The notes under the pieces: generated by a model
Seen by the model: only the letters and a program-made list of their open reading frames with translations
What the model was told of the DNA's origin: nothing
Databases searched by the model: none
Position numbers and translations under genes: made by a program
Source of the DNA: Elusimicrobia bacterium RIFOXYA12_FULL_51_18
GTDB lineage: Bacteria; Elusimicrobiota; Elusimicrobia; Elusimicrobiales; UBA9959
Direction of reading: 5' to 3'
DNA: 64,000 nucleotides
NCBI GenBank assembly: GCA_001800245.1
Contig: MGVA01000043.1
Location: 93,098-157,097, forward strand
Part shown: one piece after another, positions 1-64,000 of the stretch
Layout: the number at the start of each line of letters is the position of its first letter
Position numbering within the stretch: the stretch's first letter is position 1

Positions 1-36
1 GATAATCTGGTCGTTTCAAATGCCTATGCCGCGGAG

Positions 37-744
37 ATGATTGATAAGGATCAAAGCCGAGAGGGGATTCATTTCTCTATCAGCAGAACCACGATGGGAC
101 GGATCCTGTCTGTTATTCATAAACCTATTGGATCATTGCGCGTTTTGGAAATCGGTGCGGGTGCGGGTTGTTTGGCTTCACGATTTGTCGAAAGTGGCGT
201 TGAGTATACAGGTGTCGAACCATCAAAGGAGCTTTATAGGCAGATTATCGCCGGGAAGCCTTATTTGGAGAAAAGAGTGTTGAATGGCCATATCGATGCG
301 GTTCCGTTGCCGCAAAAAAAGTATGACTTATTAGTCATGATCGATACTCTTGAGCATATCCCCAATCCGGTGGAATATTTGAGGAAGTTGAAATCATTTT
401 TATCAAATGATGGGGTTATGTATATAGAAGTGCCGAACGAGGCATTGTTGAGCCTCAAAGGAGCAATGCGGCGCGTTTTGAATGTGTATTCGGGTTATAT
501 AACGCATCCGGGGCATGTGAATTTGTTTAATGCAAATACGCTGCATATGGCGTTATCCGGAGCCGGATACAGGGCAATTTCTGTTTCTCAATATAGCGTG
601 TTTGGCGATTATAACCGGATGCAAGTCGCCTTAAAGGGACGATGGGCTGCGGGATGTAAAATTGCCTGCACAATTTTCAAATATTCAAAGATAGATTTAC
701 TTATGCAGCAAGGGAATCTCAGCGCATGCGCAAAGTGCGGCTGA
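37..744 (+). CDS. class I SAM-dependent methyltransferase
   Basis: 235-aa ORF with SAM-binding motif I 'VLEIGAGAGCLA' and post-I 'DLLVMIDTLEHI', typical of Methyltransf_11/23-type enzymes. Confidence 0.7.
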   Translation: MIDKDQSREGIHFSISRTTMGRILSVIHKPIGSLRVLEIGAGAGCLASRFVESGVEYTGVEPSKELYRQIIAGKPYLEKRVLNGHIDAVPLPQKKYDLLVMIDTLEHIPNPVEYLRKLKSFLSNDGVMYIEVPNEALLSLKGAMRRVLNVYSGYITHPGHVNLFNANTLHMALSGAGYRAISVSQYSVFGDYNRMQVALKGRWAAGCKIACTIFKYSKIDLLMQQGNLSACAKCG

Positions 745-781
745 CCCCTTAAATTGTTAGGAGTGAAAGCGTTTAAAATAA

Positions 782-2302
782 ATGAAAAGAATCAGGTCAT
801 TCTTCAAAGACCACTGGGGGATGCTACTGATTGTCTATTGCATTTCCTGCCTGTTTAACTCGATTGTTAATTTTAAGACGATCATGAACCCGTATTATAT
901 TTACGGAGATATTTCATTTTATGCTGTTTTTCATCGTTTGTGTTCGGCGCAGCCTCTTTTTACCAATGATTTATTCCTGTCCGTTTTTGACATGAAGCAG
1001 GTCTTGTTGCGCGTAGACATCCCAATCGTAAAATGGCTGCTGCCGGTCACTATTTTATTAATGAAAGCGATGTCTTTATCGCAGGTTCTTGTTGTCCAAT
1101 CAATTATTTTTTGTGTAATAGCGTCTGTTTTAATGTACTTGATCGGTGCCAGTATGGGTTCTAAAAAAGAAGCCCTCTTGTTGGTTGTTCTTTTTCTAAT
1201 CTATACCGGTTCCATGGATTCGTTCTATGGAGGTGCGGCGCGAGGATCCGGTATGGCGATAACTTGCGCTGGGTTCTATTGTTTGCACAGAAAATTTACC
1301 TATGCGATAATTATGCTGATACCGGTCGCCTGGTTATCATATCCGCCGATATTACCGCTGGTCGCAGCCTTTGCCGGTTACTCTATAATCCATAGAGGGG
1401 GCAAGATCAGGGATAAAATGGTATTAATTGGCCTGACGGGGCTGATGTTGTGCTTTTTTGCAGTCTGGTTGTTCCAAGTTGAAAAACAGGCCCTCTGGAA
1501 ACTCAGTTCTTTAATGGAATGGAAAAACAGGGCTGGGATCTTCGACCTAAGGAATAACTTATTGTTGGTATATGTTTTAAATATTAATGAACACTCGGCC
1601 CTGTATGTGATATTTACCGGAATAATGATCGGCGCCAGTTTAGTTTATGCTTTGCATGCGCGGAGGAATTCCGGTTTTGTCGGCAGGGAATTTATTTTAA
1701 TTTCCGCCGGTGTTTTTATAGCGGTGTTTTTTGTTAAAAAAGAAGTCGCCTCTCGAGAGGTTATTTTCTCGATCCCTGTTTTTTTAACAATTGCCTTTTG
1801 GCGCATCTTGCTGTCGTTTAAGAGCGGCGTGGTGCGATACGGGGCTTGTATGATTTTCGCTTTATTATTTTTACTGGTGCCTCCTAATGACGGGGATATT
1901 GATTTCAGCCGTTACAGGGAACTTTTTACGGATTTATCACATACGCCTTCCGATTTGTTGATTGCCGGTCCTCTGAAATCTTTAGATTTTGTCCCTTTTT
2001 TTACGCGTCAATCGGTTTTTTTTGCGCCTTTTTGGGAAGAGGCTAAGCATTGTGTCCCCTCGATGCAAACTGAACTAAAAAATAGAAAGCAAGAATTGGA
2101 AAAGATATTATATTCGAAAAATGAGCAAGAGATTGTGCGGTTTGCGGGACGCAACCACATTACGCATTTTATTGTTGATGATTATCTATACGCCGGGTAT
2201 AACTCTAACGGCGGGAGGCCGTTCGCATTGCAGGAGTTGGCGCATCGGCATGGGGTGGCGTATGGCAATGGCCTTTATCTTATTAATGTAAACCAGTTCT
2301 GA
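782..2302 (+). CDS. polytopic membrane protein of unknown function, many TM helices plus a soluble C-terminal domain of about 130 aa (GT-C/polymerase-like by topology only)
   Basis: 506-aa ORF with long hydrophobic segments throughout; starts 38 nt after the methyltransferase; no motif I can name. Confidence 0.5.
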   Translation: MKRIRSFFKDHWGMLLIVYCISCLFNSIVNFKTIMNPYYIYGDISFYAVFHRLCSAQPLFTNDLFLSVFDMKQVLLRVDIPIVKWLLPVTILLMKAMSLSQVLVVQSIIFCVIASVLMYLIGASMGSKKEALLLVVLFLIYTGSMDSFYGGAARGSGMAITCAGFYCLHRKFTYAIIMLIPVAWLSYPPILPLVAAFAGYSIIHRGGKIRDKMVLIGLTGLMLCFFAVWLFQVEKQALWKLSSLMEWKNRAGIFDLRNNLLLVYVLNINEHSALYVIFTGIMIGASLVYALHARRNSGFVGREFILISAGVFIAVFFVKKEVASREVIFSIPVFLTIAFWRILLSFKSGVVRYGACMIFALLFLLVPPNDGDIDFSRYRELFTDLSHTPSDLLIAGPLKSLDFVPFFTRQSVFFAPFWEEAKHCVPSMQTELKNRKQELEKILYSKNEQEIVRFAGRNHITHFIVDDYLYAGYNSNGGRPFALQELAHRHGVAYGNGLYLINVNQF

Positions 2303-2392
2303 GGTTTTTATTGATTCCCGGACGCATCCCTCGGGGAATATTAAAAGAACCTGTCTCCTTCGTTAACCAGACAATCGTGATCGGAATAAACT

Positions 2393-3841
2393 TCATCCCT
2401 CTCGCCTAAGCTTTGCAACGATAAAATGCGGATAGAGACGCAGGAAGCGTCCGGTGTGGAAATCTCCGCTAGATCTGCTGAGTACTCTGGCCGCCACACG
2501 GAGGAAGATATCTCCGACCGGCAGCGAGAACAGTCCGGGCCTGTGCGCTAGAAAGCGCCTGAGACTGCGCGGCAGGCGCGGCAACAGCGTTAGCAGTGAG
2601 AAATATGCCGCCTGCCTTCGCCTGGGGAGCTGCGAGTAGCCTGCCGGGCGCATCAGGCCGCCAGGTACGTTATGTTTCCCCGGCCGGGCCGTGGCCAGCG
2701 GGGTGTTTGGATATATGCGCAGAAAAAAAATTTCGTTGTGGTCGGGAGTGTTTTCCGCGTAGAAAGAGGCTAAGGCTGAAAGTTCTTCCTCGCTTTCATC
2801 GGGCAGGTCAAGGATGTTGTCACAGGTGACGTATACTCCCTCCGATCGCAGCGCGTTTATGGCCGCCCCTATGTCGGCGTTCGCCGCGCGCCTGCCCAGC
2901 AGCGTGCGGCGCCGGGCCTCGTCGAAGCGCTGTACTCCAAGCTGAACTTTCATGCACCCGGCGGCAGCCAGCGCAGGCGCCGCTTCAGCCAGGTGGTGGT
3001 CCGGGAACACGTAGCAGGAAAAAGGCAGGCCTATTTTTTTTCGGTAAAGAGGCAGGAATGTGTTTAGCCAGGCATAGTCCGAGTTAAATACTTCGTCGGT
3101 GAAATGTATAAAGTGTGGGTTCCTCTTACTTAGTGTTTCCACAAGTTCGGCCAGCATGTTCTCCGGGGAGCGGCGGCGCAACGGAGGTGTTTTGGAGGCT
3201 GCGTAGAGTTCCCTGTAAACGCTGTTGCAGCAATAGGTGCAGGAGTGTGGGCAGCCGCGTGAAGAGGATGCGAGGTATCCTTCGGAAAAACAGGGGTACG
3301 CTCCGGCGAATAGGTTCTTGTCTGGGAACGGCAGGGAGTTTATATCAGCCGGCGGCGCCGCAGGAGGGCCTTTTAATATCTCACCGTCTTTTTTTCCCCA
3401 GATGCCGGCAGGCAGGCTGCCGCCTGATGCGATGACTTTGGCCAGGGCCGGTAGAGCCAGGTCTCCTTCTCCGAGACATACGAAATCCACGCAGTCCTCC
3501 GCCAGGACGGTTTCAGGCGTTGAGGAAGCGTGTATTCCGCCAAAAACTATTTTAGCCCCCGTTCTTTTTTTTATTTCTCGTGCCATCGAAATGGCCCAGG
3601 GGAAGGTGTCGGTGAACACCGAAAAAGCCACTATGTCCGGCCTGTGCTTTTCAGTCAGGCGCAGAGCCTGTTCCCGAAAACTCAAGAATCCGGCCAGTAT
3701 TGTGGAACGCCAGAATCCGGCCTCGTCGAAAAGGCAGGGGTCTATAACCAGAGCGGTCTCAAAACCTGCCGCTTTGAGCGAAGCTGAAAGGTATTCGATC
3801 CCGAGACTTTCATAACCGTTATGGAGAAAGAGTATCTTCAT
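2393..3841 (-). CDS. B12-binding-domain radical SAM protein
   Basis: N-terminal Rossmann-like 'MKILFLHNGYESLGIEYLSASLKAAGF' (B12-binding type) and radical-SAM cluster 'CPHSCTYCC'. Start chosen at MKILF because its ATG overlaps the upstream stop (ATGA); the ORF track begins 18 codons earlier. Confidence 0.8.
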   Translation of the reverse strand: MKILFLHNGYESLGIEYLSASLKAAGFETALVIDPCLFDEAGFWRSTILAGFLSFREQALRLTEKHRPDIVAFSVFTDTFPWAISMAREIKKRTGAKIVFGGIHASSTPETVLAEDCVDFVCLGEGDLALPALAKVIASGGSLPAGIWGKKDGEILKGPPAAPPADINSLPFPDKNLFAGAYPCFSEGYLASSSRGCPHSCTYCCNSVYRELYAASKTPPLRRRSPENMLAELVETLSKRNPHFIHFTDEVFNSDYAWLNTFLPLYRKKIGLPFSCYVFPDHHLAEAAPALAAAGCMKVQLGVQRFDEARRRTLLGRRAANADIGAAINALRSEGVYVTCDNILDLPDESEEELSALASFYAENTPDHNEIFFLRIYPNTPLATARPGKHNVPGGLMRPAGYSQLPRRRQAAYFSLLTLLPRLPRSLRRFLAHRPGLFSLPVGDIFLRVAARVLSRSSGDFHTGRFLRLYPHFIVAKLRREG

Positions 3842-5172
3842 CCCGCCGGTTTCCCGGCCGCTGAGGCGGCGGCTCTGTCGGCGTCCAGAAGGCATTCTTC
3901 CATGTCGTAGTATGAATGAGCCCCGCTTCTGCCGCAGAGTTCCAGGTTTGCGTAGCGGCCCAAAGCCCCGGTCACCGTGTTAAGAGATTTTTCATAGCCC
4001 AGATACAGGAGAGGGTAGGCGAAAGGCAGCCTTTCCACTTTAAAGTCCAAAAGCTCAGATCCCTTGAATATTTTTATGGCCGAAAGGGCGTTGAACGTTG
4101 CCGCCGCTATGTCCGCATCCGGCTTGCGCCAGGTTTTGTCGTCCTCTTGGCAGAATATTTCCAGGGTAACCGGAAAGAAACCTTCTGGAACCAGGCCGCG
4201 GCTCCAGTTGAGCAGCTCGGATGCCCTGGAAAAGGGGACATCCGGGTCCTGGAAATAGACCCAGTGGTCCTTCAAGGGCGTGCGATTTTTGAGAGCCAGG
4301 AACACTATTATCAGGGAGCGGTAGCGCAGGTCCCGAGCCGCGCAGGCCAATTCGGGGTTGTCCCGGATAAGCGCGGAAAATTCTTTTAACGGGATGGTGG
4401 AAATAAGCTGCCTGAACTTTAAGGTCCCGCGGCATCCGTTTTGTTCAAATTCGAGAGCGGTCAGGCGGCCGCCCTCGGCCGTAAGTTTTAAAGGTATTGC
4501 GCCGGTAAGTATTTCTCCCCGGTCAGTGAGTTTTTTTCGCAGGGCGCCTGTAAGGCTTCCTATGCCGTCCTTCGGGTATAGGAAATGCCCGGCATTTTCC
4601 TTGGCGCCAGAGATGGGCAGGAAGATGTCGAAGAAAAGTTTTTTTAAGTCCAGGCTGCCTATGCGCCTCTCGGCCCAGATGGAGGAGATCTCTTCCGTAG
4701 GAAGGCCCCAGGCTTTTAATGAGTAATCCTTGAAATAGGCGTCATGTATTCGGGGCCCGAAGTTGCGGCCCAGCCAATCCTTGAGCGAGGCCGATTTCTC
4801 GTCCGCTTTCCGGGTGCCGTGCGTTTTGAAGCGCAGGGTTGGGAGGGCGTAAAAGATCCCATTCAGCAGCGTGGGGGGATATTGAAGGAACCGGCCGCGG
4901 GTGTAGATGCTGCTTTTCCTTTTATGGTATAACGTTCGTCCGGCCCCCAGGAGTTTTTCCACACGGCCTTTCACGTCGGCATCCTTGAAATAAAGCCTGT
5001 GGCCGCCCAGGTCGAATTTGAAATTCTTATGGGAAACGGTGGCCGCCAGGCCGCCTTCGCGCTCCGCTTTCTCCAGGATGAAAATTTTTTTCCCGCCTTC
5101 TTTAAGCCGGTCGGCGGCCGCCAGGCCGCTTAATCCCGCGCCGAGAATGGCGATGTCCGTGTTGATTTCCAT
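3838..5172 (-). CDS. FAD/NAD(P)-binding oxidoreductase (amine-oxidase / protoporphyrinogen-oxidase-like fold)
   Basis: 444-aa ORF with N-terminal dinucleotide-binding motif 'DIAILGAGLSGLAAADRL...ILEK'; translationally coupled to the B12-rSAM gene. Confidence 0.75.
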   Translation of the reverse strand: MEINTDIAILGAGLSGLAAADRLKEGGKKIFILEKAEREGGLAATVSHKNFKFDLGGHRLYFKDADVKGRVEKLLGAGRTLYHKRKSSIYTRGRFLQYPPTLLNGIFYALPTLRFKTHGTRKADEKSASLKDWLGRNFGPRIHDAYFKDYSLKAWGLPTEEISSIWAERRIGSLDLKKLFFDIFLPISGAKENAGHFLYPKDGIGSLTGALRKKLTDRGEILTGAIPLKLTAEGGRLTALEFEQNGCRGTLKFRQLISTIPLKEFSALIRDNPELACAARDLRYRSLIIVFLALKNRTPLKDHWVYFQDPDVPFSRASELLNWSRGLVPEGFFPVTLEIFCQEDDKTWRKPDADIAAATFNALSAIKIFKGSELLDFKVERLPFAYPLLYLGYEKSLNTVTGALGRYANLELCGRSGAHSYYDMEECLLDADRAAASAAGKPAG

Positions 5173-5182
5173 TGTAAGGTCC

Positions 5183-5296
5183 GGCTTATGACCATGCCGT
5201 AACTGCCCTGTGGGAGTGCCGCAGCAAGAGCTGTGCTCATCAAGCGGCCCGGCGCTATACGCACCAAACGGTCAAGCGCTATACGTTCAGACGGCC
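5183..5296 (-). repeat. dispersed repeat core (copy A)
   Basis: Reverse complement aligns with 19839-19930 from GGCCGTCTGA to CATAGGTC, with an internal 'CGTATAGCGC' duplication. Confidence 0.75.
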
Positions 5297-5452
5297 TTTT
5301 TATTCTACATAATTTGACCGCAGGGGAAATCGTTCCCACGTTCCCGTTCCCATGTTCCCGCGTTTGCCTGTGGCTCTATCCGGCTGAAGGTGTGCCGCCG
5401 CGGATTTAATGAGAAAAGCGCGAAAAAAGTCCCATAATGCTAAAATTATGTC

Positions 5453-6352
5453 ATGCCGGATATACCGGTCTGGAATAAATGTGATAATCTCTGCGTGATG
5501 TGCGCCAACGAACCCGCGTTCGTACGCGCTCCATCAGGCCGGTATTTGCTGAAATCACAAATAAAAAGGTTTGAAAGTTATCTTTCAGGTTTTAAGGCGG
5601 CTTACGCCAAAAACGCGGATAACTGCGCGGCGCTTAATCTCACCGGCGGCGAACCTGCGCTCAACCCCGATTTTTTAAAGCTGCTGACCTATTTTAGGAA
5701 AAGAACTCCCGGAAGGGAGCTGACGCTTTTGTCCAATGGCCGTTGTTTCTCCGCCGCCGTCTTTGCCGCCGCCGCGCTTAAGGCCGGGAAAGCCCCGTTC
5801 GCCGTGGTTGTAGCCCTGCACGGCTCCACCGCCGCCAGGCATGACTCCATAAGTAGAGTTCCGGGGAGTTTCAGCGCTACGCTTGCCGGTCTGCGCAATA
5901 TTTGCATCCATAAAAGTCCGGGGCAGACGCTGGAGATACGCCTGGTCCTCCACCGGCGGAACGTAAAAGACTTTGAAAATATTCTTCTGCTCCTGTTGCG
6001 GGAGTTTTCCGGTTTTAAAGGATGGCGGGCGGTAGCGCTGCATTACGAACTGGAAGGCCGAGCGCTGAAAAATTTAAAAGCGCTGGCGCTTCGGCTTAAA
6101 ACTTCAGCCGGAGCCGTCAACTCCTGCGCGGCGCTTATACGCCGGTTCAAAGAGTTCCGGCTCTACCATTTTCCGCTTTGTCTTTTGAAGAAAGAGCTGC
6201 GGCCCCTGGCCTGGATTACTTTGCCTACGGAAGACCGGTTTTATGCCCGGAAGTGCGGCGGCTGCGTGCTGCGCGCGAGTTGTGTGGGGTTGATGGCACG
6301 CTACAGCATCCGTTTCGGCTCAGGAGAGCTCAGGCCGCTCAAAACAATATAA
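5453..6352 (+). CDS. radical SAM protein with C-terminal Cys cluster (SPASM-like?)
   Basis: 'CDNLCVMC' (CxxxCxxC) at residues 10-17, 'LNLTGGEPALNP' SAM-binding glycine motif, C-terminal 'CGGCVLRASC'. Confidence 0.7.
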   Translation: MPDIPVWNKCDNLCVMCANEPAFVRAPSGRYLLKSQIKRFESYLSGFKAAYAKNADNCAALNLTGGEPALNPDFLKLLTYFRKRTPGRELTLLSNGRCFSAAVFAAAALKAGKAPFAVVVALHGSTAARHDSISRVPGSFSATLAGLRNICIHKSPGQTLEIRLVLHRRNVKDFENILLLLLREFSGFKGWRAVALHYELEGRALKNLKALALRLKTSAGAVNSCAALIRRFKEFRLYHFPLCLLKKELRPLAWITLPTEDRFYARKCGGCVLRASCVGLMARYSIRFGSGELRPLKTI

Positions 6353-6534
6353 TGGCTCCGCTTTTAAACATCGGATCGGTTGAGCGCCTCTGTCAGGGTG
6401 GATGCGGCGGGCACGGGTTTTGTTGCGGCAGGTCTTAAGGGACGTGATCTGTAAGGCGGACGCTCTATGGCCGGCAGGAGCGGGAAAATGTGACGGAGCC
6501 TACTATAGTATTGTATTATTATCCTTAAATTAGC

Positions 6535-7224
6535 ATGAAAAATGCGTTAGTGGTGAAAAATATATTTACACTGTCGGCGCTGGCGTTAGCCTGCGCCTGT
6601 TCCAGTGATTACGCGGCCTTGAGGCTGGGGAAGGACGCCTATGCGGATTTTGCCGGTCTTAAGGCCGCTAACAAGGAGGGGCTGGATTATTCCATAGAGG
6701 CGTATGACAGGAATTATCCGGCTGTAATTTTCGCTATCCATGGAGGCGATATCGAGCCCGGTACGGCCAGGGTGGCAAGGCGGATAGCGGGTTCCGATTT
6801 CAACCTTTATGTCTTTCAAGATTGGACGGGGCCGATAAAAAGCAGCCTGCACCTTACCGCCACACATTTTGATGAGCCGGCGGCCGTCCGGCTGGCCACC
6901 TCCAGCGTGGTGGCGCTCTCGGTGCACGGCCAGTGGGATAAAGGGGATTGGGTGTGCGTGGGCGGGCGAAATAAGGAACTTGGCAGGGCGGTTTCGGATA
7001 ACCTGATTCTCGCCGGTTTTGCCGCGGTGATTCCCTGTTCCCGGCTGCCCGGGATCAAGGCAACGAACATCGTTAACCGGGCCAGGGACGGCGGAGTCCA
7101 GCTTGAAATAACCCTTCGGCTGCTGAGAAGACTTGAAAAGTCCCCCGAAGATTTATCAAAATTTAGCGTCGCTGTCCGGTCCGCTGTTTTGGAATATTTA
7201 CAAAAACAAGGAGCAGCCAGATGA
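6535..7224 (+). CDS. poly-gamma-glutamate hydrolase-like (PghP/UPF0714 family) lipoprotein
   Basis: Lipobox-like signal 'LSALALACACSS'; 'IFAIHGGDIEPGT' and 'ALSVHG' resemble the PghP zinc-hydrolase family (recalled motif, not searched). Confidence 0.55.
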   Translation: MKNALVVKNIFTLSALALACACSSDYAALRLGKDAYADFAGLKAANKEGLDYSIEAYDRNYPAVIFAIHGGDIEPGTARVARRIAGSDFNLYVFQDWTGPIKSSLHLTATHFDEPAAVRLATSSVVALSVHGQWDKGDWVCVGGRNKELGRAVSDNLILAGFAAVIPCSRLPGIKATNIVNRARDGGVQLEITLRLLRRLEKSPEDLSKFSVAVRSAVLEYLQKQGAAR

Positions 7225-8330
7225 AGAAAATAAGGATCTTCGCTTTCGGCGGGAATGAGGTATCTCCGGTGGGGATGAAGGACCCGAAGACCGGCAAGGG
7301 GATAAACCCCGATATCGCCATGCAGTGGCGCAAGACGGCCGAGACCGCTAAACTTGTGGCCGATATTTTTGAAAAATACCCGGACGATCTCTACGTCATG
7401 ACCCACGGCAACGGCCCGCAGGTGGGCAATGTGCTTATGCGCGCCGAGCTGTGCCGCGACACCCTGCCTCCGCTTCCTCTGGATGTCTGTGTGGCGGATA
7501 CGCAGGGCGCGATGGCTTATATGATAGCCCAGCTCAATAACGAGCTCAATATAAGGGGGATCGACAATATCGTCTCCGGTATAGTCACCCAGGTGGTGGT
7601 GGATAAGGACGATCCGGATTTTAAAAACCCCTCCAAGTACATAGGGCCCTCCTATTCCAAGGAGGAGGCGGATGACCGAACCGTCCATAACGGCTGGGTG
7701 ATGAAACTTTATAAGAAGGATGACAAAGGCGCCGAGATCTGGCGCCGCGTGGTGCCTTCCCCGGTTCCGTCCGATATAGTGGAAATTGACGCCATAGAGG
7801 CTATGCTTGCCCGGGGGATAGTGCCGGTGACCGTGGGCGGCGGCGGTATCCCGGTCCGCGAGGTCATGCCCGAGATCAAGGATGGCAAAGAAGTATACTC
7901 CTGTAATTACGGCGTACAATTCTCAAGGGCTCACAAGGCCGGCGCGAAACGGTTGAAAATGTACACCGGCGTGGAAGCCGTTATAGACAAGGATCTGGCC
8001 TCGGCGTTGCTGGGGAATATGCTTTTAAAGCGGGCGAAGGCGCGCGGCGAGGATGTGGAGGTCAGCCTTACCATTTTCACCGGCGAAGATGGGGCCAAGT
8101 TGAATTACCAGAAGCCCGATCAGGTGGACTTGCGCAAGCTGACATTGACTGAGCTGGAAGAAATATATAACCGCAAGCCCTGCCCGTTCCCGGCCGGAAG
8201 CATGGGGCCCAAGATCAAAGCTGTAATCGAGTTTCTCAAGGGAGGAGGCCAATCAGCCTTTATCACCAAAACCGACTTGTTCGATGAGACCCTGAAGGGC
8301 GGCGCCGGCACCACTGTGACCAGGGAATGA
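7221..8330 (+). CDS. arcC: carbamate kinase (with internal insertion)
   Basis: 'FGGNE', 'HGNGPQVGN', 'PLDVCVADTQGAM', 'WRRVVPSPVPSDIVE', 'GGGGIPV', 'GVEAVIDKDLAS', 'FPAGSMGPKI' line up with canonical carbamate kinases; ATGA overlap with the upstream gene. Confidence 0.8.
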   Translation: MKKIRIFAFGGNEVSPVGMKDPKTGKGINPDIAMQWRKTAETAKLVADIFEKYPDDLYVMTHGNGPQVGNVLMRAELCRDTLPPLPLDVCVADTQGAMAYMIAQLNNELNIRGIDNIVSGIVTQVVVDKDDPDFKNPSKYIGPSYSKEEADDRTVHNGWVMKLYKKDDKGAEIWRRVVPSPVPSDIVEIDAIEAMLARGIVPVTVGGGGIPVREVMPEIKDGKEVYSCNYGVQFSRAHKAGAKRLKMYTGVEAVIDKDLASALLGNMLLKRAKARGEDVEVSLTIFTGEDGAKLNYQKPDQVDLRKLTLTELEEIYNRKPCPFPAGSMGPKIKAVIEFLKGGGQSAFITKTDLFDETLKGGAGTTVTRE

Positions 8331-8409
8331 CAGCAAGGCGTGCCGGCTCCGGGGCAATAGGAATCTTCCGGCACGCTTCTACACCCGATACTCACCGACA
8401 CTTACAACT

Positions 8410-9648
8410 ATGAAAAAAATAAAGACTTTGCAGTGCATTAATTGCGGCCGCGATCATAAATTAGCTGAAGTGAAATATACCTGCGCTTCGTGCGGGGGGA
8501 ACCTTCAGGTCATCTACGACTACAATCTGATAAAAAAACGTCTTAACTACGAAGTCCTCAAGGATAATCACGACAGGACCCTCTGGCGGTACATGGATAT
8601 CCTGCCGCTGGCCGGTTTTAAGATGATCCCGCCGGTACAGGTGGGCTGGACGCCGCTTTACAAGGCCGAAAGGCTCGGCGCCGGAGCCGGAGTGCCGAAT
8701 CTTTACATAAAGGACGATGGCCGCAATCCCAGCGCGTCTTTCAAGGACCGGGCCAGCGCCGTGGTGATCGCGAGGGCGCGGGAGCTCAAGGAAAAAGTCA
8801 TAACATGCGCTTCCACCGGCAATGCGGCGTCATCCCTGGCCTGTCTGACCGGCAGTCTGGATATGAAGACGGTCATCTTTGTTCCGGAAACCGCGCCCGC
8901 GCCTAAAGTGGCGCAACTGCTGGTGTTCGGCGCCGTGGTTATTATGGTGAAGGGAACTTATGACGACGCTTTTGACCTTTGTCTCAAAGCCTCGGCGGAA
9001 TACGGCTGGTACAACCGCAGTACGGGTATAAATCCTTTTACCCGCGAAGGGAAAAAGACCTGCGCTTTTGAGATCTGCGAGCAGATGAAGTGGGAGACCC
9101 CGGACAAGGTGTTCGTGTCTGTGGGCGACGGTAATATTATAAGCGGCATGTGGAAAGGCTTCGTGGAATTCCACCGGCTTGGTATTATAGAAAAATTGCC
9201 CCAGCTTATAGCCGTTCAGGCCGAAAAATCGGACGCCGTAAAAAGGGCTTTTGAAGCCGGGGGAGACATACAGCCGGTGTCCGGGGAAACTATCGCCGAC
9301 AGTATATCGGTAAGCCTACCCAGAGACGGCATGGCCGCCGTAATGGCTATAAGGGATTCCCAGGGTTTCGCCGTTTCTGTTTCCGACACGGAGATCCTTT
9401 CCGCCATCCCGGAAATTGCCCGCGGGTCCAATGTTTTTGCCGAGCCGGCCGCGGCCGCCACATATGCCGGTTTAAGAAAAGCGGTTAAAGAAGGCAGGGT
9501 TAAAGATAATGAATCGGTGGTTCTTTTGATAAGCGGCAACGGGTTGAAAGATGTGCAGAGCGCCGTTAAGGCCTGCGGCCAGCCGTTCCATATTAATCCC
9601 AGAATGGAAGAGCTGAAAAAGCTGGTATTGGACAATAAACTGCCATAG
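8410..9648 (+). CDS. threonine synthase-like PLP-dependent (fold type II) enzyme with N-terminal zinc ribbon
   Basis: 'CINCG...CASCGG' four-Cys ribbon; PLP-lysine motif 'SFKDRAS'; 'CASTGNAA'; 412 aa. Confidence 0.7.
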   Translation: MKKIKTLQCINCGRDHKLAEVKYTCASCGGNLQVIYDYNLIKKRLNYEVLKDNHDRTLWRYMDILPLAGFKMIPPVQVGWTPLYKAERLGAGAGVPNLYIKDDGRNPSASFKDRASAVVIARARELKEKVITCASTGNAASSLACLTGSLDMKTVIFVPETAPAPKVAQLLVFGAVVIMVKGTYDDAFDLCLKASAEYGWYNRSTGINPFTREGKKTCAFEICEQMKWETPDKVFVSVGDGNIISGMWKGFVEFHRLGIIEKLPQLIAVQAEKSDAVKRAFEAGGDIQPVSGETIADSISVSLPRDGMAAVMAIRDSQGFAVSVSDTEILSAIPEIARGSNVFAEPAAAATYAGLRKAVKEGRVKDNESVVLLISGNGLKDVQSAVKACGQPFHINPRMEELKKLVLDNKLP

Positions 9649-9692
9649 GTTCATATCCTCCGGCCATAAAACTGATAGTGAATTTTTTTAAA

Positions 9693-9725
9693 AGCCCCGC
9701 AGAAGCGGTTTGCGGGGCTTTTTTA
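9693..9725. terminator. bidirectional intrinsic terminator between convergent genes
   Basis: Stem AGCCCCGCA (9693-9701) / TGCGGGGCT (9711-9719), flanked by an A-run upstream and a T-run downstream. Confidence 0.6.
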
Positions 9726-9785
9726 TCGCCTACGCGCGGGTTTTGGCGGTACTGGGAATATATGGTGACAGGCGGGGAATCAGGC

Positions 9786-11348
9786 TTAAAGCGGGAGGGC
9801 TATGGTGAACGCGGAGCCTTTTTGCAGTTGGGATTTGGCGTAGACCTGTCCGTTGTGTACTTCCGCCACTTTCTTGACCAGGGCCAGCCCTAGCCCCCAG
9901 CCTTCCACCTGGCCTGTGAACGAAGCTTCCACCTGATAGAATTTATTGAACACATTGGTCAACTCTTCGCCGGGGATACCGGGGCCGTTATCCCCCACGG
10001 ATAATAAGACTCTTCCGTCTTTTACCTGTGCGGAGAGTATTATAAGCTTGTTTTTGGCCGGATTGAACTTCACCGCGTTATCCAGCAGGCTCTTTAGGGC
10101 GTTCTTGACGAGCGTTTTGTCGGCCTTGAGCGTTATCGGTTCGGGGGCGACCACTTTAAAAGTCAGGCCGTCCATTTCCTTGAATTTATTCTTCACCAGT
10201 TCAACGGTTTCGTTGAAAACAGCGGAAACTTCGAACTCGGTTTTATTGATGGTGGTCTCGTCCAGGCTGTCTATAGTGACGAAATCCAGCAGGCTCCCCA
10301 CCAGATGGGTGAGCTTGCCGCCCTGCGAGAATATGGTTTCGGCCGATTTCTGCACGATCTCCGGCATGTTTTTGGCGGCGGCTTCTTCCTTTAATATTTG
10401 GGCAAAGCCGTTTATTGAGGCCAGCGGCGTTTTGAACTTGTGAGAGATCAGGGACAGGAAATTCCTGGCCATGTACTCTTCCAGCCTCTGGGCCGTTACG
10501 TCCGCGAGGATCCAAAGCCAGCCTTCCACTGTGGAATTGCCCGCCTTGTCTTCCTTGTAAAGTTTTATGGCGGAGCCGTCCAGATAGAATTTCTTGGGTT
10601 TCTCGCGCATGATCTCGAAACGGACGATGGGCGATTCTGACTTGATGATCTGTTCGAAAGGCGGTTTAACTGAAAAATTGCTCAGGGCCTGGCTGATGCC
10701 GGTGAATTTGTACTTCTCGTATTCAAGGTAAAGTTTGGCGGAATGATTGAGGATAATTATCTCCCCGTCGGGAGTTGTGAGTACGGCGCCCTCGTTGACG
10801 CGTTTGAAAACGATCTCGAGTTTTCGTTTTTCTTCTTTTACGGAGGAAAAGAGCCGGGAATTTTCTATGGCGATGGCGGCCTGAGAGGCGAACGCCTCAA
10901 AATTGTTTTTGTCTGACTCCACGAAATCGGAGTCCGTTTTGTTGATGGCCTGGACTACGCCGATCACCTTGCCCTTGATTATCATTGGGCAGGTCAGGAG
11001 CGACTGTGTCACAAAACCGCTTTTATTATCCACTTTTCTGGCGTGGCGCGGATCATTCGCCACGTTGTTGATTATGAGGGAGCGGCCTTCCTTTGCGCAG
11101 GCGCCGGCGATGCCTTCGCCAAGTTTGAAACGCATTTTCTGCACGTCCTCCGGAAGGCCCAGCGCCACGTCGAAATATAGTTCCTGAGTCTTTTCGTCCA
11201 GGAGGTAAAGCGAAGCCCTTTCGGCGCCGACTACGCGTGAAGCGAGACGCATGATGGTGGTCAAAAGTTCGCCGATATCCAGTTTGGAGGATAAGAGGCG
11301 GGAAACCATTACCAGCATCTCAAGGCTTTCCTGCGACTGCATTATCAT
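9786..11348 (-). CDS. GAF-domain sensor histidine kinase
   Basis: N-terminal GAF-like region; H-box 'LSLISHKFKTPL'; N/G boxes 'DNAVKF', 'DNGPGI', 'GWGLGL'. Confidence 0.8.
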   Translation of the reverse strand: MIMQSQESLEMLVMVSRLLSSKLDIGELLTTIMRLASRVVGAERASLYLLDEKTQELYFDVALGLPEDVQKMRFKLGEGIAGACAKEGRSLIINNVANDPRHARKVDNKSGFVTQSLLTCPMIIKGKVIGVVQAINKTDSDFVESDKNNFEAFASQAAIAIENSRLFSSVKEEKRKLEIVFKRVNEGAVLTTPDGEIIILNHSAKLYLEYEKYKFTGISQALSNFSVKPPFEQIIKSESPIVRFEIMREKPKKFYLDGSAIKLYKEDKAGNSTVEGWLWILADVTAQRLEEYMARNFLSLISHKFKTPLASINGFAQILKEEAAAKNMPEIVQKSAETIFSQGGKLTHLVGSLLDFVTIDSLDETTINKTEFEVSAVFNETVELVKNKFKEMDGLTFKVVAPEPITLKADKTLVKNALKSLLDNAVKFNPAKNKLIILSAQVKDGRVLLSVGDNGPGIPGEELTNVFNKFYQVEASFTGQVEGWGLGLALVKKVAEVHNGQVYAKSQLQKGSAFTIALPL

Positions 11349-11370
11349 ATATGTCCGGGTCCCTTAGCGC

Positions 11371-12255
11371 TCAAAAATATACCTGAATCAGAAGTTTATA
11401 ATAGTTTTTACCTGGTTCGCCATTGAATTTATAAAAATTGTAGGCGAAATCCAGTGTTGACTTTTCGTAGAGTTTCATCTTTATGCCGCCTAAAAGGGAA
11501 CTGGCGTCATTAGTACCCCTGAAAGATATTCTACTAAATCCGGCGTATAGATAACTATCGAAGTCCGGCGCCATGTTGCGTGCTAACTGCGCGGCTACCA
11601 CCCACTCCGGGAGGGCGGTCACGTGGCGGAAGGTGCCCAGGTAGGCCAGTTCGCCGTGATCCAGGACAGGGCTGACAAGGTTGGAGTTAAAGGCTTTTCC
11701 GGGTTTCTGGAACCCCGCGGCCGAGGCCAGGAAAAAGAACTGGTTGAAGTAGCTTTTTTCCACCTGGACTTCGAACGCGGACTCGGAGAAGGCCGTATCG
11801 GTCAGAACCGTCGCTGACGGGGAGTATGGCTGGCCGGTAAGGTTCAGCGGCGTTTTCTGCCGGGCCGCCGCCGCTGAAAGCATCAGGTGAATATAACTTT
11901 CGTCGCTGCTCTCGCTGACCGGAAACAGGGCGTAAGCCTTGGCGCCGCGCGCGCTAGATCCCGTTCCGGAAGCCTCAGGGTACAGAAATGGCTTAAATGA
12001 GAGGGCGAGATTGTTCACGGAGTACATAACCGGCGTGCGGAAGGCGTATACCTTGCCGCCATAAAAGCCGTTGTCCTTATAGAAAGACGCGTTTACGCCG
12101 CCAACTATACGGGGTGACAATTTGGAAAAAAGCGTCAGTGATTCCTTCTGAAACTTATTGGAGCCTATGGAGTAATCGTTCTCCATCCACCAGTCCGCCT
12201 GGGACGCGGCCGGCAGCCAGAGCAACACCGCAAGCGCGAGAATAATCTTCGCCAT
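11371..12255 (-). CDS. outer-membrane beta-barrel protein (hypothetical)
   Basis: Signal peptide 'MAKIILALAVLLWLPAASQA'; alternating-polarity strands; C-terminal aromatic 'LIQVYF'. Confidence 0.5.
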   Translation of the reverse strand: MAKIILALAVLLWLPAASQADWWMENDYSIGSNKFQKESLTLFSKLSPRIVGGVNASFYKDNGFYGGKVYAFRTPVMYSVNNLALSFKPFLYPEASGTGSSARGAKAYALFPVSESSDESYIHLMLSAAAARQKTPLNLTGQPYSPSATVLTDTAFSESAFEVQVEKSYFNQFFFLASAAGFQKPGKAFNSNLVSPVLDHGELAYLGTFRHVTALPEWVVAAQLARNMAPDFDSYLYAGFSRISFRGTNDASSLLGGIKMKLYEKSTLDFAYNFYKFNGEPGKNYYKLLIQVYF

Positions 12256-12510
12256 ATATTTCAGATTATATTATATATCTTCCGCCTTTGTGTATGGAAG
12301 GATCGGGAGAGGCGTGGATAAAAAACATCCGCCGCGCAATAGAGGGTTTGACCGGCCCTGGTTCACTTCTAACAAACGTGGTTGAAAATCTGATCGGAAT
12401 AGAAGCGCGTTCAAAGTGCTGAAGGGCCCAGTAAATAAGAGGCCTTATGGCCTTGAAGTTGACGGGCGAGTCGTATACACTGTCTTAAGGCAAAGTTTAC
12501 AGGAGGTACG

Positions 12511-13890
12511 ATGAAAGTATTATCCGCAGTGATAACCGCGGCTTTTGCCGCGACAATGTGGGCCGGCAATGCCCTGGCGCAGTTCGATTTTAATACGGGA
12601 GGCTCTATCTACGACATGATGTCCGCTGGCGCAGTGCCGCTTCCCGCAGGCCCTGCCGTTGCCGCCGCTAAGGACGGGACGGGCGCGGCCGCCGTAAAAA
12701 AATGGACCGTTATGGTTTTTATAAACGGCAAGAACAATCTGGAAATAGCCGGGTTATACAATGTCAATCAGATGGAAAAGGTCGGTTCCACCAAAAACAT
12801 GAACGTGGTGGTGGAAATGGGCCGCATGGCCGGGCAGACCGCGGCTGGCATGGACGGAGGCTGGACCGGATCGAAGAGGTTTTTTATCCAGAAAGACACG
12901 GATACCGAGAAGATAAATTCCCCGGTGGTGATGACCACCGAGAACGTGGACATGGGAGATTATAAGAGGGTGGTTGATTTCGTTGCCTGGGCGAAAACAA
13001 ATTATCCCGCCAAGCGCTATATGCTTATAATCTGGAACCATGGTTCCGGCTGGATGGATCCCAAGGGTTCTCCGAAGGGGATTTCTTTCGATGATGAAAC
13101 CGGCAACTATATAAGGACTCCCCAGATCGGTCTTATCCTTAAAGAAGCCGGCAAGGTGGACATCCTGGCGTTTGATGCCTGCCTCATGCAGATGGGCGAA
13201 GTGGCCTATGAGGTTAAGGACAACGCGGAGGTAGTGGTCGGTTCCGAAGAAACCGTCCCCGGCATGGGCTATCCTTACAACCTGTTCCTCGGCGCCATGG
13301 CCAGGAAGCCGAACCTGACCACTGAAGAAACGGGGGCCGTGATGGTGGAATCTTTTAAAAAGTTCTACGACGCGGTCAAACGGGGCGCACAGCTGTCCGC
13401 TATCCGCACCTCCAAGCTGGACGGCCTGGCGGTCCGCATCTCCGAATTCGCCAAGCTGGCTGAAGTCGTGGCCGATACCGAGTCCCTCAAAGCCGCTCGT
13501 GACGGGGTAATACGCTACGACTGCGTCGGGGCGGAATCCGACCCGAACATGACCATTTCTTTTTACGGCGACCTTTCTCAGTTCTCCCGGCTGGTTGCCT
13601 CAAACCTGAAGAAAGACGGTGAGAAGGCCGATGCCCTAAAGGCCGCCGCCGCCGCCTTGCAGGACTATATAGATAAGGAGCTGGTCATAGACAACAAAGC
13701 CTCGCTTAAGAACCGCGTCGGCCGCGAACTCTCCGAAAGCAAGGGCTTTTCAGTCTATCTGCCTCCAGTGGAGACCCGCATCGCGCAGGAAAGACTGGAG
13801 AATATTTTTGAGGGTAAATACACCGACTTCGTCTTCGACAAGGTCTCGGGCTGGCATGACTTCGTTACCTTCTTATACGGTGTGAAATAA
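12511..13890 (+). CDS. clostripain-family (peptidase C11) cysteine protease, secreted
   Basis: Signal peptide; 'WTVMVFINGKNNLE', catalytic-His region 'IIWNHGSGW', catalytic-Cys region 'FDACLMQ'. Confidence 0.75.
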   Translation: MKVLSAVITAAFAATMWAGNALAQFDFNTGGSIYDMMSAGAVPLPAGPAVAAAKDGTGAAAVKKWTVMVFINGKNNLEIAGLYNVNQMEKVGSTKNMNVVVEMGRMAGQTAAGMDGGWTGSKRFFIQKDTDTEKINSPVVMTTENVDMGDYKRVVDFVAWAKTNYPAKRYMLIIWNHGSGWMDPKGSPKGISFDDETGNYIRTPQIGLILKEAGKVDILAFDACLMQMGEVAYEVKDNAEVVVGSEETVPGMGYPYNLFLGAMARKPNLTTEETGAVMVESFKKFYDAVKRGAQLSAIRTSKLDGLAVRISEFAKLAEVVADTESLKAARDGVIRYDCVGAESDPNMTISFYGDLSQFSRLVASNLKKDGEKADALKAAAAALQDYIDKELVIDNKASLKNRVGRELSESKGFSVYLPPVETRIAQERLENIFEGKYTDFVFDKVSGWHDFVTFLYGVK

Positions 13891-13916
13891 ATATTGAAAC
13901 GAGGGGTTTATATAAA

Positions 13917-13950
13917 AGTCCCCCGGTCCTAAGCCGGGGGGCTTTGTTTT
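13917..13950 (+). terminator. intrinsic terminator after the C11 peptidase gene
   Basis: Stem CCCCCGG (13920-13926) / CCGGGGG (13934-13940) followed by TTTGTTTT. Confidence 0.6.
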
Positions 13951-14146
13951 ATGGCGCGCCGGCTGCGGGTACAAGCTGTGCCGCATTCCCCGTTCCCTGT
14001 TCCGTTCCAAAACCGGCCCGGGGCAGGCGCGGGCAGTATTTAAGGGGGTTTCGGGAGGCCTTTTGCGCCTATTATGATACAATTTAAAAATCGCGGCTTC
14101 GTGTCAAAGGCCGATGGGCCATGAATGGTTATTGTGCGGGAACCTT

Positions 14147-15193
14147 ATGAAGATACTCCTCGCTAATTTCGCCGAATGTCCGGAAAACCTGCACTTTGAA
14201 CAGGCTTTAATCCGTGCGTTTAACGGAGAAAAAGGCGCAAGCCTGGACATCGTCCACGATTTCCAGTTCCCTTATTCCTTTATAGAAAAACTGCCCCCTT
14301 CAGGAGGGGGGCGGCGTATAAAGTACTCAGGCTTGCCGGGCTTAAAGCGGGAATTGCGGAGTGGTTACGATATACTGCTGCTCCTGGACTTTCCGAAGAG
14401 AAAAGCCTGCGCCGCGCCCTTTTTATGGCTGCTTAAGGACGCCGCCTGCGTGAAAAAAATTTTCATAGCCAACCACCTGCTGCCGATGCCGGGCCATAAC
14501 CCCACCGCGGATATAGTAAGCAAGCTGGGTCTTTTGAGCGTTCTGGACCTTGCCTGTATATTTGAATTTGACGATCGGAGTTTGTGGTCTGAATTGGGGC
14601 TTCGGTACGGCAGGGCTGTTACGCGAGGCTATGCGGTGGATTGCTTGTATTATACACCTGTAGATGCTCCGTCCGGGGATTACATTTTCACCGCCGGCTC
14701 CGCCGGCCGGGATTTCGCTGGACTTGCCCGGGTCGTTGAAAAAGCGGGGCTAATGCTTAAGATCTTCACGGATCAGCAGGTCGCTTTCAAAGGAGACTTC
14801 CGGACCTCGGTCTCCGTGTTCCCGTTCGCGAAGAATCTGCACAATCTCCGGGAGGCCGTGCGGGAAGCTAAAGCCGTAGTCCTTCCCATAGCCGATAAAC
14901 ACATCAATGAAGCCGCCGGTAATTCCATCGCTTTTATCGCCATGGCCTGCGGCCGGCCCGTGATAACAAGATGGACTCGTTACATGGGCCGCTTTATAGA
15001 GTCCGGCGGCAATGGGTTCTTTTATAAAAGTCTTTCGCAGCTTAGCCTGGCGCGCCAGCTTAAAAGGGCGCTTTCGCTTAACGCCGCGGCTTCGCGCCGC
15101 CTGGCCAAGGCGGCCAGGGCCGTGGTCCTGAAAAAAGCTTCGCTGGACGTATTTGCGGCGCGGTTCGTACGTAAATTTATTTTTAGACGTTAA
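14147..15193 (+). CDS. glycosyltransferase (GT-B, GT1/GT4-like)
   Basis: C-terminal 'NEAAGNSIAFIAMACGRPVI...GGNGFFY' resembles the GT4 nucleotide-sugar-binding region. Start at MKILLANF chosen; an upstream ATG at 14114 is possible. Confidence 0.55.
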   Translation: MKILLANFAECPENLHFEQALIRAFNGEKGASLDIVHDFQFPYSFIEKLPPSGGGRRIKYSGLPGLKRELRSGYDILLLLDFPKRKACAAPFLWLLKDAACVKKIFIANHLLPMPGHNPTADIVSKLGLLSVLDLACIFEFDDRSLWSELGLRYGRAVTRGYAVDCLYYTPVDAPSGDYIFTAGSAGRDFAGLARVVEKAGLMLKIFTDQQVAFKGDFRTSVSVFPFAKNLHNLREAVREAKAVVLPIADKHINEAAGNSIAFIAMACGRPVITRWTRYMGRFIESGGNGFFYKSLSQLSLARQLKRALSLNAAASRRLAKAARAVVLKKASLDVFAARFVRKFIFRR

Positions 15194-15271
15194 TTTGTTA
15201 AAATTACACCGGTGCTTGTGATTCCCTCAGTTCAGCAAACGCTCACCTTGAGATTGATCCGGAGGCAGCTA

Positions 15272-16438
15272 ATGTCTTATTTTATCGGCCGCAATAGAGA
15301 AGCGAGGCAGACCTATGGTTTCGACGAAGTGGCCCTTGTTCCGGGCAACATCGGAGTGGACCCCGACGATACGGATATTTCCTTCAATATCGGCGACATA
15401 CAATTCAAAATGCCCTTCCTCGCCTCCGCCATGGACGGGGTGGTGAACACCAGGTTCGCCGCGGCTATGAATAAACTCGGCGGCCTGGCCGTGTTGAACC
15501 TTGACGGGATCAATACCCGCTACGAAAATCCGGAAGAAGCCGTGGAGATGATAGTTAACTGCGAGCCGGGCAAGACCACGGAAGTTTTTCAGAAGATCTA
15601 CAAAGAACCCGTAAAAACAAAGCTTATCGCCAGGCGTGTTGAGGAAATTAAAAAATCCAAGGTGCCCTGCGCCGTGTCCTGTATTCCGCAAAACGCCGGC
15701 GAGTTCGGTCCTATAGCCAAGGAAGCGGGCGCGGATATTTTCGTGGTTCAGGCCACCGTCATTACCATAAAGTTCGAATCCACCCGGCAGAAGACTCTTG
15801 ATATAGCCAAATTCGTCAAAGAGATGAAGATCCCGGTGGTGGTCGGCAACTGCGTGACCTACCGGGTGGCTCTTGAGCTTATAGATACTGGAGTGTCCGG
15901 CCTGTTGGTGGGGGTCGGCCCTGGAGCCGCCTGCACTACCCGCGGCGTCATCGGCATCGGAGTGCCGCAGGTCACCGCCACCGTGGATTGCGCGGCGGCC
16001 AGGGATTTTCACTACAAAAAGACCGGCAAGTACGTGCCCATCATAACCGACGGCGGCATGCACAACGGCGGCGACGTTTGCAAATCCATCGCTTCCGGCG
16101 CGGACGCGGTTATGATCGGTTCTCCTTTCGCCAAAGCCTCCGAGGCCCCGGGCAAGGGCTATCACTGGGGTATGGCCACGCCGCACGCCAATCTGCCGCG
16201 CGGCACCCGCGTGCATGTGGGCGTGACCGGCTCTATAGAGGAGATACTTTTCGGCCCGGCGCGCGTGGACGACGGCAGTCAGAATCTGGTGGGGGCCCTG
16301 CGCACCTCGATGGGAGCTTTGGGCTGCCACAATATCCGCGAGATGCAGCTGGCCCAGATCATCATCGCCCCATCCATCAAAAGCGAGGGTAAGCTTCTGC
16401 AGAGGGCGCAGACGGTCGGTATGGGGAAAACCAAGTAA
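15272..16438 (+). CDS. IMP dehydrogenase-family protein lacking the CBS (Bateman) insert
   Basis: GGAGG 7 nt upstream of the ATG; 'FDEVALVPG', catalytic loop '[23 protein letters not shown]', '[23 protein letters not shown]'; only 388 aa; directly upstream of guaA. Confidence 0.75.
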
Positions 16439-16561
16439 GCCGGATGCCGGCGCGTGCCGGTTTATAAGCGTTTGCGTAATGGAATCAGAGGCTTTCTGCT
16501 TACGCGCTAACAGTCTGCTGATTTCCGTTCGCTACGCGCAAGTTGTTTTAATTCCAACACT

Positions 16562-18094
16562 ATGAACCAAATCCTGATCTTGGATTTCGGCAGCCAGTAC
16601 ACACAACTTATAGCCAGGCGTCTGCGGAGCCTGCGCGTTTATTGCGAGATACTGCCTTTCCATGCGCCGGTGGAGAATATTCTTTCGCGGAATCCTAAAG
16701 GTATAATCCTTTCCGGCGGTCCCTCCAGTGTTTATGATAAAAGCGCCCCTGTTCCCGACCCGGCGATACTCAGCCTGGGAGTTCCGGTTCTGGGGATATG
16801 CTATGGGATGCAGTTTATGGCGCATCTGATGGGCGGGAAAGTCCGCAAGGCGTTGAAACGCGAATATGGGTTTTCCAAGTTGACCGTACGCGGCTCTTCC
16901 GACCTGTTCAGGGGCGTGCCTAAACATATCCGGGTCTGGATGAGCCATGGGGATGAAGTCAAAACCGCGCCTCGCGCCTTCAGGGTTACGGCGGGCACAC
17001 AGGATGTGCCCGTGTCTGCGATGGAGTGCCTGGATCGCGGTCTTTACGCAGTGCAGTTCCATCCGGAGGTGCACCACACGGATCACGGGGTGAAAATACT
17101 GGAGAATTTCGCGCGCCGCATCTGCGGCTACAAAGAATGCTGGACCCCTGCTTCGTTCCTGGATGAGACAATAGCCGGCATAAAAAAGCGGACGGGTAAA
17201 GCGGCGGTTATCTGCGCGCTGTCCGGAGGAGTGGATTCTTCCGTGGCGGCCGTTCTGGCGCACCGGGCCATAGGTAAAAAACTTTACTGTATCTTCGTGG
17301 ACACGGGGCTTCTGCGGATAGGCGATCGCGCCGGTATGAAAGAGACCTTTCAGAAGAAATTTCGCTTTAACCTGAAGATAGTGGATGCCTCAAAAATCTT
17401 CCTGTCCCGGCTGAAGGGAGTTGCTTCTCCCGAAAGGAAAAGGAAGATCATAGGGCATACCTTTATCGAGGTTTTTGAAAGAGAGGCAAAAAAAATAAAC
17501 GGCGCTAAATTTCTTGTTCAGGGTACGCTCTACCCGGACGTGATAGAATCCGTTTCCGTTAAAGGCCCTTCCGCCGTTATCAAAAGCCATCATAATGTGG
17601 GCGGTCTGCCGAAGAAGATGGGGCTGGCGCTGGTGGAGCCGCTGCGCTTTCTTTTTAAGGACGAGGTCCGTGAGCTGGGCCGGGCTTTGAAGATCCCGGA
17701 AGCGGTGCTGATGCGGCACCCTTTCCCCGGCCCCGGCCTGGCCATCAGGGTTCTGGGTGAAGTTACGGACGCGCGGCTGGCTGTTCTAGGCAGGGCCGAT
17801 CTCATCATGCGCGAAGAGATCCTGGCATACGGCTGGTACTCGAAGATCTGGCAGGCTTTTTGCGTGCTGTTGCCTATAAAGACAGTGGGAGTCATGGGCG
17901 ACGAACGTTCCTACGAGAACGTGATCGCGGTGCGGTGTGTGGGCTCGGTGGACGGCATGACCGCCGACTGGTCCAGGCTGCCTTATGAATTGATGCAGAA
18001 GATCTCTTCCCGCATAGTCGGCGAGGTTAAAGGCGTGAACAGGGTTGTGTACGATATTACCTCCAAGCCGCCCGCGACCATAGAGTGGGAGTAA
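16562..18094 (+). CDS. guaA: GMP synthase (glutamine-hydrolysing)
   Basis: GATase 'GICYGMQ', ATP-PPase 'SGGVDSS', C-terminal 'ATIEWE'. Confidence 0.95.
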   Translation: MNQILILDFGSQYTQLIARRLRSLRVYCEILPFHAPVENILSRNPKGIILSGGPSSVYDKSAPVPDPAILSLGVPVLGICYGMQFMAHLMGGKVRKALKREYGFSKLTVRGSSDLFRGVPKHIRVWMSHGDEVKTAPRAFRVTAGTQDVPVSAMECLDRGLYAVQFHPEVHHTDHGVKILENFARRICGYKECWTPASFLDETIAGIKKRTGKAAVICALSGGVDSSVAAVLAHRAIGKKLYCIFVDTGLLRIGDRAGMKETFQKKFRFNLKIVDASKIFLSRLKGVASPERKRKIIGHTFIEVFEREAKKINGAKFLVQGTLYPDVIESVSVKGPSAVIKSHHNVGGLPKKMGLALVEPLRFLFKDEVRELGRALKIPEAVLMRHPFPGPGLAIRVLGEVTDARLAVLGRADLIMREEILAYGWYSKIWQAFCVLLPIKTVGVMGDERSYENVIAVRCVGSVDGMTADWSRLPYELMQKISSRIVGEVKGVNRVVYDITSKPPATIEWE

Positions 18095-18267
18095 TATATG
18101 GGGGGCGGATTTGCTTCTAAGAGGGGCTTTCTCCTCTCGGGAGCGCCCGGCGGGGTAAATAAGCGAAGCGCATGGGCGCAACACGCGAAAGCGTGTGTCG
18201 CATAAATCAGTAATCAAGTTGAGCACGGTATGCGATAAGTGGTTGTGCGACAGAGAAGGAGAAAATA

Positions 18268-18720
18268 ATGATAGACGCTATTATCGGGTTGATAAAGAGA
18301 GCTGTGGAAAAAGACGAAAAAAGCAGGAAGTTCACCGTGAACCTCGCCGATAGTTACCTGCGGCGGATAAGCCGTTTTCAGGACCAGCTGGTGCTTATGG
18401 GGATAGCCATGAATTTTTTAGCAGTCGGGTACCTTTTAGGAGCCCCTACGGATTATGTGTATGAATTACGGCCTCTTTTTGCCGCGTCCGTAGTGGTTTT
18501 TCTGGCTAATATGCTTCTGGCGAAGCTTTATTCAAATGAGCATTTAACCACCAAGCTGCTATTCGCCAGGTATCCCGAACTTGAGTTGATAATGGCGGGT
18601 GATAAGAGCTGGAGTAATTTCAGGGTCCTGTCCGGCGCGTACAAGCTGATCCAGGCCGGCTGGATGCTCTATTCCGCCGTACTGTCTGGATTTTTGATAA
18701 ATTATTATTTGAACCGATAA
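18268..18720 (+). CDS. hypothetical membrane protein
   Basis: 150-aa ORF with AAGGAG RBS and 3-4 hydrophobic helices. Confidence 0.5.
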   Translation: MIDAIIGLIKRAVEKDEKSRKFTVNLADSYLRRISRFQDQLVLMGIAMNFLAVGYLLGAPTDYVYELRPLFAASVVVFLANMLLAKLYSNEHLTTKLLFARYPELELIMAGDKSWSNFRVLSGAYKLIQAGWMLYSAVLSGFLINYYLNR

Positions 18721-18786
18721 GATATCGGTATAGCGCTAAAGCTTGTTATGCCGCGTCCCCAAAGCTGCCGGCTATCCGGCACTACA

Positions 18787-19539
18787 CTAGGGTTTGTTCG
18801 TTCCGAACGTTGTTGGATTCCAGTCGTCGCTGATAAGATAATCGAAAAGAGCGTCCGAGGTGGTGGTGCCGGTCCAGTGGGTTATCCTGGTCCCGGCGGG
18901 AAAGCTGTATTTATTCACCATGACGTTGCTGTGGCACGCGCTTACTACTATCTGTTTTAAATTCGATCCGGCCCTTTCCGCGAACACACCTGTGGGTACG
19001 GCATTTTCGCCGGCGTCGTAGATATACCCGTCTTTGCTGCCGTGACTTGACCAGATTATCGCCTTGGTTTTCTGGTCCTGCACCGTGGCTTTGATATCGG
19101 TTATCATGGCTACCGGGTTTATGACGACCCTGAACCCTTTATTGACAAGCCATTTTGCCACTTCGTAATACCGGGTCCACTCGTCTTTTGTCCAGTCATT
19201 ATCAAGATTGCCTATAAGGAACGCCACATCTCCATATTTATAGGCGTCGGAATAGGCGTCTTTGAGGACGCTTTCTATGATTATGGTGCTGCCCGAGCGG
19301 CTTACGTTTATGCTGGCTGGCGTCTTCCGGTTTAAAGAGGAAAGGTGGCCGAAGATATCCGAAATGGAAACGCCGATTTCCCCGTCCGCACGCTGCGGAG
19401 CTGGCGCCGCGGCGATCGGCCCGGATTGCGGCTCATACGCTGAAATGGAATAATATCCGATCCGGGAACGCAGGTCTTCCGGCGTTTGGGCAAAATTAAG
19501 TCCGGGTAAACACAATAAGAAAACGAATAGTCTTTTCAT
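18787..19539 (-). CDS. secreted hypothetical protein with clan-CD (caspase-like) His/Cys dyad pattern
   Basis: Start taken at 'MKRLFVFLLCLPGLNFA' (signal peptide); 'AIIWSSHGSKDG' and, about 40 residues later, 'QIVVSACHS'. Confidence 0.5.
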   Translation of the reverse strand: MKRLFVFLLCLPGLNFAQTPEDLRSRIGYYSISAYEPQSGPIAAAPAPQRADGEIGVSISDIFGHLSSLNRKTPASINVSRSGSTIIIESVLKDAYSDAYKYGDVAFLIGNLDNDWTKDEWTRYYEVAKWLVNKGFRVVINPVAMITDIKATVQDQKTKAIIWSSHGSKDGYIYDAGENAVPTGVFAERAGSNLKQIVVSACHSNVMVNKYSFPAGTRITHWTGTTTSDALFDYLISDDWNPTTFGTNKP

Positions 19540-19572
19540 GCGCCTCTCCAATATTTTTAGCGTCCCGTATAT

Positions 19573-19601
19573 AATATAACACGCGTGGGTTGACATGTCA
19601 A
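19573..19601 (-). promoter_or_regulatory. sigma70-type promoter for the 18787-19539 gene
   Basis: Minus strand reads TTGACA-17 nt-TATATT; the -35 lies within the palindrome TTGACATGTCAA (19590-19601). Confidence 0.45.
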
Positions 19602-19838
19602 TGGGCTTGAGTCCCACCCGGTCTCTTCAATTGGCCCCGGAGTTATTGGGTCCAAAGACCCAGGACGATTTTTTCTTGGTGCGAAGTCGTTCCACGAGGG
19701 GTTCAAAATGATGTTTAACCTGAAAAATTCAGTTGAATTTTTCCCTTCGCGGAGTTCAGGTGCGCTTCGTGCGGCATACACCCCGAAAACCTGGCGCGCA
19801 TTGCGCTTGGTTTTCGACCCGCTGCTGCGGGGAATCCC

Positions 19839-19955
19839 GGCCGTCTGATGCGCATAGCGCTGGGCCGCGTTGATGAGCATAGCTCTTGATGCGGCACGCC
19901 CATAGGTCAGTTACGGCATGACCATAGGTCTAATACGGCACCTACGCAGGTATTG
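19839..19955 (+). repeat. dispersed repeat core (copy B) ending in three tandem 22-nt units
   Basis: Units at 19887-19908, 19909-19930 and 19931-19952, each 'nnAT/TACGGCAYnnCCATAGGTC'-like. Confidence 0.75.
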
Positions 19956-20114
19956 CTTTTTTGTTCACAGGATCTTCCAATGGAAACCAAGTTGAACTGC
20001 AGGATTAGGGTTAAGGCATGGGCTTGCCAATGGACACAACATTTGATAAAAGTTAAGTAAGGTTCAAGGCAGCAATTTATAATTATCTATACATCATTGC
20101 ACGAGGGGATATTA

Positions 20115-20756
20115 ATGGACAGCAATAAAAAATCGCGTTTCATTCTGGGGATCGCCGGCGGCTCCGGTTCCGGCAAGACGACGCTCGCCAGAAAACTTAT
20201 CGAGGAATGCCGCAAAATAAACATAGACGGACAGCTGTTTTCTCTGGATAATTATTACCAGCCGCTGGACCATCTGCCTTTTGAAGAAAGAAAGGCCTAT
20301 AATTTCGACCATCCCGATGCCCTCGATTCCTCCCTGGCCGTCAGGCATTTGATGGAGCTTTGCGCCGGAAAAACGATCCAGCAGCCAGTTTATGACTTCA
20401 AGATCCATACGCGCGAAAAAGAAACCGTTCCGTGCAAGCCCACGCAGCTGATAGTGATCGAAGGGCTTTATACGCTTTACTTCCCGAAACTGCTGGCTTT
20501 GTGCGATTACAAAATATTCGTTTCCACGGGAATGGTCACAGCCGTGCTGCGCCGCGTTCAGCGCGACATTACGGAGAGAGGCCGCGATATAGAGGGGACA
20601 AAGCATCAGATACTCGCCACCGTGCTGCCTATGTACGAAACTTATGTCAAGCCTACCCAGCGGAACGCCCACTTTTCTATAAACTGGGAGGGAGAGGAAA
20701 TTCCCGGCAAAGCCACCGAAGGCCTTGTGAGGATGATGCGGGACCATTTCCGATAA
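20115..20756 (+). CDS. udk: uridine kinase
   Basis: P-loop 'GIAGGSGSGKTT'; GAGGGG RBS before the ATG at 20115; about 213 aa. Confidence 0.85.
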   Translation: MDSNKKSRFILGIAGGSGSGKTTLARKLIEECRKINIDGQLFSLDNYYQPLDHLPFEERKAYNFDHPDALDSSLAVRHLMELCAGKTIQQPVYDFKIHTREKETVPCKPTQLIVIEGLYTLYFPKLLALCDYKIFVSTGMVTAVLRRVQRDITERGRDIEGTKHQILATVLPMYETYVKPTQRNAHFSINWEGEEIPGKATEGLVRMMRDHFR

Positions 20757-20888
20757 CCCATAAATTGCCTTTGCAATCGTTCGCCTCAAGCGGATATTTA
20801 TGGTAAGTATCCGAGCTATAAAGGACGAAAATAATTTCGCGTTTTCCCGGCTCCGTTCCCTAACTTCTTATCCTTCAGCCCTGTATTT

Positions 20889-23432
20889 ATGCCCCAGCTG
20901 CCTATCCTCCAGTGCGCGGAACAAATACTGCGCGCGGCGGCGCTCAGCCGCCGGCTTATAATTTCCTCTCCGCCAGGTTCCGGCAAATCCACAAAAGTTC
21001 CGCAGTTGCTGCTTGACAGCGGCGCGCTGAAAGGCCGGATCGCCGTGCTGGAGCCCCGCCGCCTGGCCGCCAGGATGCTCGCCGGGCGTGTCGCCGCTGA
21101 GCGGGGAGGCGTAGCGGGAGGAGAAATCGGCTACCGCGTACGTTTTGAGGACAGGACCGGGCCAAAGACGCGGATAGTTTTCGAGACCGAGGGGATCATG
21201 CTGCGCGAACTGGTGTCTGATCCCGGTCTGCGCAACTATTCCGCCGTCATCCTGGACGAATTTCACGAGCGCCATATCTACGGCGACCTGACCCTGGCCG
21301 CTTGTCTGGCGCTTCAGCGCGGGCCACGGCCCGATCTGCTTGTGGCGGTAATGTCTGCCACTCTGGAGGAAAAGGCGCTTGCGGCCTACCTGGCGCCCTG
21401 CAAAACAGTTTCAGCCGACGGAAGGTCCTATCCGGTGCGGGTCGCCTACTGCGGCGACGCCCTTATGAAACTCCCGCCGTGGGAGGCTGCGGCAAAAACC
21501 TGCGCCGGCTTGCTGCCCGCCATAAAAGAGGGACACGCCCTGGTGTTCATGCCGGGGGTGTTTGAAATCCACAGGACCGCCGCCGCGTTGTGCGCTATCC
21601 CCGCCCTTTCGGAATTCGCCGTTATGCCGTTGCATGGCGAGCTTGGCCCGCGCGAACAGGACGCGGCGCTCGCGCCCTCGGCCCGGCGCAAAATAATAGT
21701 CACAACGAATATCGCCGAAACCTCCCTGACCATAGATGGGGTTACCGCGGTTATAGACAGCGGTCTGGCCAAAATAGCGCGCTTCGACGGCGCGCGCGGC
21801 ATTAACACCCTGTTTACGGAGAACATCTCCGCCGCCTCGGCCGAACAAAGAGCCGGCCGCGCCGGCAGGACCCGGCCCGGCATCTGCGCGCGTCTGTGGA
21901 CGGAAAGGGAAAATCAGGGCCGCACGCGGTCGCTGGCGCCGGAGATCCTCCGCCTGGATGTCAGCGAGGCTTTGCTCACGCTAAAGGCCTGCGGCTTTGT
22001 TAATTTTGACGCCCTGGATTGGCTCGATCTTCCGGACCAGCGGGAGGCGGAGCGGGCGGAGCGGTTGCTGCGCGAACTCGGCGCTACTGACGCGCAGGGC
22101 GCGCTGACCCCGGAAGGCCGGGCCATGGCGCAGTACCCGTTGCATCCGCGCTATTCCCGTATGCTGGTCGAAGCCGGGCGCCTTGGCTGCGTCTATGAGT
22201 GCGCCATCATAGCGGCCGCGGCCCAGGGGCGGGGCTTGTGGCTGGCGGAGAGGAAAATGGAGATATCGCGTGAGACGGACCTGGGCTCCGACCTGGCCGC
22301 GGTGATAGCTGTGCTGGAATCATGCGCCGCGGAAGACTTTGAGTCCTATGCCTGTCTGCGCGCGGGTCTTAAGCATGCGGTGGCCAGGGAAACATGGAGG
22401 ACCGCCAAACGTCTGGCGGCGCCGCGTCCGGGGGATCGGGCCGCAGGTGAATACCGCCGGAGCGGTTTTCCCTGCGGCAACGCGGCGCCCGGCGGGACTG
22501 CGGCGTTTGAGCTTGCGTCAAAATGTTTTCTGCGCGCTTTCCCCGACCGCGTGGCGGCTCTCATCTCCGCGCAAAGCGGACGCTACCGGCTGCCGGGCGG
22601 TAAGAGCGCGAAGCTGGATCCCAAGAGCGCGGCCGCGGGAGCCGGGCTGATATGCGCGGGGGAAGCGCTTGAAAGCCCGGGGCGCAAGGGCGCGGATATA
22701 ACCCTTTCGTTCGCCGCAGGCATCCGGGAAGAGTGGCTTAAGGAGGCTTTTCCCGGAGACGTTAAAATCATTGCCCGGCCGGCGCTGGATAAAGATATGC
22801 GCAGCCCGGTCACAGAAACACTGACATTGTACCGCGATATCGTTATCCATAGTGAAATATCTTCGGCGGCGCCGGGTAAATCTTCCTCCGATCTTATAGC
22901 CGGGGAATTCATCAGCGGCCGGCAGAAATTTACCGCCTGGAACGAAGAGGTGGAGGAGTGGCTGGCGCGCGTGGATTTTCTGGCAAAAGCCTGCCCCGAT
23001 CTGGGACTTGAGCCGCTGAGCGAAGAGGATATTAAGCTGGTTATGGCCGATATCTGCACCGGGGCTAAAAGCGTGGCCTGGGCCAAGGCCCGGCCGGTGC
23101 TGCCGGCTTTACAGGACTGGTTCGGCTGGGAGAAGAACCGCAGAATAGAACAGTATGCCCCTACAAGACTTGCAATGCCTGGGGGGCGCAAAGCCAGGAT
23201 AAACTATCCCCGCGGTCGGGAACCTTATCTTGAAGCAAAGATACAGGATCTGTTCTCACTTGCGGAGACGCCTCGCATCGCCGCCGGGCGCGTGCCGTTG
23301 GTTGTTCATATACTGGCGCCCTCCATGCGGCCTGTGCAGGTTACAAAAGACCTTAAAAATTTCTGGGCTGAGATCTATCCCAAATTGAAACCCCAGCTTG
23401 CCCGCCGCTATCCAAAGCACAAGTGGCCCTAA
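20889..23432 (+). CDS. hrpB: ATP-dependent RNA helicase HrpB
   Basis: 847 aa; motif I 'SPPGSGKST', motif II 'DEFHER', 'TNIAETSLTIDG', 'QRAGRAGR', HrpB-type C-terminal domain. Confidence 0.9.
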   Translation: MPQLPILQCAEQILRAAALSRRLIISSPPGSGKSTKVPQLLLDSGALKGRIAVLEPRRLAARMLAGRVAAERGGVAGGEIGYRVRFEDRTGPKTRIVFETEGIMLRELVSDPGLRNYSAVILDEFHERHIYGDLTLAACLALQRGPRPDLLVAVMSATLEEKALAAYLAPCKTVSADGRSYPVRVAYCGDALMKLPPWEAAAKTCAGLLPAIKEGHALVFMPGVFEIHRTAAALCAIPALSEFAVMPLHGELGPREQDAALAPSARRKIIVTTNIAETSLTIDGVTAVIDSGLAKIARFDGARGINTLFTENISAASAEQRAGRAGRTRPGICARLWTERENQGRTRSLAPEILRLDVSEALLTLKACGFVNFDALDWLDLPDQREAERAERLLRELGATDAQGALTPEGRAMAQYPLHPRYSRMLVEAGRLGCVYECAIIAAAAQGRGLWLAERKMEISRETDLGSDLAAVIAVLESCAAEDFESYACLRAGLKHAVARETWRTAKRLAAPRPGDRAAGEYRRSGFPCGNAAPGGTAAFELASKCFLRAFPDRVAALISAQSGRYRLPGGKSAKLDPKSAAAGAGLICAGEALESPGRKGADITLSFAAGIREEWLKEAFPGDVKIIARPALDKDMRSPVTETLTLYRDIVIHSEISSAAPGKSSSDLIAGEFISGRQKFTAWNEEVEEWLARVDFLAKACPDLGLEPLSEEDIKLVMADICTGAKSVAWAKARPVLPALQDWFGWEKNRRIEQYAPTRLAMPGGRKARINYPRGREPYLEAKIQDLFSLAETPRIAAGRVPLVVHILAPSMRPVQVTKDLKNFWAEIYPKLKPQLARRYPKHKWP

Positions 23433-23530
23433 ACAAAAAAATAGCCCGCTTAAAGCGGACGATTTTTCAGGTGGCCGCCGGACAACCAGGCGTTAATTGC
23501 TGAACGCCTGACAATCTGATTCCCTTCGGT

Positions 23531-24310
23531 CTATTCCCCTCTGAAATTCGGTTTTCTCTTTTCAAAGAAAGCTTTGATGCCTTCCTCGTAGTCGTGGCTG
23601 TTGTAAACCTTCCGCCGCAATCCCTGGATGCGTTCGAAGGCGTCGGCCGTGAGCGGGTGGGCTTCCGACAACAGCCGGAACTGCTCTTTTATGACCGCGA
23701 CGGCCAAAGGCGAATTGGCGGCTATGGTCCCGGCCAGCGCCAGCGTGAACTGCTCTATTTCCCTGGAGGAGACCAGGTGGTTCAGGATGCCGAAATGGTA
23801 GGCCCGCTCGGCTTTGACCGGTTCCGCAGTGAAGAACATTTCTTTGGCGATACTTAGCCCCACACGGTTGATGAAATGCACGATCCCGGCGGCGTTGTAA
23901 GGCAGGCCTATTTTGACCGGGGTGATGGCGAAGGTTGAGGTTTCGTCTCCTATGGCCAGATCGCAGGTGACGATGATGTCGGAGGCGCCGCCCCATACCC
24001 CGCCCTGCACCATGGCGATGACCGCGCCCGGATATTCCTGGATGGAGCGCAGGACGCGCTCCATGGGGCTGTCATAGGCCAGGGGCTCATGCGAGACCTG
24101 CGGCAGCTGCCTGATATCGTGCCCCGCCGACCAGACTTTAACGTCCCGCTGCGCCCGGATGATCACCGCCGGCACCTTCCGGCTTTTGAAATCATCCAGC
24201 GCTTCGCGAAGTTCGTCGCAAAGTTCCAGGCTGAGGGCATTGCGCCTTTCGGGATTGTTTAAAGTGAGTATCCCCACCTTATCTTTCAGTTCGCTCAATA
24301 TAAGCGCCAT
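23531..24310 (-). CDS. scpB: crotonase-family enzyme, methylmalonyl-CoA decarboxylase-like
   Basis: 259 aa; aligns by eye along its length with my recollection of E. coli YgfG/ScpB ('VWSAGHDI', 'VQGGVWGGA', 'LAVAVIKEQ', 'FFEKRKPNF'). Subfamily call is from memory. Confidence 0.7.
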   Translation of the reverse strand: MALILSELKDKVGILTLNNPERRNALSLELCDELREALDDFKSRKVPAVIIRAQRDVKVWSAGHDIRQLPQVSHEPLAYDSPMERVLRSIQEYPGAVIAMVQGGVWGGASDIIVTCDLAIGDETSTFAITPVKIGLPYNAAGIVHFINRVGLSIAKEMFFTAEPVKAERAYHFGILNHLVSSREIEQFTLALAGTIAANSPLAVAVIKEQFRLLSEAHPLTADAFERIQGLRRKVYNSHDYEEGIKAFFEKRKPNFRGE

Positions 24311-24488
24311 AAAATCTCCTTAAATCGGATAGCTGGAAAGTATCACCGTGTGTCTTCAGCCCGCATAACCGACCATTGATACTGTTCCTACGCAGGTATT
24401 GTATAATTTTAACAGTATCGTATTAAAAAACTGTTAAATAATTAAAAATTTCCGATATATAGCGTGGGGTGCGACAGGTGGGGGAACC

Positions 24489-25832
24489 ATGCCGGTCTCT
24501 ATTATCAAGTTTGTAAACCTTAACACTAACCCCGTGAGATTCAAGATTTTCATCAGCCTTCTTTTCGCGTTTGCCGCCGGTTCTTTTGAACCGAAAGCCG
24601 CTTACTCAGGAGAGAATGAGGCCCCGGCGGTTACCCCCGCCGATAAAGAGAAACTACTGCATACGGCCGAACAGCTGGCCGCTCAGATAGGCGAGGATCC
24701 GCAGGTCAAGGATCTTTTCGACAGGTCTTTCTTTAAACAGCTCTCCCGTGAAAAATTAGAAGATCTCCTGCGTCAGAGCTACCGGACTAACGGCAAGGTC
24801 TCGGCGGTGAAGCTGGCTTACGCGGATTCCTCTTGCTCCGCCCGGTTCACTTTCGAGACCGAAAAAGATTTAGTGCTGCCGGCAGCTTTCACGGTCAACA
24901 GAGAGACGGGGCGGATTACGGCCCTGTTCTTTCAATCCGCATACCCTAAGAACTTGTCTCTGGAGGCGGTTAGGAGGCGGTTAGCGGCCCTGCCCGGCCG
25001 GACCGGCTTCCTTGCGATCAAGTTGAACGCTCCCAGACGCACGCTTGAGGCGCTTAACGAAGACGCCTATTTCGCCATCGGTTCCGCTTCCAAGCTTTAC
25101 CTGCTGGGGACCGTGGTGGAAGAAGGCTTCTCCTGGAAAAAAATATTCACCCTGAGGGAAGAGTCAAAGTCTCTGCCAACCGGCCGTCTGCGGAACTGGC
25201 CTGACGGTTCGTCCATGACCTTGCATACCCTGGCGGCGGCCATGATTTCCGAGAGCGACAACACGGCCTCCGACATACTGGCGGACGGCCTGGGGCGTGA
25301 AACTATTGAAGGCGCATTGCCCGCGCTGGGGCATTCCAACCCCGAACTTTTGAAGCCTTTCCTGAAGACTGCCGAGATGTTCCGCCTCAAAAGCGATACG
25401 GAGGAAAGCGTTAAATATCTGAACGCCCCATTGAATGAAAAATATAGAATGCTCTACGCTCTGGCGCGCAGGCCGCTTAATGCGGCCGAGCTCAAGCCCG
25501 CGCCGTTCGGAGTGGATAAGATAGAATGGCCGGCATCGCCCGCGGACCTTTGCCGACTGATGGAGTATTTTTACAGGAAAGGGGATAAAACCGCCAGGGC
25601 TATTATGGCCATCGAACCCGGTTTGGATATCCCGAGAAATAAGTTCCTTTACGCCGGCTACAAGGGCGGCGCCGAGGCGGGTGTTCTGAACATGACCTGG
25701 CTTCTGAAGACTTCCGGCGCGGACTGGTACTGCCTAACAGGTTCCTGGAACAACGACAGCGATAAGGAGAACCTGGCGGAAAATAAATTTTTTGAGCTGA
25801 TGCGGACGGCTATCAATGTGATCGGGCAATAA
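24489..25832 (+). CDS. class-A-beta-lactamase-like serine hydrolase with extra N-terminal domain
   Basis: 'GSASK' (SxxK), 'SESDN' (SDN), 'YKGGAEAG' (KTG-like) in canonical order; signal/anchor at the N-terminus. Confidence 0.6.
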   Translation: MPVSIIKFVNLNTNPVRFKIFISLLFAFAAGSFEPKAAYSGENEAPAVTPADKEKLLHTAEQLAAQIGEDPQVKDLFDRSFFKQLSREKLEDLLRQSYRTNGKVSAVKLAYADSSCSARFTFETEKDLVLPAAFTVNRETGRITALFFQSAYPKNLSLEAVRRRLAALPGRTGFLAIKLNAPRRTLEALNEDAYFAIGSASKLYLLGTVVEEGFSWKKIFTLREESKSLPTGRLRNWPDGSSMTLHTLAAAMISESDNTASDILADGLGRETIEGALPALGHSNPELLKPFLKTAEMFRLKSDTEESVKYLNAPLNEKYRMLYALARRPLNAAELKPAPFGVDKIEWPASPADLCRLMEYFYRKGDKTARAIMAIEPGLDIPRNKFLYAGYKGGAEAGVLNMTWLLKTSGADWYCLTGSWNNDSDKENLAENKFFELMRTAINVIGQ

Positions 25833-25961
25833 AGGCGGCGGGTCACCGCATAGCGATGGCGATGCCCGGAGTAAGCCATTTCAGGCATTGACCGTCATAT
25901 TGTTATAATAGTGAATTACCAATGAGCTTTGTGAAAAACAGCATATTTAAAGGAACGAACT

Positions 25962-27443
25962 ATGCCGGCTAAAAAAGCGGAACTTCAGGCGCCTGAGACG
26001 GCGGCGATATCGGAAGATAATCTTAAGGCTTTATTTAAAAAGACTTTCAGCGAGGAGATCGCGGACTTTACACCGCTCAAGGGCGACGCTTCCGCCCGGC
26101 GGCTGTTCAGGATAAAAAGCGCCGGGCGTTCCGTTATCGGCGCCGTGGGGCCGGATAGGCTGGAAAATACGGCCTTTGTGGAGTTCTCAAGGCATTTTAA
26201 GAAGGAAGGGCTGCCGGTGCCGGCGATCTACTCCGCGGACCTTTCAAAGAACATCTATCTGGAAGAGGACCTGGGCGACATGACCCTGTTCCAGTTCATG
26301 CTCAAGGAGCGCACCGGCCCCGATATCCCGGAATCCGTGCTGGCGGCCTATAAAAAGACCATCGACTGGCTGCCCGCTTTCCAGATGAGAGCCGGCAAGA
26401 CCCTGGATTATAAGTACTGCCATCCCCGCGACAGTTTCGATCGGCAGTCTATAATGTGGGACCTGAACTATTTCAAGTATTATTTTCTGCGCCTCTCTAA
26501 GATCCCGTTCAGCGAGCAGAAGCTGGAGGACGATTTCAACGCCCTTACCGCCTTTCTGCTGGAAGCCGACACCTCTTATTTCATTTACCGGGATTTTCAG
26601 TCCAGAAATATCATGCTCCGCGATGGTGAGCCCTCTTTTATAGATTACCAGGGAGGTCGTAAAGGGGCCTTACAGTATGACGTCGCCTCCCTGCTTTATG
26701 ACGCGAAAGCAGACTTGCCGCCGGAGACGCGGCGCGAGCTGCTGGCGCATTACCTGAAGGGCGCGGGCGCATCCGGCGTGGATAAAGCCGTTTTTATGAA
26801 GTATTTCCACGCTTACGTTTATATAAGGATAATGCAGGCGCTGGGCGCCTACGGCTTGCGCGGCTTCTATGAGGGCAAGGCGCATTTCCTTCAGAGCGTG
26901 CCTTACGCCGTCAGGAACATCGAATGGCTGCTCAGGCGGGGCGACGTGCCGGTGAAGATGCCGGAACTGACCAGGATATTTAAAAGCATGGCCGCGTCCT
27001 CTTATCTGCGTCAGTTCGGTTCCACCAAACTGGGGCTGACGGCGCGCTTGACAAGTTTTTCCTACCGCAACGGCCTACCGTCCGACGATAAAGGCCACGG
27101 CGGCGGTTTTATTTTCGACTGCCGCTTTCTCCCCAATCCCGGCCGGGAGGAAAAGTATGCCCCCTTGACCGGCAGGGACGCCGAAGTTATTTCATATCTG
27201 GCCGCCGCGCCGCAGGTCGGAGCGTTTTTGGAGAACGTGTTCAGCATCGTGGATCCGGCGGTGGAGAATTATATGTCGCGGAACTTTACGGACCTGATGA
27301 TTTCGTTCGGCTGCACCGGCGGCAGGCACCGCTCGGTTTACTGCGCCGAGCAGCTTAAAAAACATCTCGCTGAAAAATACAAAATGAGAGTGGAGCTCCA
27401 GCACCGGGAGCTTGAACCCCTCGCCAAAGAAACCCGCTTATGA
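25962..27443 (+). CDS. fusion protein: AmgK-like (APH-fold) sugar kinase + RapZ C-terminal domain
   Basis: N-terminal 'FIYRDFQSRNIML...FIDYQGG...YDVASLLYDA'; C-terminal 'FIFDCRFLPNPGRE...GCTGGRHRSVYCAEQL' matches the RapZ C-terminal domain. Confidence 0.7.
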   Translation: MPAKKAELQAPETAAISEDNLKALFKKTFSEEIADFTPLKGDASARRLFRIKSAGRSVIGAVGPDRLENTAFVEFSRHFKKEGLPVPAIYSADLSKNIYLEEDLGDMTLFQFMLKERTGPDIPESVLAAYKKTIDWLPAFQMRAGKTLDYKYCHPRDSFDRQSIMWDLNYFKYYFLRLSKIPFSEQKLEDDFNALTAFLLEADTSYFIYRDFQSRNIMLRDGEPSFIDYQGGRKGALQYDVASLLYDAKADLPPETRRELLAHYLKGAGASGVDKAVFMKYFHAYVYIRIMQALGAYGLRGFYEGKAHFLQSVPYAVRNIEWLLRRGDVPVKMPELTRIFKSMAASSYLRQFGSTKLGLTARLTSFSYRNGLPSDDKGHGGGFIFDCRFLPNPGREEKYAPLTGRDAEVISYLAAAPQVGAFLENVFSIVDPAVENYMSRNFTDLMISFGCTGGRHRSVYCAEQLKKHLAEKYKMRVELQHRELEPLAKETRL

Positions 27444-28180
27444 AAGCTATGATCCTGGCCGCCGGCCTCGGCAAACGGCTGCGGCCCCTGACCGACGCTA
27501 CGCCAAAAGCGCTGGCGGATATAGGCGGCGTGACCTTGCTTGAAGTCATCCTGCAGCGGCTTGCAAAAGCCGGCGTCACGGAAGCCATAATAAACACCCA
27601 TCATCTGGCCGAAAAATTAACCGATTTCCTGGAGAACAAACAGCGCTTAGGGCTGAAAGTCGAAATTTCCCGAGAAACGTTTTTCCCGTTGGAAACCGGC
27701 GGCGGCTTAAAAAAGGCCGCCTGGTTCTTCGGCGATGGGAAACCGTTCTTCCTGCATAATTGCGATATTTTCACCGAGCTGGACCTTTCGGCGCTGTACC
27801 AAGCCCATCTGAACGGCTGCGCCCTGGCCACTTTGGCGGTAAAGGAGCGTCCTTCAAAAAGGCAGTTGCTGTTCGCCCCGGAACTTGATCTTAAAGGCCG
27901 GTTCCTGGCGGATGGGAATATGACGGAGTGGTGCGGCGAACCAGTAAAGGACCCGCTGAAACTCGCGTTCAGCGGAGTGCAGGTCGTTTCCCCGGAAATT
28001 TTCCCGCTCATGACGGAGACCGGCGTGTTCTCTATAATGGATGTTTATCTGCGGTTGGCCGGGGCCGGTTCTAAAATAAAAGGTTTCCGCATGGACGAAT
28101 CCTACTGGCAGGACATAGGTAGCCTTGCGAAGCTGGAAGTCCTGCGCAAGTATGTCGCGGAAAAAGGAATAAGGATTTAG
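27440..28180 (+). CDS. sugar-1-phosphate nucleotidyltransferase (MurU-like)
   Basis: 'MKAMILAAGLGKRLRPLTD'; ATGA overlap with the upstream kinase fusion. Confidence 0.7.
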   Translation: MKAMILAAGLGKRLRPLTDATPKALADIGGVTLLEVILQRLAKAGVTEAIINTHHLAEKLTDFLENKQRLGLKVEISRETFFPLETGGGLKKAAWFFGDGKPFFLHNCDIFTELDLSALYQAHLNGCALATLAVKERPSKRQLLFAPELDLKGRFLADGNMTEWCGEPVKDPLKLAFSGVQVVSPEIFPLMTETGVFSIMDVYLRLAGAGSKIKGFRMDESYWQDIGSLAKLEVLRKYVAEKGIRI

Positions 28181-28288
28181 TTTGAGTGGAGGACCCCTAC
28201 CCGGTTGCGCTTTTGGGTATCTTTTGTGACAAAAGGGTCAGGTCATGAAATTTATTAAAATACAATGGGATGGTTTTTGAGAGGTAAT

Positions 28289-28672
28289 ATGGTTAAACAA
28301 TTGTTTATTTTGATCTTGATCGGGATTTCGATATGCCTTTCAGGCGGCACTTATGGTTTAGGGCCTTTCCTGCACGCTGAAGCAGTGTTGCTGGTGTTCG
28401 GCGGAACTTTTCTGCTTACGTGGGCGGCTTATCCGCTCAAAGAGATTCTACATCCATCCGGCCCTGCCCCGCTCGTATATGCCGGCGGATCTGCTATAGG
28501 CCTGGGGGTACTGGTCACACTGCTGGATTTGATGGTTGAGTTTTGGGTCGGCCCTGGAACCGCAGAACTTACGCGTCGTTTCGCGGCAGCGCTGGCCGGT
28601 CTGTTCTACGGGTTCCTGCTCTCAAAAGTCATCATAGCTCCTATTGCCGCGCGCCTTGCCGTAAGGGAGTAG
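28289..28672 (+). CDS. small membrane protein with MotA/ExbB-like C-terminal helices
   Basis: 'LAGLFYGFLLSKVIIAPIAARL' resembles the last TM pair of MotA/TolQ/ExbB channels; no MotB/ExbD partner nearby. Confidence 0.4.
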   Translation: MVKQLFILILIGISICLSGGTYGLGPFLHAEAVLLVFGGTFLLTWAAYPLKEILHPSGPAPLVYAGGSAIGLGVLVTLLDLMVEFWVGPGTAELTRRFAAALAGLFYGFLLSKVIIAPIAARLAVRE

Positions 28673-28818
28673 GGGGAGGAGAAAAGGTAACAGGAACCTT
28701 TTGTGCCCAGTAGCGGAGAGCAAGCTCCACCGTCATTCTATAGTGGAGGAGGTACACGGGGCTGGGGCGGAGGGCAAATCCCGGACAGGCCATGGCGGGG
28801 CTTCTCGCGGCGCTACCC

Positions 28819-28843
28819 CCAAAGCCAACCAGTTGCCGTTACA
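28819..28843 (+). repeat. copy of module 'CCAAAGCCAACCAGYYGCC-GTTAC'
   Basis: 17/19 identical to 35490-35508 and to the reverse complement of 33618-33636. Confidence 0.7.
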
Positions 28844-28992
28844 TAATAACTCTAAATCTGTATTTCTTTTTCTGCCATCTTTCTTTCTTCCGAATAATCC
28901 ATATTGCCGATGCTTCCCGCCAGGGAGGTCGAAAGCTGGGTTGCAAAACGGGGGTTGGCACTTTTAGGGGGGGATTTTGTAAACTTACGCTA

Positions 28993-30399
28993 ATGACTCA
29001 GCCTCGCAAAACACTCAATAAACTGCTGAAACCTTCACAGGCTATTCATGCGCTTCATCCGGAGGTTCCGAAGAACGAGGTTATCCACGCGTTGCGTGAG
29101 CGCGTCAAGGAATTGACGGCGCTTCACTCCACGGTATGCGTGCTGCAGGATGACAATCTTTCGACAAAAGAGGTGCTTGACCGCATAGTCAAGCTTATCC
29201 CGCCGGCATGGCAGTACCCGGAAATTACCTCGGGGCGCATAATCGTCGGAGACTGTGAAGGCCGGAACCGCGGCTTCAGGCGCACGCGCTGGCTGCAGGC
29301 TTGCGATTTCCGGATAAGTCCGTCCCTCTCCGGCCGTATCGAGGTTTACTACCTTAAAAAAATGCCGAAAGAGGCGGAGGGCCCGTTCCTCGCAGAGGAA
29401 CGCAATCTTATTAATTCCCTGGCCGATATGCTTCGGGTTTATTTTGAGCGCAAGTCGGCTTCGAAGGAATTGCTGGACGCGCACAACGACCTGGAACGGC
29501 GTGTGAAAGACCGCACGGCCGAACTGGAGAAGCTTAACTCCGCCCTGAAAGCCGAGATCAGAGAACGTGAGCTGCGCCAGAAGGAAATACTCTCTTATCA
29601 GGAAAAACTGCGGGGCCTCTCGGCGGAGCTCATTCTGACGGAGGAGCGCGAACGCAGGGAGATAGCCACGGACCTGCACGATATAATAGGCCAGACGCTG
29701 GCCATGGCTAAAATGAAGGCCGGCGCCCTTCGCGGCTACTGCTCCGTCCCTGAAGCGTCTTCCGAACTGAAGAATCTTTCGGGTTTTATAGACGAAGCGA
29801 TACTCGCGAGCCGTAACCTGACTTTCCAGCTGGCTTCTCCCATACTTTACGAGTTGGGCCTTGAGAGCGCGCTTGAACGCCTGGCTGCGGATACGCGCAA
29901 ACGTCAGGGTCTTGCGGTGGATTTTCACGGCGACGGCAGACGCACTTCTTTGCCTACTGAGACCAGTGTTCTGATCTTCAAGGCGGTGCGCGAACTTCTG
30001 ATGAATGCCGTGAAACACTCGAAGGCCTCGGAAGTAAAGGTGAGGATGCGCAGCGGCGGTGGCAAGATAGCTGTAACTGTGCGTGATAACGGCTGCGGTT
30101 TTAACGCCGCGGCGGCTTCGGTCTATGACGGCGATAAGGGGGGCTTCGGGCTTTTCTCCATCAGGGAAAAAGTTTCCCGCCTGGGCGGGGCCTTCCGGCT
30201 GAGTTCGCGCCGGGGTTCGGGCACGCTGGCGGTAATAACGGCGCCTCTGGAGCCTGTCCGACATAAGGCGTTCATGGCGAAACTGCCGATTTTGAAGCCG
30301 AGCCGACGCGACGCGAAACTAGCATCCTCGACTAGAGGATGTAAGTTGAGCGGCGCTAAGGCGCAGGCAAAAAGCGGCAGTTGCAGACGAAATCGCTAA
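28993..30399 (+). CDS. cytoplasmic sensor histidine kinase (HisKA_3 / NarL-partner type)
   Basis: Start at 'MTQPRK'; coiled coil; H-box 'DLHDIIGQTLA'; 'LLMNAVKHS', 'DNGCGF', 'GGFGLFS'. The last 40 or so codons are encoded by a dispersed repeat. Confidence 0.8.
   Translation: MTQPRKTLNKLLKPSQAIHALHPEVPKNEVIHALRERVKELTALHSTVCVLQDDNLSTKEVLDRIVKLIPPAWQYPEITSGRIIVGDCEGRNRGFRRTRWLQACDFRISPSLSGRIEVYYLKKMPKEAEGPFLAEERNLINSLADMLRVYFERKSASKELLDAHNDLERRVKDRTAELEKLNSALKAEIRERELRQKEILSYQEKLRGLSAELILTEERERREIATDLHDIIGQTLAMAKMKAGALRGYCSVPEASSELKNLSGFIDEAILASRNLTFQLASPILYELGLESALERLAADTRKRQGLAVDFHGDGRRTSLPTETSVLIFKAVRELLMNAVKHSKASEVKVRMRSGGGKIAVTVRDNGCGFNAAAASVYDGDKGGFGLFSIREKVSRLGGAFRLSSRRGSGTLAVITAPLEPVRHKAFMAKLPILKPSRRDAKLASSTRGCKLSGAKAQAKSGSCRRNR
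30290..30368 (+). repeat. dispersed repeat copy (modules M1-hairpin-M2) at the HK/RR junction
   Basis: 28-nt block 26/28 identical to the reverse complement of 33870-33897; central hairpin CATCCTC/GAGGATG (30323-30341). Confidence 0.7.
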
Positions 30400-30432
30400 T
30401 GTCGGACATGCTCCCAAGCAAGGATAAACGAA

Positions 30433-31080
30433 ATGGAAAAAAAGATACTGATCTGCGACGATCATAAGATATTCCGTGAAGGCCTGCGCGCCCTGCTTGA
30501 AAAACAGCCCGGCATTAAAGTGATCGGCGAGGCCAGGGACGGCATAGAGTCGGTGCGTCTGGCCAAAGAACTTTCTCCGGACATCGTCATAATGGATATT
30601 TCAATGCCCGGCCTGAACGGCATAGAGGCTTCCCGCAAACTCGCCAAAACGCGGAAAGCGGCGCGTATAATCGCTCTCTCAATGCACAACGACCGTAAGT
30701 ACGTGACGGAGATTTTCAAGGCCGGCGCGCGCGCCTACCTGTTAAAAGATTCGGCTTTTGAAGAGCTTTTGGACGCTATCAAGGCGGTGAATTGCGGCCG
30801 GTTCTTTCTGAGCGCCGGCATCACAAGCCTGGTGCTGAGCGATTATATAAAGGGGCCCGCCGGAGACCCCCGCAGTCCGTTCACTATACTTTCCGCGCGC
30901 GAAAGGGAAGTGCTGCAACTCCTGGCCGAGGGGCTGCGTACCAAGGAGATATCTCACAAATTGGACTTAAGCGTCAAGACGGTGGAAACCCACCGCAAAA
31001 AAATAATGGAAAAAATAGGGATTACTAGCATTGCCGGCCTCACCCGTTACGCGGTAAAGGAGGGTCTGGTAAGTCTGTAA
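30433..31080 (+). CDS. NarL/LuxR-family response regulator
   Basis: Receiver domain 'ILICDDH...DIVIMDISMPGLNG'; LuxR HTH 'LSAREREVLQLLAEGLRTKEISHKLDLSVKTVETHR'. Confidence 0.9.
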   Translation: MEKKILICDDHKIFREGLRALLEKQPGIKVIGEARDGIESVRLAKELSPDIVIMDISMPGLNGIEASRKLAKTRKAARIIALSMHNDRKYVTEIFKAGARAYLLKDSAFEELLDAIKAVNCGRFFLSAGITSLVLSDYIKGPAGDPRSPFTILSAREREVLQLLAEGLRTKEISHKLDLSVKTVETHRKKIMEKIGITSIAGLTRYAVKEGLVSL

Positions 31081-31160
31081 GCATAGCGTCTTTGTCCTTA
31101 TTTCTCAGGGTTCTTTGTTTTGGCCCTGTAGTCGTTCGTAAGGTTTTTCCACCATGCCGC

Positions 31161-31204
31161 TCAGGGAATCCCTGATACCCGCCATCCTCCGCAATCCCTA
31201 TAAT
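31161..31204 (+). promoter_or_regulatory. 15-bp perfect palindrome plus TATAAT box upstream of amt
   Basis: TCAGGGAATCCCTGA at 31161-31175; TATAAT at 31199-31204; no good -35, suggesting activator dependence. Confidence 0.3.
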
Positions 31205-31256
31205 TGATTAAGCGCAAAGTTGCAGCGTCAATAATCAATACGGAGGGAAATCATAT

Positions 31257-32468
31257 ATGTTCGATACCGGAAATACGGGTTTCATGCTCGTTTCGACCAG
31301 CCTCGTTATGCTCATGACCCCGGGACTTGCTTTTTTCTACGGCGGGCTTGTGGGCCGCAAGAACGTGCTGGCGATAATGATACAGAGCTTCGTTTCCATG
31401 GGCGTCACCACGGTGCTTTGGTACGCTTTCGGCTACTCACTGTGCTTCAGCGGCGGGGAGGGTGCTGTGATAGGCAACCTGGACATGGCTTTTATGCACG
31501 GCATCACGCCTACAACGGCCTTCGCCGGCTCCACCAGCATCCCGTTGCTGGTGTTCTTCGGCTACCAGATGATGTTCGCCCAAATCACCCCGGCGCTCAT
31601 CACCGGCGCGTTTACCAACCGAATTAACTTTAAGGCCTACCTGATCTTTCTGGTAGCCTGGCTGATCTTCGTTTACTTCCCCCTCTGCCACATGGTCTGG
31701 GGCGGCGGCCTTATGGCCGCGCACGGCGTGCTTGACTTCGCCGGTGGCATAGTGGTACACGCGACGGCGGGCTTCGCAGCCCTGGCCTCGGTGTTCTTCG
31801 TAGGTAAACGCAAGGTGAAAGACCAGGGCGCGCACAGCATACCGCTGGTGGCGCTTGGCACCGGCCTGCTCTGGTTCGGGTGGTACGGCTTCAATGCCGG
31901 CAGTGAATTGAAGGTGGATTCGGTGACTGCGCTCGCGTTCATCAACACCGACGTGGCGGCTTCCTTCGCCGCCATCACCTGGCTGGCCATCGCCTGGGTG
32001 CTTGAGAAGAAGCCCAAGTTCGTCGGCTTGCTGACCGGCTCCATCGCCGGTCTCGCCACCATTACCCCGGCGGCCGGCTACGTTACCACCAAGTCCGCGG
32101 TGTTCATCGGCATTCTCTCCAGCGTGGTTTGCTATATGGCGGTAAACATGAAGAACAAGATGGGCTGGGATGACGCTCTTGATGTATGGGGCGTGCACGG
32201 AGTGGGTGGAGTCCTGGGCGTGGTAATGCTCGGCGTCCTCGGCACTACAGCGGTCAACGCCGCCGGCGCCAACGGCCTGTACCATGGCGACGCCGCGTTC
32301 TTCGGCAAGCAGGTGGCGGCGGTGTTCTGCACCGCGCTTTACGCATTCCTGTTCTCTTACGCCGCTCTCTACGTCATCAATATCTTTACTCCGGTAAAGA
32401 CCGCGGAGAAGGAAGAAGAGACCGGTCTCGACGAGGCGCAGCATGGGGAAACCGCCTACCTTGCATGA
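31257..32468 (+). CDS. amt: ammonium transporter
   Basis: 'AFFYGGLV', 'DFAGGIVVHATAG', 'GWYGFNAGS', 'WGVHGVGG'. Confidence 0.9.
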   Translation: MFDTGNTGFMLVSTSLVMLMTPGLAFFYGGLVGRKNVLAIMIQSFVSMGVTTVLWYAFGYSLCFSGGEGAVIGNLDMAFMHGITPTTAFAGSTSIPLLVFFGYQMMFAQITPALITGAFTNRINFKAYLIFLVAWLIFVYFPLCHMVWGGGLMAAHGVLDFAGGIVVHATAGFAALASVFFVGKRKVKDQGAHSIPLVALGTGLLWFGWYGFNAGSELKVDSVTALAFINTDVAASFAAITWLAIAWVLEKKPKFVGLLTGSIAGLATITPAAGYVTTKSAVFIGILSSVVCYMAVNMKNKMGWDDALDVWGVHGVGGVLGVVMLGVLGTTAVNAAGANGLYHGDAAFFGKQVAAVFCTALYAFLFSYAALYVINIFTPVKTAEKEEETGLDEAQHGETAYLA

Positions 32469-32541
32469 CTAGGAGAGTCTCTAAAAGCCCGCCCGTGGGC
32501 AACTGGCGGGCTTTTGTCGGCTATTATTGAGGAGAAATATA

Positions 32542-33282
32542 ATGAAAAAATTACATATGCTGGCGTTAGTTCTTATATTCCTGGCCCCGCTGACGGCGAA
32601 TGCCACTCCTTCCACGCAGATCTGGATACCATCTACCGACATACAAAAGTATAAAACTCCGCACCTGAATGTTGATAATTACGCGGCGGTCAAAAAAGAA
32701 CCGGGTGGCCTGTGGAAAGCTCCTGTTTTTATGGCGGGACCCACCATTGGAGTGCTGCCTTACGAAAAAGTTCAGGCGGAGGCCGGGTTTGATGTGATGA
32801 GGGCGGGTTTAGCTTCGGACAGCTATCCGTTCTATTTACATGCCAAGGTCGGCACTCCGGAAAGGACTATGTTTGCCGGCTCTCCGGCGCTGGCTGTCGG
32901 CGGCTATAATTTCGGCATGAAACAAGGGGTTACCAACCAGAATATTGTTTATGGCTTGGCGGCGAAGAATCTGGCTAAGATCGGAAGGCTGTCCGCGGGT
33001 TATTACTCCGGTAACGACAATGTGCTTCTGGATGATAACGGCGACAAAGCCAACACCGGCGTGCTGCTTTCCTGGGACAGGAGCATTAGTGAAGTTTCCG
33101 ATAAGCTTTGGGCGGCGCTTGATTATCAGGGAGGGGATTCAGCTATGGGCGCCCTCAGTTTCGGCGTTTCCTGGGCATTTGCTTCCAACACGAGCGTGGT
33201 ACTCGGCTACGACGTGTATAATAACCACAAAATGTCCGGAGCCGATACTTTCACGGTTCAGTTCGATATCAATCTCTGGTAA
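32542..33282 (+). CDS. porin-like outer-membrane beta-barrel protein
   Basis: Signal peptide 'MKKLHMLALVLIFLAPLTANA'; beta-strand periodicity; C-terminal 'QFDINLW'. Confidence 0.5.
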   Translation: MKKLHMLALVLIFLAPLTANATPSTQIWIPSTDIQKYKTPHLNVDNYAAVKKEPGGLWKAPVFMAGPTIGVLPYEKVQAEAGFDVMRAGLASDSYPFYLHAKVGTPERTMFAGSPALAVGGYNFGMKQGVTNQNIVYGLAAKNLAKIGRLSAGYYSGNDNVLLDDNGDKANTGVLLSWDRSISEVSDKLWAALDYQGGDSAMGALSFGVSWAFASNTSVVLGYDVYNNHKMSGADTFTVQFDINLW

Positions 33283-33352
33283 GAAAAATATTGCCAGCGG
33301 AATGTTTGAATGAAGAATGCGGTTAAAAGTTGACGACACAAAGGAGAATGCG

Positions 33353-33538
33353 ATGAATACCAATAACACAAACAACAACCGGAATAAGAACAAGCAACAG
33401 AATCGGAACAATCAGCAGCCCCAGAACCAACAGCAGAATCAAAACCAGCGGCAGAATCCTAACCAGCAACAGGATCAGGCCCGGCAGCAAAATCAGCCGC
33501 AGCCCCAGCAGCCGAAGAAAAAGTCCTGCTGTTGCTAA
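33353..33538 (+). CDS. Gln/Asn-rich micro-protein ending in SCCC
   Basis: AAAGGAG RBS 6 nt before the ATG; 61 codons dominated by N/Q/R/K; terminator immediately downstream. Confidence 0.45.
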   Translation: MNTNNTNNNRNKNKQQNRNNQQPQNQQQNQNQRQNPNQQQDQARQQNQPQPQQPKKKSCCC

Positions 33539-33560
33539 GCTGCCAAGTTGTTTTAAATTC

Positions 33561-33592
33561 AAAAGGCCCCGCCTATAAAGCGGGGCCTTTTT
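33561..33592. terminator. bidirectional intrinsic terminator
   Basis: GGCCCCGC (33565-33572) / GCGGGGCC (33580-33587), A-run before and T-run after. Confidence 0.7.
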
Positions 33593-33599
33593 CACTTCC

Positions 33600-33930
33600 A
33601 AGTAAACAAAATATAGTGGCGGCTGGTTGGCTTTGGCGCGAGAGCCGCATGATCGCGCAGTCGGGCCGCCGGCGGGTTTTCTGCGCGCTTCGGGACCGGG
33701 TTTATGGGAATGAAAACCGGAGTCTCCCGCCGGCTTCGCAACTCGGGCAAAAGACAAGCCTATGGCAGTGCCGTATCAGGGACTGTGTCTATCAGACGGC
33801 CACCGCACTGCGGTTTCCCCTGCTGCGCCATCGCGCTGCTCAACTTACAGGTTCATTGGAGCCTGTTCGTTTCGCATCGCTTCGGCTCGGCTTCAAAAAA
33901 TAAATTCAGTTTTGGGGTATGTTGACAACC
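33600..33930 (-). ncRNA. longest copy of the modular intergenic repeat family; candidate structured RNA
   Basis: No credible ORF; contains all repeat modules in one array, nested helices (33668-33676 pairs with 33726-33734), and runs into the 33561-33592 terminator on the minus strand. Confidence 0.35.
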
Positions 33931-34394
33931 AGAACAATGGAGGCAAAACTGAAGGTTTTAAAGCAAAACACCAACCCGAAGTGAGTTGGTGAATTGCCTG
34001 TAAATTGGCGCGGTCAATGGGGGCCCCAACATAACTTTTTTGTGTTCGGCCTTCATTGGGGAAACCAGTTTTATCCCATCCTTTTCTCTTACTTTGGATC
34101 TATTTCAAATAATTGGATTTGAGCAAGGGCGAAAGGTTCCTGTCAGCCGTACCTGAAGCCGTATAAACCCATAAATTTAGAATCCGTTTAACTTAAGGGG
34201 CAAGGGGATTCGGACTGCGCGCAAAATTTATAAAACAGCCACTCTTTTTGTATCATACCGGTAAGGGGATATTTCTGCTACTTTCCGCGAAAAAATTGGG
34301 ATAAAGAAACGACTGCGCTGAAACTCCACAAAAAATATCAAAACGTACATCCAGTTGTTCTGGTAAGCTGTTGGTGAGGATTCAGGATAAGAAT

Positions 34395-35279
34395 ATGGAT
34401 TATCTAGAGCGTATTCAAAGATCGTTGGATTGGATGGAGGCCAATCTCCATGAAGATATCGGTTCGCACGAAGGAGCCCGGGAGGCATTCATGTCCCCTT
34501 GGCATTTCCACTGGGTGTTTAAGGCCATGGTGGGGGAAACTCCTGGCGATTATCTTCGCAAGCGACGATTAACAAACGCCGCGCAGGAACTCGCACACGG
34601 TGATAAAAGGATAATTGAGATAGCTATGGATCACCAGTTCGAATCCCAGGAATCCTTCAGCCGGGCTTTCAAAAAGCATGTTGGAGCGACACCTGGTCAA
34701 TACCGTATAAGCAGGCCGCTCCTTACGGTATTGTCCAAACGAATGCGTCTGACCGAACGGGAGCTCAGACACCGTACAGGAGGAATGACAATGAAACCAA
34801 AAATAGTTTCAAAAGAAGAATTCAATGTGGTCGGCATGGTGATAAAAACCACTGTAAAGGAGAATGCTGAAGGCAAGACTATCCCGAGATTGTGGGCCAG
34901 GTTCAATCCACGCGTGAAAGAGATATCTAATGTGTCCGAACGCATTTCTTACGGTATATGTCTCAACGAAAAAGGTTTTGACCCCAAAACCTTTGATGAT
35001 GTTGCGAAGTTCAATTATATGGCCGCCGTACCGGTGAAGAAACTTGCCGGGATTCCTAAAGGCATGGCACTGCGTACGATCCCGGCTCAGAAATATGCCG
35101 TATTTACCCACAAAGGTTCGCTTGATAACTTGCGGTTTACGCTGGAGTATATTTACGGAACCTGGGTAGCGAAGTGCGGATATGAACTGGCGCAGGGACC
35201 CGATTTAGAGTTGTACGACCATAGATTTAAATTCGGACAGCAGGATAGTGAGTTGGATATTTATGTCCCGGTAAAATAA
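34395..35279 (+). CDS. AraC-family transcriptional regulator with GyrI-like effector-binding domain
   Basis: AraC HTH 'FMSPWHFHWVFKAMVGETPGDYLRKRRL...SQESFSRAFKKHVGATPGQYR'; C-terminal GyrI-like half; ATG at 34395 preceded by AGGA. Confidence 0.85.
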   Translation: MDYLERIQRSLDWMEANLHEDIGSHEGAREAFMSPWHFHWVFKAMVGETPGDYLRKRRLTNAAQELAHGDKRIIEIAMDHQFESQESFSRAFKKHVGATPGQYRISRPLLTVLSKRMRLTERELRHRTGGMTMKPKIVSKEEFNVVGMVIKTTVKENAEGKTIPRLWARFNPRVKEISNVSERISYGICLNEKGFDPKTFDDVAKFNYMAAVPVKKLAGIPKGMALRTIPAQKYAVFTHKGSLDNLRFTLEYIYGTWVAKCGYELAQGPDLELYDHRFKFGQQDSELDIYVPVK

Positions 35280-35489
35280 CCCCGGCCCCGGAAGAGATCA
35301 CCCGGCGGACCCCGCGAGCCTCACAAGTAAAACGTCAGACTTCTATCGAAAGATAGATGTGTCTTAAATATGGGCGGGATTGTTGTTAACAATTTAAGGA
35401 AGTGGCGAGTAACGGGCTAAAGGACCATCAAGTGCGTAAGTTTTACGCGGGGTGACAGGCCCTCGCTTTGCTATCCTGCGATGCTCAAG

Positions 35490-35513
35490 CCAAAGCCAAC
35501 CAGCCGCCGTTAC
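35490..35513 (+). repeat. copy of module 'CCAAAGCCAACCAGCCGCC-GTTAC'
   Basis: Exact reverse complement of 33618-33636; overlaps the stop codon of the minus-strand TPR gene. Confidence 0.75.
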
Positions 35514-37252
35514 TTATTTTTTTTCTGCAGGGTTTCTAATCTTTCAAGGTTTAGGGCGGCGTTGCGGGAATCTGGGGATAGCTTTAGTGCCCTTTCAAAT
35601 AATCCTTTAGCCTCGGGGTAGCGGCCGTTATTGGCATAAATAATGCCGGTGTCGTTCATGGCTTGCGGATTATAAGGGTCTAGGCGCAGCAAAGTTTCAT
35701 ATACGGCCAGCGCTTCGATTTCTTTTTTCTGCCGCAGATAAAGCCCGGCCAGCGTAGTGTGGGCCGGCTCATTGCCAGGCGCGGACTCAATGGCGCGCTT
35801 CAGATCGCGTTCCGCCCCGGTAAGATCGCCCCCTTCTATAAGGAAGCACGCCTTGTTCACCAGAGCCTCGGAATTATCAGGATGCCGGGTAAGCAGGCGG
35901 TCCAATACCGCCTCTGCCCCGGTCTTGTCTCCGGTCTTCCAGAGGCTCAGCGCCAGGCCGTTCAGGTAAAGCGGGTTGTCGGGGTCCAGGCTTGAGACGC
36001 GCGTCAGGATGGCCCGGCTCTTTTCAAACTGCCCGGCCAGATAATACTCCCGCGCCAGATTGTAGAGCATGGGCTTTGAGCTGGAATAGCGTGCGGCGTG
36101 TTCGTAGATCCTGAGGTCCGTTGAGCGCAAACGGATGTTCGCATTGGCGGCCGCCAGCCAGAAAACAACCAGTCCCCCGGCGCAAACACCGGCCGCCGCT
36201 TTTTTGAGGTTGCCGCCTTCAAACAGGCGCGCGGCTATAACCGCCGCGGCCGCGTAAAGCCCTAGGTTTGAGAGATATGTCCAGTGTTCCAGCATCAGGT
36301 CGCCTCCGGCCAGGAGCGGAAACTTCGGCGCGAGGCTGAGAACATACCAGCCGAAAGCGAGAATTATAGCGCGCGGATTGTATTTCAGCAGGCCGAACAG
36401 GAAGGCGGCCCAAAGGGCATAGACCGCGTAAAACCATGGCGCGAAATCGGGCTGCATACGGTGGGAGTGCATATTGAGCGGGAGAAAAGCGTTCTTAATA
36501 TAGACGATTATTGCAGGCGGGATTTTTTTGCCGGCCTGGAACAAAAATGCCGCCGCGCCGGTATCAAAAGGCCCCGCGCCGGTCGCGGCGTGCCTGAGCC
36601 AGAGATAAAAAGGAATGGGTAAAAGAAAAGGCAGCAGTTTCAGATATTCCCGTTTGTCCTTCCCAAGGAACCAGAGTGAGAGCGCCGTCAGCAACGGCGT
36701 AATGATCCCGTTCTCCTTGAAACCCAAAGCCATCAGGAACGTCGTAAACGAAAGCGCGTAGCTCCGCCTTAAAAAAAACAGCACGGAAGCCAGCGTGAAA
36801 GCGGAAGAAGCCAGTTCCGCCCTGCCCGCCACTATTATCAGCTGCTCTATGCCTGTCGGGTTGACGGCGAAGAATAGCGCCGTCAGCGAAGCGGCGGCCG
36901 AGCCCAGTCCCAATTCCGCCATAAGCAGGAACGCCAGCAGCGTTGCGGCGGAGTGGAATAGCAGATTGGTCAGGTGATAGCCGAAAGGGTTCAGCCGCCA
37001 GACGGAAAAATCCGCCATATTGCTCAAGGTCTGGAAGGGGCGGTAATAATTAAGGGCCTGGTTGAACGGGTCGGAAAAAAAAGCGTGCCGGAGGTTGGCA
37101 AGGGTCCAGGCTTTTACATAAGGATTAGCTTCTATGAACTGGTGGTCGTCCCAGATGAAGCCCAGTCCCAGAGTGGCGCCGTACGCCGCCGCGGCGGTCA
37201 GTGCGAGGCACGCCGCCAGGATCTTTTTTTTATGCTTGGCCGGTATTTCCAT
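35510..37252 (-). CDS. polytopic membrane protein with C-terminal TPR repeats (PMT/GT-C-like + TPR)
   Basis: N-terminal 'FIWDDHQFIEANPYV' and about 10 TM helices; C-terminal TPR units ('YLAGQFEKSRAIL...', 'ALKLSPDSRNA'). Confidence 0.7.
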   Translation of the reverse strand: MEIPAKHKKKILAACLALTAAAAYGATLGLGFIWDDHQFIEANPYVKAWTLANLRHAFFSDPFNQALNYYRPFQTLSNMADFSVWRLNPFGYHLTNLLFHSAATLLAFLLMAELGLGSAAASLTALFFAVNPTGIEQLIIVAGRAELASSAFTLASVLFFLRRSYALSFTTFLMALGFKENGIITPLLTALSLWFLGKDKREYLKLLPFLLPIPFYLWLRHAATGAGPFDTGAAAFLFQAGKKIPPAIIVYIKNAFLPLNMHSHRMQPDFAPWFYAVYALWAAFLFGLLKYNPRAIILAFGWYVLSLAPKFPLLAGGDLMLEHWTYLSNLGLYAAAAVIAARLFEGGNLKKAAAGVCAGGLVVFWLAAANANIRLRSTDLRIYEHAARYSSSKPMLYNLAREYYLAGQFEKSRAILTRVSSLDPDNPLYLNGLALSLWKTGDKTGAEAVLDRLLTRHPDNSEALVNKACFLIEGGDLTGAERDLKRAIESAPGNEPAHTTLAGLYLRQKKEIEALAVYETLLRLDPYNPQAMNDTGIIYANNGRYPEAKGLFERALKLSPDSRNAALNLERLETLQKKNK

Positions 37253-37383
37253 AAAGAGTTTCCCGCGTACGCTGTGCCTTGGCCTGGTGTTTGAAGCGCG
37301 GGATAATAATCAAGTATACTTTAAGGATAGCCGTATTATCAATAAAACCATTTATTGGTTGCCGGGCGAGGCCGCTTGATCCC

Positions 37384-38151
37384 ATGAATAATTATAAGAT
37401 CCCCGATGGCACCGAAGTTTATTGGGACGCTGTTCTTTACGATGCGGAAGACAAGCAATCGCAGAACGATCTGTCATTTTATCTTGCCGCGGCTAAAAAA
37501 GCCCGCGGCCCGGTACTGGAACTTGCCTGCGGCACCGGCCGGCTGACCCTTGCGCTTGCCCGCGCCGGTATAAATATTGCCGGCCTTGATGTTTCCCAAG
37601 CCATGCTTGAGCAGGCCCGCAAAAAGGCCGTTAAAGAGGGTCTTAAGGCGGATCTTATCCGTGGGGACGCCAGATCATTCCGCTTGAAAAGAAAATTTAA
37701 GCTCATTTTTATACCTTTCAATTCCATGCAGCACCTCTCCGATCTGAGTTCGCTGGAACGTTTCTTCGCCTCGGTCCGCGCGCATCTGGCGCCGGGCGGG
37801 CGGTTTATGCTGGACGTATTCAATCCCCATCCGCATTATCTTGTGCGGGATAGCGAAGAGCGCCTGCCGGTGTCCTGCTATAAAGATCCCCGCGGCAAGG
37901 AACAGATACTGGTGGAAGAACAATATTCCTATGACAGAGCCGCTCAGGTTTCGCGCATTACCTGGCATTATATCCGCGGCCGGAAGCGGTTCGCTTCCAA
38001 AAGACTCAATATGCGGTGTTTCTTCCCGCAGGAATTGGACGCTCTCCTGCGTTACAACGGTTTTAAAATCCTCAAAAAGTACGGCGATTTTAATCTTGAG
38101 CCATTTACGGGCGCCAGCTCTAAACAGATAGTGATCTGCCGGAAAACCTGA
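37384..38151 (+). CDS. class I SAM-dependent methyltransferase
   Basis: Start at 'MNNYKIPDG'; motif I 'VLELACGTGRLT'; 'FIPFNSMQHL'. Confidence 0.7.
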   Translation: MNNYKIPDGTEVYWDAVLYDAEDKQSQNDLSFYLAAAKKARGPVLELACGTGRLTLALARAGINIAGLDVSQAMLEQARKKAVKEGLKADLIRGDARSFRLKRKFKLIFIPFNSMQHLSDLSSLERFFASVRAHLAPGGRFMLDVFNPHPHYLVRDSEERLPVSCYKDPRGKEQILVEEQYSYDRAAQVSRITWHYIRGRKRFASKRLNMRCFFPQELDALLRYNGFKILKKYGDFNLEPFTGASSKQIVICRKT

Positions 38152-38194
38152 AATTATTGAAAAAAGGCCCACAATTTGGTATCCTTAACCTACT

Positions 38195-38500
38195 ATGATC
38201 ACATATGAATTAATGCTTATTATAAATCCACAGGTTTCCGATGCTGAAGCCGCTGAGATTGTGGAAAAGGCCAAGAAGATCTTGACCGATGAAAAAGCCG
38301 AGATACTCAATGAAGACAGGCTCGGCAGGAAAAAGTTTTCCCATCCGATCGGCAAGAACAGGGACGGCTTTTATGTCTATATGAAAGTCAAGGCCGCGCC
38401 CGGGTCTGTGAAGAATATCAATCATAATCTCAAACTGCAGGAATCCATCCTTAGAGCTATGATGCTCAAGACGGTTCTTGAACCCGTTAAAAAAGCCTGA
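38195..38500 (+). CDS. rpsF: 30S ribosomal protein S6
   Basis: 'YELMLIINP...' and position before ssb-rpsR. Confidence 0.9.
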   Translation: MITYELMLIINPQVSDAEAAEIVEKAKKILTDEKAEILNEDRLGRKKFSHPIGKNRDGFYVYMKVKAAPGSVKNINHNLKLQESILRAMMLKTVLEPVKKA

Positions 38501-38523
38501 TAGGGGGCTGAAGCGGGGGACTT

Positions 38524-38967
38524 ATGAATATCAGGATTCCTGAACAGAATTATGTTCTGATCGCCGGGCGTCTTACCCGCGATCCGGAACTGCGGTTCAC
38601 CCAGAAAGGGCTGCCCGTATGCAGCTTTGACGTAGCCGTCAACCGGCGCTATAAAGACCAAGCCACCGGCGAATGGAAGGATGACACGACTTATGTGCCG
38701 GTCACCGTCTGGGGCCCGATGGGTGAGAAATGCAAGGAAAGAGTAAAAAAAGGCAGCCCTGTCCATGTGGAAGGGAGATTGTCCAGTTCCGATTACGTGG
38801 ATAAGACCGGCCAGAAACGCAAGGTGATCCGTCTCGTGGCCAAAAGGGTGCAGTTCCTGGCCGTCGCAACGCCCGGAGAAACTTCCGGCGCGCCGGAAAC
38901 CGCCGAGACCGAAGCCGCAACCGACAAGGCCTCGGATTCGTCCGGCATAGAAGAAGTGCCGTTTTAG
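38524..38967 (+). CDS. ssb: single-stranded DNA-binding protein
   Basis: OB-fold 'NYVLIAGRLTRDPELRFT', acidic tail ending 'IEEVPF'. Confidence 0.9.
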   Translation: MNIRIPEQNYVLIAGRLTRDPELRFTQKGLPVCSFDVAVNRRYKDQATGEWKDDTTYVPVTVWGPMGEKCKERVKKGSPVHVEGRLSSSDYVDKTGQKRKVIRLVAKRVQFLAVATPGETSGAPETAETEAATDKASDSSGIEEVPF

Positions 38968-39054
38968 AGAACACACTGAATATCACAGATAGTGCCCGGG
39001 TTGATCTTGCGATTCTCGCTCCGCTCAAATCTGTGTTTTAAAGAGGAATAAATT

Positions 39055-39369
39055 ATGATCAATGAACCTAAGAAGGAATTTAACAGCCCGGATTCTTCCG
39101 CCCAGCGGCCTGCCGCAAGGGAAGACGGGCCGCGGCGCCCATTCGGCCCCCGGAAGCATTTCGCCCCCAGGAGGAAGTCCTGCCGGCTCTGCGCCGAGAA
39201 GATCCCTCATGTGGATTATAAGCAGCTTCAGATAGTGAAGAGTTTCTGCACCGATGGCGGAAAGATCCTTTCCAGAAGGATAACCGGCGCGTGCTGCAAG
39301 CATCAGCGCCAGTTGGCCAAGGCGGTTAAAGTCAACAGGAATCTTGCCATACTGCCTTATTCCGGCTGA
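39055..39369 (+). CDS. rpsR: 30S ribosomal protein S18
   Basis: 'CRLCAEKIPHVDYKQLQIVKSF...KILSRRITGACCKHQRQLAKAVK'. Confidence 0.9.
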   Translation: MINEPKKEFNSPDSSAQRPAAREDGPRRPFGPRKHFAPRRKSCRLCAEKIPHVDYKQLQIVKSFCTDGGKILSRRITGACCKHQRQLAKAVKVNRNLAILPYSG

Positions 39370-39455
39370 TAAGGGGCGGTCACGGGTCGAAGGAAACGGT
39401 TTGCGGACTTGAAATACCGTGACTTGCGATCTATCTAATATCATTATGGAATCCG

Positions 39456-39491
39456 CCCGCCGGTCCGGCGGACGCCCGTTGAAATAGCGGG
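39456..39491 (+). repeat. 36-nt twin-hairpin repeat (copy 1)
   Basis: 35/36 identical to 61607-61642; CCGCC-GGTCC-GGCGG and CGCCCG-TTGAAATAG-CGGG hairpins. Confidence 0.8.
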
Positions 39492-39517
39492 AGAATTCCA
39501 GTTAAGGGAGCCCTCAA

Positions 39518-39967
39518 ATGAAAGTAATTCTCAAAAAAGACATCGCCAGCCTCGGTAAAACCGGCGAGATCAAAACAGTGCGCGACGGCTATGGGCGGAA
39601 CTTCCTGATGCCGCGCGGCCTGGCCGAAACCGCCACTCCCGGAGCCATGAAAGCCTGGAAGAACAGCGAAACCAGAAGAAACAAGAGGATCTCGGTGGAG
39701 AACTCCGGCCTTCAGGCCCTTGCCGTAAAGATCTCCGCTATCACGCTTTCCTTCTCCAGGCCCGTTTCCGAAGAGGGCGCTATGTTCGGGTCGGTCGCCA
39801 AGAGCGATATCATAAAGAACCTGGCCGCCGCCGACATAAAGGTGCACAAGGACATGATCAAACTGCCGGCTTCCATAAAAGCCGTGGGCAGTTTTGAAGT
39901 GGATATCGCGCTAAAGCCGGAGATCCTGGCTAAAGTCAAGATTTCCGTCACCGCCCAGAAGAAATAG
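39518..39967 (+). CDS. rplI: 50S ribosomal protein L9
   Basis: '[30 protein letters not shown]'. Confidence 0.9.
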
Positions 39968-40068
39968 CGGTAAAGGGAAATAGCGAAATAGTGATCGGGG
40001 TAAGAGTTCCAAGCTTGATAACCTGATTCGGATTGCGTGGTTTCGCGCCGCTGTTCTTTTTCAAGCCT

Positions 40069-41463
40069 ATGACCTATACAAAGGTTCCGCCGCATTCTAT
40101 TGAGGCTGAAATGGCCGTTTTGGGGGCCATGCTTATAGAGAAAGAAGTCATAAGCACGGTCACCGAGATCATCCAGCCCAAACATTTCTACAGCGAGATA
40201 CATCGCAGGATCTACGAAGCCATCACCGACCTGTACAACCGCAACCAGCCGGTTGATATCGTCACGCTTTCCGACGAACTTAAAAAGAACAATAAGCTTG
40301 AGGAACTGGGCGGCCAAAAATATCTTTCCGACCTCATGGAAAAAGTTTCCACCGCGGCCCATACTCAGGCCTACGCCCAGTTGGTCAAAGAGAAGGCCCT
40401 GCTCCGTGAGCTTATCCGCGTCTCCACCACCGTCATAGAAAAATCTTTCGAGAATGTGGACGAGGTGGAGAACATCCTGGACTATGCCCAGGAGCAGATC
40501 ATAGACGTCGCCCAGACAAATACAGACCACGGCTTCTACTCGGCGCACGATCTGGCCCACGAGGTGCTTGAGCGGCTTGAAAAAGCGCACGGCGAGCACA
40601 ATAACGTGACCGGCGTGCCTACCGGCTTTCACAAGTTTGATGATATGACCGCCGGCCTGCAGAAATCCGACCTGGTCATACTGGCGGCCCGTCCCAGTCA
40701 GGGCAAGACCGCTATGGCCCTTAACATGGCCTATCACGCGGCCGTGGACGATACGAACAAGCCGCAGATCCCGGTGGCTGTTTTTTCGCTTGAAATGGAC
40801 AAACACGCCATTTTCCAGCGCATGCTCTGCTCGGCGGCCGGGGCGGACCTTGGTAAGATACGCAAGGGGTATTTTGCCAGGGAAGTATGGAGCGATCTGA
40901 CCAGATTCTCAGGCAAGATCGCCGGCGCTCCGCTTTGGATAGACGATACGCCCGGCCTGAATATCCTGGATATCCGTTCCCGGACCAGGAAACTGCAGAG
41001 CCTGCTTAAAAATCAGAACAAAACACTGGGCCTGATCATAATAGACTACATACAGCTGATACGCGGCACAGGCCGGCTGGAGAGCCGCCAGCAGGAAGTT
41101 TCGGAGATATCCCGGCTTTTAAAAGATCTGGCCAGATCGCTTCATGTCCCCGTGCTGGCGCTTTCCCAGCTTAACCGCCGCAGTGAAGATAAGGGGCGCG
41201 AAGGCAACCGGCCGCAGCTCTCCGATCTGCGCGAGTCGGGCTCGCTTGAACAGGACGCCGATGTTGTGGCTTTGATACATCGGCCTGAATATTATAACCG
41301 GGAAGATCCGACCCTCAAGAACCAGGCTTCTTTGATCATAGCCAAACAGCGCAACGGCCCCGTCGGTGACGTGCCGCTCTATTTCAGGCCGGAATTGACC
41401 AGATTTGAAAATCCGCAAATGCCCGGTACCGAGATCGTAGCGGAAGAAGAAGCTATTCTTTAA
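40069..41463 (+). CDS. dnaB: replicative DNA helicase
   Basis: 'PPHSIEAEMAVLGAML', Walker A 'ARPSQGKTA', 'IIIDYIQL', 'LSQLNR'. Confidence 0.95.
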   Translation: MTYTKVPPHSIEAEMAVLGAMLIEKEVISTVTEIIQPKHFYSEIHRRIYEAITDLYNRNQPVDIVTLSDELKKNNKLEELGGQKYLSDLMEKVSTAAHTQAYAQLVKEKALLRELIRVSTTVIEKSFENVDEVENILDYAQEQIIDVAQTNTDHGFYSAHDLAHEVLERLEKAHGEHNNVTGVPTGFHKFDDMTAGLQKSDLVILAARPSQGKTAMALNMAYHAAVDDTNKPQIPVAVFSLEMDKHAIFQRMLCSAAGADLGKIRKGYFAREVWSDLTRFSGKIAGAPLWIDDTPGLNILDIRSRTRKLQSLLKNQNKTLGLIIIDYIQLIRGTGRLESRQQEVSEISRLLKDLARSLHVPVLALSQLNRRSEDKGREGNRPQLSDLRESGSLEQDADVVALIHRPEYYNREDPTLKNQASLIIAKQRNGPVGDVPLYFRPELTRFENPQMPGTEIVAEEEAIL

Positions 41464-41612
41464 ACCCCGCTCCGGAGCGCTGGGGTTAAAGTGCTTAGCA
41501 AAAGCGGTGTTCGCTCCTTTTGCTGTCACAAGTCACAGTCACCAGTAACTGGAAATATCAAGAAAACTTCTTAAGAATTTGTGACTTGTGACCGGTGTCT
41601 TGTGACTTTCTT

Positions 41613-42719
41613 ATGCCGAACAAGAATTTCCTTCGTCCGACCTGGGCGGAGATCAAACTCCCCGCGCTTAGAAGTAATCTCCTTAAAATACAGGATATCA
41701 TAGGCCCCCGCGCGAAATTGATGTTCGTGGTAAAGGCCGACGCCTACGGCCATGGGGCGGTGAAAGCCGCCGGCTTTGCGGAACGCGAGAAGCTGGCGTG
41801 GGGTTTCGGCGTCTCCTCCGTGGAGGAAGGGGCGGTCCTGCGCGGTGCCGGAATTGTTTCCCCGATCCTGATCCTTGGCGGTCTTTACCCCTTTAATAGT
41901 TTCGTGGAAGCCATAAATCTGGACCTGATGGTGACTATTTCCAGCCTTGACGCCGCGCGGCAGGTCATAGAGGCCTCGCGCTCGCTGGGGAAAAAAGCCG
42001 CCTGTCATATAAAGCTTGAAACCGGAATGGGCCGCATAGGCGCCAGGAAACCTTCGGTAATAAAAATATTCGAAGAGTTGTCCGGCTCCCGGAATGTGGT
42101 GATAGGCGGCCTTTATACCCATCTGGCATGCGCGGACAGCGACCCGGAATTCACCGCCAAACAGCTGGGGTATTTCGCGGAAACGGCGGGCGAACTCGCC
42201 AAGTATGGCGTCAACGGTGTGATCAGGCATGCCGCCAATTCGGCCGGTCTGGTGGCCTACCCCGGCAGCCGCTGGGAGATGGTCCGCGCGGGGCTGGCCG
42301 CCTACGGCTTGATGGAGGGCTTTGAACCGGTGCTGTCCTGGAAGACCAAAATAATATTTATAAAGACAGTGCGCGAAGGCGCCTATGTAAGTTACGGCAA
42401 ATCTTTTAAAGCGCCCCGCCCCATGAAGGTCGCCACCATTCCTGTCGGTTATGGCGACGGTTATGTGCGGAGGTTATCCAATAAAGCCTCCGTGCTGGTC
42501 GCGGGGCGGAAATGCCCGGTGATAGGCAATGTGACCATGGATATGACCATGATAGACGTCACCGACATCGGCGACGCCGGGGTCGGGTCCGATGTCGTTC
42601 TTATCGGGCGCCAGGGCGGCGATGAGGTCGGCGCCCGCGAATTGGCGGAGCTGGCCGGCACCATTCCTTACGAGGTTGTGACCCTTATAACCTCCAGGGT
42701 GCCCAGGATCCACATATGA
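41613..42719 (+). CDS. alr: alanine racemase
   Basis: PLP-lysine 'VVKADAYGHG', 'PVGYGDGY', C-terminal 'RVPR'. Confidence 0.9.
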   Translation: MPNKNFLRPTWAEIKLPALRSNLLKIQDIIGPRAKLMFVVKADAYGHGAVKAAGFAEREKLAWGFGVSSVEEGAVLRGAGIVSPILILGGLYPFNSFVEAINLDLMVTISSLDAARQVIEASRSLGKKAACHIKLETGMGRIGARKPSVIKIFEELSGSRNVVIGGLYTHLACADSDPEFTAKQLGYFAETAGELAKYGVNGVIRHAANSAGLVAYPGSRWEMVRAGLAAYGLMEGFEPVLSWKTKIIFIKTVREGAYVSYGKSFKAPRPMKVATIPVGYGDGYVRRLSNKASVLVAGRKCPVIGNVTMDMTMIDVTDIGDAGVGSDVVLIGRQGGDEVGARELAELAGTIPYEVVTLITSRVPRIHI

Positions 42720-43507
42720 GACATTATATTTCAGAAGGCGTAGGCCGCCGCATGATGTCGCTGGCCCAGAAGATGGGCGCCGTCTCTCTGATGATAAAAT
42801 CGCTTATTGTCTGGTCTTTCAGGGCGAAACCGGAAACCCGAGAGATCGTGAAACAATCCGTGCGCATAGGCGTGGACTCGCTTTCCGTTACGATCCTGAC
42901 CAGTTTTTTCACCGGCATGGTGCTTGCTCTTCAGATGGGTTACACTTCAAAATATCTGTTCAATGAGCCGCTCTACATCGGTACCATGGTCGCGTTTTCT
43001 CTGGTCAAGGAGCTGGCCCCGGTTTTGACGTCCATCGTGGTGGCGGGCCGCGTGGGCGCGTCCGTTACGGCCGAGATAGGCACCATGAAGGTAACCGAGC
43101 AGATAGACGCCCTCTACACTTTAGGGACCAACCCCACCCGGTATCTCCTTATCCCCAGGTATGCCGCCTTCCTGATAACCATCCCTCTTTTGACGGTCTT
43201 CGCCGATTTTATGGGTATTTTCGGCGGCTTTCTGGTGAGTAATATAAAATTCAGCGTTCCCAGCTCGGTGTATTGGAACGATATCTTCACCTTTATGGAA
43301 ATAAAAAATTTCATGCACGGGTTCGTTAAAACTTTCGCGTTCGCTTTTATGATAGTCACCGTTTCCTGTTATAAGGGCCTTACCTGCGAAGAGGGGGCTG
43401 AAGGAGTGGGCAAAGCCACCACGGAATCCGTGGTTACGAGCATGGTGTTGGTGATGGTGCTGGACTATTTTATAAGCGCCGCGCTGGTCGCGGTCGGGCT
43501 GATATGA
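42716..43507 (+). CDS. mlaE: phospholipid ABC transporter permease MlaE
   Basis: 263 aa, MlaE-type TM pattern; ATGA overlap with alr and with mlaF. Confidence 0.85.
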   Translation: MRHYISEGVGRRMMSLAQKMGAVSLMIKSLIVWSFRAKPETREIVKQSVRIGVDSLSVTILTSFFTGMVLALQMGYTSKYLFNEPLYIGTMVAFSLVKELAPVLTSIVVAGRVGASVTAEIGTMKVTEQIDALYTLGTNPTRYLLIPRYAAFLITIPLLTVFADFMGIFGGFLVSNIKFSVPSSVYWNDIFTFMEIKNFMHGFVKTFAFAFMIVTVSCYKGLTCEEGAEGVGKATTESVVTSMVLVMVLDYFISAALVAVGLI

Positions 43508-44286
43508 TAGAAATTAAAAATCTAACCAAGATCTATTCCGGGAGGAAGGTGCTGGATGATGCCTGCATCTCCATAAACAGCGGAGAGATCTTCAGCGTCA
43601 TCGGCCCTTCTGGCTGCGGCAAAAGCACGCTTTTAAAATGCATCGTGAGGCTCATAAAACCGGAGTCGGGGCGGATCCTGGTGGACGGCAAAAACGTCGT
43701 GGATATAGACGACGAGTTCGAACTGGCAAAAATACGCAAGGATTTCGGCTACCTGTTCCAGGGCGGGGCGCTTTTTGACTCGCTTACGGTAATGGAGAAT
43801 ATAACTTTTGGGTTGAAATATCTGACCGATATCCCCAAAAGCGAATATCCCCGCATAGCCAGGGAAAAACTCGCCCTTGTGGGGCTTGAGAAAGCGGAGA
43901 ATATCAAACCCGCCGAACTTTCCGGCGGCATGAAAAAACGGGCCGCGCTGGCCCGCGCCATAGCGGCGGAACCTAAATACATCTTATATGATGAACCGAC
44001 CACGGGTCTGGACCCCATAACCTCCGACATGATCCTGGGCCTTATCAGCGACATGGCCGCCAAGCTTAAGATAACCTCTATCATAGTCACGCACGACATA
44101 AAGCTGGCGTTCACCATTTCAAACAGGATCGCCATGCTGGATAAAGGAAATTTTGAGATCTCCGGAACCCCGGAAGAACTGCGGAGATCTTCAAGTCCGG
44201 TTTTTAAAAAATTCACGGATGACGCGCTCTCTTCGGATGTCCAGGGGCGCCGGCACGATCTTGAGGTAAAACACAAGCAGTATTAA
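43504..44286 (+). CDS. mlaF: phospholipid ABC transporter ATPase MlaF
   Basis: Walker A 'GPSGCGKST', signature 'LSGGMKKR', Walker B 'ILYDEP'. Confidence 0.85.
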   Translation: MIEIKNLTKIYSGRKVLDDACISINSGEIFSVIGPSGCGKSTLLKCIVRLIKPESGRILVDGKNVVDIDDEFELAKIRKDFGYLFQGGALFDSLTVMENITFGLKYLTDIPKSEYPRIAREKLALVGLEKAENIKPAELSGGMKKRAALARAIAAEPKYILYDEPTTGLDPITSDMILGLISDMAAKLKITSIIVTHDIKLAFTISNRIAMLDKGNFEISGTPEELRRSSSPVFKKFTDDALSSDVQGRRHDLEVKHKQY

Positions 44287-44328
44287 TGACTGCTCTTTAT
44301 TATTTATAATATTAAGGCGAGCATATAT

Positions 44329-45639
44329 ATGAACGACGAGGCGAAAGTTGGGGTATTCGTTTTAATAGGATTGGCCCTGTTCGGGACGGCCATATTCCTC
44401 CTGGGGGATTATTCCTTCCGGACCTATTATACGCTGTATGTCGAATTTAAGGACGTCGCAGGCCTGCCGGATAAATCCGTGGTCAAGCTTTCCGGAGTGG
44501 CGGTGGGAAAGATCAAAAAGATCTATCTTAAAGACGATCATGTCCGTGTTCAGATAGACGTGCAGGACGGAGTAAGGATCTACAGGGATTCAAGATTTCT
44601 GATCGGTTCAACCAGTCTTATAGGTTCCAAATTTCTGGAGATAGATCAGGGCGGTTCGGCCTCCGGAGTCATAGAGCCGGGCGATGTGGTAAAAGGTTCG
44701 GACGTCCTCCCCATAGACCGGGCTATGGCCAAAGCGGTGGAGGAGGTACAGGGGCTTATCAGGGACCTCAGAGGCGACGGCAGCATGACAAAGGACCTGA
44801 AAAGCATCCTCTCAAATCTTAGGGAAGTGACCGACGGCCTGAGTAAGGTGGTTACCACTTCGCAGCCGCATGCCGAGAAGGCTATGGCGCGTCTGGACGG
44901 CATCACCGAGAAGCTCGACAGCATCCTGGCCAAAGCCGATACGCTGATGATTAAACTAAACAACGAAGAAGGCGTGGCCGGCGCGCTGGTGTCGGATAAA
45001 CAGATGAAGGAGAATGTTGCCGCCACCCTGAATAATCTCAAGGACGCCACCGCCTCCGCAAAGGACGTTCTGGGGCACATCAACGGCTTTAAAACTTACT
45101 GGAACATTCAGACCAAATACGAACCGCTCGCGCACGGCTCCAAGAGCGACCTGGGAGTGAAGATCTATCCCCGCGAAGGCCGCTATTACTATTTAGGCGG
45201 GTCCAATATCATGAATACGAAGGATCAGTCGCGGGGCGTCAGCTACGAAACCCCCAACACTATCGACGCCCATCTGGGCTGGGATGTGAAGGGTTTTGAG
45301 TTCTATGGCGGCGCTTTGCGCGGTACCGGCGGCGTCGGAGTTAAGTACCGGCCTTTTCATTACGATCCGAAATGGGACAAGGTCCGGTTTCTCCTGGAAG
45401 CTTCGGATTTTTCGCGGCGCCGCGACGTCAGGGGGCGTTTCTTCGACGAACCCCGTTATGATCTGGGCGTGGAATTTATCCTCAACCGCTATGTCGCCGC
45501 CGGCATGCGCGTGAACGACCTGCGGGAAGTAAAGCGGGTGAACTATACCGCTCATGTAATGTTCGAGGATAAGGATATCTCTTATCTTTTGGGCCTGGCG
45601 TCATTAAGTTCGGTCGGCTCCAAGGGCTCGTCTAAGTAA
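44329..45639 (+). CDS. mlaD: extended MlaD (MCE domain + helical region + beta-rich C-terminal domain)
   Basis: N-terminal TM + MCE 'VKLSGVAVGKIKKIYL'; coiled-coil-like middle; C-terminal 190 or so aa of alternating-pattern strands. Confidence 0.7.
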   Translation: MNDEAKVGVFVLIGLALFGTAIFLLGDYSFRTYYTLYVEFKDVAGLPDKSVVKLSGVAVGKIKKIYLKDDHVRVQIDVQDGVRIYRDSRFLIGSTSLIGSKFLEIDQGGSASGVIEPGDVVKGSDVLPIDRAMAKAVEEVQGLIRDLRGDGSMTKDLKSILSNLREVTDGLSKVVTTSQPHAEKAMARLDGITEKLDSILAKADTLMIKLNNEEGVAGALVSDKQMKENVAATLNNLKDATASAKDVLGHINGFKTYWNIQTKYEPLAHGSKSDLGVKIYPREGRYYYLGGSNIMNTKDQSRGVSYETPNTIDAHLGWDVKGFEFYGGALRGTGGVGVKYRPFHYDPKWDKVRFLLEASDFSRRRDVRGRFFDEPRYDLGVEFILNRYVAAGMRVNDLREVKRVNYTAHVMFEDKDISYLLGLASLSSVGSKGSSK

Positions 45640-45724
45640 GAATGCGAAGAGATGTGAAGTAATAGAGCAGGCAACCCGGTATATTTTTATCGTCTAAACT
45701 CCTGATATCCGAGCCGCGCGCATT

Positions 45725-47128
45725 ATGCCCAGATTGAAAACAATTTACCGGTGCCAGGAATGCGGGCAAGCTTCGTCTAAATGGATAGGGCAATGTCCGG
45801 CCTGCGGCCAATGGAACACTTTTGTGGAGGAAGCTGAAGAAGCGTCGTCCAGGGCGTCTTCCAAGTCCAAGGCTCTCACCGAATTTACCTCGGAGCCCGT
45901 ACGGCTCTCGGATTCGGAGAGTATCGAGCCCCGCTATATTTCCACCGGCATCGAGGAATTCGACCGGGCGCTGGGAGGCGGGATCATAGAGGGGCAGGTG
46001 CTGCTGCTGGCGGGCCCGCCCGGCATAGGCAAGTCCACCATTATGATGGAAGTGTCCAAGGCCATGGCCTCTGCGGCGCTGAAAGATTCCAAAGTGCTTT
46101 ATGTTTCCGGAGAGGAATCTCTGGCGCAGGTGGGCTCCAGGGCCCGCAGGCTGGGCGCCAGAGACGCCAATATTTATTTGCTTTCGGAGAACAACCTGGC
46201 TAAAGTCATAGACGCGTTCAATAAGATAAAGCCGGGACTGCTGGTTATAGACTCCATCCAGACCGCTTATCATCCCGAGTTCATGGGCAGCCCCGGTTCG
46301 GTGGGACAGATCCGGGAGTGCGCTTCTGAGCTGCTTAAGATCGCCAAGTCAAAAGGCGTGCCGCTGTTCCTGCTGGGGCATATTACCAAGGACGGCGCGC
46401 TTGCCGGCCCCAAGGTGCTGGAACATATCGTGGATACGGTGCTCTATTTCGACGCCGAGAAGAACAATATTTACCGGATCCTCCGGCCGCACAAGAACAG
46501 GTTCGGGCCTGTCAGCGAGATCGGGATCTTTGAGATGACGGAAAAAGGACTTGTCTCGGTAAAGGATTCAAGCGAGATCATGGCCAATACCGACCGCGGG
46601 CGCGCGCTGGCCGGCAGGGCTTTCTCCATAGCTTTCGAGGGATCCCGTCCGATGCTGGCCGAGATCCAGGTCCTGGTGTCCAGGTCTTATTATCCTTACC
46701 CCCGCCGCACGGTGACCGGGCTGGACCTGAACCGCACCCAGGTATTGATAGCCGCCGTGGAAAAGAACGCCGGTCTGCGGCTGGACACCATGGACGTTTT
46801 CGCCAGCCTTCAGGGCGGCATAAAGTTAAAGGATCCGGCGCTGGACCTGGCGTTCTGCGCGGCGCTCATCAGTTCCGCCAAAGACCTGGAACTCGCGCCG
46901 GATACGATCTTTCTGGGAGAGGTCGGGATCCTGGCCCAAACTTCGTCCACCGCTTTTATGGCGCGCCGGCTTTTGGAAGCCGAACGTCTTGGATTCAGGA
47001 GGGCTTATACTCCGCGCGCGGCTGTCAAGAAAGAACCGCTTAAGCTCAAAGAACTGGAAGTTGTGCCGGTGGCGGATATAGCCGAACTGTGTTCCGCCCT
47101 GGTTAAAACAAAAATGGCGAAAAAATAA
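45725..47128 (+). CDS. radA: DNA repair protein RadA
   Basis: Zinc finger 'CQECGQ...CPACGQW', Walker A 'GPPGIGKST', 'KNRFGPV', Lon-like C-terminus. Confidence 0.95.
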   Translation: MPRLKTIYRCQECGQASSKWIGQCPACGQWNTFVEEAEEASSRASSKSKALTEFTSEPVRLSDSESIEPRYISTGIEEFDRALGGGIIEGQVLLLAGPPGIGKSTIMMEVSKAMASAALKDSKVLYVSGEESLAQVGSRARRLGARDANIYLLSENNLAKVIDAFNKIKPGLLVIDSIQTAYHPEFMGSPGSVGQIRECASELLKIAKSKGVPLFLLGHITKDGALAGPKVLEHIVDTVLYFDAEKNNIYRILRPHKNRFGPVSEIGIFEMTEKGLVSVKDSSEIMANTDRGRALAGRAFSIAFEGSRPMLAEIQVLVSRSYYPYPRRTVTGLDLNRTQVLIAAVEKNAGLRLDTMDVFASLQGGIKLKDPALDLAFCAALISSAKDLELAPDTIFLGEVGILAQTSSTAFMARRLLEAERLGFRRAYTPRAAVKKEPLKLKELEVVPVADIAELCSALVKTKMAKK

Positions 47129-47192
47129 AATTGCGATGCGGAAATCCGCCCAGCGCATTCAGCGCTGGGTGCGACAAAGAAGGAGAAATACA

Positions 47193-48185
47193 ATGATAGG
47201 ATGGATCTTCAGAACTATAGCCGTGCTGGGTACTCCGGCGCTTACTTACTACACCGTCTCAAGAGATATGAAAGGTCTGGCGCTCGGGTTTATAATCGGG
47301 TTGGTCATAATAGGAGTGGAATACGTGCTTGAAAGCGTGAGCCTGTTTTCGCTCATAGTGGGCATTATAGGCGCGGTGGTCGGCATCATAGTTTCCAAGC
47401 TCCTGGATTATACCGTCTTTCAGGTGGGGGACGCTAACTTCAGCGACATGTGGCTTAAATACAATATCATCATCCGCTATGCCCTGGCGCTTTTGGGCGT
47501 GATGATAAGCGTCAAGAAGATTCCGGAGCTGGACGATCTGGATAAAAATATACTGTCGGTCGGCAAGCGGCAGGGCAGGAACATGAAGGTGCTGGACCTC
47601 TCGGTCATAGTTGACGGCCGCATTATGGATATCTGCGAGACCCACTTCATAAACGGCAGCGTGGTCACGCCCCGTTTCATCGTCCAGGAACTTCATAATC
47701 TTGCCGAGTCTCCGGAGCATATCCAGCGCGCCAAAGGGCGCAGAGGGCTGGATATCCTGGCCCGCCTGCAGGAATCAAAAGTCGTATCTTTCAAGGTTCT
47801 GGACCGCGATATCGCGGATATTAAAGAGAACACCGCCAAACTGGTCCGTATCGCCAAGGAACTGGGCGCCTGTATCGTCACTACGGATTTTAATATCAAC
47901 AAACTGGCCGCGCTTGAGAACGTCACGGCCCTTAACATCCATGACCTGTCGATAGCGCTCAAACCCGTGGTGCTGCCCGGCGAGGATATGCCTATTTTTA
48001 TTATGAAGGACGGCAAGGAAAAGGAGCAGGGGGTCGGGTATCTGGACGACGGAACCATGATCGTTGTGGAGGATGGGCGCGAATTTATCGGGAAAAAAGT
48101 GGACGCAGTGGTCCAATCAATTCTGCAAACTTCGCAGGGCCGGATCATTTTCACGCGCGTAAAGAATGTAAAACCGGTTCAGTAA
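47193..48185 (+). CDS. PIN/TRAM-domain membrane-anchored protein (YacL-like)
   Basis: N-terminal TM helices, PIN core 'VLDLSVIVDGRI', C-terminal TRAM 'GKKVDAVVQSILQTSQGRIIF'. Confidence 0.8.
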   Translation: MIGWIFRTIAVLGTPALTYYTVSRDMKGLALGFIIGLVIIGVEYVLESVSLFSLIVGIIGAVVGIIVSKLLDYTVFQVGDANFSDMWLKYNIIIRYALALLGVMISVKKIPELDDLDKNILSVGKRQGRNMKVLDLSVIVDGRIMDICETHFINGSVVTPRFIVQELHNLAESPEHIQRAKGRRGLDILARLQESKVVSFKVLDRDIADIKENTAKLVRIAKELGACIVTTDFNINKLAALENVTALNIHDLSIALKPVVLPGEDMPIFIMKDGKEKEQGVGYLDDGTMIVVEDGREFIGKKVDAVVQSILQTSQGRIIFTRVKNVKPVQ

Positions 48186-48198
48186 CACGGCAACTCCT

Positions 48199-49386
48199 AT
48201 GGGTGTTAAAGAGATCGGGATCCCGAAACACAGCGCCGCAATTATCCTGGCCGGAGGGCGGGGTAAGAGAATGGGGCGGGAAAAACAATATCTGGAGCTG
48301 GCCGGAAGGCCGATGCTGGAATGGGCCGCCGAAGCTTTTTCCGGCCCGGGCGGGTTCGAGGAGCTGGTCGTGGTCCTGAACCCGGAAAATCTGGCCCGGC
48401 ACGGCCGCGAGTGGAAAGCCCGCGGCTTTAAAACCGCGCCGGCGGGCCCGACCAGGATGGCTTCTTTGAGGAACGGTTTTAAGACCCTGTCCCGCGCGAT
48501 AGAGCTGGTGGCGGTTCATGACGGGGCCAGGCCCCTGGTCAGCGCGCGCGTGGTGGCCGGGACCTTGAGGAGGGCGGGGGTGTCCGGAGCCGCCGTGCCC
48601 GCCGTACCCCTTAAGGATACGATTAAACGGGTCTCGGCGGACGGCGCTTTTTTTGAAGAGACGCTGGACCGCTCCCGCCTGATGGCGGCGCAGACTCCCC
48701 AGTGCTACAGAAAGGAAACCCTCGCGCGTGTTCTGCGTACGGCCCGCGCCGGGACGGATTACAGCGATGAGTCGCAGGTGCTTGAGAAACTCGGGATCAG
48801 GCCCGCGGTGGTGTTGTCGGACTATCGGAACATAAAGGTTACCACTCCCGAAGACCTTGTTATAGCAGAGGCGTTTATGAAAGAAAATAAAAACAATAAA
48901 GCGGCCGTGCCGAAGATACGGTTCGGTTTCGGGTACGACATTCACCGGCTGGTGGAAGGGCGGCCCCTGATACTTGGGGGGATAAAGATAGAACATCCCA
49001 AAGGGCTGCTGGGGCATTCCGACGGCGACGTTGTACTGCACGCTATCTGTGACGCCCTGCTGGGTTCGGTGGCCGCCGGTGAAATAGGCATATATTTCCC
49101 GCCCACAGACCTTACCATCATGGGGCTTTCAAGCTCCACCATCGCCGAAAAAGTTTTGGACATACTGAAGCAGAAAAAAGCCTCCATAGTGAATCTGGAC
49201 GCCACCATTGTGGCGGAAGAGCCGAAGCTTAAACCCCATTACGAGAACATCCGCAGATCCGTGGCCCGCATCTTGAATTTGGACCTCGATACCGTGAGCG
49301 TCAAGGCTAAAAGCCGCGAGGGGTTGGGCGAAGTCGGCCGCGGCGACGCCATAGTCTGCTATGCCGTGGTCGGCGTGGCGCAGTAA
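48199..49386 (+). CDS. ispDF: bifunctional IspD/IspF (MEP cytidylyltransferase / MEcPP synthase)
   Basis: 'AIILAGGRGKRMG' (IspD) and 'GYDIHRL...HSDGDVVLHA' (IspF). Confidence 0.9.
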   Translation: MGVKEIGIPKHSAAIILAGGRGKRMGREKQYLELAGRPMLEWAAEAFSGPGGFEELVVVLNPENLARHGREWKARGFKTAPAGPTRMASLRNGFKTLSRAIELVAVHDGARPLVSARVVAGTLRRAGVSGAAVPAVPLKDTIKRVSADGAFFEETLDRSRLMAAQTPQCYRKETLARVLRTARAGTDYSDESQVLEKLGIRPAVVLSDYRNIKVTTPEDLVIAEAFMKENKNNKAAVPKIRFGFGYDIHRLVEGRPLILGGIKIEHPKGLLGHSDGDVVLHAICDALLGSVAAGEIGIYFPPTDLTIMGLSSSTIAEKVLDILKQKKASIVNLDATIVAEEPKLKPHYENIRRSVARILNLDLDTVSVKAKSREGLGEVGRGDAIVCYAVVGVAQ

Positions 49387-49397
49387 ATAAACCTTTA

Positions 49398-49790
49398 ATG
49401 AAAAAAATATTTTTTACCGCCGCCGCGCTTATCTTTCTTTGGGGCTGCGCCGGTCCGAAAGGCCCCGGCGCGCCTTCCACGCGCCGTGGGGCGGTGGTGT
49501 ATTCCAGCCGGACTTACGCTCTGGGTAAGATCCCGGACCAGGAGCGCGAGCAGGCTTTTCAGGACCTCCTGGCTGCGGCCCAGGCGGTGGCACTCAGTAA
49601 ACACGGCGGCGCTTCGGAGATAGGCTTTTCCTATTCTCTGGCGCCCAAAGGCGCGGTCTATCCTTTTTCGGAAGTGGAAGTTTCCTGCCTGATGCAGAAG
49701 GCCGACGCTTCACAGGGCGAAAAACTCTGCTCTGATTTTTTTAACGCGGTAAGTTCGGGACTTAAGAGCGTTATCACCGAGTCTAAATAA
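49398..49790 (+). CDS. small lipoprotein, unknown function
   Basis: Lipobox 'LIFLWGCAG'. Confidence 0.5.
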   Translation: MKKIFFTAAALIFLWGCAGPKGPGAPSTRRGAVVYSSRTYALGKIPDQEREQAFQDLLAAAQAVALSKHGGASEIGFSYSLAPKGAVYPFSEVEVSCLMQKADASQGEKLCSDFFNAVSSGLKSVITESK

Positions 49791-49805
49791 TTAAGGACGA
49801 TTGAA

Positions 49806-51215
49806 ATGCGACTCCAGCTTTATAACACTCTAGGTGGAAAAAAAGAAGAATTTCATCCGCTTGAAGCCGGCAAGGCGGGCGTTTATACCTGCGGCCCCAC
49901 GGTTTATCATTACGCGCATATCGGCAATATGCGCACCTATATCGTAGAGGACGGACTGGTCCGCGCCTTGAAATTTTTCGGTTTCAGCGTAAAACGCGTC
50001 ATGAATATTACCGATGTCGGGCACCTTACTTCCGACGCCGACACCGGCGAGGACAAGATGGAGATCGGGGCCAGGCGCGAAGGCAAATCCGCATGGGATA
50101 TAGCCAGGTTTTACACCGAGGCTTTTTTTAAGGATTATAAGGCGCTTAACTGCCTGATGCCGGATGTCCTGTGCCCCGCAACCGGATATATAAAAGAAAT
50201 GATAGACCTGGTGCTGGTGCTTGATAAAAAAGGCTTCACCTACCGCATAGGCGACGGAATATATTTCGACACCGCCAAATTTCCGGAGTATGGTAAGCTG
50301 GCCGGCAAAAGCCATGTGGAGGGGCTGAGGGAAGGCGCGCGCGTTGAGGCCAATCCCGAAAAGCGCAACCCGGCCGACTTCGCGCTATGGAAATTATCCG
50401 CGTCCGGAGAGAAACGTCAGATGGAATGGGATTCCCCCTGGGGCGTCGGTTTCCCGGGCTGGCATCTGGAATGCTCGGCTATGGCGATGAAACATTTGGG
50501 CGAGACGATAGACATCCACTGCGGAGGGGAAGACCATGTGGCCATCCATCATACCAACGAGATAGCACAGTCGGAAGGCGCCACCGGCAAACCATTCGCC
50601 AATTATTGGCTGCACGCCAGGTTCCTTGTGATGGGCGACGCCGGTAAAATGTCCAAGTCCGCCGGCGGATTTATAACCACCTCCACTCTGCCGGAGAAAG
50701 GGTACGATCCGCTGGCCTACCGCTATTACTGCCTGCTCACGCATTACCGTAAACAACTGGAATTCACCTGGGATGGTGTTGCCGCCGCGGCCCGCGGGTT
50801 GGACGGATTGCGTTCCATGATCGCCCGGCTTTTGGAAGAGTCGGCTCTTAAGAAGGCGCACCGGCCGGATAAGAACGCGGCCTATTACCTCAAGTTCTCG
50901 GAAGCGCTGGCGGATGACCTTAATATGCCCCAGGCTCTGGCGACTATCTGGGAAGTCCTGCGCGATACCGCGCTCCCTTCTGAAGAGAAACTTGGTTTCG
51001 TTCTGGCCGCCGACGAGGTGCTGGGGCTGGATCTTAAACGGGCCCCGGCCGAGGACGTTCTGCCGCCGGAACTGATGTCCATGGTGGAGGAGCGCCAGCA
51101 GGCGCGGACGAACAGGGATTTTAAAAAATCCGACGAACTGCGCAAGGCCCTTCTTGAAAAAGGGGTATCGGTGGAAGATACGCCTAAAGGCGTACGCTGG
51201 AAACTTGTAAAGTGA
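49806..51215 (+). CDS. cysS: cysteine--tRNA ligase
   Basis: 'HIGNMRTY' (HIGH), 'GKMSKSAGG' (KMSKS), 'GWHLECS'. Confidence 0.95.
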
Positions 51216-51247
51216 AATTTTTGTAAATATCTCGAAAGGAGATCCCT

Positions 51248-52312
51248 ATGAAAAGGACACTGGAGATGACCAGGGTGAACGCGAATTGGGGGGAGTTTTA
51301 CAAAAAAGATATTTCGGAAAAGCTGCCGTTCTTCACCAAAGAGGGCCGCCTTTACGATTGCCTGTTCGCGCAGCAGTTCAACCGGCGGCTCCTGACTCAT
51401 CTTTTTAAGACCGCCGACGCCTTGAGAGACATCACACAGAACAAAGAGGGCATGGATTATGCCGGCGGCCTGCTGTCCCATATAAGGGCCATGCTTTATT
51501 TCGTTCAGCCGTCCACCAGAACCTTCCTTTCCTTTCTGAACGCCTGTCACATCCTTGGCATCAGGACTTCCGAGATCCGCGACACCTCCACCTCTTCAGA
51601 AGTTAAAGGAGAAAGTCCGGAAGACACCGTGCGCACTTTCTCAAGCTATGTGGACATGATCATCATGCGCCACCCGACCCCCGGTTTCGTTGAAAAAACA
51701 GCCTGGCTTATGAACCGCACCGACCGCCCAGTCCCCATTATAAACGGCGGTTCGGGCAAGGACCAGCATCCCACCCAGGCGCTGCTGGACACTTATACGC
51801 TTTACCGCAGTTTCAACGGAGACATGGATAATAAAAAAATAGTAATGGTGGGGGATCTGAAACGGGGCAGGACCGTGCGTTCGCTGACCTATCTGATGAG
51901 AAATTTTAAGAACATCTCGCTGGTTTTTGTTTCGCCCGAACAGTTCCGCATGGAACCGGACATCCTGGAATTTTTGAAACGCCACAACATGCCTTTCATG
52001 GAAACCGCGGATTTTATGTCCGTTATGGGCGAGGCCGACGCCATCTATATGACCCGCATCCAGGACGAACACGACAATGCCGGTGAGTCGAAAAAAGTGG
52101 ATTATTCGCCTTTTCACTTCAAGGCGGAGCACCTGAAACTGATAAAGAAGACCTGCGTGATCATGCATCCCCTGCCGCGGCGGCACGAAATAGAAGTTAC
52201 AGTTGACGAAGATCCGCGCGCCGTCTTCTGGCGCCAGGAGCGCAACGGCATGTGGGCCAGGGCCGCGCTCATGGCCTATATATTCGACGTGGATAAGAAG
52301 ATAAAATATTGA
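51248..52312 (+). CDS. aspartate carbamoyltransferase-like protein with N-terminal extension
   Basis: 'PSTRTFLSF', 'IIMRHP', 'HPTQALLD', 'VGDLKRGRTVRS', 'MHPLPRRHEI'. Confidence 0.65.
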   Translation: MKRTLEMTRVNANWGEFYKKDISEKLPFFTKEGRLYDCLFAQQFNRRLLTHLFKTADALRDITQNKEGMDYAGGLLSHIRAMLYFVQPSTRTFLSFLNACHILGIRTSEIRDTSTSSEVKGESPEDTVRTFSSYVDMIIMRHPTPGFVEKTAWLMNRTDRPVPIINGGSGKDQHPTQALLDTYTLYRSFNGDMDNKKIVMVGDLKRGRTVRSLTYLMRNFKNISLVFVSPEQFRMEPDILEFLKRHNMPFMETADFMSVMGEADAIYMTRIQDEHDNAGESKKVDYSPFHFKAEHLKLIKKTCVIMHPLPRRHEIEVTVDEDPRAVFWRQERNGMWARAALMAYIFDVDKKIKY

Positions 52313-52428
52313 AGTTAAATCTCCTTTCACGCAGCAGGTTTAGGAATTTTGCGGAGGGGACAGGTCCCTTGACAACTAGTGGTTGGGGGGATATACTTTC
52401 ATTAGAAGGGAAACGGTAAGGGGGAGTT

Positions 52429-53175
52429 ATGGCCAACTCTAAAAAATATATGCTCGCCGCCGTAATAGTAACAGCGGTGGGATTTGCTTATACCACGAGT
52501 TCGCGCCGGAATATTCCTTCGGATTTTAGGGATTCGGTATTTGGCGAACTTGGGGGCACTTCGGATGCCCAGGTACCTATACCGTCACCGTCTCCGGTTC
52601 CCGAACGCTCGGTATCGGCGCGTGTGTCAAAAACTGAGTATGCCAATGCATCCTCTATAGCCCTTAAGATGGCAAATTATGTGCGCGGGGTATATCTCTC
52701 CAAAGGTGAAGATGTTTTGAGAAAGGGGAAGGTGGTCCACCAAAAGGCTATCTTTGACGATTATGATGCGGCCCGGGATTTTGCACAGGGGCATTCCGAA
52801 TTGATTCAATGGGCTCTTGACGCCAATTGGGAAAAAGGGATCTTTACTAAAGAAGATACTGTGACGGATGCGATGTCGTTAGTGGGTCTGACATATGATC
52901 CGCAAAAAAGAGGCGTGCGTGCGGCGGGAGCTGCTACAGAACGGGAACGTGCCTGTACCATAGCATTAAAACTTGCAAACTATGCCAAAGGTGTATATGT
53001 GGAGAAATTCTTTGATAATTATGATCAAGCCGGAAAATTCACATTTGGAACCACAAATGAAAATTACAGCCTTGTACGGGACAGGTTATTCCAATATTTG
53101 AAGCAGGATCAAATAGCTGTTGACCGAGCTCTTAAATATCTTGAGGGGCGGTCAAAGTCAGGCAATCGGTTCTAA
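52429..53175 (+). CDS. membrane-anchored hypothetical protein with two internal repeats
   Basis: N-terminal TM 'YMLAAVIVTAVGFAY'; repeated 'IALK[ML]ANY[VA][RK]GVY...F[DF]D[NY]YD[AQ]A' blocks. Confidence 0.5.
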   Translation: MANSKKYMLAAVIVTAVGFAYTTSSRRNIPSDFRDSVFGELGGTSDAQVPIPSPSPVPERSVSARVSKTEYANASSIALKMANYVRGVYLSKGEDVLRKGKVVHQKAIFDDYDAARDFAQGHSELIQWALDANWEKGIFTKEDTVTDAMSLVGLTYDPQKRGVRAAGAATERERACTIALKLANYAKGVYVEKFFDNYDQAGKFTFGTTNENYSLVRDRLFQYLKQDQIAVDRALKYLEGRSKSGNRF

Positions 53176-53494
53176 AGATTATCCGTTTCCGCCAAGACCC
53201 TCTGGACTCTCTTGTTATGTGGGGGAAACAGAATCCTGTACTTTATTATCCGCCGATTTCCCAATAAAAATCGGCTTTAACCATAGGACTTAGACTAATT
53301 TTCACTATAATTCCAGACAAGCAAATCCTCTCCCGGCGCTAACCGCCCTCGCTCCCACCGCCCAAGGAATAAAAAGCCGGCCTTTTCAGCCGGTTTTTAA
53401 CTCTGGAGCGGGCGACGTAAGAGCATAAGGAGTAATTCCCATCGCCCGCATAAATATAAAATGGCTATCCTTTTGGATAGCCTTAAATTTAAAA

Positions 53495-53565
53495 AGCGGG
53501 CGATGGGAATCGAACCCACATCTCAACCTTGGCAAGGTCGTGTACTACCACTGTACGACGCCCGC
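53495..53565 (-). tRNA. tRNA-Gly (anticodon GCC)
   Basis: Minus strand GCGGGCG...CTTGCCAAG...GGTTCGATTCCCAT-CGCCCGC-T; cloverleaf arms present, CCA not encoded. Confidence 0.9.
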
Positions 53566-53724
53566 ATTATTGCCTATGAACCCTTATACTTTATATTTTA
53601 GCAAAGAAATCCGGATTTTTCCAATACATAGGTTTTAATTTTATAAAATTAAAATCGTAATCCGAAAAACTCGCCTGTCAGTTAAGCGTAATTTCGCCGG
53701 ACGGGCTAAGGATAAAAATTTGAA

Positions 53725-54969
53725 ATGAAGCTCACGTCCGACAGACTGAAAAACCATCCGCTGGCCCTTTTTTCCGATTTTAGGAGGCTTTTTGCCGGTC
53801 GTCTGATTTCAGCCGTGGGGGATAAGTTTTTCTCCATTGCCATCGCCTGGTGGGTTATAAGCAAAAGCGGTGGAGACTCCAAGTTCCAGCTGGGATTGGT
53901 GATGGCCGTGACCGTCATTCCGGTGGTTCTGTTCGGGCCCGTGCTGGGCACTTTAGTGGACCGTTCCGATAAACGCCGGGTAATGCTGCTGGCCGATGCC
54001 GCTCGGGCCTTATGCGTATTCATCCTGGCCTGGCTGCTTTACGCGGACAGGCTGAGTCTGCCCGCGCTCTATGCGCTGTGTTTTCTTATTTCGGCTTTCG
54101 GCCCGCTTTTCGAATCCGCAGTTTCAAGCTCCATAGTCCGCCTGACCTCCCCGGAAAAGCTGGCCGGCGCCACCGCCACCGACGCCTCCGTCATGCAGCT
54201 TTCGAGCGTGGCCGGCTCGGCCCTCGGCAGCGTGCTGATGGCCGTGGTGGGTGTTGCCGGCGCTTTCTTGTTCAACGCGCTCTCATACCTGGCGTCTTTT
54301 TTTGCCGTTTTACTCATCCGTACCGATCTGCGGCCGGCCGGGCGCGACGCCCCTTCGGCCTACATGACGGAGCTTCGCGACGGCCTGAACTATGTGTTAA
54401 AGAGCCCTCCGCTCCTGGCGCTGCTGTCCGTCTTCGCCGCATTTAATTTTTTTATCGGCCCGTTGCTGATCCTCATTCCCATGATCGTGCAGTTTACGCT
54501 GAAGGAATCGGTAACCTGGCTGGCGGTATTCGAGACTTTTTTCGCTCTGGGATCCGCGGTAACTTCGGTCGCGGCCAGTTTTAGGAAAACTTATGTCAGC
54601 GTATATGGTACATTTTTTAGGTCGGTGCTGTTCCTGGGGCTTTCTTTCGGCGGGCTTTATTTTACCTCGGATAAATACGTGGTCTGCGCCCTGCTTTTCG
54701 CCGCCGGCGCGGCTCTAGGAACCGGGAACACCGCCGCGCTTACCCTTTTTCAGCACGCCGTGCCCGAGGAGATGAAGGGGCGGTTCTTCGCCGTTCTGAC
54801 CACCATCTGTTACGCCGTTCTGCCGCTGACCTTTATGATCAACGGGATCCTGGCAGAGAAATTTTCGGTGGGATTCTGCATCGCGTTCAATTCCGCGGCC
54901 GTGCTTGCCATCTCATGCGTAATACTTCTCATTCCGAGGCTTGAGGTCCGGTTCGGCGCGGGAAATTAA
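53725..54969 (+). CDS. MFS transporter
   Basis: 12 predicted TM helices; 'GTLVDRSDKRRVM' loop 2-3 motif. Confidence 0.8.
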   Translation: MKLTSDRLKNHPLALFSDFRRLFAGRLISAVGDKFFSIAIAWWVISKSGGDSKFQLGLVMAVTVIPVVLFGPVLGTLVDRSDKRRVMLLADAARALCVFILAWLLYADRLSLPALYALCFLISAFGPLFESAVSSSIVRLTSPEKLAGATATDASVMQLSSVAGSALGSVLMAVVGVAGAFLFNALSYLASFFAVLLIRTDLRPAGRDAPSAYMTELRDGLNYVLKSPPLLALLSVFAAFNFFIGPLLILIPMIVQFTLKESVTWLAVFETFFALGSAVTSVAASFRKTYVSVYGTFFRSVLFLGLSFGGLYFTSDKYVVCALLFAAGAALGTGNTAALTLFQHAVPEEMKGRFFAVLTTICYAVLPLTFMINGILAEKFSVGFCIAFNSAAVLAISCVILLIPRLEVRFGAGN

Positions 54970-55002
54970 ACGGTTTGATCTTACATGTTTTTGGCCTGGG
55001 GG

Positions 55003-56211
55003 TCAGATCTTTATCACGCGCGTCTGGGCTATGATGTCATGCCACGTGCGTCCTTCTTTTTCCCATAATGCCCAGGCGTAACCGAGCAGGCCCGTGAGGG
55101 ACACGAGCGAGAAAAATGCCCGGAGGAAAGCTTTGTCCGCCGCCGTATTTACTCCGGTGGCCGCGTCCACCACTTTTAACTTTAGGATCATTTTGCCGGG
55201 AGTGGCGCCAAAACGCCAGACCATGACCGCGCCGTAAAGCGCCCATAGGAGCATGGTAACCGGGAGGCTCTTGCCGTGTTCTTTGGCCTCGCCGAGCCCG
55301 GTCTTGAACCCGATATCAAGCTTTTTGGTCCGTTCCAATTTGCCGCCGGGCTGAGCAGGCCTGGTGATTTTAACCCCGTCCTTCCGGTTGTAGGAGATAG
55401 TTTCGCCGTTATCGCCTTTAATGTTCAAACCGTCGGGACCGATGTGGACCTTCTCGGCCCGGATTTCCTGGCGGCCATATTTATCCTTTCTTTCAATCTT
55501 CGCATCCGGCCCGCAGGCGCGCAGACCGAGCGCGTTGAGAACCACCAGAAAAACAGTTACATCCACTAAAAGAGCGCCCAGTCTGCGCCAGAAACCGGCC
55601 CGGACTCCGGTTGCCGCAACTACCGGTCCGGGAACTGTTCCGGTTGCCTGGCTTTCAGCGGCGCCGGCGGAGGCTAGCTGCTCGGGCCGGCCTATGGGCG
55701 TCTCCCGCAGTACGCGGTAAACCTTGATCTTTTCCGGCACGTTCTTGAACTGGCGGTAGCCGATCTCGCTGGACGGAACCTCTTTTTTGTTCATGGCCAG
55801 GTACACGGCTTCCGTAAAGAACACCTGGCCGGCTTCGGCTATGCCGCCTATGCGCGCGGTGATATTAACGGCGTCCCCGTAAATATCATTATCCGCCAGG
55901 GTCACTTCGCCCGAATTGATGGCGATGCGGATCTCTATTTTATCGTCGGTGCCCCTGTCGGTGTTGTGCGCTTTGAGCACGTTCTGTATTTCCACGCCGC
56001 AAAGGACGGCGTCGGTAGGGCTGTCGAAGGTGACCAGGAACGCGTCGCCTATTGTCTTGACCAGTTTGCCTTCGAATTTTTGAATAACCGGCAGGACCAG
56101 CTCTTCATGTTTCTTGATCATTTCCAGCACCTGGGTCCGCGAAAAGCTGGCGGTTTTGGATGTGAACCCTTTTATATCGGTAAGCATTATGGTCAAATGT
56201 TTTGTCTGCAT
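55003..56211 (-). CDS. class III adenylate/guanylate cyclase fused to a C-terminal RDD membrane domain
   Basis: 'IMLTDIKGFTS', 'KTIGDAFLVTF', 'YGDAVNITARI'; C-terminal 'AGFWRRLGALLVDVTVFLVV' RDD-type region. Confidence 0.8.
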   Translation of the reverse strand: MQTKHLTIMLTDIKGFTSKTASFSRTQVLEMIKKHEELVLPVIQKFEGKLVKTIGDAFLVTFDSPTDAVLCGVEIQNVLKAHNTDRGTDDKIEIRIAINSGEVTLADNDIYGDAVNITARIGGIAEAGQVFFTEAVYLAMNKKEVPSSEIGYRQFKNVPEKIKVYRVLRETPIGRPEQLASAGAAESQATGTVPGPVVAATGVRAGFWRRLGALLVDVTVFLVVLNALGLRACGPDAKIERKDKYGRQEIRAEKVHIGPDGLNIKGDNGETISYNRKDGVKITRPAQPGGKLERTKKLDIGFKTGLGEAKEHGKSLPVTMLLWALYGAVMVWRFGATPGKMILKLKVVDAATGVNTAADKAFLRAFFSLVSLTGLLGYAWALWEKEGRTWHDIIAQTRVIKI

Positions 56212-56305
56212 TGAGCCTCTCTTCCGGTTTTCGATTACTTCAATTCTAATAAACTGCCGCCGGTCCGGAGTAACTGTGGTTCGGTCGGGGTGCGGTGCGA
56301 TGATC

Positions 56306-57058
56306 TCAGACCGGGTTGGGAACGTCTATGAATTCCGTTTTTATTCCGAACTTGGAACGTAACAGCCGCTCCAGCGCCCAGACGCCGGCTTTTTCGGTAT
56401 TATAATGCCCGGCCGATAAAAAATTAGCCTTATTCTCTCTCGCGGTTTCCTGTACGAACTCCGATATCTCCCCGGTGATATAAAGGTCCAGTCCGGCCGC
56501 TATCGCCTGGTCGAACATCCGCTGTCCGCCTCCAGATACTACGCCCAGGGTCCGGATCTTCTTCGGGCCGAAATTCAGCGGGCGGATTTCCGCGGAAAGC
56601 TTGTGCTTCAGGATTGTCGCTATTTCGGAGAGGGGCCGGGGCCGGCGGAAAACCCCTTTAAATCCGATAGTCTCTCCGTCATAAGTTCCGAAGGGTTTCA
56701 GGTGCCCCGCTCCAAGGAATTTAAGGATCTGGGCGTTGTTGCCTGCGACCGGATGTTTATCCAGCGGCAGATGCCACGCGGCGAGGGTGATGCCGTTGTT
56801 TAAGAGCATTTCAAGTTTTCTGCGAAAAGAGCCCTGTATCGGGAAAGAACGGCCCCAAAGCAGGCCGTGATGAACCACTATCATGTCGGCGCTGGATGAT
56901 ACCGCGCGCCGGAAGAGCTCAAGCGAAGCGGAAACTCCGAAAACCACTTTTTTTATTTCAGCCCGGCCTTCCACTTGAAGGCCGTTCTGCGAAGCATCTT
57001 TTATGTTTTTACCGTCCAGATATTCATTTATGAAATTTATTATCTTGTCCCTGTCCAT
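56306..57058 (-). CDS. Nif3-family dinuclear metal centre protein
   Basis: Start at 'MDRDKIINFINEYL'; 'NGLQVEG', 'MIVVHHGLLW', 'AWHLPLD', 'SAGHYNTE'. The ORF-track N-terminal 100 aa overlaps the upstream gene and is discounted. Confidence 0.85.
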   Translation of the reverse strand: MDRDKIINFINEYLDGKNIKDASQNGLQVEGRAEIKKVVFGVSASLELFRRAVSSSADMIVVHHGLLWGRSFPIQGSFRRKLEMLLNNGITLAAWHLPLDKHPVAGNNAQILKFLGAGHLKPFGTYDGETIGFKGVFRRPRPLSEIATILKHKLSAEIRPLNFGPKKIRTLGVVSGGGQRMFDQAIAAGLDLYITGEISEFVQETARENKANFLSAGHYNTEKAGVWALERLLRSKFGIKTEFIDVPNPV

Positions 57059-57083
57059 TTTTATTCCCCTCCGGGGCTCAATA

Positions 57084-58859
57084 TTAACGGCCCCGTGCGG
57101 CATAATAATATCCGTTTGAGAAGTCCTCCGCCAGGAAGTCGGTGATCTCAAAAGTTTTGTCATCCGTCGTGTACAGCATGAAAGCGGTGTAACTCCAGAG
57201 CCCGGGATTGCCAGGGAGGGAGGTTCTGGGAACGCGCACGGTGAATGAGCCGTTCTCGAAACCGGGTTTGAAGGTTCCAATTTCCCGGGGGCCCTTGGTG
57301 GTGGCGGTGTAGAGCGAGGCTTTTTTAGCGGACGTCCCCAGCGCATATTCCCAGGCATTATCGGGGAAGATCCTTCCCGCGCGGTAATCCAATAGCTTGG
57401 TGGACCCCGCCCGCGGGCGGTTGTTTATATCTATGTAAAGGTCAAACCTAGCGCCGGAAAAGGTTCCGTCCAAGACGGTTTCGGGGGGGGCCGATGGAGA
57501 GAAAACGAAAATGATGTCGTTGTCCGTCCAGGAAATATCCATTTTTGCAAGCTTCCAGATTTTTTGCGGGTTCTGGTTTTTAGGGTATGCCTTAACCCCG
57601 GCGGGAGGCAGCGGCGCGCGTGTGGCATTGATGAAAATTAAACCGTCAGAGCTTTTTGTTACGGTCAGCTTATCCGAGTCTTCCGTTTCTTCTTTCATGT
57701 CGGCGAGAGTGGAGAACAGCCAGCCCGGCGGAGTCTTATCCATGAGCCTATAGGTATTGGCTAAAGCGTTCTGCAGCTCTATTTCGGTTTCCTTTGCCGC
57801 TTCGGGGTCTGGATCGGAAAGTTTAAGGAGCTTGGGTCCAGATTCCACGGAAAAATACTCCGTAAAAGCGGCTTTGGCGGCTTTGTAATCTCCCTGTTTA
57901 GAGTTCAGGTGGGCCATAAGTTCACTTCGGGTCCGGGTAAAGGCGGTCAGAGCTCCTGACTGCATAGGAGCGCCGGCCCACGACGAATAATCCCCGCTCC
58001 AGGGCGCGGTGATCTGCGTTGCCAGTGACGGGGGAAGGGCGGTTGAAACGGCGATTTTAATCGCTTCGGAGACCGTCATGTAAGGAGAAGAATGTTCGGT
58101 TGAGAGGAATGACAGGAGTGCGGCTCTTGAATCGTATCCGGGCCCGTCGGAGGTCTCGTCAAAGACCAGGAAATACGGCTGGGCGGCGGGATAGCCGGGC
58201 AGCTGGGAGGCCGGACAGTCGGGTAACCGGGTAACGGCGGTTTCGCCGTAGGCGGGGGGGAGGGAAAAGGGGACAATGCTGACGCCTTCGGCGTTAATAA
58301 AACTGAAAGGCCCTGTTGAGGTGAGCGGGCCGGCCGCCAGCCATTTGAACCCCAGCGCTTTGGCCAGGGGGATATACTCCGATATGGTTCCGCCCGGCGC
58401 GCTGACTAAACCGTCCGGCGGATGTGTGAAGTTCCTGGTGTGCGCGTCGCGCGCGTCGCTCATTCTGAGCGCGATAAAAAAAGGGTCGTTAGTGAAAGCG
58501 GCGCTGGAGGGCTTGTTCCTCCATTGCACGGCGTCCTCGCGCGGGTAGTAGAAAAGCGGGATAATGGGATCGCCGTCCGGCCTTGCGGCTAATTCTATGC
58601 GGCCCTCGGCGGCCAGGCCTTTTATCTTTTCCATCGATTGCGATGGGATCTCGCCCGGCGCCGCGCTTAATTTCAGACTTTTGTCTTTTTCAAGACGCGC
58701 GATAACGTCGTCCAGAGGGGCGTGTTCGCGAGGGATCCATAAAATCGCCGTGCCGGCGCTCAGCGGCGCGGTGGAAATGAAAAAATATAGTATTGACAAA
58801 GTTGAGGTTTTCAATAATATCGCCATTCTTCGCATCCCGTAACTTTTTCTGAATTCCAA
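57084..58859 (-). CDS. large secreted protein, unknown function (possible glycan-active; glucodextranase-C-like tail)
   Basis: Signal peptide; C-terminal 'FDLYIDINNRPRAGS...DNAWEYAL' resembles carbohydrate-binding tail domains (weak, from memory). Confidence 0.45.
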   Translation of the reverse strand: MEFRKSYGMRRMAILLKTSTLSILYFFISTAPLSAGTAILWIPREHAPLDDVIARLEKDKSLKLSAAPGEIPSQSMEKIKGLAAEGRIELAARPDGDPIIPLFYYPREDAVQWRNKPSSAAFTNDPFFIALRMSDARDAHTRNFTHPPDGLVSAPGGTISEYIPLAKALGFKWLAAGPLTSTGPFSFINAEGVSIVPFSLPPAYGETAVTRLPDCPASQLPGYPAAQPYFLVFDETSDGPGYDSRAALLSFLSTEHSSPYMTVSEAIKIAVSTALPPSLATQITAPWSGDYSSWAGAPMQSGALTAFTRTRSELMAHLNSKQGDYKAAKAAFTEYFSVESGPKLLKLSDPDPEAAKETEIELQNALANTYRLMDKTPPGWLFSTLADMKEETEDSDKLTVTKSSDGLIFINATRAPLPPAGVKAYPKNQNPQKIWKLAKMDISWTDNDIIFVFSPSAPPETVLDGTFSGARFDLYIDINNRPRAGSTKLLDYRAGRIFPDNAWEYALGTSAKKASLYTATTKGPREIGTFKPGFENGSFTVRVPRTSLPGNPGLWSYTAFMLYTTDDKTFEITDFLAEDFSNGYYYAARGR

Positions 58860-58876
58860 CTTTTAAACGCGCCGGC

Positions 58877-59344
58877 TTACTTCACCGTCATTACCGAGAC
58901 TTTTTTTTCACCAGCCATGGCCGTTTCAGGGTTAAGAGGGTCCAGCATAAGCTGTCCGTCTATGCTGTAAAGGTACTGATATGCTCCCGGCGGCAGTGGA
59001 ATGACTGTCCCCCAGGTGTTTTTTCCGTGTTTAACAAGCGTAAGAGAATCCTGGTTCCATTTATTAAAATCACCCGCGAGCTTTACCGTTTTGGCGTTGG
59101 CGATCTTTATTGTAAATTTAACGAAGCGTATTTCCGGCTGTGCCAGATCCGCCCGCTGATCGGCCGGCCTGGGATGCATGGGTGGGAGCTGGGCGAAGCG
59201 CGACGGCTTTGTGCTGGCCACGCTCCAGTGGCCCATGAAGCTGAAATATTTCTTCAGGGCATTATGGAAGAGCACGCTGGGCACGCTGACGAACGCCAGT
59301 GCGAAGACCGCTATAAACAGCAGCATGGATTTTCTTTCCAGCAT
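58877..59344 (-). CDS. membrane-anchored glycogen-binding (CBM48/AMPK-beta-like) domain protein
   Basis: N-terminal TM; 'VKLAGDFNKWNQDSLTLVKHGKNTWGTVIPLPPGAYQYLYSIDGQLMLDP'. Confidence 0.65.
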   Translation of the reverse strand: MLERKSMLLFIAVFALAFVSVPSVLFHNALKKYFSFMGHWSVASTKPSRFAQLPPMHPRPADQRADLAQPEIRFVKFTIKIANAKTVKLAGDFNKWNQDSLTLVKHGKNTWGTVIPLPPGAYQYLYSIDGQLMLDPLNPETAMAGEKKVSVMTVK

Positions 59345-59415
59345 GATTATTGCTCTCTACCCGTAGTATGCGTCTTAGGCGGACGGATACCCTTGCGGGC
59401 TTTCACCGTTAGTTC

Positions 59416-60060
59416 TCATTCTTCCAGCCTGGCCCGTATCCTGGGCCTGGCGCCAAGTTCTTTAACCAGAGCGGTAAATTTTTCAAGGTCCACTCCGTTG
59501 TCTTTTATGGCCGTGGCCACGGTTTCGGGAATGACCCGGGCTGCGTCGCGTATAAAGTCAAGCACGCATTTAAAACCTGTTTGCGCATATTCCGGCCTTG
59601 GCCGCATAAGGGTAAGCCATTGCGCGGGATCCGCGGTGTTAAGGCTGACGTGCACGGAGTCTACAAGGTCTTTGAGTTTTGGGACGATGTTTCCCCCGTT
59701 CACGAGCCCGCCCAGGCCGTTGGTATTCAGGCGTACGCGCAGTCCCGCCGGTACAGGGGCCAATGCGCCGCTCTTGACGGCGCCTGCGGCGGCCAGGAGT
59801 ACGTCCAGGCGCATGGTCGGTTCTCCATAGCCGCAAAAAACAAGTTCATCAAAAGGGGCTTGCGTCCACTCCGCCTTTATCAGCGCAAAAAGAGTTTTAG
59901 TGTCCGGCTCCGCGCCGCCCAAATCCAAGTTGCTGCCGCGATAATCCATCTTCCACTTGTTTTTGATGCAGAAAACGCAGGTCGTGGGGCAGCGGTTGGT
60001 AATATTCAAATAAAGGCCCGTGTGATACCTGTAAGCGGCCGCCGGCTTGGTAGCGTTCAT
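59416..60060 (-). CDS. small radical SAM protein (TatD-associated type)
   Basis: 'LYLNITNRCPTTCVFC', 'CGYGEPT'. Start chosen at MNATK (60060); the longer track ORF (to 60159) would read into an inverted-repeat element. Confidence 0.65.
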   Translation of the reverse strand: MNATKPAAAYRYHTGLYLNITNRCPTTCVFCIKNKWKMDYRGSNLDLGGAEPDTKTLFALIKAEWTQAPFDELVFCGYGEPTMRLDVLLAAAGAVKSGALAPVPAGLRVRLNTNGLGGLVNGGNIVPKLKDLVDSVHVSLNTADPAQWLTLMRPRPEYAQTGFKCVLDFIRDAARVIPETVATAIKDNGVDLEKFTALVKELGARPRIRARLEE

Positions 60061-60115
60061 TAAGTTTATTCTATCATTTATGCCCAGTTCGTAAAATGCC
60101 GTCGCCCCGCCAGTA

Positions 60116-60295
60116 CCTCTCCACCCATACCCGCCGGCAAAAAAGAAAAACAGCGGCATATTCTACCGTGCAAGTCTGCTACGGATTTAATAGAATTAAC
60201 CAAAGGGTGTTGTAAGCTGACAGAAGCTGACCAAGTGAAGCCCACTACCGTCCAAAAGTTAATCAGGTGGTTGCCGGCGGGTATCAGTGGAGGGG
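60116..60295. repeat. 25-bp imperfect (14-bp perfect core) inverted repeats flanking 130 nt
   Basis: ATACCCGCCGGCAA (60127-60140) is the exact reverse complement of TTGCCGGCGGGTAT (60271-60284); the arms extend to 22/25 matches. Confidence 0.7.
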
Positions 60296-60462
60296 TGACG
60301 GGTGTCAGGCTTTTTCGACCCCGAAGGTGAGGACTGGCTTTAGAGCGGAACATAATTATGTTCCGCGCCCGGTCCGCAAGGAGGGAACGCGAAAAAGACT
60401 GACCCCGGCAGGACCCCGAACTGGCAGCCGCCGGAGCAAGGAACTCAATAATTCGGATTTAC

Positions 60463-61638
60463 ATGAAAATTTTAATAGCTCCTAATGCGTTTAAAGGCAC
60501 TCTTGGCCCGCTGGCGGCGGGGCGGGCCATAGCGCGCGCGCTTAAGAAGCTCGCGCCAGGCGCGAAGCTTGAGTTATTGCCGGTTTCGGACGGCGGGGAT
60601 GGGCTGTTGGAAACGTTCCTGTTCGAATACAAAGGCCGGGGCCGCAGGGTGCTTTCTGTGCCCGGTCCGCTGTCCAAGCCTGTGCGCGCCCGCTGGGTCA
60701 TGGCCGGGGACACGGCCGTTATAGAGATGGCCGAGGCCGCGGGCTTGAAATACCTTTTAAAAAAAGAGCTTGCGCCTCTTGACGCCACCACTTTCGGCGT
60801 CGGGAAGCTGATCGGGGCCGCGGTTGCGGCCGGAGCGCGTTTGGTGATAGTGGGGCTGGGGGGCAGCGCCTCAAATGACGGTGGGGCGGGTTGCGCTGCG
60901 GGTTTCGGCTTCAGGCTGCTGGATAAGCGCGGCCGCCCGGTGCCTCCCGGCGCCCGAGGACTGCTTAGGCTTGAAAGGATACTTCCGCCGGCTTCTGCGG
61001 CCAGTTTGCCGCGTATCAGGATCATAGCTCTTACCGATGTTGATAATCCGCTGACTGGCCCGCGCGGTTCGGCCCGGGTCTATGGTCCTCAGAAGGGAGC
61101 GGATCCGGCGGATGTCGTAGTTATGGAAAAAGCGTTGCTTCATTACGCCCGCGTAATTAAACGCGAACTTGGCATAGATATAAAGGATCTGAAGGGCGGG
61201 GCGGCGGCGGGAGGACTTGGAGCCGGTCTTTACGCTTTTTTCGGAGCCAGGCTGACCGGAGGTTCTGATTTTGTGCTCAAGCGGATGAATTTTGAGGCCG
61301 CAGTGAAGAGATGCGACCTTGTTATCACCGGCGAAGGCCGTTTCGACGAGCAAAGTTTCAGCGGGAAGGCGCCGTTTATGGTCGCGCGGCTCGCCCGTAG
61401 TTATAAAAAACCGGCGCTTATGGTTTGCGGCTCCTGCGCAGTGGAAGATCTTAGCAGCCTCAAAGGCTGCGGCATAAGCGGGGTAATTGCTTTGGACACG
61501 GTTCTCCCGCTTTCCGAACTTCTCGGTAGCCCCGCTTCGGCTATGACCAAAGGGATTCTGCTTTCCAGTGATATCGTGGCCCGGTTTCTCCAACCCATAA
61601 AACTCCCCCGCCGGTCCGGCGGGCGCCCGTTGAAATAG
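60463..61638 (+). CDS. glxK: glycerate kinase
   Basis: 'MKILIAPNAFKGTL', 'LPVSDGGDG', 'VITGEGRFDEQS'. Confidence 0.9.
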   Translation: MKILIAPNAFKGTLGPLAAGRAIARALKKLAPGAKLELLPVSDGGDGLLETFLFEYKGRGRRVLSVPGPLSKPVRARWVMAGDTAVIEMAEAAGLKYLLKKELAPLDATTFGVGKLIGAAVAAGARLVIVGLGGSASNDGGAGCAAGFGFRLLDKRGRPVPPGARGLLRLERILPPASAASLPRIRIIALTDVDNPLTGPRGSARVYGPQKGADPADVVVMEKALLHYARVIKRELGIDIKDLKGGAAAGGLGAGLYAFFGARLTGGSDFVLKRMNFEAAVKRCDLVITGEGRFDEQSFSGKAPFMVARLARSYKKPALMVCGSCAVEDLSSLKGCGISGVIALDTVLPLSELLGSPASAMTKGILLSSDIVARFLQPIKLPRRSGGRPLK

Positions 61639-61642
61639 CGGG
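61607..61642 (+). repeat. 36-nt twin-hairpin repeat (copy 2)
   Basis: 35/36 identical to 39456-39491; supplies the last codons and the TAG stop of glycerate kinase. Confidence 0.8.
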
Positions 61643-61835
61643 CGGTTGTTTAGGGTTGATGTCCCGACTCGCTTGATATACTATCCCCGGATTGCCCGTC
61701 ATTGGACTAAATGGTTTATTTTTAATAATATATACCTTCGTTAAAAATTGCGCCTTGTCTTGGCGCTAAGTTGTGTTTACATTTTTCACAAGGATATTGA
61801 ATGTCCATATCATACCGCCTGGTTGGTTTTAGCCT

Positions 61836-63248
61836 ATGAGTCCCCATCCGAACCAGATAACTTTCGGCACGGACGGGTTTCGCGGCGTTATCGCCAGGGA
61901 CTTTACTTATGAGGCCGTGCGTAAGATAGCCCAGGGCCTGGCCGATTATATCGCGTATAAAAATATGCGCGTCGCGGAGAAGCCCAGCGTGTTCATCGGC
62001 TATGACAGGCGCTTCATGTCGGACCGCTTCGCGGCCGCGGTAGCCGATGTCCTTACGGCCAATGGGGTTGTGTGCGTGGTTTCCGAAGGCCCGTTGCCCA
62101 CGCAGGCCGTGAGTTATCTCACGGTGTCAAAATTCGGGTTGGGCGTCATGATCACCGCGAGCCATAATCCGTATTGCTATAACGGCGTCAAAATAAAGCA
62201 GAACGGCCGCTCCGCCCCGCCTTCGGTCACGGCGGAACTTGAAAATTATATCTCTAAAGCGGTGCCTATGCGCAATGCCGTCGCCCCCGCGCCCAGAAAG
62301 TCTTTCAAGAAGGACTATATTGACTATCTGGGCTCCAAGATCAATATCAGCCAGATCCTTTCCAAACTGCCGGGGCCTGTGGTGGTGGATTTTATGTATG
62401 GCGCCGGAGCAGAGGTCGCCGACGAGGTGTTCGACTCAAAGAATATCATAAAACTCCGCGCGATTCCCGATCCGTTGTTCGGCGGCATCACTCCGGAGCC
62501 GGTGGAGAAAAACCTGGCTGAACTCATAGACACGGTAAAGAAGAAAAAGGCCGTCATGGGGATAGCGCTGGACGGAGACGCTGACCGCTTCGCGCTGGTC
62601 AGCGACAAAGGGGTCTATATGACTCCCTGCCAGATAGCGCCTATGCTGCTGGATTATCTCCTGAAGCGCAACAGCCTCAGAGGAAAGGTGGCCCAGGCTG
62701 TTTCCATGGGCTATCTTACCAAGCGCATAGCCAAAACGGCGGGCCTTCAGTTTGAAGAGACTCCCGTGGGTTTTAAGTACATAGCGGAGAAAATGATCTC
62801 GGAGGATGTTTCCTTCGGCGTGGAAGAATCCGGCGGCTACGCCTGGAAGGGCAATATCCCGGAACGCGACGGCGTGCTTACCGCGCTGATGTTCCTGGAG
62901 ATGGCGGTTAAAACCAAAAAAACCGTTTCCGAAAACTATAAGGACATCGAAACGCGTTACGGCAGGTCCGTATTGATCCGCCGGGATGTGAAGCTTGAAA
63001 AAACGATCCCCAATAAACACTCTTTCGCGGTAAAGCTCAAAAAGAAGCTGCCCAAGACGATCCTTGGCAGGAAGGTGCTGGATACGAATACCATAGACGG
63101 CCTCAAGATAATTCTTGAGGATGACTGCTGGCTGCTTATACGTCCTTCCGGCACCGAACCTTTATTGAGGACTTACGCCGAAACCGAATCCCAGGAAAAC
63201 ACAAAGAAGTTCCTTGAATTCGCGGCCAGGATTATGGAGCAGAAGTAG
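61836..63248 (+). CDS. phosphoglucomutase/phosphomannomutase-family phosphohexomutase
   Basis: 'FGTDGFRG', phosphoserine loop '[13 protein letters not shown]', Mg loop 'DGDADR', 'EESGG'. Confidence 0.85.
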
Positions 63249-63327
63249 ACGGGAAACCGGTGTGGGGTATCAACCTGTGGCTAGACCCCCGGCAACGGGC
63301 GTAGCCAAATTAAATGGAGGAAATGTT

Positions 63328-64000
63328 ATGAACTTTACGGGTAAGAGATTCGTATCTTCGGAGTCGGTGACCGAGGGGCACCCCGACAAGGTTTGCGATC
63401 AGATTTCGGACGCGGTGCTTGACGAGATCATGAGAAAAGATCCCACCGGCCGCGTGGCCTGTGAGACTTTCATCACCCGCGGCATGGTGGTCGTGGGCGG
63501 AGAGATCACCACCAAGACCTACGTGGATATCGACACGCTGGCCCGCCAGGTGATAAAGGATATCGGCTACACCCACACCAAATACGGTTTTAACTACGAG
63601 ACTTGCGCGGTCATCAACGTTATAGGCCGCCAGTCCCCCGATATCGCCCAGGGAGTGGATACCGGCGGCGCCGGAGATCAGGGGCTGATGGTCGGATACG
63701 CTTCCGACGAAACCCCGGAGCTTATGCCCCTCCCCCTGATGCTTGCGCAGAAACTGTCCATGCGGCTTGCGGAAGTTCGCAAGAAGAATATTCTCCCCTA
63801 TCTTGGCCCCGACGGCAAATCGCAGGTCACCGTGGAATATCACGACGGCCGGCCCGTGCGCATCGAGACCATAGTTATCTCCTCCCAGCATACCGAGGAG
63901 ATCCTTGATAAAACCGGCCACCAGATCACCGAGAAGTCCAGAAAAGAGATCATAGAGGCGGTCATCATGCCCGTTATAGACAAGAGGATGATAGACAAAA
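63328..64000 (+). CDS. metK: S-adenosylmethionine synthase (3'-truncated by window end)
   Basis: Not in the ORF track because no stop is reached. My translation reads '[22 protein letters not shown]', '[12 protein letters not shown]'; GGAGG RBS at 63317. Confidence 0.95.

What the first reader, a model, noticed from the sequence alone, without database searches (positions are those of the whole stretch)
33353..33538. Nitrogen-rich micro-protein (about 60% Asn/Gln plus Arg/Lys) ending in Cys-Cys-Cys, last gene of the amt-porin operon
The peptide reads 'MNTNNTNNNRNKNKQQNRNNQQPQNQQQNQNQRQNPNQQQDQARQQNQPQPQQPKKKSCCC'. It has a strong RBS (AAAGGAG) and a clean terminator. It sits directly after an ammonium transporter and a porin-like gene that follow a two-component system. 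A peptide made almost entirely of the most nitrogen-rich, glutamine-pool-dependent residues, in an ammonium-uptake operon, is an odd coincidence. Its translation could report Gln/Asn-tRNA availability. It could act as a small nitrogen store, or as a disordered, Cys-anchored (acylated or metal-binding) envelope peptide. All of these are speculation. What the sequence shows is the composition, the signals and the context.
Basis: partly seen in the sequence, partly recalled or inferred. Interest (0 to 1): 0.55.

Follow-up and report, generated by a model that had tools for sequence, protein, structure and literature searches.

The report
Asn/Gln-rich micro-gene ending Cys-Cys-Cys
A real but never-annotated 61-codon gene at the end of an ammonium-uptake gene cluster in a few groundwater Elusimicrobia encodes a floppy, positively charged peptide made mostly of asparagine and glutamine with a fixed Lys-Lys-x-Cys-Cys-Cys end; evolution preserves its composition and its two ends, but what it does is still unknown.

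Summary
ORF 33353-33538 encodes the stated 61-aa peptide (62% Asn+Gln, 15% Lys+Arg, ending KKKSCCC). It has an AAAGGAG ribosome-binding site and a strong terminator, and it follows a sensor kinase, a response regulator, Amt and a 12-strand beta-barrel porin. The window is Elusimicrobia bacterium RIFOXYA12_FULL_51_18.

The ORF is not chance low-complexity DNA. Five further distinct versions (59-77 aa) sit at exactly this position in related Elusimicrobia. All keep the ribosome-binding site plus ATG, an MN(N/T)N start, 62-81% Asn+Gln, net positive charge and (K/Q)K(K/N)(S/P)CCC-stop. None contains His, Glu, aromatic or beta-branched residues.

Neighbouring genes differ at 36-60% of four-fold sites. 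Neutral simulation at that divergence destroys the ORF, its composition and the CCC-stop.

The peptide body changes freely through in-frame tandem duplications, with non-synonymous changes at least as common as synonymous ones. Selection therefore acts on composition and on the two ends.

The gene is patchy: about 6 of roughly 35 operons carry it, with repeated losses. No gene caller has called it and no protein database holds a relative.

The nitrogen-store, leader-peptide, lipoprotein, RiPP and structured-RNA readings are not supported. My best inference, at low confidence, is a disordered cytoplasmic accessory peptide of an Amt module that lacks glnK.

The parts
28792..30399 (+). Sensor histidine kinase (HisKA_3 + HATPase_c), first gene of the conserved HK-RR-amt-porin block
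   Evidence: Pfam; synteny in about 25 Elusimicrobia loci
30433..31080 (+). NarL/LuxR-type response regulator
   Evidence: Pfam, NCBIfam; 87-95% identical across the HK-RR-amt-porin loci (81% in L025; ~58-60% for the different two-component system in L012, L031 and L052)
31257..32468 (+). Ammonium transporter Amt (OGS07554.1)
   Evidence: PF00909 E = 2.8e-105; TIGR00836; exact look-up
32482..32516 (+). Conserved GC-rich hairpin plus U-run between amt and the porin gene (partial terminator or stabiliser)
   Evidence: Folded in 10 loci with different stem sequences but the same hairpin
32542..33282 (+). Unannotated outer-membrane 12-strand beta-barrel ('porin-like'), with signal peptide and C-terminal ...DINLW
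   Evidence: No Pfam/NCBIfam match; 2819 homologues; AlphaFold pLDDT 83; Foldseek best matches NanC, COG4313 channel, KdgM
33340..33346 (+). Shine-Dalgarno sequence AAAGGAG, 6 nt before the ATG
   Evidence: AGGAG is invariant in all aligned members (for L193 and L187)
33353..33538 (+). Micro-ORF: 61 codons plus stop, giving a basic, Asn/Gln-rich, disordered peptide
   Evidence: conserved in L193, L011, L012, L187 and L019/L124
33389..33495 (+). Decayed in-frame 18-nt tandem repeat (unit about N-Q-Q-Q-N-Q) that forms the body of the ORF
   Evidence: TRF; L019 has a young 42-nt x 4.3 array at 97% matches
33515..33535 (+). Invariant C-terminal motif: polybasic, then S/P, then Cys-Cys-Cys (KKKSCCC), directly followed by the stop codon
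   Evidence: Alignment A3, A2, A4; the stop codon varies (TAA or TGA) but its position does not
33561..33592 (+). Intrinsic terminator of the transcription unit
   Evidence: Fold at -24 kcal/mol, z = -4.25; homologous hairpin in all related loci with or without the micro-ORF

Best explanation
SHOWN. This is a genuine micro-gene under evolutionary constraint, not accidental low-complexity DNA. It is the last cistron of the (HK-RR-)amt-porin unit in one sub-clade of free-living Elusimicrobia. Its product has no predicted fold and no hydrophobic residues, has pI 9.4-10.8, and is 62-81% Asn+Gln. The only sequence-specific parts are the start MN(N/T)N and the C-terminus (K/Q)K(K/N)(S/P)CCC-COOH. 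The body evolves by in-frame tandem duplication and free exchange within a polar set (N, Q, K, R, S, T, P, D, G). Selection therefore acts on composition, net charge and the two ends. The gene is dispensable and has been lost repeatedly.

INFERRED (origin). It probably arose by triplet-repeat expansion in the 3' untranslated region between the porin stop codon and the operon terminator.

INFERRED (mechanism, low confidence). It is a cytoplasmic accessory peptide of the ammonium-uptake module. The polybasic/tri-Cys tail is the docking or reactive end. It could bind the anionic inner face of the membrane or Amt, or work through thiol or metal chemistry. The Asn/Gln-rich body makes production of the peptide unusually dependent on amide-amino-acid supply: 38-62 Asn/Gln codons per chain, about 12-16 times the density in the operon's other genes. 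Ribosomes are known to slow at Gln codons under nitrogen starvation. The peptide would therefore accumulate only once nitrogen returns. It could then damp uptake, the role GlnK (helped by sP36 in Methanosarcina) plays elsewhere. These Elusimicrobia amt loci have no glnK.
For: - Conservation: six distinct ORFs at the same position share SD + ATG, composition and KKxCCC-stop.
- Constraint: neighbouring genes differ at 36-60% of four-fold sites. Neutral simulation at d = 0.2-1.0 keeps the ORF in 8% down to 0.2% of runs, keeps CCC-stop in 17% down to 0.06%, and keeps Asn+Gln >= 0.6 in under 0.1%.
- Residue census over 385 residues: no His, Glu, Phe, Trp, Tyr, Ile or Val; one Leu; 29 Lys, 14 Arg, 7 Asp.
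- Protein-level constraint on the tail: the stop codon varies (TAA/TGA) but always follows the third Cys.
- Disorder: AlphaFold pTM 0.16 with no secondary structure.
- Context specificity: all real hits of a context-free metagenome DNA scan lie after the same porin gene.
- No P-II gene in the 64-kb window or in any Elusimicrobia amt locus, whereas every non-Elusimicrobia locus in which the porin gene lies beside an amt gene (36 loci) has glnK next to amt (synteny).
- Asn+Gln is about 5% of codons in the operon's other genes.
- Gln-codon stalling under nitrogen starvation is stated in PMC7858274, citing Li et al. 2018.
- Precedent for a 61-aa Amt-regulating small protein: PMC10714827.
Against: - There is no direct evidence of translation. 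No gene caller has called any of the six ORFs and no protein-level relative exists.
- The gene is present in only about 6 of 35 operons examined, and close relatives lack it (L001, L200, L202). Any function is therefore non-essential, and the peptide is not a general GlnK substitute.
- T-poor DNA keeps reading frames open by composition alone, and slippage can renew low complexity without selection.
- In L013 the 'GCTGCTGCTGAA + spacer + terminator' tail persists without the ORF. The tail may therefore predate the gene or have an RNA- or DNA-level role.
- Nothing tested here shows binding to Amt, the membrane or a metal.
- It is assumed, not shown, that the operon is induced by nitrogen limitation.
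Confidence: 0.4

Rival explanations
1. Translated proto-gene with little or no function. A triplet-repeat expansion in the 3' UTR happened to create an ORF behind a usable ribosome-binding site. It persists in some lineages and is being lost in others.
For: Distribution is patchy, with at least six inferred losses inside the clade. The body has non-synonymous changes at least as common as synonymous ones: window versus L193 gives 7 synonymous and 19 non-synonymous, spread 10/11/13 over codon positions. There are young tandem repeats. A tail remnant survives without the ORF in L013. The ORF is absent from all protein databases.
Against: SD, ATG, composition, charge and KKxCCC-stop are all retained across lineages whose neighbouring genes are near saturation at silent sites. 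His and Glu are completely absent although each is one mutation from Gln, Asn or Lys codons.
Confidence: 0.2
2. A codon-demand sensor acting in cis, with the peptide itself irrelevant. Ribosomes queue on the Asn/Gln codon run when amide amino acids are scarce. That changes the stability or processing of the amt-porin mRNA from its 3' end.
For: Composition rather than sequence is conserved, and length is flexible at 59-77 codons. Gln-codon stalling under nitrogen starvation is documented. Runs of regulatory codons are the hallmark of leader peptides, including polycysteine sORFs.
Against: The ORF is 3'-terminal with nothing downstream to attenuate. The next gene is convergent in L019/L124 and L193, and unrelated (kdp) in L011/L012. 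The terminator folds independently, 22 nt after the stop. The invariant basic-CCC C-terminus and the fixed stop position are not explained. No 3'-terminal sensor ORF of this type is known.
Confidence: 0.12
3. A thiol or metal peptide unrelated to nitrogen. The C-terminal Cys3 binds a soft metal (Cu(I), Zn, Cd, Hg), bridges an Fe-S cluster, or carries a persulfide. The polar body serves as a soluble tether.
For: Cys-Cys-Cys is the only strictly invariant residue cluster. Vicinal Cys pairs act as metal hand-off arms in known proteins, such as the MerA C-terminus (own knowledge).
Against: Only 3 of 59-77 residues are Cys. No metal, redox or sulfur-trafficking gene is linked. All six copies sit in the amt-porin unit.
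Confidence: 0.1
4. A non-coding 3'-UTR element. It could be an A/C-rich single-stranded (ARN-like) protein-binding tract or a 3'-UTR-derived small RNA ending in the operon terminator. On this reading the ORF is fortuitous.
For: AT skew is +0.6 and the T-poor composition keeps frames open. The Cys codons (CUGCUG) can always pair with upstream CAGCAG. The tail motif survives in L013 without the ORF. Gene callers reject the ORF.
Against: A well-spaced AGGAG + ATG is conserved in all six copies. Minimum free energy is no better than codon-shuffled controls (z = -0.5 to +2.2), and the pairing partner is not conserved. There is no Rfam match. The stop codon type varies while its position is fixed.
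Confidence: 0.08
5. An exported or modified peptide: a RiPP precursor, or a Cys-anchored envelope peptide partnered with the porin.
For: A Cys-rich C-terminus with a long polar 'leader' superficially recalls RiPP precursors. The ORF is adjacent to an outer-membrane protein gene.
Against: There is no signal peptide, lipobox or hydrophobic stretch. No maturase, protease or exporter gene lies in any of the six neighbourhoods.
Confidence: 0.03
6. A small ribosomally made nitrogen store.
For: Side-chain N per residue is 0.79-1.03, against 0.17 for Amt and 0.26 for the porin.
Against: Per unit mass it holds only about 30-40% more nitrogen than the neighbouring proteins (15.3-16.6 versus 11-13 N per kDa). 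A store would not need an invariant KKxCCC end. The ORF is also encoded in an uptake operon that is presumably expressed when nitrogen is scarce.
Confidence: 0.02

Closest known systems
sP36 of Methanosarcina mazei (61-aa small protein that mediates GlnK1-AmtB1 inhibition after an ammonium up-shift; PMC10714827)
   Same: Same size class (61 aa). Cytoplasmic. Tied to an ammonium transporter. Overlooked by annotation. Found in organisms lacking the canonical GlnD/GlnK switch.
   Different: sP36 is a folded protein with homologues at 37-95% identity and is not encoded in the amt operon. The peptide here is low-complexity, has no predicted structure, ends in CCC, and sits in loci that have no glnK at all. 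Homology was not tested because no sP36 sequence was at hand. No function has been shown here.
Leader peptides of attenuators (thrL, hisL, trpL; mycobacterial polycysteine leaderless sORFs, bioRxiv 10.1101/834739)
   Same: A short ORF dominated by codons for the nutrient being sensed, followed closely by an intrinsic terminator. Composition matters more than sequence. There is a weak sub-threshold Rfam Thr_leader match (24.7 bits against a gathering score of 55).
   Different: Those ORFs are the first element of the regulated operon and overlap alternative hairpins. This one is the last cistron, the next gene is often convergent, and no alternative pairing with the terminator is predicted.
Gln/Asn-rich prion-like domains (yeast Sup35/Ure2; Clostridium botulinum Rho; own knowledge)
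   Same: Extreme Asn+Gln content, lack of hydrophobic residues, and evolution by repeat expansion with composition conserved.
   Different: Here the tract is a free-standing 59-77-aa peptide rather than a domain of a larger protein. It is interrupted every few residues by Lys, Arg or Pro, which disfavour amyloid. It also carries a Cys3 end. Aggregation was not tested.
C-terminal polybasic-plus-cysteine membrane anchors of eukaryotic small GTPases (Ras/Rho hypervariable regions, Rab CC/CXC ends; own knowledge)
   Same: The motif logic is the same: a Lys cluster immediately before terminal cysteines on a flexible tail.
   Different: Those cysteines are prenylated or S-acylated by eukaryotic enzymes. 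No such enzyme is known or seen here, and the host is a free-living bacterium. The resemblance is a lead only.
Small proteins encoded in transporter operons (KdpF, AcrZ, MgtS/MgtR, CydX; own knowledge)
   Same: A very small product co-transcribed with a transporter and usually missed by annotation.
   Different: All of those are single hydrophobic transmembrane helices. This peptide has no hydrophobic residue.

Membership tests
Attenuator leader peptides | Run of codons for the sensed amino acid(s) | tested here: met
   38-62 Asn/Gln codons per ORF (62-81%), against about 5% in the operon's other genes
Attenuator leader peptides | Located 5' of the genes it regulates | tested here: not met
   It is the last cistron. 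It is followed by a terminator and then by a convergent gene in L019/L124 and L193, kdpA in L011/L012, and AraC after 780 nt in the window
Attenuator leader peptides | Mutually exclusive terminator/antiterminator hairpins overlapping the ORF end | tested here: not met
   The terminator folds on its own 22 nt after the stop. ORF RNA is no more structured than codon-shuffled controls, and pairing partners are not conserved
sP36-type Amt regulators | Sequence or structure homology to sP36 (a folded small protein) | tested here: inconclusive
   sP36 is described as structurally conserved. This peptide has pTM 0.16 and no secondary structure. A direct sequence comparison was not possible because no sP36 sequence was at hand
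sP36-type Amt regulators | Works together with GlnK on AmtB | tested here: not met
   No P-II gene in the 64-kb window or in any Elusimicrobia amt locus. A copy elsewhere in the genome is not excluded
Bacterial lipoproteins or secreted peptides | N-terminal signal peptide with a lipobox Cys or a cleavage site | tested here: not met
   The N-terminus is MNTNNTNNNRNK, there is no hydrophobic residue anywhere, and the Cys residues are at the extreme C-terminus
Metallothioneins | High Cys content (typically over 15%) in repeated CxC/CC motifs | tested here: not met
   3 Cys in 59-77 residues (4-5%), in a single cluster
RiPP precursors | Co-located maturase, protease or exporter genes | tested here: not met
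   Neighbours are HK, RR, Amt and porin, followed by unrelated genes that differ between loci
Gln/Asn-rich prion-like domains | Gln/Asn-rich, low-charge composition | tested here: inconclusive
   Asn+Gln of 62-81% meets the criterion, but 8-15% Lys+Arg and up to 8% Pro interrupt the tract
Gln/Asn-rich prion-like domains | Self-propagating amyloid formation | not testable with these tools
   Requires experiment
Any known protein or RNA family | Significant match in Pfam, NCBIfam, PDB, 5.8-billion and 1.84-billion protein sets, or Rfam | tested here: not met
   No hit (profile of six), 42 or 43
KdgM/NanC-like 12-strand outer-membrane channels (the neighbouring gene) | Signal peptide plus a 12-strand beta barrel | tested here: met
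   AlphaFold pLDDT 83, helix at residues 2-17 and then 12 strands. Foldseek top hits are NanC, a designed 12-strand barrel, the COG4313 channel and KdgM, with TM 0.46-0.53 and 8-12% identity. This is a fold-level match only

The most novel reading that the evidence does not exclude
The peptide is a 'synthesis-gated' nitrogen brake. Two thirds to four fifths of its codons need Asn- or Gln-tRNA, so it can be completed only when the amide-amino-acid pool recovers. Its polybasic/tri-Cys end then docks it on Amt or on the membrane to shut down ammonium uptake. That would be a ribosome-based nitrogen-status sensor replacing the P-II/GlnK switch in bacteria whose amt loci lack glnK, and it would have been born de novo from a triplet repeat in a 3' UTR.
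Probability: 0.15. Interest if true: 0.8.

Novelty: new variant of a known kind. Interest (0 to 1): 0.55.

Why it matters
Small proteins encoded inside transporter operons are a known kind, and one (sP36) already controls an ammonium transporter. This family has no relative in any protein or RNA database, has never been called as a gene, and differs from known examples in being hydrophilic, disordered and defined by composition.

It is a clean case of a micro-gene apparently built from a triplet repeat between a stop codon and a terminator, then held by selection on composition plus two short end motifs.

The composition runs opposite to the 'nitrogen-sparing' trend reported for assimilation proteins (Baudouin-Cornu et al. 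2001, own knowledge). The peptide carries 4-6 times more side-chain nitrogen per residue than Amt and the porin beside it.

If its synthesis or action tracks nitrogen status, that would be a new way of sensing nitrogen in bacteria whose amt loci lack GlnK. If it has no function, it is still a useful documented example of de novo gene birth and repeated loss in uncultivated bacteria. It also shows what gene callers systematically miss.

Tried and rejected
- Protein homology searches found nothing: single sequence against 5.8 billion clusters, the exhaustive 1.84-billion representative set, a profile of six members, PDB, Pfam and NCBIfam. Exact look-ups show that none of the six ORFs, nor a 73-aa extended form, is in the collection.
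- My metagenome DNA pattern was too loose. After filtering, only 3 were real (L124, L187, L193). The rest were AT-rich or eukaryote-like microsatellites such as L164. The census is therefore incomplete.
- Six extra porin contexts fetched by exact protein look-up (P0003, P0004, P0005, P0009, P0011, P0033) carry no micro-ORF.
- Read-through or frameshift extension of the porin is rejected. The micro-ORF is in the porin's frame in L011 and L012 but not in the window or L019.
- The upstream in-frame ATG at 33317 (73-aa form) is rejected. It is not conserved in L193, where a TAA lies in frame.
- A leader role for kdp (L011/L012/L187) is rejected. The kdp genes follow the terminator, and the arrangement is absent from the other members.
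- A conserved RNA structure, Rfam families, a nitrogen store, a lipoprotein and a RiPP are all rejected (see rivals and membership tests).
- Codon bias: AAT/AAC and CAA/CAG use in the ORF does not differ significantly from the operon genes, so there is no sign of selected slow codons.

Full report
1. OBSERVATION

The ORF exists exactly as described. Window 33353-33538 translates to MNTNNTNNNRNKNKQQNRNNQQPQNQQQNQNQRQNPNQQQDQARQQNQPQPQQPKKKSCCC*. It has 17 Asn and 21 Gln (62%) and 9 Lys/Arg (15%). Net charge is +8 and pI is 10.6. AAAGGAG lies 6 nt before the ATG. A 12-bp GC-rich hairpin plus U-run at 33561-33592 folds at -24 kcal/mol, z = -4.25.

Upstream on the same strand are four genes:
- a HisKA_3 histidine kinase;
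- a NarL-type response regulator;
- Amt (PF00909, E = 2.8e-105);
- a 246-aa protein with no Pfam or NCBIfam match.

With an 18-sequence alignment, AlphaFold predicts that last protein (pLDDT 83) as a signal peptide followed by a 12-strand beta barrel. Its best PDB matches are NanC, the COG4313 channel and KdgM. 'Porin-like' is therefore justified at the fold level.

The window comes from Elusimicrobia bacterium RIFOXYA12_FULL_51_18: its Amt is OGS07554.1.

One refinement to 'operon'. A conserved hairpin plus U-run sits between amt and the porin gene. The hairpin is maintained with different stem sequences in ten loci. Too little room is left for a separate promoter. The porin gene and the micro-ORF are therefore probably expressed by read-through of a partial terminator.

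2. IS IT MORE THAN LOW-COMPLEXITY DNA?

Protein searches were blind. No hit came from the single sequence, from a six-member profile or from PDB. The ORF itself is not in the 15-billion-protein collection, so no pipeline ever called it. I therefore worked at the DNA level.

I used the porin as an anchor and fetched 80 genome loci. A six-frame scan for Asn/Gln-rich ORFs found only four in about 650 kb. All four lie directly after the porin stop codon: the window, L011, L012 and L019.

It added L187 and L193 and re-found L019 as L124. All of these again lie after the same porin in the same HK-RR-amt-porin block.

The six distinct peptides are 59-77 aa long. They share:
- AGGAG, then 6-7 nt, then ATG;
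- an MN(N/T)N start;
- 62-81% Asn+Gln and 8-15% Lys+Arg, with pI 9.4-10.8;
- the end (K/Q)K(K/N)(S/P)CCC followed at once by TAA or TGA;
- then 22-40 nt and the operon terminator.

Across 385 residues there is no His, Glu, Phe, Trp, Tyr, Ile or Val, and only one Leu.

3. EVIDENCE OF CONSTRAINT

Amt and the porin differ between the window and the other carriers at 36-60% of four-fold degenerate sites. That is roughly 0.5-1 substitution per neutral site.

I simulated neutral evolution of the window ORF at d = 0.2-1.0. The results were:
- the ORF stayed intact in 8% of runs at the lowest divergence, falling to 0.2% at the highest;
- CCC-stop was kept in 17% falling to 0.06%;
- Asn+Gln >= 0.6 was kept in fewer than 0.1%;
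- no run had a body free of hydrophobic residues, His, Glu and stop codons.

The model ignores slippage, which could renew low complexity. Slippage would not preserve the ribosome-binding site, the start codon or the tail.

Within the body the picture is different. Window versus L193 shows 34 identical codons, 7 synonymous changes, 19 non-synonymous changes and 2 gap codons. Differences are spread evenly over codon positions (10/11/13). Length changes are in-frame tandem duplications. L019 has a 42-nt unit in 4.3 copies at 97% matches. The window has a decayed 18-nt unit in 5.9 copies.

Selection therefore acts on composition, charge and the two ends, as is usual for disordered regions carrying short motifs. 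AlphaFold gives pTM 0.16 and no secondary structure.

4. DISTRIBUTION AND ORIGIN

On a porin tree all carriers fall in one clade, interleaved with non-carriers (L001, L005, L014, L200, L202, L205, L207 and others). L001 is the sister of carrier L193 and has a rearranged operon end.

About 6 of roughly 35 operons examined carry the ORF.

In non-carriers the terminator follows the porin stop directly. In L013 the sequence after the stop reads GCTGCTGCTGAA, then a spacer, then the terminator. This aligns with the last Cys codons, the stop and the spacer of L011. It is a deletion remnant, or else the ancestral 3' UTR from which the ORF grew.

The most economical history is one birth by triplet-repeat expansion in the 3' UTR, followed by several losses. 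The gene is therefore dispensable.

5. WHAT IT IS NOT

- Not a leader peptide. It is the last cistron. The next gene is convergent in L019/L124 (NamZ) and L193 (TPR), kdpA in L011/L012, and AraC after 780 nt in the window.
- Not a porin extension. The reading frame relative to the porin differs between loci.
- Not a structured RNA. There is no Rfam family. The Cys codons (CUGCUG) always find some CAGCAG to pair with. However, folding energy is no better than codon-shuffled controls (z = -0.5 to +2.2) and the partner moves.
- Not a lipoprotein, exported peptide, metallothionein or RiPP. It has no signal or hydrophobic segment, only 3 Cys, and no maturase or exporter nearby.
- Not a sensible nitrogen store. 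Side-chain N per residue is 0.79-1.03, against 0.17 for Amt and 0.26 for the porin. Per kDa, though, it holds only 15.3-16.6 N atoms against 11-13.

6. HOW IT MOST LIKELY WORKS (INFERENCE)

The peptide must be cytoplasmic, polycationic and unfolded, and it is made together with the uptake proteins.

Two facts frame the best guess.

First, every non-Elusimicrobia locus in which the porin gene lies beside an amt gene (36 loci: Desulfuromonadales/Geobacter, Deferrimicrobia, Nitrospirota, Bacteroidales) has a P-II gene beside amt. These amt units instead carry a two-component system.

Second, Asn/Gln codons are 12-16 times denser in the micro-ORF than in the rest of the operon. Ribosomes are reported to stall at Gln codons under nitrogen starvation (PMC7858274 citing Li et al. 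2018).

A peptide whose completion depends on the amide pool, and whose invariant basic/tri-Cys tail is a docking or reactive end, could act as a post-starvation brake on Amt. That role is analogous to GlnK with sP36 in M. mazei (PMC10714827).

I hold the statement 'real, translated, selected micro-gene' at about 0.8. I hold the specific mechanism at about 0.15-0.2. Combined confidence is 0.4.

The main rivals are:
- a nearly functionless proto-gene (0.2);
- a purely cis-acting codon-demand sensor (0.12);
- a thiol or metal peptide (0.1);
- a non-coding 3'-UTR element (0.08).

7. COMPARISON AND NOVELTY

No defining feature of leader peptides beyond the codon run is met. sP36 is folded and GlnK-dependent. 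KdpF/AcrZ-type operon micro-proteins are hydrophobic helices. Prion-like Gln/Asn domains are parts of larger proteins. Polybasic-Cys anchors are eukaryotic.

The family is therefore new at the sequence level, with no relative anywhere. It is best filed as a new variant of the known kind 'small accessory proteins co-encoded with transporters'. If the synthesis-gated brake model proves true, it would be categorically new.

8. VERDICT

Interest is 0.55. This is a strange, conserved, previously invisible gene in a meaningful context. It is also rare, dispensable, found only in uncultivated organisms, and without any direct functional evidence.

Noticed in passing
window 32542-33282; loci L001-L080: The porin-like 12-strand barrel belongs to a large family (2819 homologues) with no Pfam or NCBIfam model. 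It is syntenic with amt in Elusimicrobia, Desulfuromonadales/Geobacter, Deferrimicrobia, Nitrospirota and Bacteroidales. Paralogues in L016 and L024 are followed by kdpF-kdpA instead, and L070 also has kdpA downstream. This suggests an outer-membrane channel for NH4+/K+-sized cations. PMC3543383 mentions an unknown protein family next to an ammonium transporter and ethanolamine/choline lyase clusters in Pelobacter, which may be the same family (not checked).
   Followed up: partly
window 32482-32516, and the amt-porin spacers of L001, L004, L008, L011, L012, L019, L021, L187 and L193: A GC-rich hairpin followed by a U-run lies between amt and the porin gene in every locus. The stem sequences differ but pairing is kept, and only 15-25 nt remain before the porin ribosome-binding site. 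It looks like a conserved intra-operon partial terminator or mRNA stabiliser that sets the Amt:porin ratio.
   Followed up: partly
window 1-64000; all Elusimicrobia loci versus the others: No P-II (glnB/glnK) gene lies near amt in any Elusimicrobia locus or anywhere in the window. Every non-Elusimicrobia locus where the porin gene lies beside an amt gene (36 loci) has glnK adjacent to amt. The Elusimicrobia carry a HisKA_3 kinase and a NarL-type regulator upstream instead.
   Followed up: partly
window 33593-35509 versus L193 100-290: In L193 the convergent TPR gene follows the micro-ORF directly and shares a long bidirectional terminator. In the window about 1.9 kb is inserted here. It consists of an AraC/GyrI-like regulator (34371-35279) plus 780 nt with no recognisable gene or RNA family.
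   Followed up: partly
window 28181-28791: A 135-aa ORF (28265-28672) with weak MotA/PomA-like transmembrane matches sits between the nucleotidyl-transferase gene and the kinase gene. In L193 these two genes are only about 20 nt apart, so this is a lineage-specific insertion.
   Followed up: no
L013 1283-1350; L015 4730-4790: Directly after the porin stop, L013 reads CCGGCTGCTGCTGAA, then a spacer, then the terminator. This aligns with the Cys-Cys-Cys-stop tail of the micro-ORF, without the ORF body. L015 has GCTGCTGTTGC. The background rate of this motif is 0.017 per 200 nt, so one of the two could be chance.
   Followed up: partly
window 25962-28180: An APH-kinase protein with a RapZ C-terminal domain, followed by an NTP-transferase, resembles the AmgK/MurU MurNAc-recycling pair (the name comes from my own knowledge). 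In L019 the gene convergent on the operon end is a NamZ exo-muramidase.
   Followed up: no
L011 5224-6915, L012 5224-6915, L187 3397-3828: In the L011/L012/L187 lineage the kdp operon lies immediately downstream of the micro-ORF terminator. Direct repeats of the type TTTACGG-N-TTTACGG lie in the spacer and look like a KdpE-type site (the name comes from my own knowledge).
   Followed up: no

What the first reader, a model, noticed from the sequence alone, without database searches (positions are those of the whole stretch)
33600..33930. Longest copy of a modular intergenic element: candidate structured RNA of about 330-370 nt ending at an intrinsic terminator
No credible ORF covers this stretch. 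The minus strand carries every module that recurs singly elsewhere in the window, in this order:
- 'TTGAAGCCGAGCCGAAGCGATGCGAAAC'
- a 5-bp hairpin (33847-33851 pairs with 33862-33866)
- 'AAGTTGAGCAGCGCGATGGCGCAGC'
- 'GGCCGTCTGAT'
- one 'TGATACGGCACTGCCATAGG' unit
- a 9-bp long-range helix (GCCGGCGGG 33668-33676 with CCCGCCGGC 33726-33734) enclosing a nested CCGG hairpin
- 'CCAAAGCCAACCAGCCGCC'

The array then reaches the GGCCCCGC/GCGGGGCC terminator at 33561-33592. The module copies elsewhere are at 30290-30368, 19839-19955, 5183-5296, 24376-24401, 28819-28843 and 35490-35513, with related GC-rich helices at 60127-60300. This architecture fits either an independently transcribed non-coding RNA or the master copy of a non-autonomous repeat. 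I do not recognise it as any Rfam family from memory.
Basis: partly seen in the sequence, partly recalled or inferred. Interest (0 to 1): 0.7.

Follow-up and report, generated by a model that had tools for sequence, protein, structure and literature searches.

The report
Pile-up of fragments of small mobile repeats
The proposed 330-nt RNA gene is a one-off patchwork of broken pieces from at least four families of small mobile repeats that litter the genomes of these groundwater Elusimicrobia, so it is ordinary repeat debris and not a new RNA gene.

Summary
The sequence features are real and the modules recur far above chance, but the RNA-gene reading fails.

On the minus strand, 33898-33613 is four abutting pieces:
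- the central 76 nt of a 163-165-nt MITE, with both terminal inverted repeats missing;
- the first 22 nt of a ~57-nt nested module (Q);
- one complete 46-nt two-hairpin mini-insertion (S);
- the 3' half of a ~210-nt long-hairpin repeat (P) plus its ~50-nt tail (T).

The flanks, including the terminator at 33561-33592, are unique sequence.

The MITE is demonstrably mobile. A metagenome scan gave 91 matching stretches. It has three TIR classes and 4-bp YTAR (or 3-bp TWA) target duplications. Empty orthologous sites exist, including one for the window's own complete copy at 30250-30413. An IS1182-family element carries a similar TIR.

No other locus in the sequence examined shares the Q/S or S/P junction. 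The region is absent downstream of the orthologous gene in relatives. Rfam finds nothing.

Verdict: new MITE-type repeat families in an uncultivated Elusimicrobiota genome. The locus itself is a decayed chimera. Low interest, though the S mini-element and the hairpin+T modules deserve a look.

The parts
33823..33898 (-). Both TIR-bearing arms are missing.
   Evidence: 98.7% identical over 76 nt to the cores of A-type MITE copies. 80-92 BLAST hits in the metagenome loci. Full elements are shown. Exact coordinates.
33801..33822 (-). First 22 nt of nested module Q (CAGGGGAAACCGCAGTGCGGTG). The full Q is ~57 nt and sits at this same position in some A- and B-type MITE copies.
   Evidence: Filled copies L009, L024, L042, L044, L073, L059 versus many Q-less copies. 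10-13 hits. Coordinates.
33755..33800 (-). Complete 46-nt mini-insertion S (GCCGTCTGAT..GAC-ACA-GTC..ACGGCACTGCC-ATA-GGCTTG). It has two small hairpins with A-Y-A triloops.
   Evidence: The same 46-nt unit is present or absent at identical sites in other repeats, always after TTG and ending in TTG. The stems differ between copies but stay complementary.
33663..33754 (-). 3' half of the long-hairpin repeat P (L084-type apex). The 5' half is absent, so the family hairpin cannot form.
Evidence: nhmmer E 1.7e-30, profile positions 111-268 of 274. Alignment A4 shows columns 1-113 missing. Family fold supported.
33603..33662 (-). Tail module T (GACTGCGCGATCATGCGGCTCTCGCGCCAAAGCCAACCAGCCGCCACTAT; the exact string is 33613-33662, the nhmmer match runs to 33603).
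   Evidence: About 16 T-like matches, about 12 of them good, behind different hairpins in the window and loci. Window copies at 28783-28849 and 35466-35518.
33561..33592 (.). Bidirectional intrinsic-terminator hairpin (GGCCCCGC / GCGGGGCC) with T-runs on both strands. Unique sequence, not part of any repeat.
   Evidence: Weak Rfam matches in this stretch are essentially all to this hairpin, on both strands. Fold. Zero repeat coverage. Lies 23 nt downstream of the + strand ORF 33317-33538.
30250..30413 (+). Complete A-type MITE copy (TIRs GAGCCTGTCCGACATAAGG / CTAATGTCGGACATGCTC) carrying the second copy of the '5' module'. It is inserted between the histidine-kinase and response-regulator genes.
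   Evidence: Absent at the orthologous junction of L104 and L105, where 171 nt in the window correspond to 4 or 2 nt.
28783..28849 (+). T tail copy D, behind a degenerate GC-rich hairpin.
35466..35518 (+). T tail copy F, behind a different hairpin (GGCGAG...CCCTCGC). Its end overlaps the stop codon of the convergent TPR gene.
5184..5275 (-). Array of nested S units in the 5' region of gene 3838-5172.
   Evidence: 86% identical over 86 nt to 19841-19926, and similar to the nested S arrays of L002/L013.
19836..19955 (+). Array of nested S units (S inside S, plus extra right-half units).

Best explanation
The stretch 33603-33898 is non-functional debris: a chimera of truncated, non-autonomous mobile repeats. 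It is not one element or one RNA gene.

Shown:
1. The '5' module' is the middle of a 163-165-nt MITE. That MITE has terminal inverted repeats, duplicates a 4-bp YTAR target (3-bp TWA in one subfamily), and is present or absent at orthologous sites.
2. Small modules (Q at ~57 nt, S at 46 nt) occur as discrete insertions inside those MITEs and inside other repeats.
3. The 3' third of the locus is the 3' half of a ~210-nt hairpin repeat (P) plus its tail (T).

Inferred history:
- S had inserted after a TG in a Q-bearing MITE, and after the TTG of the apical loop of a P element.
- Recombination or deletion between the two S copies then fused the left part of the MITE to the right half of P.
- The left MITE arm was lost separately.

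Inferred mechanism: the MITE is mobilised in trans by an IS1182/IS5-type DDE transposase that recognises its TIRs. Without TIRs this copy is immobile. The enzyme that moves S is unknown. As a unit the locus does nothing. The downstream terminator belongs to unique flanking DNA and can terminate the + strand amt operon.
For: Decomposition:
- Step-wise repeat coverage of 92, 10-13, 18, 9-13, 5-8 and 4 hits along the element, dropping to zero in both flanks.
- Exact coordinates of the pieces.
- The core is 98.7% identical to A-type MITE cores.
- The P/T part matches at E 1.7e-30, covering only profile positions 111-268.

MITE status:
- 91 stretches matched in metagenomes; 93 pattern instances were read in the loci held, about a dozen of them unrelated chance matches.
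- 49 distinct canonical copies of 163-165 nt in both orientations.
- Identical 4-nt flanks in 26/36 A-type loci (CTAG) and 18/20 C-type loci (TTAG, CTAA, TTAA). Identical 3-nt flanks in 8/10 B-type loci.
- Empty sites with a single TTAG or CTAA: L084 vs L047 and L086 vs L079.
- The window's own MITE at 30250-30413 is absent in L104 and L105.
- An IS1182-family transposase element in L022 is flanked by CTAG, and 16 of its 20 terminal nt match the C-type TIR.

S and Q as insertions:
- Filled versus empty copies at the same positions.
- The S in L079 versus S-less copies in L059, L050 and L102.

Junction logic: L084's P apex reads ..GCTTTG|TCTTTTGCCCGAG. The window reads S..GGCTTG|TCTTTTGCCCGAG.

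Against an RNA gene:
- No Rfam family.
- The P-family fold has 27 compensatory pairs and 0/500 shuffles reach it, but it needs the missing 5' half.
- No alignment with real similarity spans the Q/S or S/P junction.
- Sequence downstream of the 246-aa gene (33283 onward) is not conserved in L103-L106, although the operon is about 80% identical.
Against: - Transcription was not and could not be tested. A weak promoter-like pair (TTGTCA, 18 nt, TTTATT) lies just upstream on the minus strand, and a terminator follows.
- The stretch folds more stably than shuffles (z -2.5 on the minus strand, -3.3 on the plus strand). This is expected of palindromic repeats and is as strong on the other strand.
- The core is nearly identical to the family consensus, so the rearrangement is recent, not ancient decay.
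- The recombination route is inferred from junction sequences only. No intermediate (S in Q, or S in a P apex) was seen elsewhere.
- The comparison set (~0.9 Mb) was gathered by matching the core, so copy numbers of the other modules are biased low.
- The closest relatives with DNA are only about 80% identical, so absence there does not exclude a young, species-specific function.
Confidence: 0.85

Rival explanations
1. One reading: an independently transcribed, structured minus-strand ncRNA of 330-370 nt, starting near 33900-33930 and ending at the terminator at 33561-33592.
For: - No coding potential.
- A terminator-like hairpin lies downstream.
- MFE z-score is -2.5.
- The apical hairpin of the core is kept by compensatory changes among copies.
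- A -35-like TTGTCA lies upstream.
Against: - No Rfam match.
- The architecture is unique to this locus.
- The long-range helix lacks covariation.
- The conserved P fold cannot form because half of it is missing.
- The modules are independently inserted mobile units.
- The region is not conserved in relatives.
- The promoter scan finds no sigma-70-type site on the minus strand.
- The plus strand folds even better.
Confidence: 0.05
2. Exapted cis element on the + strand. The reverse complement of T and the P half lie just after the amt/246-aa/small-ORF unit and its terminator. They could act like REP/BIME elements as a 3'-end RNA-stabilising or insulating structure ahead of the AraC-family gene.
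For: - In at least 9 of ~12 good T copies, the reverse complement of T begins 0-40 nt after the stop codon of a gene on that strand. Examples are TPR in the window, PriA in L084/L047 and a PAS protein in L089.
- T's 3' part and flanks are conserved at an orthologous locus while the hairpin differs.
- The + strand fold has z -3.3.
Against: - Here T lies beyond a canonical terminator, so little read-through RNA would contain it.
- The hairpin partner is truncated.
- Placement after stop codons can equally reflect insertion-site preference or tolerance.
- T shows no consistent covarying structure.
- The region is absent in relatives.
Confidence: 0.1
3. Master or source copy of a single modular non-autonomous repeat, from which the shorter copies elsewhere derive.
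For: It carries more different modules side by side than any other locus in the window.
Against: - Complete family members elsewhere have ends that this copy lacks. These are the MITE TIRs, the rest of Q and the 5' half of P.
- The modules have separate copy numbers and separate insertion sites.
- Longer nested copies exist elsewhere, up to about 320 nt between TIRs.
Confidence: 0.02

Closest known systems
Bacterial MITEs derived from IS5/IS1182-type DDE insertion sequences (known-family properties recalled from memory, not looked up)
   Same: - 163-165 nt, non-coding, with 18-19-nt TIRs.
- 4-bp YTAR/CTAG or 3-bp TWA target duplications.
- Many dispersed copies in both orientations.
- Empty orthologous sites.
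- An IS1182-family element with a similar TIR and a CTAG duplication in the same community.
   Different: - Three unrelated or diverged TIR classes (A, B, C) share one ~100-nt core that is better conserved than the arms.
- No autonomous partner was found for A or B.
- The copy in the finding has lost both TIRs.
Mosaic extragenic repeats: E. coli BIME/REP and pneumococcal BOX (boxA-boxB(n)-boxC) elements (from memory)
   Same: - Modular, hairpin-rich, extragenic and variable in module number.
- Often directly after stop codons or between convergent genes, as seen here for T.
   Different: - Here the modules are separate insertion units with their own empty sites, not a fixed A-B-C order.
- No REP-type GTAG palindrome family was identified.
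- No RAYT/IS200-like gene was found in ~0.9 Mb (weak test).
Very small nested repeats of cyanobacteria (small dispersed repeats, Elhai and colleagues 2008; recalled from memory, not found in the paper library)
   Same: S is tiny (46 nt). It inserts into MITEs, into other repeats and into itself.
   Different: - Unrelated sequence and a different phylum.
- S has two A-Y-A triloop hairpins and a TTG at both junctions.
IS200/IS605-type palindrome-associated elements (PATEs) moved by HUH Y1 transposases (from memory)
   Same: - S has small hairpins near both ends.
- S has no convincing TIRs.
- S has one fixed orientation relative to a short target (TTG) at five or more independent sites.
   Different: - The TTG at both junctions could equally be a 3-bp duplication.
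- No TnpA or RAYT was found.
- At 46 nt, S is far smaller than described PATEs.
Neisseria Correia elements (from memory)
   Same: - MITE of 100-160 nt, abundant and transcribed with neighbouring genes.
- Can change gene ends. Here MITE E rewrites the C-terminus of a histidine kinase.
   Different: Correia elements duplicate TA and have their own TIR family. There is no sequence relation.

Membership tests
MITE (non-autonomous DDE-transposon derivative) | Terminal inverted repeats at both ends | tested here: met
   Met for the family and for window copy 30250-30413. NOT met for the copy inside the finding, which starts at the core (33898) with unique sequence upstream.
MITE (non-autonomous DDE-transposon derivative) | Target-site duplication of fixed length | tested here: met
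   Identical 4-nt flanks in 26/36 A-type and 18/20 C-type loci. Identical 3-nt flanks in 8/10 B-type loci. Non-palindromic cases (TTAG/TTAG, CTAA/CTAA, CCAG/CCAG) show direct, not inverted, repeats.
MITE (non-autonomous DDE-transposon derivative) | Presence/absence polymorphism at orthologous sites | tested here: met
   L084 vs L047 and L086 vs L079. Window 30249-30419 vs L104 and L105.
MITE (non-autonomous DDE-transposon derivative) | Short, non-coding, multi-copy | tested here: met
   163-165 nt. 91 stretches matched in metagenomes. Several copies per large contig.
MITE (non-autonomous DDE-transposon derivative) | An autonomous element with matching TIRs encoding the transposase | tested here: inconclusive
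   The IS1182-family element in L022 (NF033551, E 9e-71, score 239 below the curated cut-off of 270) shares 16/20 terminal nt with the C-type TIR and has a CTAG duplication. No partner was seen for TIR types A and B.
Any described RNA family (Rfam 15) | Covariance-model match at or near the gathering score | tested here: not met
   The only window hit is a tRNA at 53495-53565. In 33400-34100, matches reach at most 26.7 bits and essentially all fall on the terminator. Full-length P copies also have no hit.
Novel structured ncRNA gene | Homologues with the same architecture and covariation in the proposed helices | tested here: not met
   No locus shares the Q/S or S/P junction. For the 9-bp helix, 296/500 shuffles reach its paired fraction, pairs with a double change and cells with a double change, 217-351/500 reach the other two measures, and it has 1 double change.
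Novel structured ncRNA gene | Conservation at the orthologous locus in related genomes | tested here: not met
   HK-RR-Amt-246aa is about 78-82% identical in L103-L105, but similarity stops at 33282.
Novel structured ncRNA gene | Own promoter and discrete transcript | not testable with these tools
   The promoter scan finds no minus-strand sigma-70-type site. No expression data are available.
Intrinsic terminator | GC-rich hairpin followed by a U-run | tested here: met
   33561-33592, with T-runs on both strands. It lies in unique DNA and also follows the + strand ORF 33317-33538.
IS200/IS605-type PATE or REP/RAYT system (for S, T) | Hairpin ends, orientation-specific insertion next to a short target, and a Y1 HUH transposase in the genome | tested here: inconclusive
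   Hairpins and fixed orientation after TTG were seen at five or more sites.
Integron attC site (considered for hairpin+T after stop codons) | Paired core sites RYYYAAC ... GTTRRRY | tested here: not met
   By inspection of the T alignment, the end reads G/A-T/C-TAC, with no GTTRRRY partner at the other end.

The most novel reading that the evidence does not exclude
The locus itself is debris, but two of its components may be new kinds of small mobile or functional DNA.

(a) S is a 46-nt unit made of two A-Y-A-triloop hairpins.
- Both stems covary between copies.
- It inserts in one orientation after TTG into MITEs, into other repeats and into itself.
- This would make it one of the smallest mobile units described, perhaps moved as single-stranded DNA by an unidentified HUH-type enzyme.

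(b) The 'long hairpin + T tail' modules sit directly after stop codons. They swap their hairpin at orthologous loci while keeping the end of T. This would make them a cassette-like family of 3'-end elements.
Probability: 0.25. Interest if true: 0.5.

Novelty: new member of a known kind. Interest (0 to 1): 0.22.

Why it matters
- It prevents a false ncRNA annotation. Hairpin-rich repeat pile-ups next to a terminator imitate an RNA gene.
- It documents that groundwater Elusimicrobiota (here RIFOXYA12_FULL_51_18 and relatives) carry abundant, recently active MITE families. I found no report of these. Three TIR classes share one core, with layers of nested mini-insertions.
- One copy has rewritten the C-terminus of a histidine kinase and separated it from its response regulator. 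This is a concrete example of MITE-driven gene change.
- The S mini-element and the hairpin+T modules are leads for people who study minimal mobile DNA.

Tried and rejected
- **Rfam.** Gathering scan of the whole window and permissive scans of 33400-34100 and 33900-34400 found nothing beyond a tRNA and terminator look-alikes. Full-length P loci likewise.
- **Genome-contig scan.** A strict T pattern gave one AT-rich Patescibacteria match without the rest of T. I judged it chance.
- **tRNA/tmRNA.** ARAGORN finds none near the locus.
- **Coding potential.** No Pfam hit for any overlapping ORF.
- **attC, group II intron ends, RNase P, 6S, SRP, tmRNA.** I compared signatures by eye and from memory and found no match. 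These were leads only.
- **RNA versus DNA hairpin test.** G-U versus A-C asymmetry in the MITE alignment was 79 vs 14. This traces to a few inherited positions, so it is uninformative.
- **Literature.** Searches for Elusimicrobia MITEs, small dispersed repeats, and IS1182 MITEs returned nothing relevant.
- **Residual left MITE arm.** I looked upstream of 33898. Identity starts only at TTTTGAAGCC.
- **Island hypothesis.** I asked whether the two direct T copies (28783 and 35466) bound an inserted island. The 7.3-kb segment 28181-35509 is indeed missing in L101, but its left border is not at T and no integrase is present. This is unresolved.

Full report
**1. What is there**

- Local BLASTN confirms that each module recurs in the window. 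The 5' module recurs at 30290-30366 (+). The tail recurs at 35470-35524 (+) and 28807-28844 (+). The GGCCGTCTGAT/ACGGCA..CATAGG module recurs at 5249-5207 (-) and 19851-19906 (+).
- The 20-mer TTGAAGCCGAGCCGANGCGA occurs twice in the window against 0.00 expected.
- No ORF across the stretch hits Pfam.
- Rfam finds only a tRNA elsewhere in the window. In the local permissive scan, the weak matches fall essentially all on the hairpin at 33561-33592, on both strands.

**2. Host**

- DnaB in the window is 92% identical to Elusimicrobia bacterium GWA2_56_46.
- The 246-aa protein next to the locus is 100% identical to one from Elusimicrobia bacterium RIFOXYA12_FULL_51_18.
- Public Rifle-aquifer assemblies contain the same sequence. 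L093 is 100% identical over 21 kb.

**3. The '5' module' is the middle of a MITE**

- A metagenome scan with the 20-mer returned 91 stretches. 93 pattern instances were read in the loci held. About 80 of them share the same context; the rest are unrelated chance matches.
- The context is a 163-165-nt element with terminal inverted repeats. There are three TIR classes around one common ~100-nt core: A (GAGCCTGTCCGACATAAGG), B (GAGCCTATCCGTAATTAG) and C (CAGTCTGCTGAAAAACCC).
- Among distinct loci, 26/36 A copies are flanked by CTAG on both sides. 18/20 C copies have identical TTAG, CTAA or TTAA flanks. 8/10 B copies have identical TAA or TTA flanks. The non-palindromic cases show these are direct duplications, not longer TIRs.
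- Two C copies have empty orthologous sites with a single TTAG or CTAA: L084 vs L047 and L086 vs L079.
- An IS1182-family transposase element in L022 is flanked by CTAG, and 16 of its 20 terminal nt match the C-type TIR.
- The window's own second copy of the module is a complete A-type MITE at 30250-30413. The orthologous histidine-kinase/response-regulator junction in L104 (GWF2_52_66) and L105 lacks it. There, 171 nt in the window correspond to 4 and 2 nt.

**4. Smaller units are nested insertions**

- Some MITE copies carry a 46-nt unit S between GAAATTG and CCGATT. Others carry it between GTAAGTTG and AGCGGC. Most copies are empty at both sites.
- An S in L079 lies in an unrelated repeat. 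The copies of that repeat in L059, L050 and L102 lack it and read ...GCCTTTG|AGCGACTGC.
- In these MITE and L079 sites S follows a TG (usually TTG), ends in TTG and has the same orientation. In the window's own S arrays at about 5184-5275 and 19836-19955 the left flank ends in AAG and CCG instead. S also occurs inside S, in L002 and in window 19836-19955.
- The two small hairpins of S keep an A-Y-A loop while their stems change in a complementary way. Hairpin 1 appears as GCGC/GCGC, GAGC/GCTC, AGGC/GCCT, ACGC/GCGT and GAC/GTC. Hairpin 2 appears as GCC/GGC, GGC/GCC and GACC/GGTC (sequences).
- A ~57-nt module Q is likewise present or absent between GGCGCAG and GCAAAAAG in A- and B-type MITEs.

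**5. The 3' third is half of another repeat**

- BLAST hits to 33745-33614 led to full-length elements in L084, L089 (two copies), L027 and L029.
- These are ~210-nt irregular hairpins (P) followed by a ~50-60-nt tail (T).
- Five copies support the hairpin: 93.6% of cells paired, 27 of 75 pairs with compensatory changes, and 0 of 500 shuffles reaching this.
- The window piece aligns only to columns 114 onward, which is profile positions 111-268 of 274. The 5' strand of every long helix is missing.
On the alignment 296/500 shuffles reach its paired fraction, pairs with a double change and cells with a double change, 217-351/500 reach the other two measures, and it has one double change.

**6. 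Decomposition of the finding**

| Coordinates (minus strand) | Piece |
|---|---|
| 33898-33823 | MITE core, 98.7% identical to A-type cores |
| 33822-33801 | First 22 nt of Q |
| 33800-33755 | S, complete |
| 33754-33663 | 3' half of P |
| 33662-33613 (to ~33603) | T |

- Repeat coverage falls in steps along these pieces and is zero in both flanks, including the terminator.
- No alignment with real similarity crosses the Q/S or S/P junction, so the arrangement is unique.
- The P apex in L084 reads GCTTTG|TCTTTTGCCCGAG. The window reads S...GGCTTG|TCTTTTGCCCGAG.
- From this I infer that S sat in a P apex and in a Q-bearing MITE, and that recombination or deletion between the two S copies made the chimera. 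This step is inference.

**7. Context**

- The HK-RR-Amt-246aa unit is 78-82% identical in L103-L105, but similarity ends at 33282. The small ORF, the terminator and the composite are specific to this genome.
- The terminator follows the + strand ORF 33317-33538 by 23 nt and has T-runs on both strands.
- The promoter scan finds no minus-strand site upstream of the composite.
- The stretch folds better than shuffles on both strands (z -2.5 and -3.3). This is what palindromic repeats do.

**8. Verdict**

The locus is a recent, immobile chimera of fragments of MITE-type and smaller repeats. It is not an RNA gene and not a master copy. The families are new members of a known kind.

What remains open:
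- the enzyme that moves S;
- why three TIR classes share one core;
- what the hairpin+T modules are.

On the last point:
- the reverse complement of T starts 0-40 nt after a stop codon in at least 9 of ~12 good copies;
- at one orthologous locus the hairpin differs while the end of T and the flanks are kept.

Noticed in passing
window 33958-34250 (probably - strand); L104 11398-11690: A ~270-nt non-coding block is 73-79% identical between this genome and Elusimicrobia GWF2_52_66, but in a different gene neighbourhood. On the minus strand it ends in a hairpin + U-run (33991-33969) that is kept by compensatory changes. A 1-nt indel breaks the only shared small ORF. There is no Rfam hit and the MFE z-score is -0.21. 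It is a candidate sRNA or regulatory DNA, directly upstream of the finding.
   Followed up: partly
window 30250-30413 with HK ORF 29092-30399: The MITE insertion replaced the last four codons of the histidine kinase (relatives end ..APLGKDK*) with 52 MITE-encoded codons. It also pushed the kinase 170 nt away from the response-regulator gene that it abuts or overlaps in L104 and L105.
   Followed up: yes
window 28181-35509: This 7.3-kb segment (127-aa ORF, HK, RR, Amt, 246-aa ORF, composite, AraC/GyrI-like gene) is absent in relatives. In L101 and the P0005 contig, the NTP-transferase gene directly abuts the TPR gene. All three T copies, the MITE and the composite lie inside the segment. No integrase was seen.
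   Followed up: partly
window 33317-33538 (+): Small ORF with a good Shine-Dalgarno sequence. It encodes a 73-aa Gln/Asn-rich peptide ending in KKKSCCC, followed by the bidirectional terminator. Public gene calls instead annotate the antisense 79-aa Leu-rich ORF. Neither ORF has a Pfam hit. The + strand ORF is not conserved in L103-L106.
   Followed up: partly
T copies: window 35466-35518, 28783-28849, 33603-33662; L084 13100, L047 6522, L089 2020, L082 7308, L060 5855, L090 12110: The reverse complement of the T tail starts 0-40 nt after the stop codon of a gene on that strand in most copies. At the orthologous PriA 3' end (L084 vs L047), the ~200-nt hairpin upstream of T is completely different while the end of T and the flanks are about 95% identical.
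   Followed up: partly
L009, L024, L031, L042, L002, L014, L037, L092, L079; window 5184-5275 and 19836-19955: The 46-nt S unit behaves as a discrete insertion with TTG at both junctions and a fixed orientation. It is nested in MITEs, in other repeats and in itself. The mobilising enzyme is unknown.
   Followed up: partly
MITE alignment (49 copies), e.g. L015 3073-3235, L008 2718-2880, L049 6471-6635: Three MITE subfamilies with different TIRs and different target-duplication lengths share the same ~100-nt core, bounded by GCCGATTTTG...CAAAAA(G/T)CGGC. The core is better conserved than the arms, which is unusual for MITEs.
   Followed up: partly
window 60271-60448; L051, L081, L088, L020, L021: A further repeat family (GGTGAGGACTGGCAGAGCGCGG...GGTCCGCAAG...) occurs in the window. 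It also occurs as a large nested insertion inside MITE cores elsewhere.
   Followed up: no
window 39456-39491 and 61607-61642: Two copies of a 36-nt GC-rich hairpin-forming sequence (CCCGCCGGTCCGGCGG.CGCCCGTTGAAATAGCGGG), 97% identical and 22 kb apart.
   Followed up: no
L022 794-2882; L027 635-1984: IS1182-family transposase genes (585 aa and 449 aa). The L022 element has TIRs ending ..CCGCTGAAAAACCCCC and a CTAG duplication. It is the best candidate for mobilising the C-type MITEs.
   Followed up: partly
L089 1525-1595 (-): A 2'-dG-II purine riboswitch aptamer match (80.6 bits, gathering score 60) in an Elusimicrobia-type contig. It lies between two inverted P+T copies.
   Followed up: no
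L104 7030-7090 (-): A tRNA-Glu-like 3' half (anticodon arm, T arm, acceptor end) followed by a terminator, downstream of the 246-aa gene in GWF2_52_66. ARAGORN calls no tRNA there. It may be a remnant of an integration site.
   Followed up: no

What the first reader, a model, noticed from the sequence alone, without database searches (positions are those of the whole stretch)
33618..35508. Perfect 19-bp inverted repeats bracket a 1.9-kb AT-richer segment carrying an AraC/GyrI-like regulator
GGCGGCTGGTTGGCTTTGG (33618-33636) is the exact reverse complement of CCAAAGCCAACCAGCCGCC (35490-35508). A third copy with two mismatches sits at 28819-28837. The bracketed 1891 bp holds the long repeat element, about 440 nt of visibly AT-richer non-coding DNA (33931-34394) and the araC/gyrI-like gene. 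That gene also looks less GC-rich than its neighbours. No transposase or integrase is present. I see no target-site duplication; the flanks are AAATATAGT on one side and GTTACTTAT on the other. The right repeat overlaps the stop codon of the convergent TPR gene. This could be a non-autonomous cargo-carrying element, a recombination scar, or two chance-opposed copies of the repeat family.
Basis: seen in the sequence. Interest (0 to 1): 0.55.

Follow-up and report, generated by a model that had tools for sequence, protein, structure and literature searches.

The report
Local repeats at joints of an inserted gene islet
The perfect 19-bp inverted repeats are real and not chance, but they are two of three local copies of a ~70-nt repeat inside a 7.3-kb patchwork of inserted DNA in an uncultured Elusimicrobia genome, and nothing shows that the 1.9 kb between them moves as a unit.

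Summary
GGCGGCTGGTTGGCTTTGG (33618-33636) has an exact reverse complement at 35490-35508 and a 2-mismatch copy at 28819-28837; none is expected by chance.

Each 19-mer is the conserved core of a ~70-nt unit. All three units lie within 6.7 kb, and none occurs in the other 75.8 kb of this contig, in relatives, or in two public DNA collections.

The window comes from Elusimicrobia bacterium RIFOXYA12_FULL_51_18. In two relatives the TPR gene directly abuts an NTP-transferase gene. Window 28181-35509 is therefore a lineage-specific 7.3-kb islet.

The IR-bounded 1.9 kb is a mosaic:
- a 61% GC pile-up of small repeats;
- a conserved non-coding piece also found in a relative's genome;
- a low-GC Rob-like araC/GyrI gene;
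- a unique spacer.

The only close araC relative sits in another context without the repeats. Its 87% nucleotide homology covers only 34309-35284 and stops short of both repeats. I found no target-site duplication, no recombinase within about 10 kb, and no presence/absence variant.

Copies B and C are direct repeats, and C's flank resembles the last TPR codons, which looks att-like.

Best reading: these are insertion or recombination-site remnants at the joints of a mosaic islet, with araC as an acquired passenger. A cargo transposon or an invertible segment is not excluded. Interest is modest.

The parts
33606..33675 (+). Repeat unit A, with its 19-mer core at 33618-33636. It lies 14 nt after the terminator of the QN-peptide gene.
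   Evidence: (nhmmer E 9e-16)
35451..35520 (-). Repeat unit B, with its 19-mer core at 35490-35508, an exact reverse complement of A. It starts 1 nt after the TPR stop codon (35510-35512). Its outer 12 nt are the last TPR codons.
   Evidence: (E 9e-17)
28780..28849 (-). Repeat unit C, with its core at 28819-28837 (2 mismatches, GG to AA). It is a direct repeat of B and an inverted repeat of A. It lies about 125 nt upstream of the conserved histidine-kinase block.
   Evidence: D3, I4; E 9e-16
28850..28895 (-). Flank of C that resembles the last ~12 codons of TPR, including the TAA-C junction with the core. It may be a decayed duplicate of the TPR 3' end (suggestive only).
   Evidence: 0.2% of all 68-nt windows and 2% of A-rich windows score as well
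28181..35509 (.). Lineage-specific 7.3-kb islet between the NTP-transferase stop and the TPR stop. It is absent in relatives L052/L053/L054 (167-bp spacer) and L117 (19-bp spacer).
28974..33282 (+). Four-gene block: histidine kinase, LuxR-type response regulator, ammonium transporter and a porin-like protein. It is ~80% nt identical to L118 and L122, where it sits in other contexts.
30249..30419 (.). A 171-nt MITE-like insertion with 19-nt terminal inverted repeats between the kinase and regulator genes. It is absent in L118 and L122. Its core recurs at 33823-33898.
   Evidence: I3, I6; I5
33637..33900 (.). GC-rich (61%) pile-up of small repeat modules next to unit A. 33823-33898 is the MITE core. 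33757-33803 is related to the 5187/19870 family. 33677-33743 is related to a sequence just beyond the window (L125 20874-20940).
33985..34225 (-). Conserved non-coding piece inside the AT-rich stretch, 73-79% identical to an intergenic region of L118. It has a minus-strand terminator-like hairpin at 33991-33969.
34309..35284 (+). Tract shared at 87% nt with contig L057: 86 bp upstream plus the araC/GyrI (Rob-like) gene at 34395-35279. This is the only part of the IR-bounded segment found elsewhere with the gene.
35285..35450 (.). Unique 166-nt spacer between araC and unit B, with no match anywhere.
35510..37252 (-). TPR membrane protein gene (A2270_09845). Its upstream synteny is conserved in relatives, but its 3' flank differs between the five relatives examined (four different neighbours).

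Best explanation
The two 19-mers are the best-conserved cores of a local ~70-nt repeat with three copies, all inside one lineage-specific 7.3-kb islet. The islet was inserted between the convergent NTP-transferase and TPR genes of an uncultured Elusimicrobia bacterium.

The repeats are most likely remnants of the sites used, or generated, when DNA modules were inserted next to the TPR 3' end. These could be att-like or terminal sequences. Copies B and C are direct repeats that flank 6.6 kb, and C carries a decayed copy of the TPR 3' end, as attL/attR pairs do. Copy A is an inverted extra copy at the joint between the nitrogen-operon module and the araC module.

The Rob-like araC/GyrI gene is a horizontally acquired passenger of this mosaic. 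It is not the cargo of a discrete element bounded by the inverted repeats.

Shown: the repeats, their clustering, the absence of the islet in relatives, the mosaic interior, and the limits of the araC homology.
Inferred: that the repeats are insertion or recombination sites, and the order of events.
For: - The repeats are real and non-random.
- All three copies align over 70 nt without gaps, and no further copy scores better than E 0.6 in the window.
- No copy occurs in 18.4 kb of additional sequence from the same contig, in 15 loci from relatives, or beyond single chance hits in unrelated taxa in GTDB genomes and JGI metagenomes. Three copies within 6.7 kb of 82.5 kb has P about 0.02 if placement were uniform.
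- Two relatives (TPR 74-75% aa) have NTP-transferase 167 bp or 19 bp after the TPR stop, so 28181-35509 is an insertion. Other relatives carry other genes after TPR, which marks this junction as variable.
- The kinase-to-porin block is conserved at ~80% nt in L118 and L122, but elsewhere in those genomes.
- B and C are direct repeats (27 nt at 89%, D3; 63 nt at 73%). C's outer flank resembles the TPR 3' end, including the TAA-C junction.
- araC has low GC and GC3, about 1.8 sd below the gene mean. It has one homologue at 86% aa and the next at 48%, whereas TPR has a graded series of orthologues. Its 87% nt homology to L057 covers only 34309-35284.
Against: - The repeat units do not sit exactly at the edges of the homology blocks. 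They lie 125-690 nt away from them.
- The left edge of the 7.3-kb islet (28181) carries no copy.
- Copy A is inverted relative to B and C. Simple tandem accretion at one att site does not predict this.
- No integrase or transposase lies within about 10 kb, and none was found among the low-GC ORFs tested.
- The similarity between C's flank and the TPR end is A-rich and only moderately significant.
- A and B are identical over exactly 19 nt while their flanks have decayed. This suggests ongoing selection on a functional site rather than an inert scar.
- Only 82.5 kb of the genome could be examined.
Confidence: 0.45

Rival explanations
1. A and B are the terminal inverted repeats of a non-autonomous, cargo-carrying transposon, comparable to a mobile insertion cassette. 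It would carry araC and be mobilised in trans by a transposase encoded elsewhere in the genome. C would be a solo end.
For: - The inverted pair is a perfect 19/19, whereas C has 2 mismatches.
- The segment has a passenger gene of foreign composition and no transposase.
- araC has a patchy distribution.
- Elements of this kind are documented elsewhere (PMC4337579, PMC5444012).
Against: - There is no target-site duplication: the flanks are ...TATAGT and GTTACT....
- Similarity continues outward past the 19-mer, so there is no sharp terminus.
- The interior is a mosaic, including a pile-up of other small repeats and a piece of chromosomal non-coding DNA shared with a relative.
- The only close araC homologue lacks the repeats, and its homology ends 690 nt short of A and 205 nt short of B.
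- No second IR-bounded cargo and no cognate IS was found in 82.5 kb, in plasmid or phage records, or in public contigs.
Confidence: 0.15
2. The three units are ordinary members of a genome-wide family of small intergenic repeats (REP- or MITE-like). Two of them simply landed in opposite orientation on either side of araC. The pairing has no meaning.
For: - The genome clearly carries several small repeat families: the 171-nt MITE-like insertion at 30249-30419, the 5187/19870 family, and the modules in 33637-33900.
- A relative has a Y1-transposase gene flanked by hairpin repeats, with a further hairpin upstream of its kinase gene.
- All three units are intergenic.
Against: - All three copies lie within 6.7 kb, with none in the remaining 75.8 kb sampled (P about 0.02).
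- The unit is not palindromic and shows no conserved hairpin.
- The B/C similarity extends into the TPR coding end.
Confidence: 0.15
3. The 19-mers are recombination sites of a site-specific invertase. The 1.9-kb segment would flip, changing what is transcribed towards or away from araC and the TPR 3' end.
For: - The inverted repeats are perfect and of a length typical for invertase sites. Perfect identity of the cores with decayed flanks is what repeated recombination inside the core would maintain.
- A promoter-like site (TTTTCA-17-TATAGT) ends exactly at the left core.
Against: - No invertase lies within about 10 kb.
- All retrievable contigs of this strain have the same orientation.
- A short-read contig runs 63 nt past the inner edge of copy B without a branch there.
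- Promoter-like matches are no more frequent than in shuffles.
- 1.9 kb with a whole regulator gene is atypical.
- The third copy is unexplained.
Confidence: 0.05
4. The unit is a cis-acting sequence rather than a recombination site. It could be a protein-binding site or a transcribed element. For example, in a transcript running from A to B the two cores could pair as a 19-bp long-range stem enclosing the araC mRNA.
For: - A strongly conserved 14-19-nt core with decaying flanks is typical of a binding site.
- Units A and B each lie directly downstream of a gene on the same strand.
- There is a promoter-like -10 just upstream of A and a T-run just after B on the + strand.
Against: - There is no Rfam match.
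- Folding z-scores are between -0.8 and -1.2.
- The three copies share no hairpin.
- The unit is absent from all relatives, including those that keep the same operon.
- By my own inspection of the sequence, not a tool result, it does not resemble a mar/sox/rob box or a sigma-54 promoter.
Confidence: 0.1

Closest known systems
Mobile insertion cassettes (MICs) and cargo-carrying MITE-like elements (e.g. the Tn3-family MICs of Xanthomonas, PMC4337579; the qnrS2 MIC of Aeromonas, PMC5444012)
   Same: Inverted repeats bracket a passenger gene of foreign composition, and no transposase lies between them.
   Different: - There is no target-site duplication.
- No cognate IS is known.
- Similarity runs outward past the repeat.
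- The interior is a mosaic.
- The passenger's only close homologue lacks the repeats.
- No second copy or empty site was found.
att-flanked islets without recombination genes (cis-mobilisable elements, decayed integrative elements); named from my own knowledge of the ICE/IME literature, not checked here
   Same: - Direct repeats (B and C) flank 6.6 kb of cargo next to the 3' end of a gene.
- The distal repeat carries a decayed copy of that gene's end.
- Relatives have an uninterrupted junction.
- There is no integrase inside.
   Different: - The edge of the insertion seen in relatives (28181) does not coincide with C (28849).
- A third, inverted copy lies inside.
- The cargo includes an ordinary chromosomal nitrogen operon.
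- No cognate integrase is known.
- The duplication of the TPR end is only suggestive.
Invertible DNA segments (invertons; Hin/Gin/Fim-type switches)
   Same: Short perfect inverted repeats flank a DNA segment.
   Different: - No invertase lies nearby.
- No second orientation was seen.
- The segment holds a whole gene plus unrelated repeats.
Integron gene cassettes (the C-terminal domain matches Pfam Cass2, first described from a Vibrio cassette, PMC3048380)
   Same: - The gene-sized araC tract shared with L057 starts about 86 nt before the ORF and ends 5 nt after it, so it is cassette-like in size.
- GTTAC follows the core in B and C.
   Different: - There is no intI gene and no attC-type imperfect palindrome.
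- GTTAC(T/A)T does not fit GTTRRRY.
- The repeats are 1.9 kb apart, not part of one attC site.
E. coli Rob (AraC-type HTH plus GyrI-like domain), for the gene itself
   Same: The two-domain architecture is the same. The protein matches Rob structures 1d5y and 7vwy at E about 1e-17 over residues 6-274.
   Different: The relationship is distant. Its ligand and regulon are unknown.

Membership tests
Mobile insertion cassette / non-autonomous cargo transposon | Terminal inverted repeats at both ends | tested here: met
   19/19 perfect, and 53 nt at 75%.
Mobile insertion cassette / non-autonomous cargo transposon | Direct target-site duplication flanking the ends | tested here: not met
   The flanks are AAATATAGT and GTTACTTAT. 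The outward similarity is inverted, not direct.
Mobile insertion cassette / non-autonomous cargo transposon | Ends match those of a cognate autonomous IS or transposon | not testable with these tools
   No transposase was found in the 82.5 kb available. There were no matches in plasmids or phages.
Mobile insertion cassette / non-autonomous cargo transposon | Evidence of movement as a unit (other copies, empty sites, same cargo with the same ends elsewhere) | tested here: not met
   The araC homologue on L057 lacks the repeats, and its homology is limited to 34309-35284. No other pair was found. The gene sits on the same 6 contigs as its neighbours.
att-flanked integrated islet | Direct repeats at both ends, one overlapping the 3' end of the target gene | tested here: inconclusive
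   B and C are direct (27 nt at 89%; 63 nt at 73%). C's flank resembles the TPR end, at P about 0.002-0.02.
att-flanked integrated islet | Uninterrupted site in relatives, with edges coinciding with the repeats | tested here: inconclusive
   Relatives lack all of 28181-35509. The right edge coincides with B. The left edge lies 640 nt beyond C.
att-flanked integrated islet | Cognate tyrosine or serine recombinase | tested here: not met
   None lies within 25.5-47.2 kb of the window, and none was found among the low-GC ORFs. The rest of the genome was not examined.
Inverton | Both orientations present in a population | tested here: inconclusive
   Three long contigs all have the same orientation. 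Nine similar contigs were collapsed by the tool and not inspected. No read data were available.
Inverton | Invertase gene adjacent | tested here: not met
Integron cassette | attC site (paired R''/L'' and L'/R' boxes, GTTRRRY) and an intI integrase | tested here: not met
   The unit is not palindromic. GTTACTT and GTTACAT do not fit GTTRRRY. There is no integrase.
Known RNA family | Match to an Rfam covariance model, or a conserved structure | tested here: not met
   There were no hits at the gathering threshold or at E up to 5. Folding z-scores were -0.8 to -1.2.

The most novel reading that the evidence does not exclude
The 19-mer could be the recognition site of an unlinked recombinase or transposase. 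That enzyme would assemble, invert or move gene modules next to the 3' end of the TPR gene in this Elusimicrobia lineage. The system would be transposase-less and repeat-bounded, with the araC module as its most recent acquisition, and with site sequences unlike any described element.
Probability: 0.1. Interest if true: 0.5.

Novelty: new member of a known kind. Interest (0 to 1): 0.25.

Why it matters
If the best reading is right, this is a small, well-delimited example of how a genome from an uncultured phylum builds a patchwork islet at one junction. It combines a relocated nitrogen-sensing operon, an acquired drug- or ligand-sensing regulator, and several kinds of small repeats.

That is useful as annotation. 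It corrects a truncated araC gene call and flags the TPR 3' flank as a variable site. It is not surprising.

It would matter more if the 19-mer proved to be the site of a new recombination system. That would give a handle on gene mobility in Elusimicrobia, for which no mobile-element biology has been established experimentally.

Tried and rejected
- **Exact-pattern scans.** I scanned GTDB species genomes and JGI metagenomes for CCAAAGCCAACCAGYYGCC. Both returned only single hits in unrelated taxa, with no extended similarity. The source genome is in neither collection, so a genome-wide census was impossible.
- **Fourth copy at the left edge of the islet.** I looked for a degenerate copy in 28175-28270. 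Nothing was significant.
- **Rfam and folding.** Rfam at the gathering and the permissive threshold, and folding of both strands of the repeat regions, gave nothing.
- **Strain variation.** The one divergent contig (L050) is identical across the whole region and diverges only beyond ~40000, so it is uninformative.
- **More distant TPR relative.** L126 (68%) has lost synteny on both sides and is uninformative.
- **Plasmid and phage BLAST.** Only chance-level hits, or none.
- **Mar/sox/rob box and sigma-54 promoter.** I compared the core with both by eye and saw no fit. This is my own inspection, not a tool result.
- **Coding potential.** All three copies translate as PKPTS(R/C)(R/H)Y on one strand and GGWLAL on the other. 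I treat this as a consequence of nucleotide identity, because no ORF or Pfam match supports coding.
Full report
**Observation**

GGCGGCTGGTTGGCTTTGG lies at 33618-33636. Its exact reverse complement lies at 35490-35508, and a copy with two mismatches lies at 28819-28837 in the same orientation as the right copy. In 100 dinucleotide-preserving shuffles the expected number of matches at up to 3 mismatches is 0.04, and no shuffle gave three. The repeats are therefore related by descent.

Similarity extends beyond the 19-mer. The inverted pair matches over 53 nt at 75% (I2). The two direct copies match over 63 nt at 73%. All three copies align over 70 nt without gaps: 12 AT-rich nt outside, the 19-nt core, and about 24-39 decaying nt inside.

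Two details of the finding need correction.
- The 19-mer stops 1 nt short of the TPR stop codon (35510-35512). Only the extended similarity overlaps the stop.
- The bracketed segment is compositionally heterogeneous. GC is 61% for 33618-33900, 41.5% for 33901-34394, 46.9% for araC and 52% for 35280-35489.

**Source and distribution**

Exact protein matches identify the window as Elusimicrobia bacterium RIFOXYA12_FULL_51_18, a groundwater metagenome-assembled genome. The TPR gene is A2270_09845.

A profile of the 70-nt unit finds only the three copies in the window, each at E about 1e-16. The next best hit has E 0.6. There is no copy in 18.4 kb of additional sequence from the same contig. There is none in 15 loci from related Elusimicrobia.

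Exact-pattern scans of GTDB species genomes and JGI metagenomes returned only single hits in unrelated taxa, with no extended similarity. The source genome itself is in neither collection.

Three copies within 6.7 kb of the 82.5 kb sampled has a probability of about 0.02 under uniform placement. The repeat is therefore local and low-copy as far as can be seen.

**Synteny**

Upstream of TPR, the methyltransferase, S6-SSB-S18-L9, DnaB, Alr and Mla genes are conserved in relatives. Downstream of TPR the neighbours vary.
- In relative L052/L053/L054 (TPR 74% aa), the NTP-transferase/APH gene pair converges on TPR after a 167-bp spacer with no 19-mer. In the window this pair lies at 25962-28180.
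- In L117 (75%), the same NTP-transferase follows TPR after 19 bp.
- L055, L115 and L116 each have a different gene after TPR.

Window 28181-35509 is therefore a lineage-specific 7.3-kb islet at a variable junction. It contains:
- a small membrane-protein gene;
- unit C;
- the histidine kinase, LuxR-type regulator, ammonium transporter and porin-like genes;
- the QN-rich ORF and its terminator;
- unit A;
- the araC module;
- unit B.

The four-gene block (28974-33282) is ~80% nt identical to blocks in L118 (Elusimicrobia GWF2_52_66) and L122. There it sits in quite different neighbourhoods.

**Anatomy of the IR-bounded 1.9 kb**

The segment is a mosaic.
- **33637-33900** is a GC-rich pile-up of other small repeats. 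33823-33898 copies the core of a 171-nt MITE-like element with 19-nt terminal repeats. In this genome that element has inserted between the kinase and regulator genes (30249-30419), and it is absent from the orthologous operons. 33757-33803 is related to the 5187/19870 repeat family. 33677-33743 resembles a sequence just beyond the window.
- **About 33985-34225** is 73-79% identical to an intergenic region of L118.
- **34309-35284** holds 86 bp of upstream sequence plus the araC gene. It is 87% identical to contig L057. The homology ends 5 nt after the stop codon.
- **35285-35450** matches nothing.

The tract shared with the only close araC relative therefore stops 690 nt short of unit A and 205 nt short of unit B. 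L057 has no copy of the 19-mer at up to 4 mismatches. On L057 the gene lies between an AAA_14 ATPase gene and an acetyltransferase gene, in a low-GC stretch next to tRNA-Val.

**The gene**

The 294-aa product has an AraC-type HTH and a GyrI-like/Cass2 effector-binding domain. It aligns over nearly its full length with E. coli Rob (1d5y, 7vwy). The Cass2 module was described as a cationic-drug-binding fold (PMC3048380).

Its GC (46.9%) and GC3 (50.5%) are about 1.8 sd below the gene means of the window. Its homologues drop from 86% to 48% identity. TPR and the porin-like protein, by contrast, have graded series of orthologues. Horizontal acquisition is the simplest reading.

The public annotation calls only the C-terminal 162 aa, although the full ORF is intact.

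**Tests of the cargo-element reading**

- There is no target-site duplication.
- Similarity continues outward past the cores, so there is no sharp terminus.
- No other ORF between the repeats has a Pfam match.
- No recombinase or transposase lies within about 10 kb on either side, and none was found among the low-GC ORFs of the window.
- araC, TPR and the porin-like protein are each recorded on the same number of contigs (6), so no presence/absence variant is visible.
- All retrievable contigs of the strain are collinear with the window.
- One short-read contig ends at 35427, 63 nt inside the inner edge of unit B. An inversion or excision branch would not fall there.

**What the three copies suggest instead**

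B and C are direct repeats. In both, the core is preceded by TAA-C. C's outward flank (28850-28895, minus strand) aligns with the last ~12 TPR codons, with two indels. Only 0.2% of all 68-nt windows, and 2% of A-rich ones, score as well. The similarity is also in register with the repeat.

A gene end duplicated at the far side of inserted DNA is the signature of integration at an att site that overlaps a gene's 3' end. The non-functional copy would then decay. This fits the absence of the region in relatives.

It is incomplete in three ways. The islet's left edge lies 640 nt beyond C. Copy A is inverted. No recombinase is known.

I therefore commit to the following, at about 45%. The units are remnants of insertion or recombination sites at the joints of a stepwise-assembled mosaic islet. 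araC is a passenger. The A/B inverted pair is not the boundary of a discrete mobile unit.

The perfect identity of the A and B cores against decayed flanks is the main fact that this reading does not explain well. It keeps the functional-site rivals alive: a cargo transposon at 15%, a cis-acting site at 10%, and an inverton at 5%. A dispersed repeat family whose copies merely cluster here remains possible at 15%, because only 82.5 kb of the genome could be examined.

**Comparison with known systems**

The arrangement works most like either a mobile insertion cassette (PMC4337579, PMC5444012) or an att-flanked islet that has lost its recombination genes. It meets the superficial criteria of each: inverted repeats with cargo and no transposase, or direct repeats next to a gene end. 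It fails or leaves open the defining criteria: target-site duplication, cognate enzyme, and movement as a unit.

It is not an integron cassette, not a known RNA, and not a demonstrated inverton.

**Verdict**

It is most probably an ordinary product of repeat-associated insertion in a variable genomic junction. Interest is 0.25.

The decisive work is a census of the unit in the full assembly, retrieval of the closer relatives (P0346, P0344/P0345), and read-level tests for flipped or empty junctions.

Noticed in passing
window 30249-30419: A 171-nt MITE-like insertion with 19-nt terminal inverted repeats (GGAGCCTGTCCGACATAAG) separates the histidine-kinase and response-regulator genes. These genes abut in the orthologous operons of L118 and L122. 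The insertion extends the kinase ORF by about 45 residues.
   Followed up: partly
window 33969-34225 (minus strand): A conserved non-coding piece, 73-79% identical to an intergenic region of L118 (15448-15653). It has a terminator-like hairpin at 33991-33969, and L118 has a different hairpin at the same position. It may be a small RNA divergent from araC. The overall folding z-score is only -0.5.
   Followed up: partly
window 33317-33592: A 73-aa Q/N-rich ORF ending in KKKSCCC, followed by a clean intrinsic terminator (33565-33592). The nucleotide homology to L118 and L122 ends at the porin-like stop codon, so this ORF appears specific to this lineage.
   Followed up: no
window 34395-35279: The public annotation (OGS07556.1, A2270_09840) calls only the C-terminal 162 aa. 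The 294-aa ORF with the AraC HTH domain is intact.
   Followed up: yes
L118 3239-4074 and 6239-6294: In relative GWF2_52_66 a Y1-transposase gene (IS200/RAYT-like) is flanked by inverted hairpin repeats. A third copy of the hairpin lies just upstream of the histidine-kinase gene, at a position comparable to unit C in the window.
   Followed up: no
L057 3848-4077: The araC homologue lies in a low-GC stretch next to tRNA-Val. A second copy of the tRNA 3' end (CAAATCCTGTACCGC) lies about 150 nt downstream. This looks like the edge of an integrated island.
   Followed up: no
L050 against window 25510-47253: This contig from another assembly is 100% identical to the window up to about 40000 and then 5-6% divergent. 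It is either a strain chimera or a recent recombination tract that includes the islet.
   Followed up: partly
window 5187-5243 and 19870-19926: A 57-nt inverted pair (88%) of another intergenic repeat family. A truncated relative lies at 33757-33803 inside the IR-bounded segment.
   Followed up: partly
proteins P0346, P0344, P0345: Closer relatives exist in public assemblies: a TPR protein about 91% identical, and araC fragments about 90% identical, on contigs of 3-28 kb.
   Followed up: no
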